Positions 1 to 64,000 of a DNA stretch of 64,000 nucleotides are shown here, in pieces (the first letter of the stretch is position 1; every line of letters begins with the position of its first letter). The stretch spans positions 7,412,687 to 7,476,686 of the forward strand of contig JBOZIK010000001.1 of assembly GCA_051453625.1 (NCBI GenBank). The letters run 5' to 3'. Below the pieces are notes generated by a model, which saw only the letters and a program-made list of their open reading frames with translations, was not told the origin of the DNA and did not search any database. The position numbers and the translations under genes were made by a program. This DNA is from Welwitschia mirabilis. Lineage: Eukaryota.

Positions 1-581
1 ACAAAATATTAACTTCAAATATGAAACATGTTTTTATAAAATAACAAGAAGTTTGATTTGTCTAGGTGATTAGAAATAAGATTAAAAAAATTCTAATAGT
101 TATTTTAAAATTTTAATATAGAGGATTTTAAATATTTGTTTAAAAAAGTTAATTGCTTCTTTGAAGATATTTTTCATTTTAAGAACATATAAATGTATAT
201 ATTTTTTCTTATCCTAGAAACCATGTAATTTTTGATGAATTTGTATTAAGTATTCAAAACTTTATACTAGAAAANNNNNNNNNNNNNNNNNNNNNNNNNN
301 NNNNNNNNNNNNNNNNNNNNNNNNNNNNNNNNNNNNNNNNNNNNNNNNNNNNNNNNNNNNNNNNNNNNNNNNNNNNNNNNNNNNNNNNNNNNNNNNNNNN
401 NNNNNNNNNNNNNNNNNNNNNNNNNNNNNNNNNNNNNNNNNNNNNNNNNNNNNNNNNNNNNNNNNNNNNNNNNNNNNNNNNNNNNNNNNNNNNNNNNNNN
501 NNNNNNNNNNNNNNNNNNNNNNNNNNNNNNNNNNNNNNNNNNNNNNNNNNNNNNNNNNNNNNNNNNNNNNNNNNNNNNNNN

Positions 582-944
582 CATTGACAACTTAGGCACT
601 TTTCATTACTACTTGAATTTTGCAAAATAAATTTAAAAAGGATATCTTCATTTTATATATTAATTTCTTAAAGCCTCATGATTCAATAATTCAAGAAAAA
701 TTATGGTAGTTGCTTTTCAACATAAGTATTTCTACAAATTTTCTTTCAAGAATTCAATGAATATATAAATTTATCATTGGATGTGAAGATGTTAATTCAA
801 AATTACCTTTTAAAATTTTGAGAAAAATTGAAGTAAAACAAAGATATCCCCTTTATTCTATTATATTTATATTTTTTATTAATTAACTAAAGGAATAATT
901 GAATGCTTTTATCATAGATCATTCTAATAAGATAGGTGATATAT
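582..944 (+). mobile_element. Degenerate non-LTR retrotransposon (RTE-like LINE) reverse transcriptase, 5' part, interrupted by the LTR element at 945
   Basis: Manual translation: IDNLGTF (~583, cf. TIDHIFTL), FILYINFLKPHDSI (~647-688, cf. FVDFxKAFDSI), IEVKQRYPLYSIIFIFFIN (827-883, cf. GVKQGCPLSPTLFxxFI). Confidence 0.65.
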
Positions 945-2734
945 TATTTGTTGTTTCACAATGGTCTGGATAAGCTAAGTTTCCACTTAACTATCATTCT
1001 TCCTTAGGGATAACATAGGGTATAGTTTTAGATTTACACTAACTTTAACTTTTAAAGTAAGTTACAAAAAGAAAGAAAGAAGAAGAAGAGATAAGGTAAT
1101 GCTTAGAGTGGAACTTTGTCATGAAAGAAAAAGGAATCAAACTAGATTCAAGGTATTATTGATTTATTCTTAGCACTCATTCAATCCAATGTTATCCAGT
1201 TCCATTTCTTGTGAAAAAACTTCAAACCATTAAGTGNNNNNNNNNNNNNNNNNNNNNNNNNNNNNNNNNNNNNNNNNNNNNNNNNNNNNNNNNNNNNNNN
1301 NNNNNNNNNNNNNNNNNNNNNNNNNNNNNNNNNNNNCAAGGTATTATTGATTTATTCTTAGCACTCATTCAATCTAATGTTATCCAGTTCCATTTCTTGC
1401 AAAAAACTTCAGACCATTAAGTGCATTTGGCTTAAGTTATGGGGCATAATCTCATCCTTCATACAGTAAATGGTAAACTTACTTAATAATTTAGCCTTAG
1501 AATAATAATATAAATTAAGAACTCTAAACTACTAAAGATCTATGAAATTAAAAGACTTAGACTAAGTGATAAAAGAAATTTACTCATCTAAATTAAACTT
1601 GATAATTAAAGTAGTAACCTAATCAATCTAATTAAGAAATTACTGATNNNNNNNNNNNNNNNNNNNNNNNNNNNNNNNNNNNNNNNNNNNNNNNNNNNNN
1701 NNNNNNNNNNNNNNNNNNNNNNNNNNNNNNNNNNNNNNNNNNNNNNNATACTTTAGCCTTAGAATAATAATATAAAGTAAGAACTCTAAACTATTTAAGA
1801 TCTATGAAATTAAAAGACTTATACTAAGTAATAAAAGGAATTTACTCATCTAAATTAAACTTGATAATTAAATTAGTAACCTAATCATTCAAATTATGAC
1901 ATTACTGATAAATTAAAATTAAAAAAAATAACTTTTGTATTACAAAATAAGAAAAACTTTACAATAAAGAAAGAAAAAAGAAGAAGAACTCCTTAAGAAA
2001 TTCTGAAGACTAGTTTACTTCCCTAAAGATTCATCTAGAAAGATCTCACAAATCGATGCTCCAAAGTGCTATAATTATCCAAGCTAAAGATGATACAATA
2101 AAAGGTTTAAGGCCCTTTTATAGGGAGATATAAGTGTAAGGGATGGTTACAAGTTCTTATCTTATAGAATTAGATGGATGATTACATAATCATAATAATT
2201 AAAATAGGGTAGTTTATCTTCTTTTTCATTTATTGAAGATGCTTATGACGATGCTAATATTTAGCTCTGGAGTGTAGAATCTACTACCAAACATTATCAT
2301 AGCCATGTGTTTCCATCACCATCCTACTGAGCAATTCCATATGATTCTACAAATCCTCATTATCACTGCCACATGTCTATGAGAATGTAATTAATTTTTG
2401 ATGTGAATTTGATTAATCCTTTAGTTGCATTCTATCTAATTTTCCATAAATGCTAGAAATGTGATTTAGAGGATGTTTGAGCACACATAAAAGTGGTGTT
2501 ATTAGTCCTAGATGGTGGCATCAGCATTTTGAGCAAATTGATCATGAAATTAAGGTATGTCCTCCAATTGAGCATAATACACCTAAAAATGTTATGGGAA
2601 ATAATTAAGTTTAAAATTAATATAAAAATTAATAGAAAACATATTTTTATGATAAAATTAATGATATTCAAGTCTTCTATTAAGGTTAATTAATTATTTA
2701 ACTTAATCATAATGTCAATTTTTACATGTTAACA
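945..2734 (-). repeat. 3' LTR of the Athila-like element (length inflated by gaps and duplicated segments)
   Basis: Aligns by eye with 8456-9776 throughout; minus-strand start TGTTAACATG. Confidence 0.85.
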
Positions 2735-2772
2735 CACCCCCTATCTAGTCTTTTACTAGTGCCTTAGCAAAA
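2735..2772 (-). other. Polypurine tract and Athila-type 3' UTR end
   Basis: Minus strand reads ttttgctaaggcactagtaaaagactagatagggggtg directly before the LTR TG, like the Athila ttgctxgxggacxagcaa...gggg motif. Confidence 0.7.
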
Positions 2773-5700
2773 AGATGATAATGAAATGATTAGATATAGA
2801 AAACTTATCGAAGCCAAATGAACTTAAGTGTGATAAAGATGTAACTTTTAAAATTTTTTAAATTAATTTTAAGCAACTGAGACATTAAATAAAGAATTTT
2901 AGCATTAAAAATCATATGTCATATCCCCTACTCAAAATTGAACTTTGTTGTCAAAGTTTATAGTGAAAACATTTAAGTTATTTAAGAACACAGGTGTAGA
3001 CAGATTAGGAAGAGTTATTTTATTAAAAACTATGAAAAATAATGCAATTAAGATAAGGTAAAAGGAAAGCTATTTACAATCAAACATGTGCTAAGTGAAA
3101 AATCTATATATAAAAATAGTTAATGCCTTAGGAGTTATTTTCTATAANNNNNNNNNNNNNNNNNNNNNNNNNNNNNNNNNNNNNNAAAATCAATAGAAAA
3201 CATATTTTTATGATAAAATTAATGATATTCAACTCTTATATTAAGGTTAATTAATTATTTACTTAATCATAATGTCAATTTTTACATGTTAACACATCCC
3301 CAATCTAGTCTTTTACTAGTGCCTTAGCAAAAAGATGATAATGAAATGATTAGACATAGAAAAATTATCAAAGCCAAATGAACTTAAGTGTGATAAAGAT
3401 GTAACTTTTAAAATTTTATAATTAATTTTAAACAACTGAAACATCAAAATAATTATTTTAGCATTAAAAATCATATGTCATATCCCCTACTCAAAATTGA
3501 ACTTTGTTGTCAAAGTTTATGATNNNNNNNNNNNNNNNNNNNNNNNNNNNNNNNNNNNNNNNNNNNNNNAGAGTTATTTTATTAAAAACTATAAAAAATG
3601 ATGTAATTAAGATAAGGTAAAAGGAAAGCTATTTACAACCAAACATGTGCTGAGTGAAAAATCTATACGTAAAAATAGTTAATGCCTTAAGAGTTATTTT
3701 CTATAAAAATGGTATGAAGTGGAATGTAGTGAAATCAAGTGAAATGGAGATGAAGAGTGCAACAAATAGAATTTAAACTAAAAAATGATGAATAAATGAG
3801 AAAAATNNNNNNNNNNNNNNNNNNNNNNNNNNNNNNNNNNNNNNNNNNNNNNNNNNNNNNNNNNNNNNNNNNNNNNNNNNNNNNNNNNNNNNNNNNNNNN
3901 NNNNNNNNNNNNNNNNNNNNNNNNNNNNNNNNNNNNNNNNNNNNNNNNNNNNNNNNNNNNNNNNNNNNNNNNNNNNNNNNNNNNNNNNNNNNNNNNNNNN
4001 NNNNNNNNNNNNNNNNNNNNNNNNNNNNNNNNNNNNNNNNNNNNNNNNNNNNNNNNNNNNNNNNNNNNNNNNNNNNNNNNNNNNNNNNNNNNNNNNNNNN
4101 NNNNNNNNNNNNNNNNNNNNNGCGTTTTTAGCCTTGATGCATTTTAACATGCTGCAATTAGGTCATTAGAGCTACATTGCTAGTAGGCATCCATAACCTT
4201 GATGCAATTAACTGAACCCAACTAAGTGATTAATATTATGTGCTTTTGAAGAAGAGATATATTATTTTATTTTCTTCATCTTTCCATAGTCATTTATTTT
4301 AGGGGGTCATTAGCTCATTACCCTAGTTAAGACAAATATTATTCCCATTAAAGGCTTTTTACTTAAAGAGTACATGTGAAGGTAAATCCCACATTTTCAA
4401 CTAAGTTTTANNNNNNNNNNNNNNNNNNNNNNNNNNNNNNNNNNNNNNNNNNNNNNNNNNNNNNNNNNNNNNNNNNNNNNNNNNNNNNNNNNNNNNNNNN
4501 NNNNNNNNNNNNNNNNNNNNNNNNNNNNNNNNNNNNNNNNNNNNNNNNNNNNNNNNNNNNNNNNNNNNNNNNNNNNNNNNNNNNNNNNNNNNNNNNNNNN
4601 NNNNNNNNNNNNNNNNNNNNNNNNNNNNNAGTGATTTCAAAATGAATTTGATAAATCAAATGTTCTAAATGATGGTAGCATGAGTGATAATGATGTGGTA
4701 AGGTTCTCATGATAAAATCATTCTTAGGTAAAAACTGGTTTTTAGAATGACTTATTATAGAAGATCTAAAAGGATTATGACTATTAGGTTTAGAGTTAGA
4801 GAAGCAATAATCAAAGAATAGTAAAGAATAAAAAATATTTGGCTCAAGAATAGAACATTTAAAATTGAAAGTTTTATTAATCAATTAACCTCTTTAAGAT
4901 CACCCAATAATTTAATTACATTAAAAGTATTTAAGTTTAAGGTTATGTTGCTAAATGAGATCTTTATTTGATCATTCCTATAGTTGATTAAAGCATTTGA
5001 AGTTTTTTTGCATCCANNNNNNNNNNNNNNNNNNNNNNNNNNNNNNNNNNNNNNNNNNNNNNNNNNNNNNNNNNNNNNNNNNNNNNNNNNNNNNNNNNNN
5101 NNNNNNNNNNNNNNNNNNNNNNNNNNNNNNNNNNNNNNNNNNNNNNNNNNNNNNNNNNNNNNNNNNNNNNNNNNNNNNNNNNNNNNNNNNNNNNNNNNNN
5201 NNNNNNNNNNNNNNNNNNNNNNNNNNNNNNNNNNNNNNNNNNNNNNNNNNNNNNNNNNNNNNNNNNNNNNNNNNNNNNNNNNNNNNNNNNNNNNNNNNNN
5301 NNNNNNNNNNNNNNNNNNNNNNNNNNNNNNNNNNNNNNNNNNNNNNNNNNNNNNNNNNNNNNNNNNNNNNNNNNNNNNNNNNNNNNNNNNTAAATGAGAT
5401 CTTCATTTGATCATTCCTATAGTTGATTAAAGCATTTGAATTCTTTTTGCGTTCATATCTAAGATTATGAAGTTAGTTAAGAAATACCAGTTATTAAATT
5501 AAACTATTATATCCTTAACTATTCTCAAGAATGACTTCATAGAATTGTCTACTAATTGCAATTGGATTTTAGTGCATTTAAGATTATCTAAGATAAGTTC
5601 CTTATAGATATAATGGGGTGAAATGTTAACACTTACGTTCATATCTAATAAGGCTTGCTTAATTCTTTTGTATCCACTTATAACATCTATTATGAGGCAA

Positions 5701-6789
5701 CCTGAATATTTATACTTAAGCAAAGTTTGGTTTTATATGATTGCACTTATTTGATGGGCTAAGAAGGCTTTTCTTTTAACATTAATGCATATTTTTACAA
5801 TGCACATGTTTTTAAGGAATTTTACATGGAAAGGCATGTTCTTAATCACTTCTAGGGGAGCCATGTTAATTTTAAATTCTTTGAAAACATATAAGGCCTT
5901 AAGTTGTTATTTCTCAATTTTCTCCTTCCTAAGACATCGAGGAAAACATAAAGGTTCTTTCTAAGTGAGTGAAGATTCTTTCTAAGTCTATTACCTTTTA
6001 TTTATTCAAATCTTGGGGGAAAGGTAAGGGTTCTTAGAGAGGAGTTATATCTTTTCTTTAACTTTTTTTCCTCATCTTTAGATTTACTCTATGTTAAACC
6101 TTGGTTGATCTCTATGCTACTTCTAAGATAAATCATTTTATTTGATTTAAACGGTTTGATCCTTCTTCGATAAACCTGACTTCCTTTGGATTTTGTTGAG
6201 CATTCATTAGGAGTTTTCCTAGTTCCATTTGATTTATTGATGAAAGGATGTTGGTGGTGGTTTTTTAGATTTAATGTATGCTTTCTTTTAGTTTTAATTT
6301 ATTTTTGTTTTTGATTTTATGAACTTCTTAAAGGTTTCCTTCAATGAATTAGATGGTGATGGTTTTTGGTAGTTGGTTTGAAATGGATGAAAGGAGGATA
6401 AGGAATATGGGTTTTTTGGTTGACTAATTTGATTATCTTACTTTCAAGAAAAATTAGGATGATTCCTTCACCTAGGATTTTTATATATGGGTCATTTTTA
6501 GGATTTGTCCATTATTCTCCTATTGCGTTTACCTATTAATTGACTATGTTTTGGAATAGAGGAATGGAGAAACATTTAGTAGTTTCATGGGTATCAATGT
6601 GGTAAATTAAGCATTTAGGCTTTAATAACCATGAATGAAGGTGAAGGTAAACTAGTCAAGGATTCTACCCTTTATGCTAACTCATCTATTTTGTTATTTA
6701 TCTCAAAATTTTTGGTACCTTAAAAGTACTTGTCAACCTAACTGGATGATGTGATCTTGAAGGTTTAGCAGGTTTCTCCTAGTTCTTCA

Positions 6790-7200
6790 AACTCTTAGCT
6801 ACACTTCCTAAGTACTTCCAAACCTTATTTAGGGGCATGCTAAGAAAATTTCCTTAGCATATCATCTCAACTAATTAATAATTATTAGTGGATAACCCAT
6901 TGTAGAAAAAACTAATTTCCCTACTTGGCTCAAAACAATGTTGGGGCCATTTTAATAGAAGGTTCTTAAATTATTTTAAGGTTTGAGAAAATTTTTTATA
7001 GTTCTTCTATTAGAAGTTTATGATTTCTTTTCTTAGGGCATTTGTATTATGATAAAGAAAGAATTTAAAGATGAAATATTTACTCAAGTCCATCTAACTT
7101 ATAATGGAGAAGGGTTTAAGGGTGTATAACTAGGATTTCATCTTTTTTTTTTTTTTTTTGAAAATGGAAAATAGATGAGCCCAATTAATAGGACACACTC
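6790..7200 (-). pseudogene. gag: Retrotransposon gag remnant (Athila-like)
   Basis: Minus translation FSQTLK*FKNLLLKWPQHCFEPSREISFFYNGLS...EMIC*GNFLSMP matches the gag motif WERFKxLLxxCPHHGF...FYxGL...GxFL. Confidence 0.75.
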
Positions 7201-8432
7201 GAATTCTTTGAGATGGAGGTATGGGTCCTTATATTCTAATTTATGGAAATGAGATAAGAGTTAGATCATGGAAGGTTTGAATTCTAGCCTCTAGTTAACA
7301 ACTAACAACACTATGCAAGAGGGTGTTCCTAGGATTTGTGGCTGGAGATAATCACAAAGGATTTACCTAGATTGGTTAATAGTAGCAGTGAGGGCAGCTT
7401 ACCATTTGACCACTTCTTGGATGAAATAGTAGGTTGTTAATCCATTAAGAACTTTCTAGTTTGACAAATATCTATTGAAGGGATCTTGGAGGTTGATTGG
7501 ATCAGTTAGATTTTATGGTAGTTATTGTTATTGTATGTGATCTTGTTGATTAGCATCATTTTAATAGGATGATGTTTGCTCTTGTTGAGGATTATTTCAA
7601 GCTTAGTTTTCATTTTAGAATCTAATTTCTCTCATCCTATTATGATTAGTAAAGGAGCCTGAATTATTCCAAAACAATCTCCCTATTTTATCATGGATTC
7701 AAATCATGCAAGAACAAGATCGAAAGGCTTTTAGATATGAAATAAAGTAAAGTTTTTAAATCCTATAAGCCAAAGGTTGTAAAGAAGCTTTTATGAAAAG
7801 CTTATAGCATTCTAGATAAAAAGGGTAGTAGTGCTAGTAAGGAAAGGTAACAATGCTAGTTAAGTTGCTAAAAATAGGTTTGGCTTTCATAGAGATATTT
7901 ACAGCTTTCACACATAATGTTTTAAGTAACAAGGTCACATAAGAAGTAAATAGAGATAATGAACATGAATAAAATCACACCCAACATTATCAAGATTGTG
8001 AAAAATTCTTAAAGATTTTATAGGTTTTTAGCACATAGTGAAAGTGAAAAAACATAAACCAAAAAATGTAGAAAAACATAGTAAGAAAAAAAAGCATATA
8101 ACACAATGTTTAGTTAATTAAAAGTTTTTAAAGTTTTTAAGTTTTTAATACTCTAAAGCAACCTATAAAAAAAATGTTAAACTTGCAGAAAATAAGTTAG
8201 AAAATAATTAAAAAAAACTTAAAATAAACTATACTAGATTGAGTAACAGTAAAAGGACTAGTACCAACCACTAGAAAGCAAAAAAAAGAAACATACCAAA
8301 AATAAAAAAAGGACTAGTTTGGGTATCACTAGAAAAAGGACTAGCATTCACCATGAAAAAGATTAAAACTATGTATAAACTTGTAAAAAAAAAAAAAAAC
8401 TAGTGCTCCTCTAAGATATGACCATGTTTTTA

Positions 8433-8450
8433 TCTCCAATGACAATGCCA
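8433..8450 (-). other. Primer-binding site (tRNA-Asp type), deaminated
   Basis: Minus strand TGGCATTGTCATTGGAGA vs Athila consensus TGGCGCCGTYGCCGGGGA; the differences are all transitions. It abuts the 5' LTR end. Confidence 0.7.
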
Positions 8451-8455
8451 AAATC

Positions 8456-9776
8456 TATTCGTTATTTTACAATGATCTAAATTTAAGCTATATTTTCACT
8501 TAGCTATCATTTTTCCTTAAGGATAACATTGGGTATAGGTTCAGAATTATACTAACTTTAACTTTTAAAGCAAGATACAAAAAGAAAGAAATAAAAAGAA
8601 GAGATAAGGTGATGTTTAGAGTTGAAATTTGTCTTAAAAGCGAATTCATCCTTAATTACTCCTTCAATCCAATGATATTTAATTGCCTTTCCTGCAAAAC
8701 ACTTCAAACCATTAAGTGCATTTGGCTTAAGTCATAGGGCATAACCTCATCCTCCATATGATAAATGGTAAATTCACTTAACACTTTAGCCTTATATTAA
8801 TAATAGAAAGTAAGGACTCTAAGGCACTTAAGATCTATGAAATTAAAAGACTTAAACTAAGTGATGAAAGAAATTCACTCATCTAAATTAAACTTCATAA
8901 TTAAAGTAATAGCCTAAGCATTCCAATTATGACATTACTCATGAATTGAAACCAAGGAAAGAAACATCTGTATTATAAAACAAAAATAACTTTATAATAA
9001 AGAAAGAAGGAAGAAGAAATAAGAAGAACTCATCAAGAAATTCTAAATACTACCTCACTTCTCCAAAGAGTCACTTAGAAAGCCATCACAAGTGGATGCT
9101 CCAAAGTGCTATAATTCCACATGCCAAATATGATATAATGAAGGGTTCGAGGCCCTTTTAAAGAAAGAGATGAGAATGAGGGGTGGTTACAAGCTTTTAG
9201 CTTATAGAATTAGATGGATTATTACATGGTTATAACAATTAAAGGAGGGTGGTTTGTCTTCTTATCTATTTGATAAAGATGCTTATGATGATATTAGCAC
9301 TTGGCTTTAGAGTGCAGTAACTTCTACCAAATGATGTCATATTTATGTGTCTCCATCATCATCCTACTTAGTAATGCCATGTAATTATATGAATCCTTGT
9401 CATCACCACCACATGTCTATAAGAATGCAATTAATTCCGTATGTGAATTTGATTAAACTTGCAACTACATTATATCTAATTTTTCATAACATGTTAAGAA
9501 TGTGAGTTTGGAGGAAGTTTGAGCACATGGACTGGTAATGATAGTAGTCTTAGATGGCAGCATTGACATTCTAAGTAGATTGATGATGAAATTAAGGTAT
9601 ATCCTCTAATTAATCATAATACACTTGAAAATGTTATGGAAAATAGTTAATTTCATAATTAATGTGAAAACCAATAGAAGACATGTTTCTATGATAAAAT
9701 TGATTATATTAATATCTTCTATTAAGGTTAATTACTCATTTAACTTAATCATAATGTTAATTTTTACATGTTAACA
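8456..9776 (-). repeat. 5' LTR of the Athila-like element (~1.3 kb)
   Basis: Homologous to 945-2734 and followed on the minus strand by the PBS. Confidence 0.85.
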
Positions 9777-9781
9777 TTTAT

Positions 9782-10330
9782 TAGTAAATATTATTCTTTA
9801 TGTAGATGATGCCACATTAATTTCCACATATAAAAGAGATATGAAAGAGATGCTTTATAGTTTGATGAATTTTGCAATTATTAAAGTTTAAAAATAAGTG
9901 TTACAAAATTAAATTCATGCATTTAAGAGTAAAAGTAAAGATTACAAATTTGTTTTTGGTAATAACTAGTATAGTTGGTTTATTTTCAAAAATAGTTTAT
10001 GTTTTAAATGATCAAAAAATGATGAACTAGATAGATGTGTGCATGAAATAATTGCAAGTGTTGCAACAATTCTTCTTCCTTAATTAATATATATATAGAA
10101 ATTTAATCCTTTGATCTTAAAAAGTTCATAGTAAGACTCTTTAAAAGACATTTCATGTTAATTATTCTCTATGGAGTGCTAGTATGGTGATCCTATCTAT
10201 TAAAGAATCTATGGAAATAAGTTTAGGATGTATAAAATAATTCATTTCTTTGGAATTTTAAGTAAAATTCTAAATACTCTATTAAATGTTATCACTTGAA
10301 GCTAATATGTTACCTTTAGGGGTTAGAGTA
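9782..10330 (+). mobile_element. RTE-like LINE reverse transcriptase, 3' continuation
   Basis: ILYVDDATLI at 9793-9822 (cf. LLYADD) and ILYGVLVW* at 10164-10190 (cf. LLYGxExW). The RT motif order resumes exactly after the LTR element. Confidence 0.65.
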
Positions 10331-12460
10331 GTTTTTTCATTTTTATATAATGTTTAAAGGATTTAAAATTTTGAAGGAATTAAATTTTAATTAAATGCCT
10401 CTCAAAATAAAGGCTAGCTTTTTTGAAAGATAAACATAGTTAAAGAAATAAAATGTAATATTACTAGTTTAAAAAATAACATAAGACAAATTCAAAAGAC
10501 AATTTAGAAAAGGGAACTACAAAACATCCCTCTAACATGTATGGGAAGAAAATTGATTTTCATGAGATTAGAGGAGGGAACTATATTAAATAAATCTTTT
10601 ATTTAAATGCTAAAATTTTAGTTAAAATTAGTGAATTAATTACTAGAGGAATAATGTGAAGTGATCATCTTTGAATTAAAATAAAATAATGGTAGAATAT
10701 TTCAAGAGAGCAATGAACGTGCAAGTTATCTTTAACTAAAGATATTAAAAATGAAGAACATCTTTTTCTTTAATGCTCTTAAACATCCTTATTAAAACCA
10801 AAACAAAACATAACTGTAGGTAATTTATTTCAACTATCTCCACTTTGTCTTAATCATTATTTTGGTGCCTTATTCAAATATTTCAACTTGTAATTTTTTT
10901 GTTTTGTACATCCTATGAGTCTTTCTAGGTATAATTAAATAAATCTACATTTCTAATTTCCAATAACTTAAGCATATACCTATTTTTATACTAATAATAA
11001 TTACTATAGTATAAGATGTTAGTATTATAATAGTTTTACCTTTTATTTAATTCTATTTAAAGTTACTAATTTATGTAAAATATAGCATTGACATTGTCAG
11101 CAAGTAATTTTAAAAATAGTAAATGCATTTTTGTCCTATATATACCTTTTTAAACTATAAATAAAACTAAACTTATAAATGTGAAAAGTTAGTGCATGAT
11201 GTTAAGAGAATATTATGACATATGATGCTTTTAATTAATATAAAGCACTTACTTTAGCATGGCCTTATATTTCTATTAAATTTTTCTAATACCATCCATT
11301 ATAATTTTTAATATTTTTTTTATAGTTTATAATGACATGCATTATTACGAAATCATGATCAAATATTTATTTAAATAAAATTACATAATTTTTACTTATT
11401 TTTTCAAGTCATTTGAATAGCTACTAGCACATGTAAAACACAAGTTGGTCATTTTCCTACTTGGTTAGACATCCTCATAGAATTTATTACTTAAAAAATG
11501 TAAAATGTTTAAATCAATATTAGAAAGTGTAGATGTAAAATGTTTAAACACATAACATTGAGTTTTAAATTCTAAAGTGAAATACTTAAAAACATTTAAA
11601 GAATCATTAACTCATAATAAGATTTCCTCTAAATTGTTTTTGATAAGAATTGAAACAAGGAGGACTTTCTAGAAAACTTCAAATAAGAAATAGATAGAAA
11701 ATAAATTTTAATAAATAAAAAATATTAGAAAAATTTTCTAATGATATGAATGTAGACATCATTCTTTATCATCATCTTATATGACTAAATTGATGTCTAA
11801 GTTTTTAATGACATGGATATGAACCACATACTAGTCATCAATAATACTAATAATTTTAAGAAACTTATAAAAAGTCATTAAAAATTAGTTAAGAGATAAT
11901 ATAAAATTAAGAAAATTTTATTAATATAGTGGATGGGGTAATCAACATTTACCCCATACGTATGAAGGCCTTACATCTATAAGGTGTACTACATATAACA
12001 TATGTTTTATTTCAAAATTTTCAATAGCATAAGGAGTGAAAAAAAGGAATAAAGGATGTGATAATGTAATTTCATTAAATTAGTTAAACTAAATACAATT
12101 TCACAAATTCAAATTTAAGGTTTAAACTATTTCCATTTCTTATCATTTTCTACTAATTCCACCAAATAGATCATTAACTTTATATGTTACTAGTCTCAAG
12201 ATTTTTGCTTTTGTTTTTAAATTGATTTTTAATTTTCTATGGTATTGCATTTGAAGCTTTCTTATATAATCTCCTTATTATTTAGATTTTTTTTCTTTTT
12301 AAACATAGTTTTATTATCTTTTGAGAACCATGTATCTTTATATTCTCTTTTTATTGTTAATTAATTTATGCATAATGGTAATGTAGCTATCAAGACACAT
12401 TATTCTTTAGAGTCTAGATTCATTGTAAATAATGCTAGAATACATATCAAAACCTACCAT

Positions 12461-14078
12461 TGATGAGTACATCTTAATTTTTACAATTTTAACTCCTTAA
12501 ACTTTAATATATTAAATATTGTAAATTTTTAAATAACAGGTTATGCATTTATTTTTTTACTAGCTAAAGTTTAATCCTTAAGGTTAGAAGTTCAAATTTC
12601 CATAGAAACCAAGGGTGTGAGGGTGACCCTAACCAAATTCCACATAATCCTTTTAGTGGAGGGCACATACATAGGCTCATAGGATGTGATCAATGCTTTC
12701 ATGTAGTGATGAAATTAAAAAAATAAAAATAAAAATAAAAACAACTAATACTTTATTTTATTTTATAGAACATCTTGAGCCATCTGATCTTTAACCAAAG
12801 GCATAATTTTAAGGATAATGATGCTAATGTCAAATTCATGGAACTATAAGAATTCTAGAGCATGGTGAGTTCTACAAAAATTAGAGTAAAGTTAAGCTAT
12901 AAAATAATAAAATAAAATTAATAGAAAATGAAAAAAAGTCAATTAAATGCTTAAAAATAGCGAATATTATTAAAGGATGTATTAGTAAATAATCTTAATT
13001 TGATTAAACTCAAAAATCTTAATATATCAAGCATGTGAAATTAAATGTAAGGCTTTAATCCTAAGGCTACATAAGCATGAAATACCTCAAGGGTTATAGG
13101 CATCTTATTTTATATTCATTTACTATTCCTCATTGCTTGGTTTTCCCTTCTTATTTTTCTTCCATTTTTCCTCATTTTTCATTATGATCATTATGGATTC
13201 CATGGCTATAATGAGGGTTTTTATCTTAGCATAAGTTTATAAGCCTCTTTTTTTATCTCACGCACATATGAATGATTATTTCATAATGTCTCTTTGTTAT
13301 AAAGGCTAAGGATATACATTAAAGTGCATTTTTATTTACTGTAGTATTTACATTATTGGTTACTGTAATTTGATCTATTATTAGATCTAGCTTTTTTTTT
13401 TTTTGTTTTAAACATTAGTGTAGTTGTGATTAGTTGCATTACAATAGACCATTTTTTATATTTCTTCACTTTTATTTATTCTACTTTAATTATTTTAATA
13501 TTTTTAAGATTTTATTATGGAAAATTTTTTATGTGTTGGGATTTATAATATCTTTTATGCTTTTCTATTATCCCTAAATTTCATTATAAGATGATGAATA
13601 TAAAAATCATGGTAATATTTTAATCTCACAAGTCCTTTTCTTTGCATTTATGACATTTGAAAGATATATTAGATAATCTATGACTTATTCATAAAATCCT
13701 CATTAATAAATGATCTATTATTTTGAATGGAGAAGATGATGTTGACTTTGTGAATTATTTTTTTAGGCTTACATGATTATCTATTTTGTAAATAATATTT
13801 TTTAGTACTTAATACGATAAGCTTTTTAATATTATTATCTTGTTGTAATTCTTAAAATATTTTTACTTTCTTTTCTTAATGATATGATTTAAAAATTATG
13901 AGTCTTGAAATTTGCTTTTGATCCTTGTGGTAAAAATGACAATTAGAGTTTCTTAATTTATATGATAATCCTAGATTTTATTCTAATCTATTAACTTTGC
14001 CTTAACTATTAACGAATATTTCTATATCTTACTTTGAATATCAATTATCAAGCAAAGTAAGTTTTAATCCTATTGTCA
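12461..14078 (+). repeat. Putative Athila-type 5' LTR
   Basis: Starts TGATGAG, ends TGTCA, has an Athila-U5-like atccttgtgg motif near 13921, and lies upstream of a + strand gag. No partner LTR identified. Confidence 0.35.
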
Positions 14079-15549
14079 AGTATTTTCATTATTATTATCT
14101 TGCTTACTTAAAAAAATCTCTTTTAACAATTTTACATTTTTTCCTACTCTATTATTATCAAAATTAAAATTTTTTTAGAAAAATACTATTTTGTAGGAAC
14201 AAGGAGCATCTAGAACAAGGAGTACTTGAATCTACAAAGTGCTTATCTGAGCTCTTCTACATTGGATTTTACTTCTACCTGGGTGTACTCTTTCTCATTT
14301 TTGTTTTTACTAGCACCAAAGAGTATAGGATTTAAAGTCTCTATTTTCATATCACATGCCTTTCCACATCATTTTTTCATTATTAATAGTTAATCTGTGA
14401 TTTTATTATATCATAATTGATTTTTTCATAAATTATTTTATTAAGAACCCTATTCAAGATAATCTAATTTTGTAATTTCTTCCTTTTATATTCTCTATTA
14501 TATTTTATTCCAAAATTGACTGGCATCATTATCTATTCTTATGAAATCACTATCCTTTTTCTGTATTTTCTATCATTCAAAATAAAATTATTTCTTTTAT
14601 TATTTTATCCATCTTAAATTAGAAATTTATTGTAAAAAATACTTATCACTCCACTTAACCTCTCATGCATTATTGGATTTTAACCTCTACTAATAAAGTT
14701 TACAAAGAATTTGATGAAGAATAACATTACTTTAAACTCCTTTTAAATGATTTTAATAAGTATTATACTAAGTCCTCTTTTGAAACTAATAAAACTTTAA
14801 CATCTCAATCCCAAAATCCGAAGTTCTTAGGATATCATTTAGTATATGTAAACATGTTTGAAGAGGATTAAAAAATAGTATCTATTCAATTTCTTATAAT
14901 AAAACATTGAAAGATCTATGATCATCAAAAAGATTTTCTATTTTTTAGATGGTTTTTCATATCCACACAAATTATTTTAAAATAAAATCATTGATAACTA
15001 ATATTTTTCTTAAAATATTATTATTGTAGTTAAGAAGANNNNNNNNNNNNNNNNNNNNNNNNNNNNNNNNNNNNNNNNNNNNNNNNNNNNNNNNNNNNNN
15101 NNNNNNNNNNNNNNNNNNNNNNNNNNNNNNNNNNNNNNNNNNNNNNNNNNNNNNNNNNNNNNNNNNNNNNNNNNNNNNNNNNNNNNNNNNNNNNNNNNNN
15201 NNNNNNNNNNNNNNNNNNNNNNNNNNNNNNNNNNNNNNNNNNNNNNNNNNNNNNNNNNNNNNNNNNNNNNNNNNNNNNNNNNNNNNNNNNNNNNNNNNNN
15301 NNNNNNNNNNNNNNNNNNTTAACATCTTAATCCCAAAATCTGAAGTGCTTAGGATATCATTTAGTAGATGTAAACATGTTTGAAGAGGATAAAAAATAGT
15401 ATCTATTTAATTTTTTTATAATAAAACATTAAAAGCTCCATGATCATCAAAAAGCTTTTCTATTTTTTAGATGGTTTTACATATCCACAAAAATTATTTT
15501 AAAATAAAATCATCGATTACTAATATTTTTCTTAAAATTTTATGATTGT

Positions 15550-16262
15550 AGTTTAGAAGATTCATATGAACATGTCCTTGAGTCTAAAGTTCTCATGTCA
15601 ACTATTTCATAAGGATGTGACCAAAATGATATGATTAAGTTAAAAATATTTTAATTTTCTTTGAAAGAGAAGGTAAAAACCTATTTACATTCCTTAAACT
15701 ATTTATTAATTTAGATTAAAAAAGATCTCGATCATGATTTTTTAAAGAAATATTCTCTAGCATACAAAACCCATGAATTAAGACATAATATTTTTGATTT
15801 CACACGACATGATAATAAGATTTTCTATTAATAGTTTAACTATTTTAGTGATTTATTGATGAAATTCCTTAGCATGATTTTGAATCATGGTAAATTATAA
15901 GCATTTTCTATGAATTTTTAGCAACATAAAATAGAAAAATAATTGAGATGATGAGTGTAGGAACTTTTATATTTAAAGAAATCGAGGCAGCTTAAGGTAC
16001 ATTAGAATGCATAGTAGAGAGTATAGTGAGTTGAAAAAGGTTATGTAAAGTGAAAGACATATCTAAGAAAAGCTAACCATCTAATTCTAGTATAGATAGA
16101 GATATTTTTCAACTTGATAATAAGTTTAATATGAGTAGAAAACTTAATACCATAGTCAAATGTTTGGAACAACTTAAAACATCTAAACAACTTGAAGCTA
16201 GTTGAGCTTTCATTTGTGCCATATGTACCTCTGATGAATATGAAACTATTGAATGTCCTTCT
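15550..16262 (+). pseudogene. gag: Athila-like gag remnant with zinc knuckle
   Basis: EDSYEHVLE; KLKIF*FSLKEKVKTYLHSL (cf. RLKLFPFSLKDKAKxWL); DFLKKYSLAYKTHELR; P*HDFESW*IISIFYE; ICAICTSDEYETIECPS. Confidence 0.75.
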
Positions 16263-18449
16263 TCTCCTATATATTAAAATATAAGGGATGAATAGGAAAA
16301 TAGTTTACTAGCTAGAAGACTCTTTTTTTCGATGATAATCTTTTTTCAGAGAAATACATACAATCTTAAATTGAAAAATCACCCTCGATTTTCTTAGAAA
16401 ACTTTAAAAAATAATGCATCTACTTTATAAAGGTCTAGTAAATCATACTATAAGCCATTGAAGAATGTTTTAAAGTAATTTATTATAATCAAAACTATAA
16501 CCAATGATACATAAGTTGAGATTAGTAAATAAATGGAAAAATGTGTTTAATGTTTAAAAAAAGAAATGAAGAAATTCACTCAAACAACCTCACACATGTT
16601 TTCCTCATTAAAACAAGGAAATAAAGATAAGGTTTTAGTTCAACCTATACATTGCATTAACTTTCTAGCAATAAAAAAAAATTTTTAATTTATTTATTTT
16701 ATATTTATAAATACTCTATAAAAATTCCAATATGAATAGAATTCTCTAAGGGTAGTAATGTATGATTCAAAAAAAAAATAAATTTCTAGATAATGTGAAG
16801 GAGGTTAGTTTAAGTAAAACTATAATTACATAAGAAAGAAAACTATTTTCATTTTCAAAATTAAAGTTAATAAATCAAAGAATTTAGACTTTAACAAATT
16901 TAAACATATTCCTTAAATAAAATACTTATGAAAATTATTTATTGTTGAGAACTTGATTGACTATGAATAAATTTCTAAGTGATGAAATGAATTTACTATA
17001 AAAATGTAATAAATACTTAAGAGGTAAGTTTAGATTGAAAAAGCTAGTAAATCTTCTTTACACATAGAAATGAATTAGGTTTAAAAATACTAATATCAAT
17101 TTATTTATTACTTTTTCTTATTATTCTTTTAGATCTAACCTCTATATAACGTTTTTCTTTTCATTTTCATAAGGAAAATGAAGCCATATCTTGGAAGGTT
17201 AGCATAGAAGAATAAAGTGAATNNNNNNNNNNNNNNNNNNNNNNNNNNNNNNNNNNNNNNNNNNNNNNNNNNNNNNNNNNNNNNNNNNNNNNNNNNNNNN
17301 NNNNNNNNNNNNNNNNNNNNNNTTGTTGAGAACTTGATTGACTATGAATAAATTTCTAAGTGATGAAATGAATTTACTATAAAAATGTGATAAGCACATA
17401 AGAGATAAGTTTAGATTGAAAAAGCTAGTAAATCTTCTTTACACATAGAAATGAATTAGGTTTAATAATACTAATATTAATTTCTTTATTGCTTTTTCTT
17501 ATTATTCTTTTAGATCTACCTTTTATATAACATTTTCCTTTTCATTTTGAAGCCATATCTTGGAAGGTTAGGGTNNNNNNNNNNNNNNNNNNNNNNNNNN
17601 NNNNNNNNNNNNNNNNNNNNNNNNNNNNNNNNNNNNNNNNNNNNNNNNNNNNNNNNNNNNNNNNNNNNNNNNNNTATAAGAATACTGTGGAACATTGAGA
17701 TAAAGTTCTAAAAGTTAAAAATAAATAAAATGAAAGGTTATAAAGAAAAATGAAGGAGAATCAAGATGGAAATGAGAATTAGGAATATGATTTAAAATTA
17801 TTTCAAAGAGTGTATTAAGAAGGATTCTATTCTAAAACTAATCTAACAATGTATTAGAGGGTGTCTAATATAGTTTAGAAAATCTTGATAAGGGGTCTAA
17901 ACATAATGAAACCTCCATAAAATATGATGGTCTTAAAAATGAAAATATAAAAATAAATCTATGGTTACATATATAAATACAAATTTATTTTCACTACAAA
18001 TTTACCCTCATCTTGATATGAAATGGGAACATTTTATATTAAAAGTAATAGTTAAGTAAAGGATAAAGCTAGAACTTTCTCTTCTTCAATAGGAGGAACT
18101 TATCTAGAGGTAATTTAATCATTGAAAAGATTGAAGATCAAAATCCTAGATAATATTTTTAAAAATAAAATGGATGGATTTTTTCATGGTCCCATAGATT
18201 TTAATTTTTGTGTAAAATCAATGTTCTAAGGCATTAGCTATTTGAATTCTTCTATTTATTAAATCTTAAATTTTTTTAATGAGCCCGTGTATCACACATC
18301 TATTCAAACATGCTAAACATTTTTTTTATAAGAAAAAAATCCATAGAAAAGATGAAATCCATTCATAATAGATAAATGATAAATATTAAAGGAAGCTGTA
18401 TATTAGAATAATAAATCAAATATGAAAGAAGAAAAAGATTAGCAATAAA

Positions 18450-21400
18450 AGTATTTTGAATATAAGGAATCTATAGGTTCTTTTTCTTTAATGTCAAATA
18501 TTTTAATTTGTAAGTACTTCGGTTATATTTTTAAAAAATTATAAATGGATCTAACTACTTTAGGAAAATTTTCAAACTTTATTCTATCGAATTAGCCTTA
18601 AAAACAAGGTCAATAATATTTTATACTTTTGGTTTAAAATGTATATTGTAAGATTTACCATCATGTTTTTGGTATATTTGACTTATTTCCAAATCTTTAA
18701 GTTCTTTTTATCTCATATCACTAGTTATGTGAGTTATGATCATTTTGATGATCAATAAAATTTAAATCTTCTATTAGAGTTTTGAAATTTAAACTTAAGT
18801 AAGAAGAATAGATTTTGTACCTTAAGTTAATTGAAATGTTGAACTACATGTTACTACTTTTTTAAAAATAAAAACACAACAAGCTCATAAAACATAACTA
18901 ATTTTTTTGGATCAAGAATTAGGATTAGTTGATAGTACTTCTTTTAGATGATTGTAATAGTTTCATTTATGGATCTCACTCATTTGTTTATCTATTGATA
19001 CCTCAGGGTTAAAAAGGAGTATTTTGTTCCAAATGTTTTAAGAAATAATTCAATTTTAATGGATTTAACTTAAGAACCATTTTCTATAGTTAATACATAT
19101 GTAATTATAAATATTTTAATTATGTAATTAAGCATAAACTTTTGTGTTTTCTTAGTTGATGTTTTTCATAATGGAATGACTCCCATCCATATAGAGAAAT
19201 ACTCTAAAATAAATTCATGTTATTTGGAAGATGGAGGATTAATGAGTTTATTCAATTTCTATTTTTTGAAAACCCATATTGGAATAAATGACAATAACTC
19301 ATTAAAAGACTTGTGAATTCTTGATTAAAACATATGGCAAGTATTGCATTTCCTAAGAAGGTTATGATATTCTTGGCTTGTGATTTATCGAAAATATCTT
19401 CAACATAATAAATTAATAATTATAGATTTTCTATTTGGTGGGTTCCATAAAAACCAAAGTGTTTACTTTTAATACATAAGTAGCTTCTTTAAATTTTAAA
19501 GAGTAAAGAGAAATTTGTCAAAATATTTTTCAAATAGTTGATTTTAGATCAAAGAAAGCCTATAGCTCATCTCTAAAATTACATTATTACACAAGTAATA
19601 AATCATCTAGAATTTTTTATGCTGCAAGTACTTAATCATGAAGGTATGCCACCAATCAAGTTGGTAAGGATATTTTATTATTTTTGATATATCATGTGTT
19701 TGCAATTTTTTTGTCTATGAAACTATTGATTTGAGAATGTCATAAATAAATGCATGTAAAACTATCTCTGTGATTATCAAGTTTAGTGTGTTTTTTTGGT
19801 ATAGAATTATTTAATAATCATTTAATCGAATAAGCATATATTTTATCTTTGCCATTTAGTTCTATAAAATTTCAAATTTATGATCATATTTACTAATAGG
19901 ATTCTTTATTATAAGTTGTGAAAATCCAAAAACTTTAAATTTGAGAGATTTAAACTAATAGTGACTTTGATTTCTCTAGATAAAACTTCATAGTTAACAA
20001 TATTATTGATACAAGTAAATCTTAATTTGAAACTCATAAGAACATGTGTGACAATTTAGAAAGAATAGTTTTCATATAGATCCTCCATTTTAGATGTTCT
20101 ATCAAAATACATGTAATTATCCTACGACTTTTTGACTCATATAACATGAATATCATCATCAAAAAATTAGTTTTTTTTCCATCTTCATCTTGATTGTTTC
20201 CTTCAATCAGTATAGTGACATTCTCTATGATATACTTACTTTTTATTGTCTTTTAATAATTGAACATAAGATCAATCTTAGTGAGAATTAAAGATCATCT
20301 TGTAAGTCTTGCATTGTTAATGGAATATTTTAATAGATGTTTTAAGATATTTTACTTTTTAATGAAAATTATCTTACTTGCAATCATGTAATGTCAAAAC
20401 TCTTATGATGCAAAGACTAAGTTGAGAAATGACTTTTCTGAATATGTGTAATTTTTCTCATACTAGTGGAAATTCTAACTTATGTAATAAATTGGATGAT
20501 CTCTATTCTACTTATTTCTTTGAAAGATAATAAAACTTATAAAACTTAGACCATGAGCTAAATATAGGTCGAAAGATTACGCAGGTTATGATGAACTTAG
20601 AATAGGATGAGAAGTAAGATATTTTTTAATATTTTCAAGTACTTTCTAATAGTCTTCATCCCAAACAAATTTTATGTTTTTTTTTAAGTAGATCCATAAA
20701 GGGTTCACAATTATTAGTCATAGTTGAAATAAATCTCTTCCTAAATTTAATGCTTCCTTATAATCCACAATTCCTTAATACTTTTAGGTGGACAAACTTT
20801 TGTGATATTTTCCTTTATTAAAATCNNNNNNNNNNNNNNNNNNNNNNNNNNNNNNNNNNNNNNNNNNNNNNNNNNNNNNNNNNNNNNNNNNNNNNNNNNN
20901 NNNNNNNNNNNNNNNNNNNNNNNNNCTTTTGTGATATTTTCCTTTCTTAAAATCTATCTCTATATCATGTTTTAAGACTATGAATGAAAGTACCTTTTTT
21001 AAAGGAAATCCAAATATAAACCAGTTTGGGTTGAGTCTAAAATTAAATCTCCTCTCTCTTTGAAATAATTAATTTAAATTGTCTAAATATTTTTGAACTT
21101 TAAATGATTATTTGATTATCATCAATTTTATTCTTAACATTATTATGAATAAGATTGTGGAAGATGTATTTTATGACCTTTTAATAAGTTGCATCAACAT
21201 TCTTTGATCAAAGGACATCATAGTATAATAAAAATACATCCTAAGTAGTAATAAAAGTAGTTTTATGTTCACCTTCTAGTTTGGTAGATATTTGGTTATA
21301 AATAGAATGACCATCCATAAAAGAAAGAAGCTCGTAACAATAGTGTTATCAATTAAAATTTGAAACTAGGTAATCATTTCTGAAAGTTACCTTGTTTAAA

Positions 21401-21660
21401 TTATTTAATTCAATGCCAATTCTAATGTCTTAAGTATTTTTTATTACAACAAAGATGTTAAATATGTAGTTGAAGTAGTCTATAGCATAAATCAAACTAA
21501 TTGTCAGTAATCTTTCAATATCCTCTTTTACAACAAGTGCTACTTTCAAGTTTAATCTGTTAACTTTTTGTTTGATGGGAACATTGAGTTTAAGCATAAT
21601 GTTATGCATAATAATAAATTTTCGATCTTGAGTATATTCTTCTAATGCCAAGAAAATATA
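18450..21660 (-). mobile_element. pol: Tat/Ogre-type Ty3/gypsy pol pseudogene: RT - RNase H - additional (archaeal-type) RNase H - integrase
   Basis: ORF 21430-21651 resembles the RT N-terminus. Other motifs: ELLSFMDGHSIYNQI...KTTFITT (~21330); ARLTR*SLILTKIDL (RNase H, ~20310); MYFDRTSKME and FTCINNIVNYE (aRH, ~20110-19990); INPPSSK*HEFILEYFSIWMGVIP and IENGS* (integrase, ~19250-19070). Confidence 0.85.
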
Positions 21661-22031
21661 TGTTTGTTTTGGAATAACATTGTTTCTAGTTATAATTTCA
21701 CTTGCAAAGTGGTTTAATCATTGATGCTTAGGTTATGTTTGAGGTTTGCAGGGTTCACTTAATAGTTGTACATTGGTATTTCTTACCTTTCACAAAAGGT
21801 TATTATTTTTTTTTCAATGACTAAATGGTTTCATATGCTTCTTAGTCATGTTGGGTGGAAATTATAAAGAGAACACATTATGAATACAAGAATCCTAAAT
21901 CACTGTAATTAGAAATCAAATTGAAATTAACATAGCTCTCAATGATTTGTTTAATGTACATAGCCCTCAAGGGTTTACCTTGCAATTTATTAATCATGTT
22001 TTATGTTTTGTAATCAAAATTACCCTTAAAC

Positions 22032-22483
22032 TAAAGGATTTAGTTAAGCCATACAACCACAAGGATGTATTAAATACAAAGTATAATAGCATAAACATAA
22101 ATAATAAAAAAGTATAATAAAAGTCTTAATAGTAGAATAACTAGTATAGGAGAATTCTTTGCAAGAATTAATAATGCCTTCTTAAGGTCTTACTAAGGGT
22201 TACCCCAACATACAAGGGATGCCTTTCTAGGTCTTACTCCAACCACTTTATCTTGTTTTTTTTCTTTTTTTTCTTTTTTTTTTTTTTGAGATCTAACAAT
22301 CATCCAAAATGATTAAATAAATTCTTCTTGTAAGTCTTTAAATGAATGTGACTTTTGGTAAGGCACATGATGTTTAGGATAGTTGCATTTTTTTAAAAGA
22401 AACCACTTTAATTAAATATTACATATAATATATATTGTATGTAATAATCATATGAAATGTGATTATAAAGTCACTCAAATACA
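22032..22483 (-). repeat. 3' LTR of the Copia-like element
   Basis: taaaggatttagttaagcc...catatgaaatgtgattataaagtcactcaa aligns with taaagaatttagataggcc...catatgaaatgtggttataaagtaactcaa at 24561-25040. Right boundary approximate. Confidence 0.7.
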
Positions 22484-22689
22484 TTTTTCAGCTGAAAGAC
22501 ATTTTGCTAAAATTAAACTCATAACCACAAAATTATAAAAGCATTAATCATTTATTAAAGGCTTTTCCCCCCAAAAATCAAACTCACAATGTCAAAGATA
22601 GTCACTAGAACAATGTTCACTATAAAATTATCTTTAAAAATAAACTGCATTACTTTTATTGTCATTTTTTAATTCATTCTGAATAATCC

Positions 22690-23470
22690 CGTACATACAC
22701 CTTCATGCAATCCTTCCTGGAGAAGTAGATAGCCTCACTCACGCCAAATGTCTTTATATTTCTTCAGTCCCCATCTCCATCTCTCGCACCATCGCCATCG
22801 CCACCACCACCGACGTTCGGCAAAAGCTTCTCAGCAATATCCGACGGCACCCTGGATACAGCGACACACTGTGTTGAGGCTATTTCCTTGCCGTTCTTGC
22901 TTTCATTTTCGCTGAAGAGCTTTGACGATCATCTTTCATCTTCTGCGCTCTCAAGCCCACACAATTCACGAGACGCTCAGGCCTGGTTCTCCCGATTGCA
23001 GCGAAGAACGAGCCGTTGCACCGCCGTCGACCACTCTTACATTCACTCACTGTGTCCACCGCATCACGCACGGAGACCAATCCGCATGAAAGAGGCAATC
23101 CCATTCGATTGTGTAGAGCTTGAAGCAACAGCACAGGCCCTCTCTATCACATAAGGACACCCTTGTGCGTACCGCTGCTAGTCCAACTCTCAAAGGCCGA
23201 CGGCCACTTCTCTGGAGCCTTCCATCTCTCCTTCATCGCGCTGAAAATCTCCAAAGAGCGAAAATTCGGATTGTCGCATCTGTTTCGAACAATTATCTTC
23301 TGGGGATGTTCATCGGCGACTGTAAGAAATATCATCAGATTGAGGTGTGCAGTGGCGCCGGTAGAGTATTTTGCCAAGCTCATCACCATGTAAATGACAC
23401 AAGACGCTCCACCAAGGCCAGACGCAGTCTGCAACGCCTGTCTCTTGGTCGCTTCTCATGGACAAAGAAT
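22690..23470. other. GC-rich, CpG-retaining island of unknown function (candidate unmethylated regulatory element, exon or captured fragment)
   Basis: About 47 CpG dinucleotides counted by hand in ~780 bp, against only a few per kb elsewhere; sharp compositional edges. Confidence 0.85.
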
Positions 23471-23935
23471 TTCATTAGATCCTTTTTTACCCTTATATTT
23501 TATTTTAATATTAAACTTTTTCTTTTTGACCTTCACTAATATAATAATCACATGACCATTTCTTTTCATATGAGCTAATCCATACATCTTCTGAGGGACA
23601 TATCTCTTCAAATGGATTATTGTTTGTTCACAACTCTTCGTTTGGATACTAAGTATGTGCAACTTCAAGAAGGTCATCATCAAATATAGGCATGGGCCTT
23701 TTTTTTTTAATCATTTATTTCAACACTTCTCTTCTAGGTTCTCCTTCAACCATGTTTTCATCATCAACTTCAAAGACTTTATCACAATAAAAAACTCATG
23801 ATCATTTCCATCAATTTTCTCATCACAACCTTTGACCTCTCATAAATCCACTCTTGGGTATCAAGGACATCTTTAAAATATGTCATTCTTCAAGCTGTAG
23901 GGTAGCAACTCCCACTTAAGAGTCATCATCTGTCC

Positions 23936-24490
23936 TTAATGAGAAAACATCAACCCCTCTTGATTATGGTTATGTTCATCTTCATACTTATTATCATTAA
24001 CATGAACTTCTTCATTAGTCCTTCTTTCAGGAATACTAGGGTCACTTACATCATTATTTCTATGAGGAGTAGCTTGAAACCATGCCTTTTCAAAGGGATC
24101 ATTGCTCTTTAGCATGCCTAATGAGGATCTAATAAAAATCCTCTCAAAATCATTATATTTTCTTGTATTACTATTATCTTCATTAATATTTACATCATCT
24201 TTACATTCATAAACTCCATCCAAAATCTTCCAAATTCTATAAGTAGAGAAATATTTCATTTCTTTATAGAACTCACCATTCATGTTCATACACTTTGCTA
24301 TGATTTATTTTGTCAAATTTTGCTCCATTAATAACATTTTTCTAAAGCTTACTTCATCATCATCTCAAGGTATTTTAAGTTTATGAATTTGGATACACAA
24401 CCACAAACCTTTACTTTTGAAGTAAAACTCCACTCTATAGTTTTACACATCATAATATTTTCCATCAAACTTGGATAGAAATAACTCCAT
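23936..24490 (-). pseudogene. gag: Copia-type gag N-terminal remnant
   Basis: MELFLSKFDGKYYDV*NYRVEFYFKSKGLWLCIQ (cf. PxFDGxNYxxWxxRMxxYLxxxGLW); EFYKEMKYFSTYRIWKILDGVYE (UBN2-like). Confidence 0.7.
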
Positions 24491-24560
24491 CTCATCTTAT
24501 TCCCACCAACTTGCAAGTTGTTGTTTTTTATTTTATCATACTATAGGCTTTAATACCAAT

Positions 24561-25046
24561 TAAAGAATTTAGATAGGCCTAAACAACCATAAGGATCTTT
24601 TGAATACTAGGTCTAAGAGAAAAAATATAAATAATAATAAATTATAATAATACTCTTACTAATAAAATAATAATATTAAATAATCATATTTATATGTAAT
24701 AACTTTAAGACATTTCTTCACTAGAACTAATGATGCTTTCGCAAGATCTTATGCAACACACAAAGGAATACCTTTTGATAAGCTCTTACTCTAAGAAACA
24801 AGAGACGATTTTCTAAACCTTACTCCAATCATTTCATCTTGCTTTCCTCACGTCTCACAATTATCCAAAATGATTGATTGATTTCCTCTTTTAAAGCCTA
24901 TGATTTTTCATAAGGGATATGATTTTTAGGTTAATTGGGTTTTTTTTCCTTTTTTGCGTAGTAATGATTTTAATTAAATAATACATGTAATATATACTAT
25001 ATAAAATAATCATATGAAATGTGGTTATAAAGTAACTCAATTAATA
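24561..25046 (-). repeat. 5' LTR of the Copia-like element
   Basis: Partner of 22032-22483; PBS lies immediately downstream on the minus strand. Confidence 0.7.
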
Positions 25047-28000
25047 TTTTAACATATGAAACATGACAACAAGATGAGGTAAATGTTTCAATGTATCATA
25101 AGATAAATAGTGTCAGAAAACTTAAGAAAACTCTTAAGCAAAACTAATTATATGAAAATAAAAAATAGAAAGGAAAATGCAATTATGTCAAAGAAAGCAA
25201 GAGAGACCTCAATGAAAAAAAACTGATTATTTGCAAGGGGCATCATTTCCTAATGTATTAATCAATGATACTCAAGCACTTGATTAAGATAAAGAAAGTT
25301 GAATCATGAACACCAATGGTGAAGATGGCATTGATCTAAACATTTTAAAATAAAGAAAAGATCCTCCATAGAGAGTAAGGAGGTAAGATTTGTTCTTTTN
25401 NNNNNNNNNNNNNNNNNNNNNNNNNNNNNNNNNNNNNNNNNNNNNNNNNNNNNNNNNNNNNNNNNNNNNNNNNNNNNNNNNNNNNNNNNNNNNNNNNNNT
25501 ATGAAATGTGGTTATAAAGTAACTCAATTAATATTTTGACATATGAAAAATGACAAGAAGATGAGGTAAATGTTTCAAGGTATCATAAGATAAATAGTGT
25601 AGGAGAACTTAAGAAAACTCTTAAGCAAAACTAGTTATATGAAAATAAAAAATAGAAAGGAAAATGCAATTATGTCAAAGAAAGCAAAAGAGAGACCTCA
25701 ATGAAAAAAAACTGATGATTTGCAAGGGGCATCATTTCCTAGTGTACTAAGTAATGATGCTCAAGCACTTGATTAAGGTAAAGAAAGTTGAATCATGAAC
25801 ACTAAAGGTGAAGATGGCATTGATCTAAACATTTTAAAATAAAGCGAAGATCCTCCATAGAGAGTAAGGAGGTAAGATTTGTTCTTTTACTTATTTATAG
25901 CCTCTCATTTTTTAATCATATTATAGTTAAAATTTCTAATTTTATTATATCACAACTAGGGTTTTCATCTATAGCAAGTTAAAAAAGCGATATGTAGTTA
26001 TTTTTCAAATCCCAAATATCATTACACCTTATGTTATTTTACTATCATAAATATGTCATTTCAATGTGTCATATGTGGTGAAGTGTCATTTTCATTTCAA
26101 ACATTTTAATGCTGAAATTTGTTAATAAAGTCTTAAATTTTAAATCTTTCACAAGAAATGATACTCATGTTTTAATTCTTTCTTTTCCAAAAGGACACTT
26201 GTTTCTAGGGTTAAAACGTTTTCTAGTTTTCTTATTTTCAAAAGTACAGATGTTACTATAAAAGAAGACATCCCCATTTGTAATGGTCATAATAAAGAGT
26301 TGAAATTATAAATGAAGTTTTAGTTTTCATGTAAAATGGCGTAAATAAGAAAATCATGAATTGCAATAAAAGGTTAAGAAAGGAGATTAAAAATATTATT
26401 ACAAAGGTAAGAAAGAAAGTATAGGAATCAAAATCAAAGAGAAAAAAGATAACAGGGGGCTCTTCTAAAGATAAAACTATTGGGATTCATATTAAAAGGC
26501 GCCCGTGTAAAGCAAAAATGGAAAATCAAAAAGAGAGGCTTAAAAATACTATACAATTAAAACAAGTTCACTTGATTAATCTATCAAGCATCAAATAAAT
26601 ACTAAATTACATGACATGAATAGAAGATACAATTACGTCCAAGATCAATTGCCATAAAGGTGTAATCTTGGACACCCCAAAGGGAGGGTTACAAGATCAA
26701 GCCCTTGCATTGATAGGGGTGTCTAATTTTCATGGGCACAAGTGCTACTGAGAATTTGTGTGACACACACTAATCTACCTAGATTACCCTCTAAAATAAT
26801 GGAAGATACAATTAACTCTATGAAAAGAGGATCATTTTCCAATAAACAGGAAGAAACTCCTAATACTCAAAATAAAATAAACTAAATTAGTATTTGAACA
26901 TTTTCATTATACTACTTATTTAAAACAAATAAGATGTATAATTAAAATATTTTTTAAAACCCCTATTAATGTCAAGGCTAGAGCTTGTAGCCATTTTGAC
27001 ATGCACTTAAAGCACTACTTTGATGAAGCATCAAGCTAGGATAGCATTAATCTAGTAGAGCATAAGACTAAATGAGTAGCCTAAAGCTAAAACATTGTAC
27101 AAAGTAGATTGAAAACTAAGTTGCCAAGAAACTAAGTTGAAAGAAGGATTGAATTTGTACTAAGAAACAACACATAAGATCCCATCTAGTTTAATTAAAT
27201 AATCTTGCATTTTGTCTTTCTTATACTGGGTTTGATTGATTTTTTCCACAAACTAAGTTCATTTTATTTTCCCATCAAGTATACATTAACAATGGAAGTG
27301 ATAGTTTATTGCTTTATATCCTTTCCTTTTATAGTAGTAACATATTTTAGCCTCTTTTCTCATAAAGAAATACCATTTTCTTTGTTTTTAAAAAATAATG
27401 CATTTAAACTTTCTTCATAATACAATTTTTATATGCATTAATTAGAGTGGAGAATTATTGCTTTGTTTAAAAAAAGAGAGTGATGTTTTCTTAAAAGTAA
27501 ACAAAATGTGATCAAACTTCAAGGAACAACTAGTTAGAAAAATAGCCTTAGTATATTAATCATAAATTTTGGTCTTTATAGTGGTAAATTAAATCATAAA
27601 ATGTTCATCCATTCAAGTACTTCATGTTTGAGATCAACTTTGGCTTTTTCTTCATTTATTTCAAACAATTTGATAAAAGAGTTCTAAATTTCCTTAGATG
27701 ATTTAGTTAGATCAATGTGATGTGGACATGTACTTTTTAACCTAAGCCTGAAGATTAAAGTGGTATATTAACTTAGTTGATCCCTTTTTATTATTTTTCT
27801 TACATCACTTGGCATTTTAGAATTTTCTTTAATGATTTGTATAACATTTATTAGAATCGACTACATCTATACTTATCATGTATCTAAATATCGAACATTA
27901 AACTTTTTATATCATTTCCCATTTATCCTTTCAATTTAGCCCTATTTATAAATGATAATTTACATTAGTAAATAAGATTAAAGGTTTAATATAACTTGTC

Positions 28001-30549
28001 TTAACATTATTCTTCCATATCCACTAGAAAATAAATGTTTTATTATTTTAACTTAATATATTAGTTTAAAGAAGAAAATCCAAATATAAAATTGTTGCAT
28101 AGTAAATGCAACGACAAGATATTTACAAAGGTCCATATAACAAAAGAAAGAATGAGCTCATGAAATGAAAAATATATTATATTCTAATCATAAGAGAGGT
28201 TAAATCAGGTGATGAATGTGTAATCACAAAAGTTTTTCAACAAGGAGGATGATATTGTAGTTGCTATTAATAAATCCCATGAAGAAATAATTTGATTACA
28301 AACTATTATAAGAATTGACAATTATTGATGAAGATTGTAGCTCGGATGTTTGAAGAAGTAGTATTATAATGTGTTCCTTAGGAGTAATATTGTGAAATTC
28401 TAAAAAACTAAAGCTCAAAGCATGCAAAGCAAAACATTATAGCACATAATGCGTAATGTTATAATAAGTTGGTAATTAATACAATGTGCATTAGTCTAGC
28501 AATAACTTTAACAATGTAGCCCATGAAATAATTTCTCTAGTGGTATAATGTGGACAAGGCATTGTATTCTTTTTTTAAAGCCTTCAAATATGCTTGTTAG
28601 TACTAAGAGTTATAAATCACAAATCAAAATTGTTAGAGAAATGAATTGATGAAATGAAACCTAGATTTAAATAAGTCATATAGAAATATAATTAGTGGAA
28701 GTGGATAAAGGAAGAATTTTCTAAATTGGATGGTAGAAATGGAATGTTATATAAACGTATGTAGAGTTAATTAGCATGATTAAGAGGAATTATTATAGAG
28801 TATTGAAGCTATCGAGAACATGAACAAATTTGATTTCCTAAAAAAAAAAAATCATTTTCCAAAATATTAAGAAGCATTAATTTATTATGGTAGAAAATAC
28901 AAGCATGAGCTATATTCAAGAAGCATGTACAAGAAATATAAGGATAACTATAATGCTAATAACTTAGAAAAGACTTTACATTAGTTATTGAGATTCATAT
29001 TTCAAGGTACAGGCATGAAGTAAGTGTGAAACAAATGAAAATAGAGAGCTCAAAATATTAGACAACTAAAAGAAGCTTTATAGGTTCATTCATAAAACAT
29101 CTAATAAAATTTACATTACATTCCATAAATAGGAGATAGAATTAACTCCACAAAAAGAGGACATTTTTAAAGGACAAAATAATAATTAAATTAACCACAA
29201 AATTAAATAAAACAAGCTAAATTGATATGTGGGTAGTTCTATTATACCACATATTTAAAACAAATTAGATATCTAAGTAAAATAGATAAATGCATCAATA
29301 AAGGGTGCATGTTTAAGAAGTTAAGATCAAATGTTGACAACACAGGTTAGAAAGACTTATTAGGTTATTGACTTGTATAAACTATTAAGGATTTTTTTAA
29401 GAAATGACATGAAATGTTGGCATAATGCTAAGTGTAAGGATATGTGGTTAAGATACATTGTTATTTTACTAACTCTAAATTGAAATAAGAGGCTTTTTCT
29501 AGAAACTTCATGAAATATACAAGATTTAAAATCTTCATAAAGGATAAGAAGCTTATAACAAAGGTAAGGTAAAAGTTCTAGAAGCTTCATTGGATGTTAA
29601 AATTAGTTGAGTCATTTCAAGATTATTTCTCTCTTTAGCTACTTAATTTTAAAGTTCTTTTCCTTTTTGACTTTCTAAGATTTATTTCTTCCATAACTAT
29701 TGCTCTTTAGTTGTTATTTATAATTATATTTAATGCCAAAAATATTTAGCTACTATTTTTAATTACTACTAATAACATTATTGTTGGTTGTGCCAAAACG
29801 TTTAGATGAAACTTTGGTATTATAAACTAATTTGATTTCATTTTAATATTATCCTAATTAATGTAAAATCTAATCATTATGTATATTGATTTAAATTTAA
29901 CAAAAATTGATTTAAATGCACAAAAGGACTAATGTAAATTCTAAGAAAGAGATATTATTGATTACATAATATTTACTTTATAAAAAAGTAAAGAAATGTA
30001 GTTGAATTTCTTAAAGAGTGTGAAAATTATCATGCCATGGATCTTTGTTTGACATGTAGAAGCAATATGAAGAAAGAAAAGTATGAAAATAGGGTTAAGG
30101 GTTTAGATTCATTTTGAAGTTTTTTTTTTTAATATTAGAAATTCTAGAATAAGTACTTAGATGCAAAAATCAAAGCTATCTTTAAAGTAAATCATACTAT
30201 TTACCTATGATTAGTGTTAAAACATTTTAATGGATCCACCAATTTGGAAAATCATTTAGTTAAAGGGGGTTGTAAATTTGCATAATTATCATTGGGATTT
30301 ACATGTTGTCATTATTCATATAGAGCATCATAAAATTGGAGATTAAGGAAAAATAATGTAGATGAGAATCAAAACCTAGGAAAAGAAGGTATAATAAATG
30401 TAAAAAGTGAGGTGCACAATGAATTCTTAGAGGAGTACAACATGGATGTAACAACTTGTTCTTATTAATTTTAAAAGATAAGAATGCTCAAACTCTAATT
30501 AATGTAATTTACAATTATATTAAACATGAAATGAAAGTGTAAACTAATC

Positions 30550-31400
30550 TTTTAAAAGGTTAGAATTTAGAGCACCTACTGTAGCTTTAATTCAAGGATA
30601 ACATTATTAATAATTTCCTTCACTTTAAACATCCAGAAATAAGAATGTACATTCATTTGATTGAAGGAATTCAAAATCCACATGGAAATAATTGCCAAGG
30701 TTATATTTGTGTAAATTATTTTTGGCATCAAAAATTTGAACAAAGAAAGAGAAATGCATTCCTAATGTTTACAAATCATATTACTTTGTACATAAAAGAT
30801 TTAATATATTTTAAGTAAATTGTAATTCATAATTTTTTTGTAAATTTCTATAATGAATACAAACAAAATGTTACATTATTTTAGAATCATAAAAGAATAG
30901 ATAAGAAAAGGTTGATCTCTAACCTTGTATTTTTAGGCTTCTAAAGAACTTCCTAGTATTTTACTCAAGCCAAATCATGGGTAGTATTAGTAGAAGAATC
31001 CAATCACAATATTTAAATCTTATTTTATGTTTTATACTTCTAGATTCAACAATGTCAATTTAAAAAACAATTAAGCTTAATAATGAAAAGGATAACATTA
31101 CAAATTTTGGTAAAAATGGTACGGAGGGAGAAATTAGATTAACAAAGTTAAGGAATTACTTTCTTTACCTAATAAAGGAAAAGAAATTATTTTATTTACC
31201 TGATAAAGGGGAAGCACTAATATAGAATAATGTTGATCTCCTATTAAGGGAAAGATTTACAAGTATTTCAAGTACAAAGGGCATGAAAATTTTGAAAATT
31301 ATGTTCCAATTAGTATTATTCGTAATAGAATAACTAAGGACCATAAATTAAAATCATTAGAATTTCTCTTTAAGTAATAAGAATATTATATGAGATATTA
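30550..31400 (+). mobile_element. Highly degenerate LINE RT remnant
   Basis: FRIIKE*IRKG*SLTLYF at ~30880-30935 resembles RGIRQGCPLSPYLF; other motifs are barely recognisable and boundaries are uncertain. Confidence 0.35.
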
Positions 31401-32849
31401 GTAGAAAATGTTAACTTAAAGTTCTTATAGGGATGTCTAATCCAACATATAAACATACTAAATTCTCCTTTACATATCATTTCATTTTATGTTGTTTGAT
31501 TTAACACATGAATTTAAAAGCATCTTAAGAAACAAAACTCCCTAGTATCATGAGGCATGGTAAATGGTAAAAGAAATTGAGATTGAGTTATCAGATGTAG
31601 ATGACATGGGTGTTAGAACTATGCTAGAAAGAGGTTTGGCAGTTAAGGACTAACTGAGTTCATAAATTGAAAAATAGGTTTTATAAACTATGCTAGAAAG
31701 AGGTTTAGACATAATTTTTTATCATAAAACTAAAAAAGACTAATTAAGTTAGTGTGCTATTTTATTGATTAGGATAGTTAATGGTGTTTATTCCTTATTA
31801 ATAAAATAGTGTCATAATGATAATTTTATTTTTAGTTCATATATTTTATTCATATGTGACATTATAGTTCCAGTTAGTTACAACTATAGTTCATGGTATT
31901 CTGTTCACAAGTGTAGCACTAGATGTAACTAAAATTATGTATAAATATAACATCTACTAATCCTTTCTGAATCCTTTTAGCAAGATTGTAAAAAGTTCAA
32001 AAATGACAATAAGCCTTTTTTCCCTTGGAAGATATATACAAAGGCTTCCCTTGTAATATCAATATCATTCATAAATATTTCATATTTTGTTAGTATCTAG
32101 TTAGAATTTTTAATAATATAAATGTAGTTTTTGAAAGGAACCTTGTTTCTGTTTATTCTTAGAATGCTATTTTACCTTATTCATATGCTAAAAAGTATAA
32201 AAAATGCTAGTATTATTTGAAAAGTTGATATTTTCTTTAGCCTTGCTCCTAATGTATAGACCAAATAGGTCTCTAGAATACTTTGGAATTTGAAAATAAG
32301 TCTAAAAAACTTTATAATTATAATTATTATGAAAATTATTATAAGTGCTTTGGGTTTATGGGGATAGTTACATAAAAGATAAAAAGAGAATATAGGAACT
32401 ACCAAAAGAAAACTTAAAGCATTATTTTACTAAGAAGGGATGATTTTAATTTTCTAACTCTAAAGGCATAAAAAGGTATAAAAAAGTCATCATGGGTTTT
32501 TCTCCTAATGTGGCTTAAAGAAGGGTGAACCTATAAAGGAGCATCTTCCATTTAAAGATTAGGAGATCAAAGCCAAAGGAGTTGTAACAAATAGTAAGCC
32601 TTCAATAACATCGTTTTTAAATGATCATAAATGTGAAATTAAATAGGTCAACTAATATTAGTTTTCTTCTAGGTATCAAAAGGAAAAGATATAGCAATAT
32701 TCTATTTCCTAAAGTGGAAGTCACATCTATGTTTTTAAATGAACTACCAGTGGTCTTCCCAATAAAAGCATAGAGATGACTAACTTAGGGCTAATCTTAA
32801 GAAAACATTCTCTAAATTAGTAGGAATAGATAATAGAACATAAGAAACC

Positions 32850-33012
32850 CAACTCCATGTACTCTGGATAACTAGATAATGTAGAAAAATATGCAACAAC
32901 TCATCCTTCTAATCACACAATGGACAAACTACAATATCCCTAGATGACACAAATAATCCTCAATAGGAAGCCCTTGAAACATTAAATACTAAAGAAGGTT
33001 CTTAATCTTTGG
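32850..33012 (-). mobile_element. L1 LINE 3' fragment (zf-RVT-like region)
   Basis: Minus translation KIKNLL*YLMFQGLP...CPLCD*KDELLHIFLHYLVIQSTW matches the zf-RVT pattern KIKxFLW...LP...CxxC...HxFxxC....W. Confidence 0.55.
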
Positions 33013-33300
33013 AAGGGTTAGGAGATTTAAATTTAATTCAAGGAAGAAATCCACTAGTGAAATGGTTTTTAAACTTCTTATTTCTAGCTATAGATAGAGT
33101 TAACATCAATACCACTTACTAAAAATTATAAGTTGTAGCTAATTAAAAAGGAATCATAGGTGAGTAATATTTATAAAATAATTTTTCTATATGTAGAGAA
33201 TGATCATAAGAGATTTAACATGCATGATGTAAAAACTGATGAATCTTAAGAAAATATTATTGTATCCTAGTAAACTTCCTACAAATCAATGAAACATTAT

Positions 33301-36284
33301 TGTCATGTCTAGATTTTTAAAGGTCTAAAGATTTAGTTTAAATAATTAAATAAAAACTAAATAAAAATATTTTTATATTGTAGGACATACTAAGCTGATC
33401 TAATTTCTAGATTCTTTACTTATTAGCATATTATTATTATTTAAGATACAATTATTTACTTTATTAATAAAACTTCTTGTGTTACAAGTATTAGTTTAAA
33501 TAACTTTTTCTTGTAATTTCTATAATTAATAATATCATTTTGTAGTCTTTTATTATTTATTTAATGATATAATTTTTATGGCTAAATTAGTGGTTATACA
33601 AATATTATTTTATTTATTTTTCTAATTATTGCATTTTCTTTTATTACTGATTCATATGTACTCATTATGGAAAAATATTTATATGGGAAAATGTTATCCT
33701 AATGTACTATTGAAATTACTTGCTAAATGTCTTATCTTTATTTATTAAATCAAATTAATTGTTATTTAGTCTCTTTTTCTTAATACTTATAAGTAGTGAC
33801 ATGTTTTTAATTTTTTTTGCATTTTTCTTTAGATGACTTATTTAAGTAAATACTAATGATTCATTATCATTTTTAAAAATAGTAAGATGCCATGTGACTA
33901 AGCTTATCTTCTTTATACTTATTTTGAAAAATGCTAAGACCTCTTGGATTATGTAACTTATGTATTAATGATGAAGGCATCTTTTTAATAATTATTAATT
34001 ACTCATTACTGGAAAAATATTTTTGGCATGTTAAGCATTTACTATTATCATGGTGAAATATTAAATGTATGTAGTAGTCAGACAAAGTAATGATTAGGGA
34101 ATCACAACTATTTTTCCCAAAGATAATAGTGGCTTATGTATCCCTTTGTATAATCTATTATATTTTGTCTTCTCATTATAAATAGGATTCTATTTCTTTT
34201 AGTCTTGTTATTTGGAATGTCTTCTACACTTGAATGTTGATCATCTTGTACCTTGAAGCTTTTAAAATTTTGGAATCTTGTCAATTGTGAAGTTTTTAGA
34301 GCTTTGGAATAGCAACTTTAAAGCTTGGAAAACTTCATGTTAAATCATGGGTAGGGTCCCAGAGAATATATCTTATACCATTAAGAAATTTCTTGTATTT
34401 TTTATATAGTTTTAGTATTGTATTACAAATGAGGTATGATTAGATTGTATTCTTACATCTTTTATATGTTTTAGGATTTTCCTTACAAACTTGTATAATC
34501 ATGNNNNTTCTTACATACTTTACATGACTCTATTAAATTCTTTCTCTCTTCTTCTATAATCTAGTCTTTCTTTTAAATGAGTTTTATATTTGTCCTTCAT
34601 TTACATAACCGATAGTGCTTGTTAATTTTATTGCTCACTTTTGGATTTCGTTTCATGACTGTCTAGTATAATCTTAAGTATTTCTTGAATCTCCTATATC
34701 ATCCTAAATATTTCTTGAATACCTTGTATGGTCCTAAGGTTTTTCATCCTTTTGTGATCTNNNNNNNNNNNNNNNNNNNNNNNNNNNNNNNNNNNNNNNN
34801 NNNNNNNNNNNNNNNNNNNNNNNNNNNNNNNNNNNNNNNNNNNNNNNNNNNNNNNNNNNNNNNNNNNNNNNNNNNNNNNNNNNNNNNNNNNNNNNNNNNN
34901 NNNNNNNNNNNNNNNNNAGTGAAAAAATATTACATTGTTAGATTGCTTTGTAAAATATTTTGATACTTGAAAAGATAATCCATGAAAATAAATCTTATTC
35001 TTTCTTGTGACATCTTTATAACTTCAAATATTCTTATGGAAATGAGAGTTCCACAGATTATCAAATAAGATAGTTGAATATGGAAACCCATAAATTATTG
35101 AATGATGAACTAGGTTTCACAAATACATAAATCATGAAATGAGACAGTGGAAAACTAAAAACAAAACCACAAATCACTAGACAAGGAAGTGATAATATAA
35201 AAATAACACCCTAGATTGCTAAGTAAGGCAGTGATATTCATGATCCAAAGATCATCAAATGAGGCAGTGGACCAATAAAATTAAAAGGTAGTGGTAAATT
35301 ATATATAAAACTGGTTAATATCATTCCATTTCCATGAAATCTAATTCTTGATAATTTTGAAATCTTTCTTCTTATCTCATCTTAATATATCTTATAACTT
35401 GAGGTTCTTACTGCCTTAATCTTTACCTTAATTAGACCATACTGGGAATTGTAATGATTCATTATTCTCACTTCATACTCTTTTATGTTAAACAAGTGAT
35501 AAATTGCTGCATAGTAAAAGTTGAGATCTTGTCGATGAGGGCATATGAAAATGAAATATTTATTATCTAGATTATACTTGAAAAATATTAATTATAGTCA
35601 TTTTTTCACTATTATAACTTATGATATTTTTATGTCATATGGTTAAATTTTTATTTCCAAAAATTAACAATTATTTATCTATAATAGACTTGTAAGCATA
35701 GTATCTTTAATATGTTAAATTTTTTTATTTCTTAAACTTGTAGTTTTGATTTTGATTTTAAAATACTCATAGTTGTAGCTTTACTTGAAGCTTTATTTTA
35801 ATAAGACTTAGCTAGCATGTATTGTCTTTCTATTTTAAATATACCTTTCTTATAGGAATTGATCTTTTAATGTCTTTAATTTTAATTTAGTAATAATATC
35901 TATAATTCAATCCTTCATTTAAAGATTTTATTTTTTCCTCTTATTTTCTTAAAGATCACATATTTTTGAATACTTTCATGGCTAATCTTTTAATCCCTTA
36001 AGCTAGTTCTTTACTTCTACTCTAATCATGGCTAGTCTATTAAATTTTAAGATTATTACCTTGGATCTATTTTTCATTCAAAAAATTAATGTCACTTTGT
36101 ATTCTTAACTAATATTTTATTTCCTCAGATATATGCTTAATTTTTGCTGTAATATTTTAGTTTGATGATTAGAACCCCTTTTCATTATAAATTGGCATAA
36201 GTGATTTAATATCATTTTGGCTTATATTTACACCTTAATAAATATAACAATTGAAGTTTTTAGGTGAAATTTATGGGCTATAAA
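33301..36284 (+). repeat. 5' LTR of the Tekay element
   Basis: Homologous to 40776-44947; followed by tgggtactaaagcc (cf. TGGTATCAGAGCC). Confidence 0.85.
35051..35295 (+). repeat. Degenerate ~36-42 bp tandem subrepeat array inside the 5' LTR
   Basis: About six or seven copies of ccacagatcaYYaaatgaggcagtgg separated by short A-rich linkers. Confidence 0.75.
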
Positions 36285-39200
36285 TTTGGGTACTAAAGCC
36301 TAGGTTGTGATGTGGTTGGGCATAATTATTGTTAAGTTGTTAAAGGTTTTAACATGAGAGCCTAAGCTATGGTATCAGTTGAATAAGATAATAAAAAGTT
36401 ATAAACATTTGAGTTACAAGCAAACCATTTCTACCATCAATATTTTTGGATGCTCTTTGTGTGTGTTTTTTAGTTTTCTAGTATTGGGAAAATGATTTCA
36501 TATGCACGATTCCATATAGATTTCTAACTTTCCATCTTAAATCTAGTTTTATAAGGTGTTATTTATTGGCTTTTTAAGTGTAAGGTACCTACTAAAAAAT
36601 AAAAGGGTTTAAGTTTCACATAGTTATAACATATCATGTTACATTTCTTCTACTTACTTCTAACATACTATTCAAGAGGAGATGATATAAGTTCTAAGGT
36701 TAAGAAAAATACTATGAATAAAAATAAAATTGACAAGAAAAGATGACAAAAGTACTAAATCCACATTAAAAATAAAAACATTTAAAAAGATGGAGAGAAG
36801 GAAAGCTTGCAGAGAAAGACTATCTGATTTCTCATATTCACTTTTAAAATAATTATAAGATACTCAATCATAAAAACCAATCATAATGACAAACATCAAA
36901 TATAATTATGCTATCTAATTAAAATCCCAAATATAATTACATGAAATGTCCACCATGTATTCTCCAATCACCAAAACCCTCCCCTTATCCTCTAGAATCC
37001 AACAATAAAATAACGTCATGTACTACACACCACATGATGTTAGCATTACCAGAAATCTTAGAATGTAATTCCTCCCTTCAAATCCTTCTCTGCACAATCT
37101 AAACCTCTATAAAATCCATTCGTCATTTTTTAAGAACTAAAAAGTCCTNNNNNNNNNNNNNNNNNNNNNNNNNNNNNNNNNNNNNNNNNNNNNNNNNNNN
37201 NNNNNNNNNNNNNNNNNNNNNNNNNNNNNNNNNNNNNNNNNNNNNNNNCAAGAACAGATGACAAAAGTACTAAATCCACATTAAAAATAAAAATATTTAA
37301 AAAGATGGGGAGGAGCAAAGCTTGCAGAGAAAGACTATCTGATTTCTCATATTCACTTTTTAAATAATTATAAGATACTCAATCATAAGAACCAATAATA
37401 ATGATAAACATCAAATATAATTATGCTATCTAATTAAAATCCCAAATATAATTACATACAATATCCACCATGTATTTCTCCAACCACCAAAATCCTCCCC
37501 TTCTCCTCTAGAATCCAACAACAAAATAACCTCATGTACTACACACCACATGATGTTAGCATTACCAAAAATCTTAGAATGCAATTCCTCCCTCCAAATC
37601 CTTGTTTACACAATCTAAACCTCTATAAAATCCATTCCTCATTTTGTAATAACTAAAAAATCCCCATCTTAGTTATGTTAGCCATCATTGTCTCTACAAT
37701 GTTATCCACTAATGCATAAGTGGACTCTAAATAAGGATGTACTAGTAATGTGAAAATGATATACCCTGTATCATAACTATGCAGAATGTACCATCCTTCA
37801 ATAACACAAACACTCTAACATCAACTACCATCTTCCCATCATTGCTCTCATCAAAAATTTTTTAGCCTCTCTGCTTTTGATATTTTAAAGGACAAGGTTA
37901 GATTACATAGAGTTAAAGGAAGTTTTTAAGCTTACAAAATCTAAAACACTATGAAGGAGACCTAAAAAAATAATAATTAAAAAATTTCCTTACCTATTAC
38001 AGAGACGTTTCAAAGGTGATGTAGGTTTCTTGGGGTAGTAGTCACATTTATTCATCTTGCCTTAAAGGAAAATTAAACAAGCAAAGACAATATTGAGCTT
38101 TAAGATCTGAGATGATAACTTGTTTTATAATTTTAACACAAAAACCAAAGCTTTAATGCTTTCTTCCTTGTCTTATGAGACACTCTCTACATCTAGCTTA
38201 AATCCCATTTCTAATTTACAATTTAAAAAATCCTAATTCATAGTTCATAAGATGATTTGTTTTGTTTTCTCCATATGTATTTTTTATGGATTCTCTCTTC
38301 CTTATGTAAATAACATAATTCAATTTGTGTTGATGAAGGGATCCTCTTCTTTACTTTGCTTTACTTTTATTTTACTCCATTCCATTCCATTGATGGATTT
38401 TTGATCTTGCAATCATTAATGCTACACCCACATCCCCCTTAACCTGTTAAAACTTGTAAGTAATAGAAACATAGTTTTTGATTTACCTCTTTGTTTAAAA
38501 TAGAGCTTCAAAGAATCCTTTAAAATCAAAATGTAATTAAGCTAATAAATTAATATAATTAAGGTGTTTTACAACTTCTAGCTTTTCCCCTTTCAAGGAT
38601 AAAGGAATGCTGTAAACCATATGTATAAAATGAAGATGCATTTATATTAAATTTGTTGGTTACTTTTACTGCATCTAAACTCCTTGCTTCCTAATGTTTG
38701 AAGTGGGTAGTTATTACAACAAATTTCTTAATGAAAGCATTTTCATCATATGAATTCTCTTCATGTTTTTAGTAGTATCATAGTATTCACAAGCTTCATT
38801 ATATATTCTATCTTTTCTTGAAAAGGTTTATTAATATCACCTTTTTTTTCGTTTGTGATTTTTGGATTTTCTTGAAAAAAAGGAGTGTTTTTTTCCCTTT
38901 TCAGTTTTTATTTGAGTAGAGAAAGTAACTAATCTTTTCATAATTTAATCTTTCCATGCTTGCGAATATTCTGGAGATTTAGAGGCAGCAACATAGATTA
39001 CGTAGTTGATGAGAGTGTAAGAGTTATAAAATTCATTAAACTTTTAATCGTAACTCTAAACAANNNNNNNNNNNNNNNNNNNNNNNNNNNNNNNNNNNNN
39101 NNNNNNNNNNNNNNNNNNNNNNNNNNNNNNNNNNNNNNNNNNNNNNNNNNNNNNNNNNNNNNNNNNNNNNNNNNNNNNNNNNNNNNNNNNNNNNNNNNNN

Positions 39201-40589
39201 NNNNNNNNNNNNNNNNNNNNNNNNNNNNNNNNNNNNNNNNNNNNNNNNNNNNNNNNNNNNNNNNNNNNNNNNNNNNNNNNNNNNNNNNNNNNNNNNNNNN
39301 NNNNNNNNNNNNNNNNNNNNNNNNNNNNNNNNNNNNNNNNNNNNNNNNNNNNNNNNNNNNNNNNNNNNNNNNNNNNNNNNNNNNNNNNNNNNNNNNNNNN
39401 NNNNNNNNNNNNNNNNNNNNNNNNNNNNNNNNNNNNNNNNNNNNNNNNNNNNNNNNNNNNNNNNNNNNNNNNNNNNNNNNNNNNNNNNNNNNNNNNNNNN
39501 NNNNNNNNNNNNNNNNNNNNNNNNNNNNNNNNNNNNNNNNNNNNNNNNNNNNNNNNNNNNNNNNNNNNNNNNNNNNNNNNNNNNNNNNNNNNNNNNNNNN
39601 NNNNNNNNNNNNNNNNNNNNNNNNNNNNNNNNNNNNNNNNNNNNNNNNNNNNNNNNNNNNNNNNNNCTAAATATTTATTTCAAAAAAAATAAAAAGTCAC
39701 ATTTATCCATGATCTAAAATGCATTTCTATCATAAGAAGTCAAAAAGGTAGAATTGTTGAAGGAAAAACAAATCATTAAGCACACAAGATTTTATGATTA
39801 AATGAAGGTTTGATTGTTAACTAAAATTGACTATGCTTCTTCTTATCACTTTAGCACTTGTCTTGAAATTATCTTTTTCTTCTTTTAGTTTTTAGAAGTT
39901 ATTAACTCAAGCTTCCTAATATCATCCAAAAAGACAAAAATTATAACATAGGTATTATTGTTGAAAAATATTAATAAAATGTGAGCTGATGTACTTTTTT
40001 TGATTCTTCATAATGGTATGTAAATAAGTTATTTTAAGTGTTACTAAGCATTTATTCTATTAATTTAATAAGTAATTTGTTTAATATACTTTTTATGAAC
40101 TGAATTCTTATGCATTTTTTTATTAAGATTAACCTCTATGAATGTATAATCTTTAACCACATATTAGTGGAGGGCTTCTTGCATGATTCCTTTTTAATTT
40201 ATGATATAAATATCTAAATGTATCTTTTAAAAAAAGTATAAGTTAATGATGTAATTCTTTTGATAGACTAAGATGTCTATCCCTCACATTTTCTAGGATT
40301 AATTCCTTTGTAACATTAAGTTAACTAGATACTTCATTGGGGGGACTGGATGTCCTTGACTTGGTTTTAGTATTTCTCCAAGTTATGATCATATTAGTTG
40401 GATGATTGGTTGGTTTTTTTAGATATCTTGTAGACTACCCTAGGCTTTGTTTAAATCTTTGTAAGTAAGAAGACCTAAGATCATGCTAGATTGAGTGACG
40501 TATTGAAAATATATGTCTAATATAAAAAAGATTATTTCAATTCAAGAAGTTAATATTTAACTAGATTATACATTTTAAATCTAATTAAT

Positions 40590-40730
40590 TAAAATTTTAG
40601 ATCAAAATAAAGTTGTGCTTAGAGGAAGATAAACTCAACTTTATAAAGTAATGGTTAGAATAAATAGAAGCAGAAGCTACTTGGGAATATGAAATAGATG
40701 TATTATAGTAGAAACTGTAGTTTTTTTTAA
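40590..40730 (+). pseudogene. Integrase C-terminal chromodomain remnant
   Basis: ILDQNKVVLRGR*TQLYKV...AEATWEYEIDVL matches the Tekay ILD...LRxK...VKVxW...EATWExE motif. Confidence 0.75.
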
Positions 40731-40775
40731 AGTTAATTTAAGATTCAAGGAAAAACTTCTTAAGGGGAAAAGAAA

Positions 40776-43700
40776 TGTCACATCTAGATTTTTAAAGGTC
40801 CAAAAATTTATCCCAAGTAGTTTAATAAAAACTAAATAAAATAATTTTTATGTTGTGGGACTCACTAAGCTAACATAATTACTAGATTCTTTATTTACTA
40901 GCATATTTTATTATTTGAGATGTAATTATTTACATTATTAGTATAAACTTATTGTGTTGTAATTATTAATTTAAATAACTTCCTTTCTTATAATTGCTAT
41001 AAGTAATAATAATATTTTATAGTACTTCCTTGTTTATTTAATGATATACTTTTAGTGGCTAAAATAATGGTTAGATGAATATTATTTTCTTTCTTTTTGT
41101 AATCATTGCATTTTCTTTTATTGCTAGTTAATATGTGCTCACTATAGCAAAATATTCACATGTGGAAAATCTTATCCTGTTCTGTTGAAATTACTTGCTA
41201 AATGTTGCATCTTAATTGGATAAAGCAAAGTAACTATTATTTAGGTTTTTTTCATCCTTAATAATTGTAAGTAATGGCATGATTTCAAAATTTTGGTAGT
41301 TTTCTTTAAATGAATTATTTGAGTAAATACCAATTATTTTTTATCTTTTCTAAAAATAGTGACATGTCATGTGACTAAGCTTATCTTCTTTGTACTTATT
41401 TTCAAAAATGCCAAGAACTTTTGGATTATGTAACTTATGTATTAACGATGAAGGCATCCTTTTCATAACTATTAATTACTTATTATTGGAAAAATAATTT
41501 CAGCATGTTGAGCATTTACTATTATCATGAGGAAATATTAAATGTACCCAGTGGCTAGGAAATGTAATGATTAGGGGTTAGGAAATCATATCTATGTTTT
41601 CTAAAGATAATGGTGGCTTATGTATCCCTTGATATCGTCCATTCTATTTTATCTTTTCATTATAAATAGGACTTCCTTTCCTTTGATATTATTATTTGAA
41701 ATATATTTTTGACTTGGATTTTAGTAGACTTTATAGCTTCAAAAATTTTAGATTCTTTAGAATCTTAGAGTCTTTAAATCTTGGTATAGAGATATTAAAG
41801 TTTTGGAAACTTCATGTTAAATAACAAGTATGGTCCTAGGGAATTTATGTAAATCTTATACAGTTTAGAAATTTCTTATATCTTTCATGATTTTATTATT
41901 ATCTTGCAATTAAGGTATGGTTGTATTATTTTCTTGCATGTTTTATATGTTCTAGGTTTTTTCTTACATACTTATATAATCTTGTATTTTATTGCATACA
42001 TTGAATCGCTTGATTAAACTCTTTCTTTCTTCTTCTATAATCTAGTAATTCTTTTGAATAATCTCTATGTTTAGCCTTCATTTACATAGTCTATATTTCT
42101 TAGTCTATATTTCTTGTTAATCTTATTACTCACTTCTATGGTTTGGGTTTCTTTTATTAACCATCTAGTATGATCTTAAGTATTTCTTGAACCGCTTGAA
42201 TGGTCCTAAATATTCTTGAATGTCTTATAGTCCTAAATATTTTTTGAATTTTTTGTATGGTCCTAAGTTCTTACATCCTTTTATGGTTCAAAGAAATAGC
42301 ATTATGATGTTTTAAAATTCTTGTNNNNNNNNNNNNNNNNNNNNNNNNNNNNNNNNNNNNNNNNNNNNNNNNNNNNNNNNNNNNNNNNNNNNNNNNNNNN
42401 NNNNNNNNNNNNNNNNNNNNNNNNATATTTCTCGAATGTCTTATAGTCCTAAATATTGAATTTTTTGTATGATCTTAAGCTCTTAAACCCTTTATAGGTC
42501 AATGAAATAACCTTATGATTTTTTAAAATTCTTGTAACTTTCTTTAAAAAAACTTATTTTTCTTTAATTGGTTAGAAATTCTTCCATGAATATCTATTTT
42601 AGATTCAAAAATTATTCTAGTCTAATCTTAATTCTTATGATGTGAAAAAATGTTACATCATTAGATTATTTTATGAAGTATCTCGATCTTAAAAAGATAC
42701 TATATAAATATAAATCTTTTTTTTTTAATTTGTAATGTATTTAAAACTCCAAATCTTCTTATGTAAATAAGGTTTTCAAGATCATTAAATGAGGCAGTGT
42801 AATATGAAAACCCATAGTTCATTGAATGAAGTAGTGGGTTGATAATTCCATAGATCACTAAATAAGGTAGTGGAAAAATAAAAATAAAACTATAGAATAC
42901 CAAATGAAGGATTGGTAATATAAAAATAAAATCACAGATCATGAAATGAGTAGTGGGAATGATGATCTACATATCACTAAATGAGGTAGTGGATAAATAA
43001 AGTTAAAACCACAGATCATCAATTAGGTTGTGCTAAATTACATGATGAAACAAATTAATCTTATTCCACTTTTATAAAATATAATGCTTGATATTTTTGA
43101 TTATTTATTCTTGTTTCATCTTAATGTATCTCATATCTTAGGGCTATTGTTGCCTTAGTATTCACCTTATCGAGTCATAGTAGGGACTATGATGATTTAA
43201 GGTTCTTTGTTCATACTATTTTATGTTAAATAAGTGATAAATTAGAACATAATAAAGCCTAATATGTTAAGGAAGGAATATGAAAATGAAATATNNNNNN
43301 NNNNNNNNNNNNNNNNNNNNNNNNNNNNNNNNNNNNNNNNNNNNNNNNNNNNNNNNNNNNNNNNNNNNNNNNNNNNNNNNNNNNNNNNNNNNNNAAGTTC
43401 TTACATCCTTTTATGGTTCAAAGAAATAGCCTTATGATTTTTTAAAATTCTTGTAACTTTCTTTAAAAAAACTTGTTTTTTTAATTGGTTAGAAATTATT
43501 TTGTAAATATTTGTTTTAGATTTAAAAATTATTCTAGTCTAATCTTAATTCTTATGATGTGGAAAAATGTTACATCATTAGATTATTTTATGAAGTATCT
43601 TGATCTTAAAAAGATACTCTATAAATATAGATCTTTTTTTTTAAAAACTTTGTAACGTATTTAAAACTCCAAATCTTCTTATGTAAATAAGGTTTTATAG

Positions 43701-44947
43701 ATCACCAAATGAGGCAGTGGAATATGAAAACCCACAGTTCACTGAATGAAGTAGTGGGTTGATAACTCCATGGATCACTAAATAAGGTAGTGGAAGAATA
43801 AAAATAAAACTATAGAATACCAAATGAAGGATTGACAATATAAAAATAAAATCACAAATCATGAAATGAGTAGTGGGAATGATGATCTACATATCACCAA
43901 ATGAGGTAGTGGATAAATAAAATTAAAACCATAGATCACCAATTAGGTTGTGCTAAATTACATGATAAAAGCAATTAATCTTATTCCACTTTTATAAAAT
44001 ATAATGCTTGATATTTTTAATTATTTATTCTTGTCTTATCTTAATTTATCTCATATCTTAGGGCTCTTGTTGCCTTAGTATTTACCTTGTCTAGTCATAC
44101 TAGGGACTGCGATGATTCACGGTTCTTTGTTCATACTATTTTATGTTAAATAAGTGATAAATCAGAACATAATAAAGCCTAATATGTTAAGCAAGGAATA
44201 TGCAAATGAAATATTTATTNNNNNNNNNNNNNNNNNNNNNNNNNNNNNNNNNNNNNNNNNNNNNNNNNNNNNNNNNNNNNNNNNNNNNNNNNNNNNNNNN
44301 NNNNNNNNNNNNNNNNNNNNNNNNNNNNNNNNNNNNNNNNNNNNNNNNNNNNNNNNNNNNNNNNNNNNNNNNNNNNNNNNNNNNNNNNNNNNNNNNNNNN
44401 NNNNNNNNNNNNNNNNNNNNNNNNNNNNNNNNNNNNNNNNNNNNNNNNNNNNNNNNNNNNNNNNNNNNNNNNNNNNNNNNNNNNNNNNNNNNNNNNNNNN
44501 NNNNNNATGATTTGATCTTTTTTGTGTCATCTTTACATTTGAATTTAATACTAATATTTATAGTTCAATCCTTATTTAAATCTCTTATTATTATTTATTA
44601 TTTTCTTAAATATTAAATATTATTGAATGCTTTCATGGCTAATCTTTTAATCCCCTTAGCTAATTATTTACTTCTACTTTGCTAATTATCATGGCTAGTC
44701 TATTAACTTTTAAGATTATCATCTTGGATCTGTTTTTCCTTCAAAACATAATGCCACTTTGTATTCTTAACTAATAGTTTATTTCCTAATATCTAAGCTT
44801 AATTTTTATTGGAATGTTATAGTTTTATGATTAGAACCCCTTTCCATTATAAATTGGCTTAAGTGCTTTAATAACTTTTTGGCTCATCTTTACACCTGAA
44901 TAGATATAATAGTTTGAAGTTCTTAGGTGAAAATTATGAAATTTTCA
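40776..44947 (+). repeat. 3' LTR of the Tekay element (inflated by gaps and duplicated segments)
   Basis: Follows the PPT, starts TGTCA, and ends ttttca before the TSD. Confidence 0.85.
43695..43953 (+). repeat. Tandem subrepeat array inside the 3' LTR (second copy at ~42773-43033)
   Basis: Seven units of the ccacagatcaccaaatgaggcagtgg-like core with variable A-rich linkers. Confidence 0.8.
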
Positions 44948-46199
44948 ATTATTTAATTGTTTTTAGAATGCAAGATTTGCAAGGAAAATGATGAATCCAT
45001 CAATCAACTAATCATAAATTAGTAGTTCACAAAGGATCAAGGAAAATTAATAACCACCATGTAAAAATATGCTAAAGTAGCTCATCTATTAGCTTTAGAT
45101 GATCCTAAGAAATAAATAATAAAGCATCTATCAATCTTCCAAATAATTTTAAATACTTAAGTACCTTGAATTTTTATATTTCAGTGAGCAAAAAACTAGT
45201 TTACAAGATGGATGTTTTACCATATATTTCAATTCTTTGGAAATGAATTCTTAAGCCTCAAAAACATAAACTAGAAATCATAGAAGTAGTAGGAAATCAT
45301 CATATCTCTTATTTTTTAGTCAAGATAAGATATTGATAATATAAATTAATAAATTATAGACCTTATTTTTCCTTAGAAAAATTCATAATATTTTAGGCAA
45401 GTCTATGAAAGCATCTTTTCCCCCTTCTACATAAGACTACATAAAACTTCAGATGAGTTTTTCAAGATTTAAATAAGCACATTTTAAAGAAGTTTGATAA
45501 GAGAAATAATAAACATGAGTAAAAATAATGATAGACCTAGAGGAAAAGATACTTACTAATCCATTTCTCCTTTTTCCTATGAATTCTCTACAATGTTTAA
45601 TTCCATAACTTTTTAGATTGATTTTTAAAGGAAAAGGGAATGTCTAAAAATTTGATAAGTTCCTTTCCCACATAAAATGTACCATGCATAGTACATAAGA
45701 TGTTGACAATCTTTAATTTCAATATAAACTAGATAATTTTACTAGTTTATATCACCTCTTAAAAAGTGATAATAATACTAAATATGAGGGAAAATATAAC
45801 TAGTAGTTTGTTAATCATTTACCACTATGAAGAAAGAATCATTACTAAAATGCAAATTCAACATCTTCTGAAACTCATCATCTAAGAAAATTTCTCTTAC
45901 TAAATCTTACTATATAAAATTGTGAATAGTACTATAGATGTAAATAAGGATTTCTGAATTTTTGAAAATTCTCTTGGTGCATGTTAGCCTATTTGCTAAT
46001 GTATGCCTATTTTTTAAATTTTTCAGCCTACCGCACCTTGTTTCTCCTAGGGTTTGGCTTTTCTAATGACTAAAAGAAGTAATTTTGGCTATTTTGATGG
46101 CAATGATAAGCAATTGAATGAGGACTTCTATCCTACTAAGGATGTTACATCTTCCTTGGTGCAAAGTTTAATGAAAAATTGAAGACATGAGTGTGGATT

Positions 46200-46850
46200 A
46201 GACCTCCAGTTCATCCCTCAGCAATTTTTTGAAATAGAGGTTAAAATCACAATAGATGAATAGAATCAAGATGTTAATTGATGGGCTAATTATTTAGTTG
46301 TCTTTGTCTATGATTTAAAACCACATCTGCTCAAAATTCAAAGGTTTATATGCATTAAATGGAGAAATAAGGAGGTGGCCACTACTTCTACTCTGGATCA
46401 TGGAGTGTTCCTCTTTAAATTAAACTCTAGAAATAAGATGTTAAACATCATGGACCAAGGCCCTTGGCCTTTTGATAATAGGCCAATGATAATAAGTATT
46501 TAAAGCCTTGATATGATCATAGAAGCTAATCATGTTACAAAGTTTCTCATATGGATTATACTACCTAATCTTAAGCTATATCTTTAGTTTAATTCAGTCC
46601 TTAGCCACATTGCTAGTGTGGTTGGAAAACCTATTTATACAAATGGATTTATGACCTCCATGGATAGATCATACTACACATAAATTTGTGTTGAGATCTC
46701 CCTTGAATTTTCTCTTCTAGAGAAGGTTAGAATTAAAAGTCCTAATGGTGTTTTCTTTGATTAGATCTTACAATATGTGTGAACTTTAGTTAAGTGTAGT
46801 CATTGTATTTTCTTTGATTATTCTCTCGACCAATGTTGTAAGAAACCAAA
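46200..46850 (+). pseudogene. L1 ORF1 remnant (DUF4283-like plus zinc knuckle)
   Basis: DHGVFLFKLNSRNKMLNIMDQGPWPFDNRPMII; IASVVGKPIYT; KCSHCIFFDYSLDQC; multiple stops. Confidence 0.8.
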
Positions 46851-47279
46851 GTCTCACTAGGCTCTTAGGAAGATAATGAATGAGGAGAATAATGAAAACC
46901 CTTCACACATGAATAATCAAGCAAAGGGATTTGGTAATCCTATAAGATCTTCTAGTGGATTTCAGATCTTTGATCAGTAAGAGAAGAATGAAAAGATCCC
47001 TAACCCTAAGAATAATGATCATGATTAGGGATAGAATCCTTAATAGGAGTTTGGTAATCCTTATGCTCATGAAAGAGAGGCTTTAGCTAGTGGTTAGAAT
47101 GATAATAAAAATTGTAATGGGTTTGATGAGGATGCTAGTGGTGCCATGACTCCAAGATTAAATCAGGCAAGATAGAACACTAGGCAAGATTAGGATGATG
47201 GATTCCAAACTATGCATATAAGAAACACCAGATCATATAAGAATGTTAAAGGTAGGGAAGGTGAAAATAATAAAAGGTA

Positions 47280-50200
47280 ATGATAGCCGACTCTTAGAAC
47301 ATAAGGGGATTGGACATCCCTGAAAAACAAAAAGTTCATTTTTTTCTTAGGAGTAATAATGTAGATATTGCTATCATAATAGAAATTGAATAATTGCTGA
47401 TAAGCGGAATAGGGTTATCTTGTCTTGCTATGATAGTGCTTAGTGGAAAAACATTAATAACTATTTGTTGGCTACTAATGATAGGATTATTTTATTATGA
47501 AATCCTATTAGTATCCAAGTTTCTATTATTTCTATTACTGACTCGCTAATCCACTGCCATGTTATGTATGGATCTTTTTCTTATTTCTTGACCTTTGTCT
47601 ATGGGTTTAATACTTCTTAACAAAAAGCTTAGTTATTGGCAAACCTACATAATATTTCTTTATGTATCAATTAGGGTTAAGCCATATTAGGTGATTTCAA
47701 TTACAAATCATACTCTTTTGAGAGGATTAATGAAGCCCCCCATCACTTCCAGGGATTTTGTTGAGCTACAATCACTAATGCAAGGATTTCAACTCACTGA
47801 TATTAAGGAATTTGATTTCTTTTTCACTTGGAATGATCATCATCATGATTAACCTATAATTTTTAGCAAACTATATAGATCTCTTATTAATAGCAATTGG
47901 TTAATAAGATTTCTAGACTCTTATACTAATTTTTTAAACCCCGGGCTCTCAAAACACTCTCCTATTATGCTAAATTGTACTACTAGGCAGCATAGGAAAC
48001 CTTATTTTAGGTTTTGCAACTATTGGTGTGGGGATGATATCTTTCTTGATGTTGTGGCTGCTTCATGAGCTAGTGATGGCTGGGCAACTAATTTCTTCTA
48101 CTTGAAAAGAAAACTAAAGGCTGTTAAAATCTCCTTGAATGCTTATTTTGCTAGAAAGGTAAGAAATATGGATGCTAGTATTTATTTTATCAAGGAGGAT
48201 CTCAGGAATATATAAAATTTGATGCTATCTCAACCTAGAAATACTTAACTAAGGAATGATGAGAGGGAGCATGCAGGTAATCTAAAGAATTTCCTATACA
48301 ACCAATGGATTTTCCTAAAGTAGATATCTAAAATTAATTGGTCAAAGAATGGTGATCTTATACTTGTATTAAGGGATGAAGGAAACTGAACCCAGTACCA
48401 ATTCTACATGATTCCACAGGAACTAAACTCACATCTAAGAAAGTGATTAAGGATGATTTTTTTCTTATTTTAAGCAAGTATTAGGAACTACTTCTCCTAT
48501 TTAACATAGCAATTCTAATGTGTTTGTACTGGTGCTACCCTATTTGAGCAACATTGTTTGTCATTATGCTTCCCTATAATAGATGATGAAGTGAAGGCTA
48601 CTATATTCTCCATTTCTAGTAGCTGTGCACTAGGACCAGATGAATTCACTGCTAAGTTCTTCAAGAGGGCTTGGAGTCTAGTTGGATCAGAGGTAACTCT
48701 TTCTATGAAACACTTTTTTAAGTCTTGTAAAATGCCCACTAGTATCAACTCTACTATTCTTACATTAATTCTTAAGANNNNNNNNNNNNNNNNNNNNNNN
48801 NNNNNNNNNNNNNNNNNNNNNNNNNNNNNNNNNNNNNNNNNNNNNNNNNNNNNNNNNNNNNNNNNNNNNNNNNNNNNTAACTATTGGTGTGGGGATGATG
48901 GCTTTCTTGATGTTGTAGCTACTTCATGGGCTAGTCATGGCTAGGCAACTGATTTCTTCTACTTGAAAAGGAAACTGAAGGCTATTAAAATCTCCTTGAA
49001 TGCCTATTTTGCTAGAAAGGTAAGAAATATTGATGCTAGGGTTTAGTCTACTAGGGAGGATCTCAGGAATATACAAAATTTGATGCTATCTTAACCTAGA
49101 AACACTCAACTAAGGAATGATAAGAGGAAGCATGTAAGTAACCTGAAGAAGCTCCTATACAACCAATGCATTTTCCTAAAGTAGATATCTAAAATTAATT
49201 ATTCAAATGATCGTGATCTTATGCTTATATTAAGGGAAGAATGAAACTGAACCCAATATCAGTTCTACATGATTTGCAGGAACTAAACTTACATCTAAGA
49301 AAAAGATCAAGGATGAATTTTTTTCTTATTTTAAGCAAGTATTAGGAACTACTTCTCCTATTTAAAATAGCAATCCTAATGTGTTTGTACTAGTGCTACC
49401 CTATCTAAGCAACATTGTTTGTCATTATGCTTCCCTGTAATAGATGATGAAGTGAAGGCTACTATATTCTCCATTTCTAGTAGCAGTGCACTAGGACTAG
49501 ATGAATTCACCACTAAGTTATTCAAGAAGGTTTGGAATCTAGTTGGATCAGAGGTAACTCTTTCTATAAAACACTTTTTTAAGTCTTGTAAAATACTCAC
49601 TAGTATCAATTCTACTATTCTTACACTAATTCTGAAGATCATCAATCCTAATTTAGCTAGTGATTTTAGGCCTATAACCTAGTATAATGTTATCTATAAA
49701 TGTGTAGCCAACATTATCACAACAATATTAAAGAGAGTGGTTGGCCTCTTAGTTAGAAAGGAATAAGATGCTTTCATACTTGGTAGATCCATTATTCATA
49801 ACATCCTCATTGCTCATGAAATTGTTCAGTTTTATGATAGGAAAAATGTGAGTTCTGTATGTGTAGATAAAGTAGATTTAAGGAAGGCTTATGACTCCAT
49901 TTCTTAGGATTTTATAAGAAGTATTCTTATTAAATTTGGTTTCCCTCTTAGATTCATAAAATAAATTCTTACTTGTATCTCATTGCTTATTTCTCTTATC
50001 TAGTTAATGGTGAAACTAGTGGTTATTTCCATGGACAAAGAGGTATCAGATAGTGTGATTTCATATCATCCTATCTATTCACTTTGGCCATGAAATATCT
50101 CACTAGATCCCTTAATTACATGGTTCTTCAGGGGGATTTCAAGTTTCATCCCAGATGTCATAGGTTAAAGCTTACTCATCTCTACTATGTTAATGACCTT

Positions 50201-52310
50201 TTTCTATTTTCTAAGGCTAATATAGGTTGTATGTAGTTGTTAAAAGATACTTTGGATTATTTTGCTTCTACCTTAGGTCTAGCTGCTAATTCTTCTAAGA
50301 GTTAGTTATTTTTTTAGGGGCACTTCCACTATTGATAGGGCCAACATTTTAGCTATGATGTAATTTAGTGAAGGTACTTTGTCTGTTAAGTACCTAGAAA
50401 TCCATTTGACTTTAAGAAGTTTGTCTTGCTTAGATTGCCTTCCTCTTCTAGAAATGGTCATAGCTGGATTACCACATGGACATTTAGATTTCTCTCTTAT
50501 TCTAGTAGAGCTACTCTTGTTTAGTCAGTCCTTCAGATCCTTCATTTATACTAGAGTAAAATATTTGTCCTTTCTAAGAAGATTATTAAAGGAATTAACT
50601 CACTCTGTAGGAGATTCTTATGATCTGGATTAGATGCACTTCAAAAAATCTCTTGTGATATGGGATGATCTTTGTAAGCCTAAGAATATAGGAGGTCTAG
50701 GATTTAGGAACTCTATTATGACTAATAAGTCCCTAATCCTCCAATTGTTATGGGACCTAGATTTGGATAAAGNNNNNNNNNNNNNNNNNNNNNNNNNNNN
50801 NNNNNNNNNNNNNNNNNNNNNNNNNNNNNNNNNNNNNNNNNNNNNNNNNNNNNNNNNNNNNNNNNNNNNNNNATCTATTTACTTTGGCCATGAAATATCT
50901 CACTAGATCCCTCAATCACATGATTCTTCAAGGGGATTTTAAATTTTATCCCAGGTGTCACAGGTTAAAGCTTACTCATCTCTACTATGTTAATGACCTT
51001 TTCCTATTTTCTAAGGCTAATATAGGCAGCATGTAGTTGTTAAAAGACACTTTGGATTATTTTGCTACTACCTTAGGTCTAGTTGCTAATTCTTCTAAGA
51101 GTCAGTTTTTTTTGGGGGGTACTTCCACTATTAATAGGGCCAACATTTTAGCTATGACGTAATTCAGTGAAGGTACTTTATCTATTAAGTACTTGGAAAT
51201 CCCTTTGACTTCAAGAAGTTTGTCTTGCTTAGATTTCCTTCCTATTCTAGAAATGATCATAGCTGGATTACCACATGGACATATAGATTTCTCTCTTATG
51301 CTAGTAGAGCTACTCTTGTTTAGTCAATTCTTTAGATCCTTTATTCATACTGGAGTAAATTATTTGTCCTTTTTAAGAAGATTATCAAAGAAGTTAACTC
51401 ACTCTGTAGGAGATTCTTATGATCTGGATTAGATGCACCTTCAAAAAATCTCTTGTGACATGGGACAATGTTTGTAAGCCTAAGAATGTAGGAGGTTTAG
51501 GCTTTAGGAACTTTGTTATGGCTAACAAGTCCCTAATCCTCCAACTATTATTGAACTTAGCTTTGGATAAAGATAATCTCTAGGTTAAATGATCACATGA
51601 GTACTCCACTCTACCTCAGTTTGAGACTTTGAAGTAAAGCAAAACACCTCTTGACCTATGAAGAAAATTCTTAAACTTAGAGAAGAAGCTCTAAAATGTA
51701 TCCTTGTTGTAGGTCAGTAGATCATATGGATTGGTGTCAGACCTCAGTTCATCTCTACAGATACATACAAAACCTTATCTTCCTAGTTTCAAAAATAGAG
51801 ATGGTGCATCATGACATGCACGAAGAATATCACTCCTGGATATGGTATGATTACTTGGTTGACTTATCTTGATAGACTTAATACCATAGATAGGTTATTA
51901 AGGATGGAATTGATTAATGAGGCTCATTTCACCCTATGCAATATGTATGTGGAGTTTAGGAATTACTTATTTTTTGAATGCTTGTTTTCTATTTATGTCT
52001 TGGATAAAGCTTGTTTTTTTGTTCATATTCATCCTCCCTATTATCAGTGGCATGACATTTTCAAATGGTTGATCAGTTGTTTTTACTTAAGCAGTACAAA
52101 GAATAGAGTTACTAGATCTATTTTAGCTTTTACTATATACCTGATCTAAAACATTAGAAATAAGGCAATTTTTAGCGCTAAAAAACTAGATTTGAATACT
52201 CTCATGCAAGAATTAACTTTTAGGTTGAATATTAATTTGATGGCTGTAGAGAGGCTTAGGAATGCAACTACTAATAGGTAATGGTTCTATCAGATGGACA
52301 TTTTCTAGTT
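47280..52310 (+). pseudogene. L1 ORF2 remnant (AP endonuclease, reverse transcriptase, zf-RVT)
   Basis: MIADS*NIRGL; ILGDFN; SKHSPI; GPDEFTAKFFKRAWSLVG; DFRPIT*YNVIYK; KVDLRKAYDS; LTHLYYVNDL; CKPKNIGGLGFR; WLTYLDRLNTIDRL...YLFFEC. Many stops and frameshifts. Confidence 0.9.
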
Positions 52311-53899
52311 TTGAACTAAATTTTCTTTATTTTCACATAATGGCTTGATTATTTTTTTGATTAGTTAAAATCTCTATAGATAATAAAGGTATCATTGACC
52401 TTTTGATTCTTTGTAATTATTCTATACATAACTTTACATAATAAAATGAAAACATCTTTCATCAAAAAAAGAAAAAGTAATATAGATGAAATCAACTATA
52501 ATTATGAAAATGTATGAATCTAAGTAAACCTTTTATAACCAAGTAGTAAATAGAAAATGCAAAACTTCTCCTCTAGAAAGTAGTTATATAAGTATTTGCA
52601 TCTACAAAATAATATGTTATCATATGAAAGAATATAGTTTAAAATTTAATTTTTCTATACAGAAAAGAATATAAAATTATTTAAATTTACTATATGATTA
52701 TCATAATCAACATGAATAAAGAGGATATCTTAGTTTGAATTAATATACCATTGATAACCTTTTCATGCTACCACAACATTTAAAGAAATATACCTACTAT
52801 GAATAAAGCCTATTTACTACTCAGTAAATATATTAAGTAAAATTATCTTAAGTTGATAAGATAAGCCCCTAATCCAAATATTTTAAGTGACATCTGATAA
52901 AATAATAGGATGTTAATTACTTATAAGAAAGGGATTACCTAATTTAGGTGATAGATGAATGATATATTTTTCCATATGATGATCAAGTGATCCCTAGTAA
53001 ATAGCTTTCTTGATGATATTATGATAATCATAAATTAACATATCCTATATTTCTTTATAAAAATCTACTATAAAACCATCATTAGTCATATTAAAATAAG
53101 CTTCTTTTAGTTCTATAAGATTAATATCAACATCTAGTGTTTNNNNNNNNNNNNNNNNNNNNNNNNNNNNNNNNNNNNNNNNNNNNNNNNNNNNNNNNNN
53201 NNNNNNNNNNNNNNNNNNNNNNNNNNNNNNNNNNNNNNNNNNTAGAGTTACTAGATCTATTTTAGCTTCTACTGTATACCTGATCTAGAACACTAGAAAT
53301 AAGGTGATTTTCAGTGCTAAAAAACTAGATTTGAATAGTCTCATACAAGAACTGACTTTTAGGTTGAAGATTAATTTGGTGGATATAGAGAGGCTTAGGA
53401 ACATAGCTGCTAATAGGCAATGATGCTATTAGATGGAGATTTTCCAATTTTGAACTAAATTTTCTTTATTTTTACATAATGACTTATTTTATTCCTTTGA
53501 TTAGTTCAGACCTCTATAGATAATAAAGGTCTTATTGCCCTTTTGATTCTTTGTAATTATTCTATACATAGATTTACATAATATAATGAAAACATATTTC
53601 ATCCAAAAAAAAAGTACTGTAGATGAAATCAACTATAATTATGAAAATGTATGAAGCTAAGTGAATGTTGTATAACTAAGCAGTAAATAGAAAATGCAAA
53701 AATTCTCCTCTAGAAAGTAGTGATATAAGTATTTGCATCTACAAAACAATATGTTATCATATGAAAGAATATAGTTTAAAATTTAATTTTTCTACACAGA
53801 AAAGAATAGAAAATTATTTAGAGTTACTATATGATTAGCATAATCAACATGAACAAAGAGGATATCTTAGTTTGAATTAATATACCATTGATAACCTTT

Positions 53900-56800
53900 C
53901 CATGCTACCACAATATTTAAAGAAATATACCTACTATGAATAAAGCTTATTTACCACTTAGTAAATATATTAAGTAAAATTATTTTAAGTTGATAAGGTA
54001 AGCCGTTGATCCAAATATTATAAGTGACATCTAATAACATAATAGAGTGTCAATTACTTATAAGAAATGGATTACCTAATTTAGGTGATAGATGAATGAT
54101 ATATTTATCCCTATGATGATCAAGTGATCCCTAGTAAATAGCTTCCTTGATGCTATTATGATAATCATGACTTAACATATCCTATATTTCTTTATAAAAA
54201 TATACTATAAAACCATCATTAGTCATATTAAAATAAGCTTCTTTTAGTTCTATAAGATTAATATCAACATCTAGTGTTTACTACATTTCAGTGGTACTCA
54301 TTAGCAAAATTTGAAGAAAGATGACCAAACTTGTAATGGTTAATAGATGTCATTTAGATTAAAGTATAAAATCTAATAAAAAAAGTCATTATTATTAAAA
54401 ATGATCTCATCATTAAATTTAAAGCAATAATTAAATGCTAAATATTTGAATAATTTAAAAATTTTAAAAAATTCTTTGGAATTATTATATTAATTCTATA
54501 ACTATCAAAGCTTTATTTTTAGAAGGACAACCTTCCACTTTGACTACTTCATTCTGGTATTAGTAAGCATAGACTAAATCTTAGAATTAAAATAATTATT
54601 TGTAACTTAATAATTTAAATATAAAATAATTTTCTTAATATACTAAAATAAAGATCTAACTTATGAAACTACTTGTTTTTTCGTAGAACAAGCATAGCTC
54701 TAAACCCTACATAAGGTGTGATTCCATCAACTAATATAGCTAGTGTGGCTAGAACATGTATGCTTTACACTCTGTAATGTATTAATAATTTACTATCTAG
54801 AAGAGTACTTATCTCATCATATAAAAACATTGGTCTCTTTGATATAAACCTCCAAATTTAATGAAAACTTATATGAGAAGATGATTTTTTGAAATAGTCA
54901 TGTCTGCAACATTTATTAGATGATCTAGTTCTTAAAATATAAGAAACCTATAATAAAACCTACAATAGTTACTATGAATATCTTGAATACCCCCTCAAAA
55001 ATGACTTTAAATAAAATGATTTTCCAACATTTGTGTCTATTAAGATACTACCTCCAAAAGATAAAATTAATTTTTGAATTGAAGTTAAGCATCTATATTA
55101 AGGGGATGAAAATGAAAAGCATATTAATTAAGATTTTCTAAAGAGAACTCAATTGTATTGAAATCTAATTCAAAAGTAAGGGATAAAAGGTGACTTATAA
55201 GGTAAGTCCATTCAAAATTGATGTCTCACTTACATTTAATATTGTGCATAAATAGAGTAAATGCCAAACATACTAGTTGGATTATATAGAATGATCTAGT
55301 AAGAGCTTTATTAAGGATCTAAATTAGAAGAAATAGTATGTGTAATATAGTAAGAAGAAACCAAAATGGCAACCCCACATTGATCATAAATATGTTATGT
55401 AGTACAAACCTTGAAGTAATATTCATTAGAGGAAAATTACATATCTATAGCTAAAATCTTGATCTCTTTAAATAACCAAAAAAATATAAAGATAGAGAAA
55501 TCTTAGAGAGGAACTCTCTAGTGCTTACATTAAAGCATATTAGCAAAGCTTCAAACATTTCAATAAATTATAGTCATCTTGTATGATATGAGGATAAGCT
55601 TTCCTTATTAAAACCAATTTAAACTTTTGCATCAACTTCCATTCCTTTGATAGTTTTAAATTGATTAGAATTATCAATTCCAATAAAGATCCATTGAATA
55701 ACTATAAATAAATAAATATTACATGAATAATTTTACTTAGCTCAAACCTTTACCATCCACTATTGATTATGTAATACTTAAGAAGTAGGCTCTACAATAA
55801 CCTTAAATTAGTTCTTGAATCAATCCTATTGAGAATGTGATAAATGTGGTAAAGAAGAAATATATGTAACTTGTAATTATGCATCTAGAATAGCTTTCTA
55901 CTATTTAGCATTAATAGTAGTCCAATGGTTATGCTTGAGGAGAATACCTTTTAAAACATGATGATCATTATAATAATAGTATATACATAAACTAGATAAA
56001 TTAAAATAATATAATTTTTAAGTAAAATTATAATTCTTTGTACTACAAGATTGATTTTTATAAAATCTTAGGCTTTCTAAACATCATTAAATGCAATACT
56101 TTGCTCATGAAGAATAGATTCAATAAGGTAGTACATGCACATTTTATTTAGCTACTCATAAAGTTCCAATATGAGTAGAACAAGCATAAGACAGGTCATG
56201 CACATTAAAATTATATTAGAATTTGTAAGCAATCAAAGTTATAGATTTCAATAAAATTGTACAAATACATGAAGCCTTATGAATCATATTTGTATTATCA
56301 AGTTTAATAGGGATAATATTATTAGTAAAATAAAATTCACAAAGTACTTTAATACTATTATCCCTTCTAATATACTTAATACACAAAGGTAGTAAACAAT
56401 TACTGGGAAAAAACAACAATTTAAAGAGAAACAAATTACAAATTGAAATTAGTAAAAACATCATGAAAGACATCATCAAGTAAAGAAAAACTATACAAAT
56501 ATGACCCATTCTATCACCTTCAATAGAAGGCACTAATTATACCTTCATATCAATATCTATAGAAAGAGAGTTATGATTTTAAGAATTATAAAAATTATCA
56601 CTTTAACATAGATTAAAATCAACTCAAGTAGTTATATATTGTTATAATTATTTAAAATTATAACTTCACATTTCAAGAATAATAAACAACCTTTAGTTTA
56701 TTAGTTACTAGAAATCCATTTTTCACAATTATGTATTATTTGTCCATAGTTAAAATTTATTTAAAATATCATTTTAACTTAAGTATTAATATGATAGAGT

Positions 56801-57950
56801 ATTAGGAATCTCATTCTTAGTAAAGTACATTAATTAACTTGAGTTAAAGATAAATAAATTTTCTATTTTTCATATTTTATCTTTATTTGAAAATCTTTTN
56901 NNNNNNNNNNNNNNNNNNNNNNNNNNNNNNNNNNNNNNNNNNNNNNNNNNNNNNNNNNNNNNNNNNNNNNNNNNNNNNNNNNNNNNNNNNNNNNNNNNNA
57001 TTTAGCATTAATAGTAGCCCACTGGTTATGCTTGAGAAGAATACATCTTAAAACATGATGATCATTATAATTACAGTATATACATAAACTAAATAAATTA
57101 TAATAATATAATTTTCAAGTAAAATTATAATTCCTTACACTACAAGATTGACTTTTATAAAATCTTATGTTTTCTAAACATCATTAAATGTAATACTTTT
57201 CTCATGAAGAATATATTCAATAAGGCAGTGCATGAACATTTTATTTAGCTACTCATAAAGTTCCAATATGAGTAGAACTAGCATATTATATTAAAAGAGC
57301 TAAAAACTAAGTAGCACATTTGGCAATTTAACATAACATAAAATTTAAGCATAAGGCAGGTCATGCACATTAAAATTATATTAGCATTTGTAAGCAAGCA
57401 AAGTTATAGATTTCAATAAAATTGTATAGATACTTGAAGCCTTATGAATCATATCTATATTAGCAAGTTTAATAGGGATAATACTATTAGTAAAATAAAA
57501 TGCATAAAGTACTTTAATACTATTATCCCCAGTAATATACTTAATACACAAAGTTAGTGAAAGATGATTGGGGAAAAAACAACAATTTAAAGAGAAACAA
57601 ATTACAAATTGAAATTAGTAGAAACCTCATGAAAGACATTATCAAGTAAAGAAAAACTATACAAATATGACCCACTCTATCAACTTCAATAGAAGGCACT
57701 AATTCTACCTTCATATCAATACCTGTAGAAAGAAAGTTATGATTTTAAGAATTATTAAAATTATCACTTTGACATAGATTAAAATTAACTCCAGTAGTTA
57801 GATATCGTTATAGTTATTTAAAATTATAACTTCACATTTCAAGAATAATAAACAACCTTTAGTTTGTTGGTTACTAGACCCCCATTTTTCACAATTATGT
57901 ATTATTTGTACATAGTTAAAATTTATTTAAAATATCATTTTAACTTAAGT
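53900..57950 (+). mobile_element. Very degenerate Ty3/gypsy pol remnant (host of the L1 insertion; gag-like part probably at ~45100-45940)
   Basis: Faint RT-start, RNase H-end (FNIVHK*SK at ~55235) and integrase-like (~57200-57710) patterns in the expected order. Confidence 0.4.
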
Positions 57951-58699
57951 ATTAATATGATAGATTATTAGGAATCTCATTCTTAGTAAAGTACATTAAT
58001 TAACTTGAGTTAAAGATAAATAAATTTTGTATTTTTTATATTTTATCTTTATTAGAAAAGCCTTTATTTTTAATAAACATTTTAATGAAGATTACATCAC
58101 TAGATTAGTTTAAATACTACTATTTCAAAATTTTAATAAATATTTTTAAATATTTTATAGATAATAATATAAATAAATAAGACAATTATTTTGGCATGTA
58201 GAGGAGAATACTTTTGAGTCAAAGGTTTCAAGATAGATAAATTAGATGTCTTTCAAGATAAAAATGGTAAGTGAAGAGACCAAAAAGAAATATTTATTAA
58301 GAATCTAAAGGAATATGATTTGAATAATTATACTCCCAAGAAAATTAGGATGAATATCAAACCTAAAGATGGGAGAAAGATGAGACTACATTCGAAGATC
58401 TTTCGACACTAATTTTATGCCAAACTTAGTACCAGAAACAAAGAAAAGACTAGTAAGATCTCTTAGGAAGAAACTAGAAGGTTATGCTGATTCTTGGAAA
58501 GTTAAAGTGTAAGATGATTACTATATTAAAAATATGATTGAGGCTTTTCTTCTTTAAGTCATGATTTCTATTACCACACCACTTGAATTCCTATTAATTT
58601 AATATCTTTAGAAACTTTAAAAAGATAATAAATATTAATATGAATTTCATGCACACATGTAAAGAGAATAAAATAAAAACCCATTATTACATGTTAGTT

Positions 58700-60669
58700 T
58701 TTTCACTCATTCTACAAGCTAATTACCTAAAGATAGATTTGGTTTATTTAAGGTATTTTATTTTTCTCTAAAATAATATGCTTTACTCTAGTGTTATAGA
58801 TTTTAAAAACATGCATTTATATTAGGGAAGTATCTTAAAATAATCTTTCTAAATGGATTTTACATAATAAGTGATATTAAATATTTAAGTCATTAGCTTG
58901 TGAATATCAAGTAAAAAAGAGATCATAGATTTGATGAATGTATGAATACATATAATATCCCATTGGAAAAATGTCCAAATCATGAAATCAATATTTAAGA
59001 ACACAATGAACTAGATCTTTACTAAGATAGTTGATAATTCTAAGAACTCGAGGTTTGCTAAGAGGATTACAAAATGCTATTGTATAAATATGGAATATGT
59101 TATGCAGAGGAAATATTAAAAATTAAAACATTAGAGAAATATGTAAAAATATTTTTAGTCTATATAAAATAAGTTAATGTTGAAAAAATAACAAACAAAA
59201 AAAGATCTAAGAAATCATATCTAAAGAAATAGAAGGGATGTGCATAGTTCAAATTACATCAGATTAATGAAAGAACTCATCAAGAAAGTAACCAGAAATT
59301 TCAAGGAAAAATTTTAAAAGTGGTTGTTATCCAATGTGGATGTGATAGTAAACATGTGAACATTGTGGGAAAGATAATCATTATGATATAGAATGCCTTT
59401 ACATGTAGGGATTTATACTATAACTGGATTTAATAGAATCAACTATAATGCTAATAATACCTAAAATGCTAAGGAAAAACATATTAATAATAAATAAAAA
59501 ATGGAAAGGTAAATAAGAACCACATTTCCATACATATGTTTATTTTAAAAGGAAATAATAATCTAATTATTAAAAAATTAAATTGACAAATATTGCAATA
59601 AACAATCTAGTGGAAAATAAAAGAAAAAATAAGGTAATATTCCTTCACAACTAGTATCAAATCCTAAAGAAGCAAGTTGTAGTGTAATAGAAATAAAATC
59701 AATAAGATCACTTGCTTCAAAATAAGAATCTTAAAATAAGAAGAAAACCATGTTAAATAAATAATTTATTAAGGGAACAAATCTAGAAAAGTATAGTATC
59801 CTTTACATTTTTAATAAGGTATTAGATGATTAAACATCCTATTAGGAAAAAGCATAAAAATCTAGAACATTTCATAAAACTCTAAAAGATATACAAGTAT
59901 ATTTTCTATTATCAAAAATATTAAAAGATGTTCTTTTATATTATAAACAAGTGAAGGATTCGTGTAGTAAAAATAAGAATAAAAGCATAAATTAGATATC
60001 AATAATAGAAAAGAAAATAGTAAGAGATGAGAACAAAGGATCAAATTTCATGAGAATTAACTCATGTGTTAGGACCAAAAATTAGAAACAAAAATATTAT
60101 AACCTAAAAGCTCATCATTTAGATATCAAAGTAATTAATTAAAAAATGAAAGCTTTAGTGGGTTTGGCTGCTAGTACAAATATTATCACTTTAAGCTTAC
60201 AAAAATTTGGAAAGTTCAAAATTAACAAAATTCTAGGAAAAAAATCTACATGGTAGATGACTTTAGTAGTTACACTGAATAAAAACTTAAATAACACTAC
60301 CATTAAACTTTAAGATTTGAGGTATCTAGTTAATTTTATGATCTAAAGAACTTAACTAAATGCACATATATCCTTCTAGGAAGATCATGAATGGTTATGA
60401 CCAATGTTGTCATTTATTATAAAAAGGGAATTATTGAAATCATCCTTTAAGACATTAAGGAATAAATTATAATATTAAGCTAGTTGAGATATAAATGTTC
60501 TAATGCAATAGGAATGATAGTGAAAATTTCATCATTAGAGGAGAATTACATGGTGTTTTGAAAAAATGGAGTAAAGAAATATTTGATGAAGATCCTTTTT
60601 AATGGTTTTTAAAAAATAACACTAATAAAGAAAAGAAAGAATAAATTAGAAAAAACCCTAAAGGGAGGG

Positions 60670-60741
<72 letters not shown>

Positions 60742-62410
60742 NNNNNNNNNNNNNNNNNNNNNNNNNNNTAAGTAGCTTTTAATAGACCACTAATTATTAA
60801 TAATAATCTAATAAATTTTTAAAATAAAAATATAAAGAAAATTTTAACCATATAATGGATGTTTTTACATGTATCCATGTAGACATTAAGTGAATTGATC
60901 CTAAAGACTATCAGCATAGAATGTATCTTCATGCTTTAATAAAATTAGTAACACCACTAGGAAGGAGGTGTAATTCTCACATGCAAGAACTTATCATTCA
61001 AGATATTAATAGAAGTTAATTTTATATTTTTTTCATTAGATTCTAAATGAATTATTCTAATTATTGTAATATCTAAGAAAGAAAACAAGTGAGGATCTTG
61101 CATAAGTTTTAGGATATTAAGTACAAGTACCTATAAATATTATTTGTCTCTACCTTTTATTAATCAAGGCTTAGAAATAATTTTTATTTATCAGTTTTAC
61201 ATCTTTGTAGATGAATATAATGGATAATCCAATTCCTGTAGCAATTGAAAACTTGCAAAAACTACATTCACATTTCAAAGGTTAGTAAATAGCATCTTCT
61301 AAGATATAATTAGCAAATTAATTAAAGATTTTATGACTAATTTATTACCATTTAAAAATAGTTTTAAATATGTACTAGATAAATCATAGAAAGTACTAAA
61401 AAATTGTTTAGGAAAATTATTGAAGTTGATTTAGTTTGAGAGTCCATTAATCATTATTGAAGGAATAGTTTATAGTAAATTCAGTTAACGAAATGAAACT
61501 AGATGGAATAAACATTACAGTGATTAAAGACATTTTACTTTCACTAAGATAACATAGCTCATTTCTTTCTTTGATTATGTGAGACATATAGAAAGTTTAT
61601 TACCAACTTTAGTAAGATAGTTACATCTTTAATTCACTTATTATAGAAATCTGTTGAGTATAAGTGGATAAATAAATGTTAATAATCTTTTAAATTTTGA
61701 AAGATAATATAATTTAAGCACCTATTATAAAGGATAAAATTGGAATAGACTAATTTTTATCAAGAAAATTGCTTCAAATTTTGGAATAATAGTTTTTATA
61801 AGGAAAAATGATGAATAAAGTAAGCCCTATGTTATAGTTTACATTAATAAAAGCCTAAATGCTAGTTTAAAAAAAATATAGTAACTAAGAAGAAAATAAT
61901 AATTATGACATCACTTTAGAAAAATTCAAACATTAAATTTTGGAATATGAAGTTAAAGTTCACACTAATCATAGTGCTATGAAACTTTTACTTAATAAGA
62001 AAAAGGATAACTCTAAAATCATAAGATGAGTTCTTCTAATGTAAGAATTTGATTTAAAGATAATAGACAAGAAAGGAATAACACATATAGTAGTTGATAA
62101 TCTATTTAGGCTAGAATTCCTAAATGAATAAGGATATTTAAGTATAAAGAAAACTTTTCTAGGTTATCATTTATGGAGTATTCAAAAAAATCTCTATTTT
62201 ATAAAGATAGATAATTTTGATAAGTAAAATCCAAAAAAGATATCATAAGGAGATATGTTGAGGAGAAGTAACAGAAAAACATTCTATAAGAAGCTCATGA
62301 AGAAGAAGGATAAGAATACTATGGAGGTAAAATGATAGTAGTGAAATTTTCTATTTTTTAAATTAGTATTATCCTTTATTCTTTAGAAATACATATCAAT
62401 ATGCTAGACC
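58700..62410 (+). mobile_element. Non-chromoviral (Athila-like) Ty3/gypsy gag-pol pseudogene
   Basis: KTCEHCGKDNHYDIEC knuckle (~59350); ALVGLAASTNII protease (~60152); RT remnants at 60890-61300; IR*VLLM*EFDLKIIDKKGITHIVVDNLFRL RNase H (62021-62113); DIIRRYVEEK integrase start (~62240). Confidence 0.8.
60671..60741 (+). repeat. (TG)n microsatellite, at least 35 units, running into a gap
   Basis: Perfect dinucleotide run directly visible. Confidence 0.98.
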
Positions 62411-62411
62411 A

Positions 62412-64000
62412 TGTGATGAATCATGTAAAGATGATATCATCTGAAGAAATTAGTTCTTTACATAGTATGAAAATGAATTAGAGTAAGGAATTTATTAAAA
62501 AATTAGANNNNNNNNNNNNNNNNNNNNNNNNNNNNNNNNNNNNNNNNNNNNNNNNNNNNNNNNAATTCTTTGAAGAGAAAATACAAGTGAACTAATATCT
62601 TACACAAGGAACCTTTGACTTATTTTTCCAATAAAGAGCTCCTCTAAGATTCCAATTATAAAATCTTTTACTTTTTCATTCTTAAACTAACTTCTAAAGT
62701 ATACTTTTCATCTCACCACTTTCTTTTATTTATGCAACTTTCTTGATCCTCTAAAATTTGCCTCTTACATTTTTACTAGCAATGGAAAATGTATTACATT
62801 ATAACTCCCTTCTAAATGCATAGTAAATTCTTACTAAGTAAAGCATTTTGTAACTATCTCCTAAATGCACTATAACTTCATTCTAAATAAAGAATATTTA
62901 TTACACTACAACTCCCTTCATGGTAATTACACCTAGTTTTTTTCATTCTAAATAATATAAACTCATTTTAATTTTATTTTATTATGATGCTCTTACATCA
63001 TTCTTTTAGTAGCATGTCTTCATGATAACTATTGGTTTTTCATAATATTTCACAATCCATCATAAGAAGTTTGATTGATGATTTCTTCTTTGGTTGTAAT
63101 TGAGTGAAGTAAGCTACCTCCAATGGACTCTCATAGATCATCATAAAATCTTTAATGGATGAATCTCCTTTGATTTCATATTCTATAAGCTTACATGAAA
63201 TTTACTCATAAGCTATCTCGTATGCCTTCTTTCATTTATATTCATCCTCTTTGCTTTTGTGATTTGTTTTCTTCTTATGTTAATGCTTATTGTATGCTTC
63301 TTTAAATGCCTATAACATTTTTTTAACACCTTGATATACTTGTCATTAATCTTGAAAAAACCTAATGCTNNNNNNNNNNNNNNNNNNNNNNNNNNNNNNN
63401 NNNNNNNNNNNNNNNNNNNNNNNNNNNNNNNNNNNNNNNNNNNNNNNNNNNNNNNNNNNNNNNNNNNNNCTTTAAATTCCTATAACGTTTTTTTAACACC
63501 TTGATACACTTGTTATTAATCTTAAAAAACCCTAATGCTCATAAAAGATCTAATACCATTGTGATGTAAAGTTCATAGGATTTAAAGAAATTAGTGATTT
63601 ACATAAGAAGAAAAAGAAGTAAAGGGAGAAAATTATAAAGAAATTATAAAAACTCTAAGAGAAATCTTTATTTCAGCATGCTAACAAATACAAGTTTATA
63701 GTGATGCTTAGTAGAATTTAAGAGAAAATACAAGTGAGCTAAAATCTTGTATAAGGAACCTTCTTTTTATGTTTCTAGAAAAGATCTGCTCTTAAGCTCT
63801 AAATACTTAAGATCTCTTAGTTCACCACTCTCAACACCAACTCTTAAAGTATACTATTCATCTTATCACTCACTTACCATAATGAGGATGAAGCCACTTG
63901 GAAAATAGAAGACTTTTTAAGACAAAGTTATCCTTTTTTATTAGGTAATTTTATTGGTCATGGACATTCTTAAATCATGTTTAAAGGATTAAGGATTCTC
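62412..64000 (-). mobile_element. Small non-autonomous LTR element (Met PBS) inserted in the integrase region; right end beyond the window
   Basis: 62570-62720 aligns with 63715-63870 (aagagaaaatacaagtga...aaagtatact). gatctaatacca at 63547-63558 is a degenerate reverse complement of TGGTATCAGAGC next to an LTR starting tgtgatg. Confidence 0.55.

Follow-up and report, generated by a model that had tools for sequence, protein, structure and literature searches.

Does a short stretch of undecayed DNA inside an old and heavily decayed retrotransposon mark a site that has been kept free of methylation, or only DNA that arrived too recently to have decayed? The question is raised by a single segment of the 64-kb stretch of DNA that was analysed here (the window), which is rich in CpG in surroundings that have almost none.

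A CpG-rich island in decayed plant DNA

The 781 bp from 22690 to 23470 have a GC content of 0.510 and contain 47 CpGs, corresponding to an observed/expected ratio (o/e) of 0.97. In the rest of the window (59,106 non-N bases), the GC content is 0.262, and the 107 CpGs correspond to an o/e of only 0.11. At this background density of about 1.8 CpG per kb, a segment of 781 bp should contain about 1.4 CpGs, and the 47 that were observed far exceed chance. When CpGs were counted in bins of 500 bp, the two island bins held 18 and 29, and every other bin held 4 or fewer. Windows of 150 bp with a GC content above 0.43 were found in the island only, across all 64 kb.

The borders of the island were located by a two-state GC likelihood change-point search over 21500-24700, which put the left edge at 22688 and the right edge at 23463 (GC content 0.514 within, 0.277 beyond). 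The right border is particularly abrupt, with GC falling from 0.54 to 0.24 across about 20 bp, or one 50-bp step. The claim of the original prediction that a real and sharply bounded island, the sole one in the window, lies in DNA that is otherwise nearly free of CpG is fully borne out by these numbers.

22688..23463, no strand assigned: CpG-rich and GC-rich island, defined by composition and edges; non-coding in all tests run, single-copy in the related species

The island is also spared in the CHG context. The o/e values for CAG/CTG are 0.94/1.25 in the island versus 0.36/0.39 outside, and those for CCG/CGG are 0.80/0.72 versus 0.08/0.05. For CWG, the o/e is about 1 in the island and about 0.37 outside.

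By sequence criteria, the segment (781 bp, GC 0.510, o/e 0.97) is a CpG island. The thresholds of Gardiner-Garden and Frommer from 1987 are reportedly a length of at least 200 bp, a GC content of at least 0.50 and a CpG o/e of at least 0.6. The stricter cut-off of Takai and Jones is said to be a GC content of at least 0.55, of which the island, at 0.510, falls short. A blastn search of the window with the island matched the island alone, and searches for copies collapsed by C>T and G>A changes in the window returned only low-complexity noise, which was thrown out.

The depletion outside the island could in principle have more than one cause. Fungal RIP was ruled out by the dinucleotide indices, with a (CpA+TpG)/(ApC+GpT) ratio of 1.26 outside the island. 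The joint depletion of CG and CHG identifies the background, as judged from its composition, as the product of methylation-driven decay in a plant. Only two protein domains were found by Pfam among the ORFs of at least 70 aa across the window, DUF4283 (E = 1.3e-7) at 46282-46500 on the plus strand and zf-RVT (E = 4.7e-7) at 51799-52146, also on the plus strand. We take both to be families of plant LINE-like retroelements, and because they match there, the window is plant DNA. The decayed LINE-like remnants sit in a slightly GC-richer block at 46-52 kb, and besides them no gene-like features were found in the window.

The retrotransposon around the island

No assembly gap interrupts the stretch from 20926 to 25399, which contains the island and plant repeat DNA on either side of it. 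BLAST identified direct repeats flanking it, pairing 22029-22140 with 24558-24670 at 79% identity and 22292-22481 with 24853-25043 at 72.5%. In a MAFFT alignment of the repeats, 379 of the 538 aligned columns were identical, 83 were transitions and 76 transversions, and there were 136 gap columns. Together with the sequence between them, the repeats were read as a minus-strand LTR retrotransposon, whose parts are listed below in their order on that strand.

24559..25110, minus strand: right direct repeat, taken as the 5' LTR (repeat pair with 70-78% identity; outer end at about 25110 placed by eye)
24547..24558, minus strand: primer-binding-site (PBS) look-alike TGGTATTAAAGC, directly adjoining the inner end of the 5' LTR
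23464..24546, minus strand: AT-rich internal region in the expected place of gag, with 0 Pfam families
22565..22575, minus strand: polypurine-tract (PPT) look-alike GGGGGGAAAAG; weak, as about 19 nt separate it from the downstream start of the 3' LTR
22029..22545, minus strand: left direct repeat, taken as the 3' LTR (repeat pair; minus-strand start TG at 22545)

The structure thus shows what is expected of an LTR retrotransposon, namely two direct LTRs, a PBS and a PPT, the last of these being weak. The PBS look-alike is a 12-mer that would pair fully with the 3' end of initiator tRNA-Met but for two changes of the deamination type. The motif used in the search is what we take to be the sequence of a tRNA-iMet PBS. 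It is not enriched in the window (3 matches, 1.89 expected), and the look-alike derives its weight only from where it lies and from the kind of mismatches it has. A possible target-site duplication (TSD), GTTT(A/T), which agrees at 4 of 5 positions, was read by eye at LTR outer ends that are themselves uncertain.

From its 5' end, the element consists of the 5' LTR, the PBS, 1.08 kb of AT-rich DNA, the island, 144 bp with a purine run, and the 3' LTR. The internal region (22546-24546) measures only 2.0 kb, and pol therefore cannot fit. We accept the structure as a minus-strand LTR retrotransposon that lacks pol, with the island in the place expected of pol. The old age of the element follows from its LTRs, which disagree in 30% of the aligned positions, the 76 transversions among them. 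Heavy LTR divergence and an old insertion had been predicted.

The description of the element as Copia-like and of its internal region as a gag remnant did not find confirmation. No gag, Copia or other Pfam domain was detected in 70 ORFs of at least 35 aa from 19-28 kb. The three candidate gag ORFs matched 0 Pfam families at E values up to 10, and none was matched either when each of the six frames of 21001-25399 was translated through its stops. Membership in Copia (Ty1) is not borne out, as a gag/pol with the order PR-INT-RT-RH is missing and the internal region is only 2.0 kb long. The label Copia-like would be based only on the type of PBS.

Parts of the element are repetitive. In DNA runs of both organisms for which reads were available (organism A and the related species organism B, see below), 22204-22545 and 24138-24250 are multi-copy, with a depth of 9-40. 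Contigs of other copies break off at 22204, 22511 and 22540-22545 (runs X1 and X10). Judging by the multi-copy depth and these loose ends, other members of the LTR family, or of a shorter repeat within it, are still recognizable elsewhere in the genome with at least 90% identity, although the two LTRs here share just 70-78%.

Other long direct repeat pairs in the window, with 71-85% identity and 7-8 kb apart, are 945-2734 with 8456-9776, 33301-34737 with 40776-42236, and 34919-36275 with 42642-44938. They are probably other old LTR retrotransposons or segmental repeats.

Coding potential and independent reads

Genes are said to be the classic home of plant CpG islands, and the island might belong to a protein-coding unit, either as an orphan small gene in a minus-strand frame of 80-102 aa or as a GC-rich first or last exon, with the other exons lying across huge AT-rich introns. 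The frame of the 102-aa ORF does show a weak excess of GC3 over GC1,2 over 23108-23407. However, open frames in the island are of ordinary length. In comparison with 500 dinucleotide-type shuffles, the longest stop-to-stop frames were unexceptional on both the plus strand (141 aa, p = 0.22) and the minus strand (102 aa, p = 0.13). The lowest stop counts per frame, 4 on the plus strand (p = 0.41) and 7 on the minus strand (p = 0.15), were unremarkable as well.

23147..23455, minus strand: longest minus-strand stop-to-stop frame, 102 aa (p = 0.13); status as a gene unsupported

Homology searches gave the same picture. Among eight ORFs from the island, none matched a Pfam family above threshold; a match to Kazal_3 (E = 4.4e-4) was rejected as chance, with 20.3 bits at a cut-off of 26.2. 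For the 102-aa frame, no protein of 56-179 aa was found with three five-residue words in common. An exhaustive phmmer (HMMER) search of 1.84 billion protein representatives returned no real relative, only two spurious matches (E = 3.9e-5 and 1.3e-4). These were dismissed as internally repetitive junk proteins that had been aligned via 5-6 repeats. The ESM Atlas did not contain a real relative of this frame either (best score 0.82), and its recognition value of 2071 was below 2300, the level attained by 91% of known families. Weak look-alikes among P-loop GTPases in the Atlas, with scores up to 0.82, were taken as noise. Word searches with the 87-aa minus-strand and 141-aa plus-strand ORFs yielded nothing at E<=0.01, and no further exon-like GC peak is present in the 64 kb. 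The island is devoid of any real coding sign, as neither the length of its open frames nor homology speaks for a gene or exon, and we regard a protein-coding unit as improbable.

Signs of a structured RNA were also missing. A search of 21500-24500 against Rfam at E<=1 gave one chance-level match, which lies beyond the island, and none within it. No tRNA was found in the island, and its predicted folds showed no excess of structure (z-scores of -0.58 and -0.12).

Of the words sampled from 22500-23700, shares of 0.43-0.62 were present in nine DNA runs of organism A (three studies), and shares of 0.32-0.37 in three runs of organism B. The flanks make up 35% of this stretch and could by themselves account for a share of at most 0.35. 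The higher values in organism A therefore require that words of the island itself are present in the independent data for this organism.

In organism B, contigs from run X10 (57% of which was read) cover parts of the island. One contig matches 23018-23358 over 341 bp with 2 differences (depth 3.0), and another matches 22734-22813 over 80 bp with 4 differences (depth 2.2). An 86-bp contig fits 22864-22922 only partially, over 59 bp, with 5 differences (depth 6.3), and probably represents a paralogous short segment. In the same organism, single-copy flanks have a depth of 5.5-6.2 and LTR parts a depth of 9-40. With island contigs at a depth of 2-6, like the single-copy flanks, the island is not a high-copy repeat, an outcome that would have spoken against its significance. 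The island is real, present in low copy number and older than the split between organisms A and B. The contigs of run X1 (55% of the run) left 22710-23438 without depth, a hole that proves nothing but was counted against a protected island.

These data also bear on the possibility that the island is an assembly chimera or a contaminant, with microbial, vector or organelle DNA misjoined into a draft plant scaffold. The draft has 27 runs of N, many of them 100-N gaps beside duplicates of 90-94% identity, and among the listed contigs, which come from partly read runs, none was shown to bridge either junction of the island. Nevertheless, the island lies in gap-free sequence with plant repeats on both sides, and its words or contigs recur at nuclear-like depth in DNA runs from two organisms and 4 studies. 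It would also be unlikely for a contaminant to be joined on both sides within 781 bp. A blastn search (word size 11) of plasmids, E. coli genomes and phages with the island produced no match, which argues against the contaminant that had been named as a refuting outcome. A 24-mer from the island had no exact match in collections of prokaryote genomes or metagenomes, and no organelle gene domain was found by Pfam in the island ORFs. We consider a chimera or contaminant very improbable.

RNA data contribute little. No RNA runs were listed as carrying words of the stretch. From run X18 (2026, about one quarter of the raw reads), 0 reads were placed on the stretch, which is no test of expression. 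Run X15 (2026, also about one quarter) provided 4 reads, all of them partial fits and mostly in repeats, with about one on 22791-22952. As the segment is also matched by additional contigs of lower similarity in organism B, this read is probably derived from a paralogue, which would point to expression of a related short sequence at another genomic site. The T-rich piece of about 60 bp at 22864-22922 has a bin depth of 7.5 in organism B, with 0.6-3 alongside.

Protected patch or recent insert

The original prediction had offered two options, a segment that stayed unmethylated over the long term or a younger or captured fragment, and both of them stand as the two best readings of the island. 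Its further idea of a centromere or recombination site is supported by nothing in the analysis. We tentatively favour the first option, at a little under even chances. The island would then be foreign, non-transposon DNA that has been kept free of germ-line methylation, and thus a plant CpG island or unmethylated region (UMR), possibly a promoter or a non-coding transcript.

For such a protected patch, we envisage that non-transposon DNA came to fill the missing pol region of the old, decayed, pol-less element. One possible route is a switch of template by the reverse transcriptase, of the kind known from maize Bs1 and the wheat Veju TRIM; the other is insertion as filler DNA in repair when pol was deleted. 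An unmethylated state in the germ line would have let it escape deamination in both the CG and the CHG context, and bound factors or transcription would be the likely cause of this state. The island might serve as a promoter, as a first non-coding exon or as a distal regulatory element, maybe active in some tissues only.

Several observations were counted in favour of protection. Decay would be expected of a methylated insert with the age of the LTRs, and the CpG o/e of 0.97 therefore favours protection. In addition, the hallmarks of an insertion are missing at the island, as there are no terminal inverted repeats (TIR), and the flank-to-flank alignment for a TSD has a score of 18, which is reached by 19% of random pairs. 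The origin of the island before the split between A and B, its words in independent runs, and the frequency of gene-distant UMRs in large plant genomes were counted on the same side. Counted against it were the sharp right edge and the GC content of 0.51, which fit a junction of unrelated DNAs and are silent on function. Sharp edge and foreign composition indicate only that the island differs in origin from the element, not that it is active. Look-alikes of a TATA box and a pyrimidine patch were picked out by eye at both edges (plus strand, 22753-22785; minus strand, 23497-23459). Motifs of this kind are expected in AT-rich DNA and were not counted as evidence.

The main competitor of the protected patch is a recent insert that has not yet decayed. 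Filler or foreign DNA could have been pasted by double-strand-break repair into the element after its deletion, shortly before the split between organisms A and B, and would be methylated and without function. Candidate sources are non-coding mitochondrial DNA, a fragment of a gene UTR or promoter, and horizontally acquired DNA. The sharp edges and the composition unlike the rest of the window agree with this possibility, and so does the position exactly where pol was lost. The lack of a TSD or TIR fits an end-joining insertion, and the lack of any homologue is as expected of lineage-specific non-coding organellar or intergenic DNA.

The comparison of the two organisms bears on the same choice. 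Divergence between A and B amounts to 6 of 421 positions in the island versus 11 of 493 in contigs of the single-copy flanks. Conservation of the island is no better than that of its flanks, as a recent insert would predict, and there is no sign of extra constraint. In the two well-fitting contigs of organism B, however, 25 of the 26 CpGs are intact, which a methylated insert does not readily explain. Changes between A and B affect 1 of 52 CpG positions and 5 of 369 other positions. Methylated CpG is taken to be tenfold hypermutable; at this assumed rate, about 7 changes would be expected, with a probability of about 0.007 for at most 1. At a fivefold rate, the probability is about 0.14 and the deficit is not significant. 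This test covers 26 CpGs only, in contigs of low depth (2-3x). CpG retention would mildly favour an unmethylated over a methylated but young island.

Timing and source are further difficulties for a recent insert. It must predate the split between A and B and yet have kept a CpG o/e of 0.97, which would leave a narrow time window at usual rates of decay. The depth of 2-6 in organism B (57% of the run) speaks against mitochondrial DNA, which today is present in high copy number. Typical GC contents are about 0.44-0.46 for plant mitochondrial DNA and about 0.37 for plastid DNA, and the 0.51 of the island is above both. On balance, we consider a recent insert rather unlikely, though it is the most serious of the alternatives to a protected patch.

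A more far-reaching version of the protected patch is also conceivable. The cargo may have escaped CG and CHG methylation over millions of years because it was exapted, either to serve as a promoter or enhancer in particular tissues or as a newborn non-coding or small-ORF gene private to a small group of species. We regard this version as unlikely. If true, it would make the island a plant counterpart of the mammalian orphan CpG islands, born from transposon cargo. Such orphan islands in mammals reportedly often mark unannotated, tissue-specific promoters, as described by Illingworth and colleagues in 2010. The likeness, a CpG island away from annotated promoters, is an analogy only, and the differences are another kingdom and another methylation machinery, with CHG spared here as well.

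Closer counterparts exist in plants. Unmethylated CpG islands in plants were reportedly described by Antequera and Bird in 1988. Plant CpG islands being known already, the island adds a single locus to an established kind and does not point to a new mechanism. Like other plant CpG islands and UMRs, it is a short, sharp stretch in which CpG and CHG are undepleted, in methylated surroundings that are depleted. UMRs differ in being defined by measured methylation, whereas the island is known from sequence alone. It also differs from them in its location, since retrotransposons such as the one around it are as a rule densely methylated, and in having no linked gene. According to a preprint, 33,375 of the approximately 100,000 UMRs in maize are more than 2 kb from genes, with many inaccessible in leaf, and many distal UMRs that are closed in leaf are active in other tissues (Crisp et al., 2020, preprint). 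The island, far from any recognisable gene, resembles this distal third of the maize UMRs reported there.

The second kind of precedent is the capture of host sequence by LTR retrotransposons, for which maize Bs1 and the wheat Veju TRIM are examples given in a review (PMC13317346). The order of parts is alike, with a 5' LTR, a PBS, a short remnant, a foreign non-transposon segment, a PPT and a 3' LTR, and with no pol. The captured DNA in Veju is likewise of unknown origin (PMC13317346). The inserts of Bs1 differ in that they are described there as recognisable fragments of host genes, whereas the island is without a recognisable parent. Retrotransposon capture as such also fits less well, since captured DNA of the same age as the LTRs would be expected to have decayed if nothing protected it.

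Organellar DNA and filler DNA are known to be inserted into nuclear genomes at repaired breaks. Insertions of this kind resemble the island in their sharp edges, in the lack of a TSD or TIR and in a foreign composition with a CpG o/e of about 1. The lack of protein homology would also be shared if the source were a non-coding mitochondrial region. The island departs from organellar insertions in its single-copy depth in organism B and in its GC content of 0.51, above the typical values for plant organelles.

In very large or AT-decayed plant genomes, islands of undecayed CpG and CHG are candidates for functional space that can be read from the sequence. Such space may comprise unannotated genes, promoters and distal regulators, and UMRs defined by bisulfite data serve likewise (Crisp et al., 2020, preprint). 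However clear the signal, sequence by itself cannot tell a long-protected from a recently arrived segment. An unmethylated and transcribed island would be a case of transposon cargo that became a regulatory or non-coding unit specific to its lineage; a methylated one would merely be a young insert. Moderate interest would attach to the locus only if the segment inside the transposon were shown to have been protected for long and exapted as a regulatory or non-coding unit.

A minor observation concerns the assembly. Most of the N gaps, which mostly consist of exactly 100 N, are bounded by the same sequence on both sides, with 90-94% identity. For example, 25013-25399 matches 25500-25888 at 94.6%. 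The duplicates were seen in the following regions.

1486-1909: N-gap duplicate region
14797-15560: N-gap duplicate region
16942-17571: N-gap duplicate region
25013-25888: N-gap duplicate region
36734-37663: N-gap duplicate region
42477-44214: N-gap duplicate region
48018-49638: N-gap duplicate region
50073-51572: N-gap duplicate region
52104-54279: N-gap duplicate region
55903-58065: N-gap duplicate region

They look like overlapping contig ends that were left unmerged, either due to haplotype differences or due to gap filling with uncorrected long reads. Unmerged ends of this kind inflate the local length and give rise to false tandem duplications.
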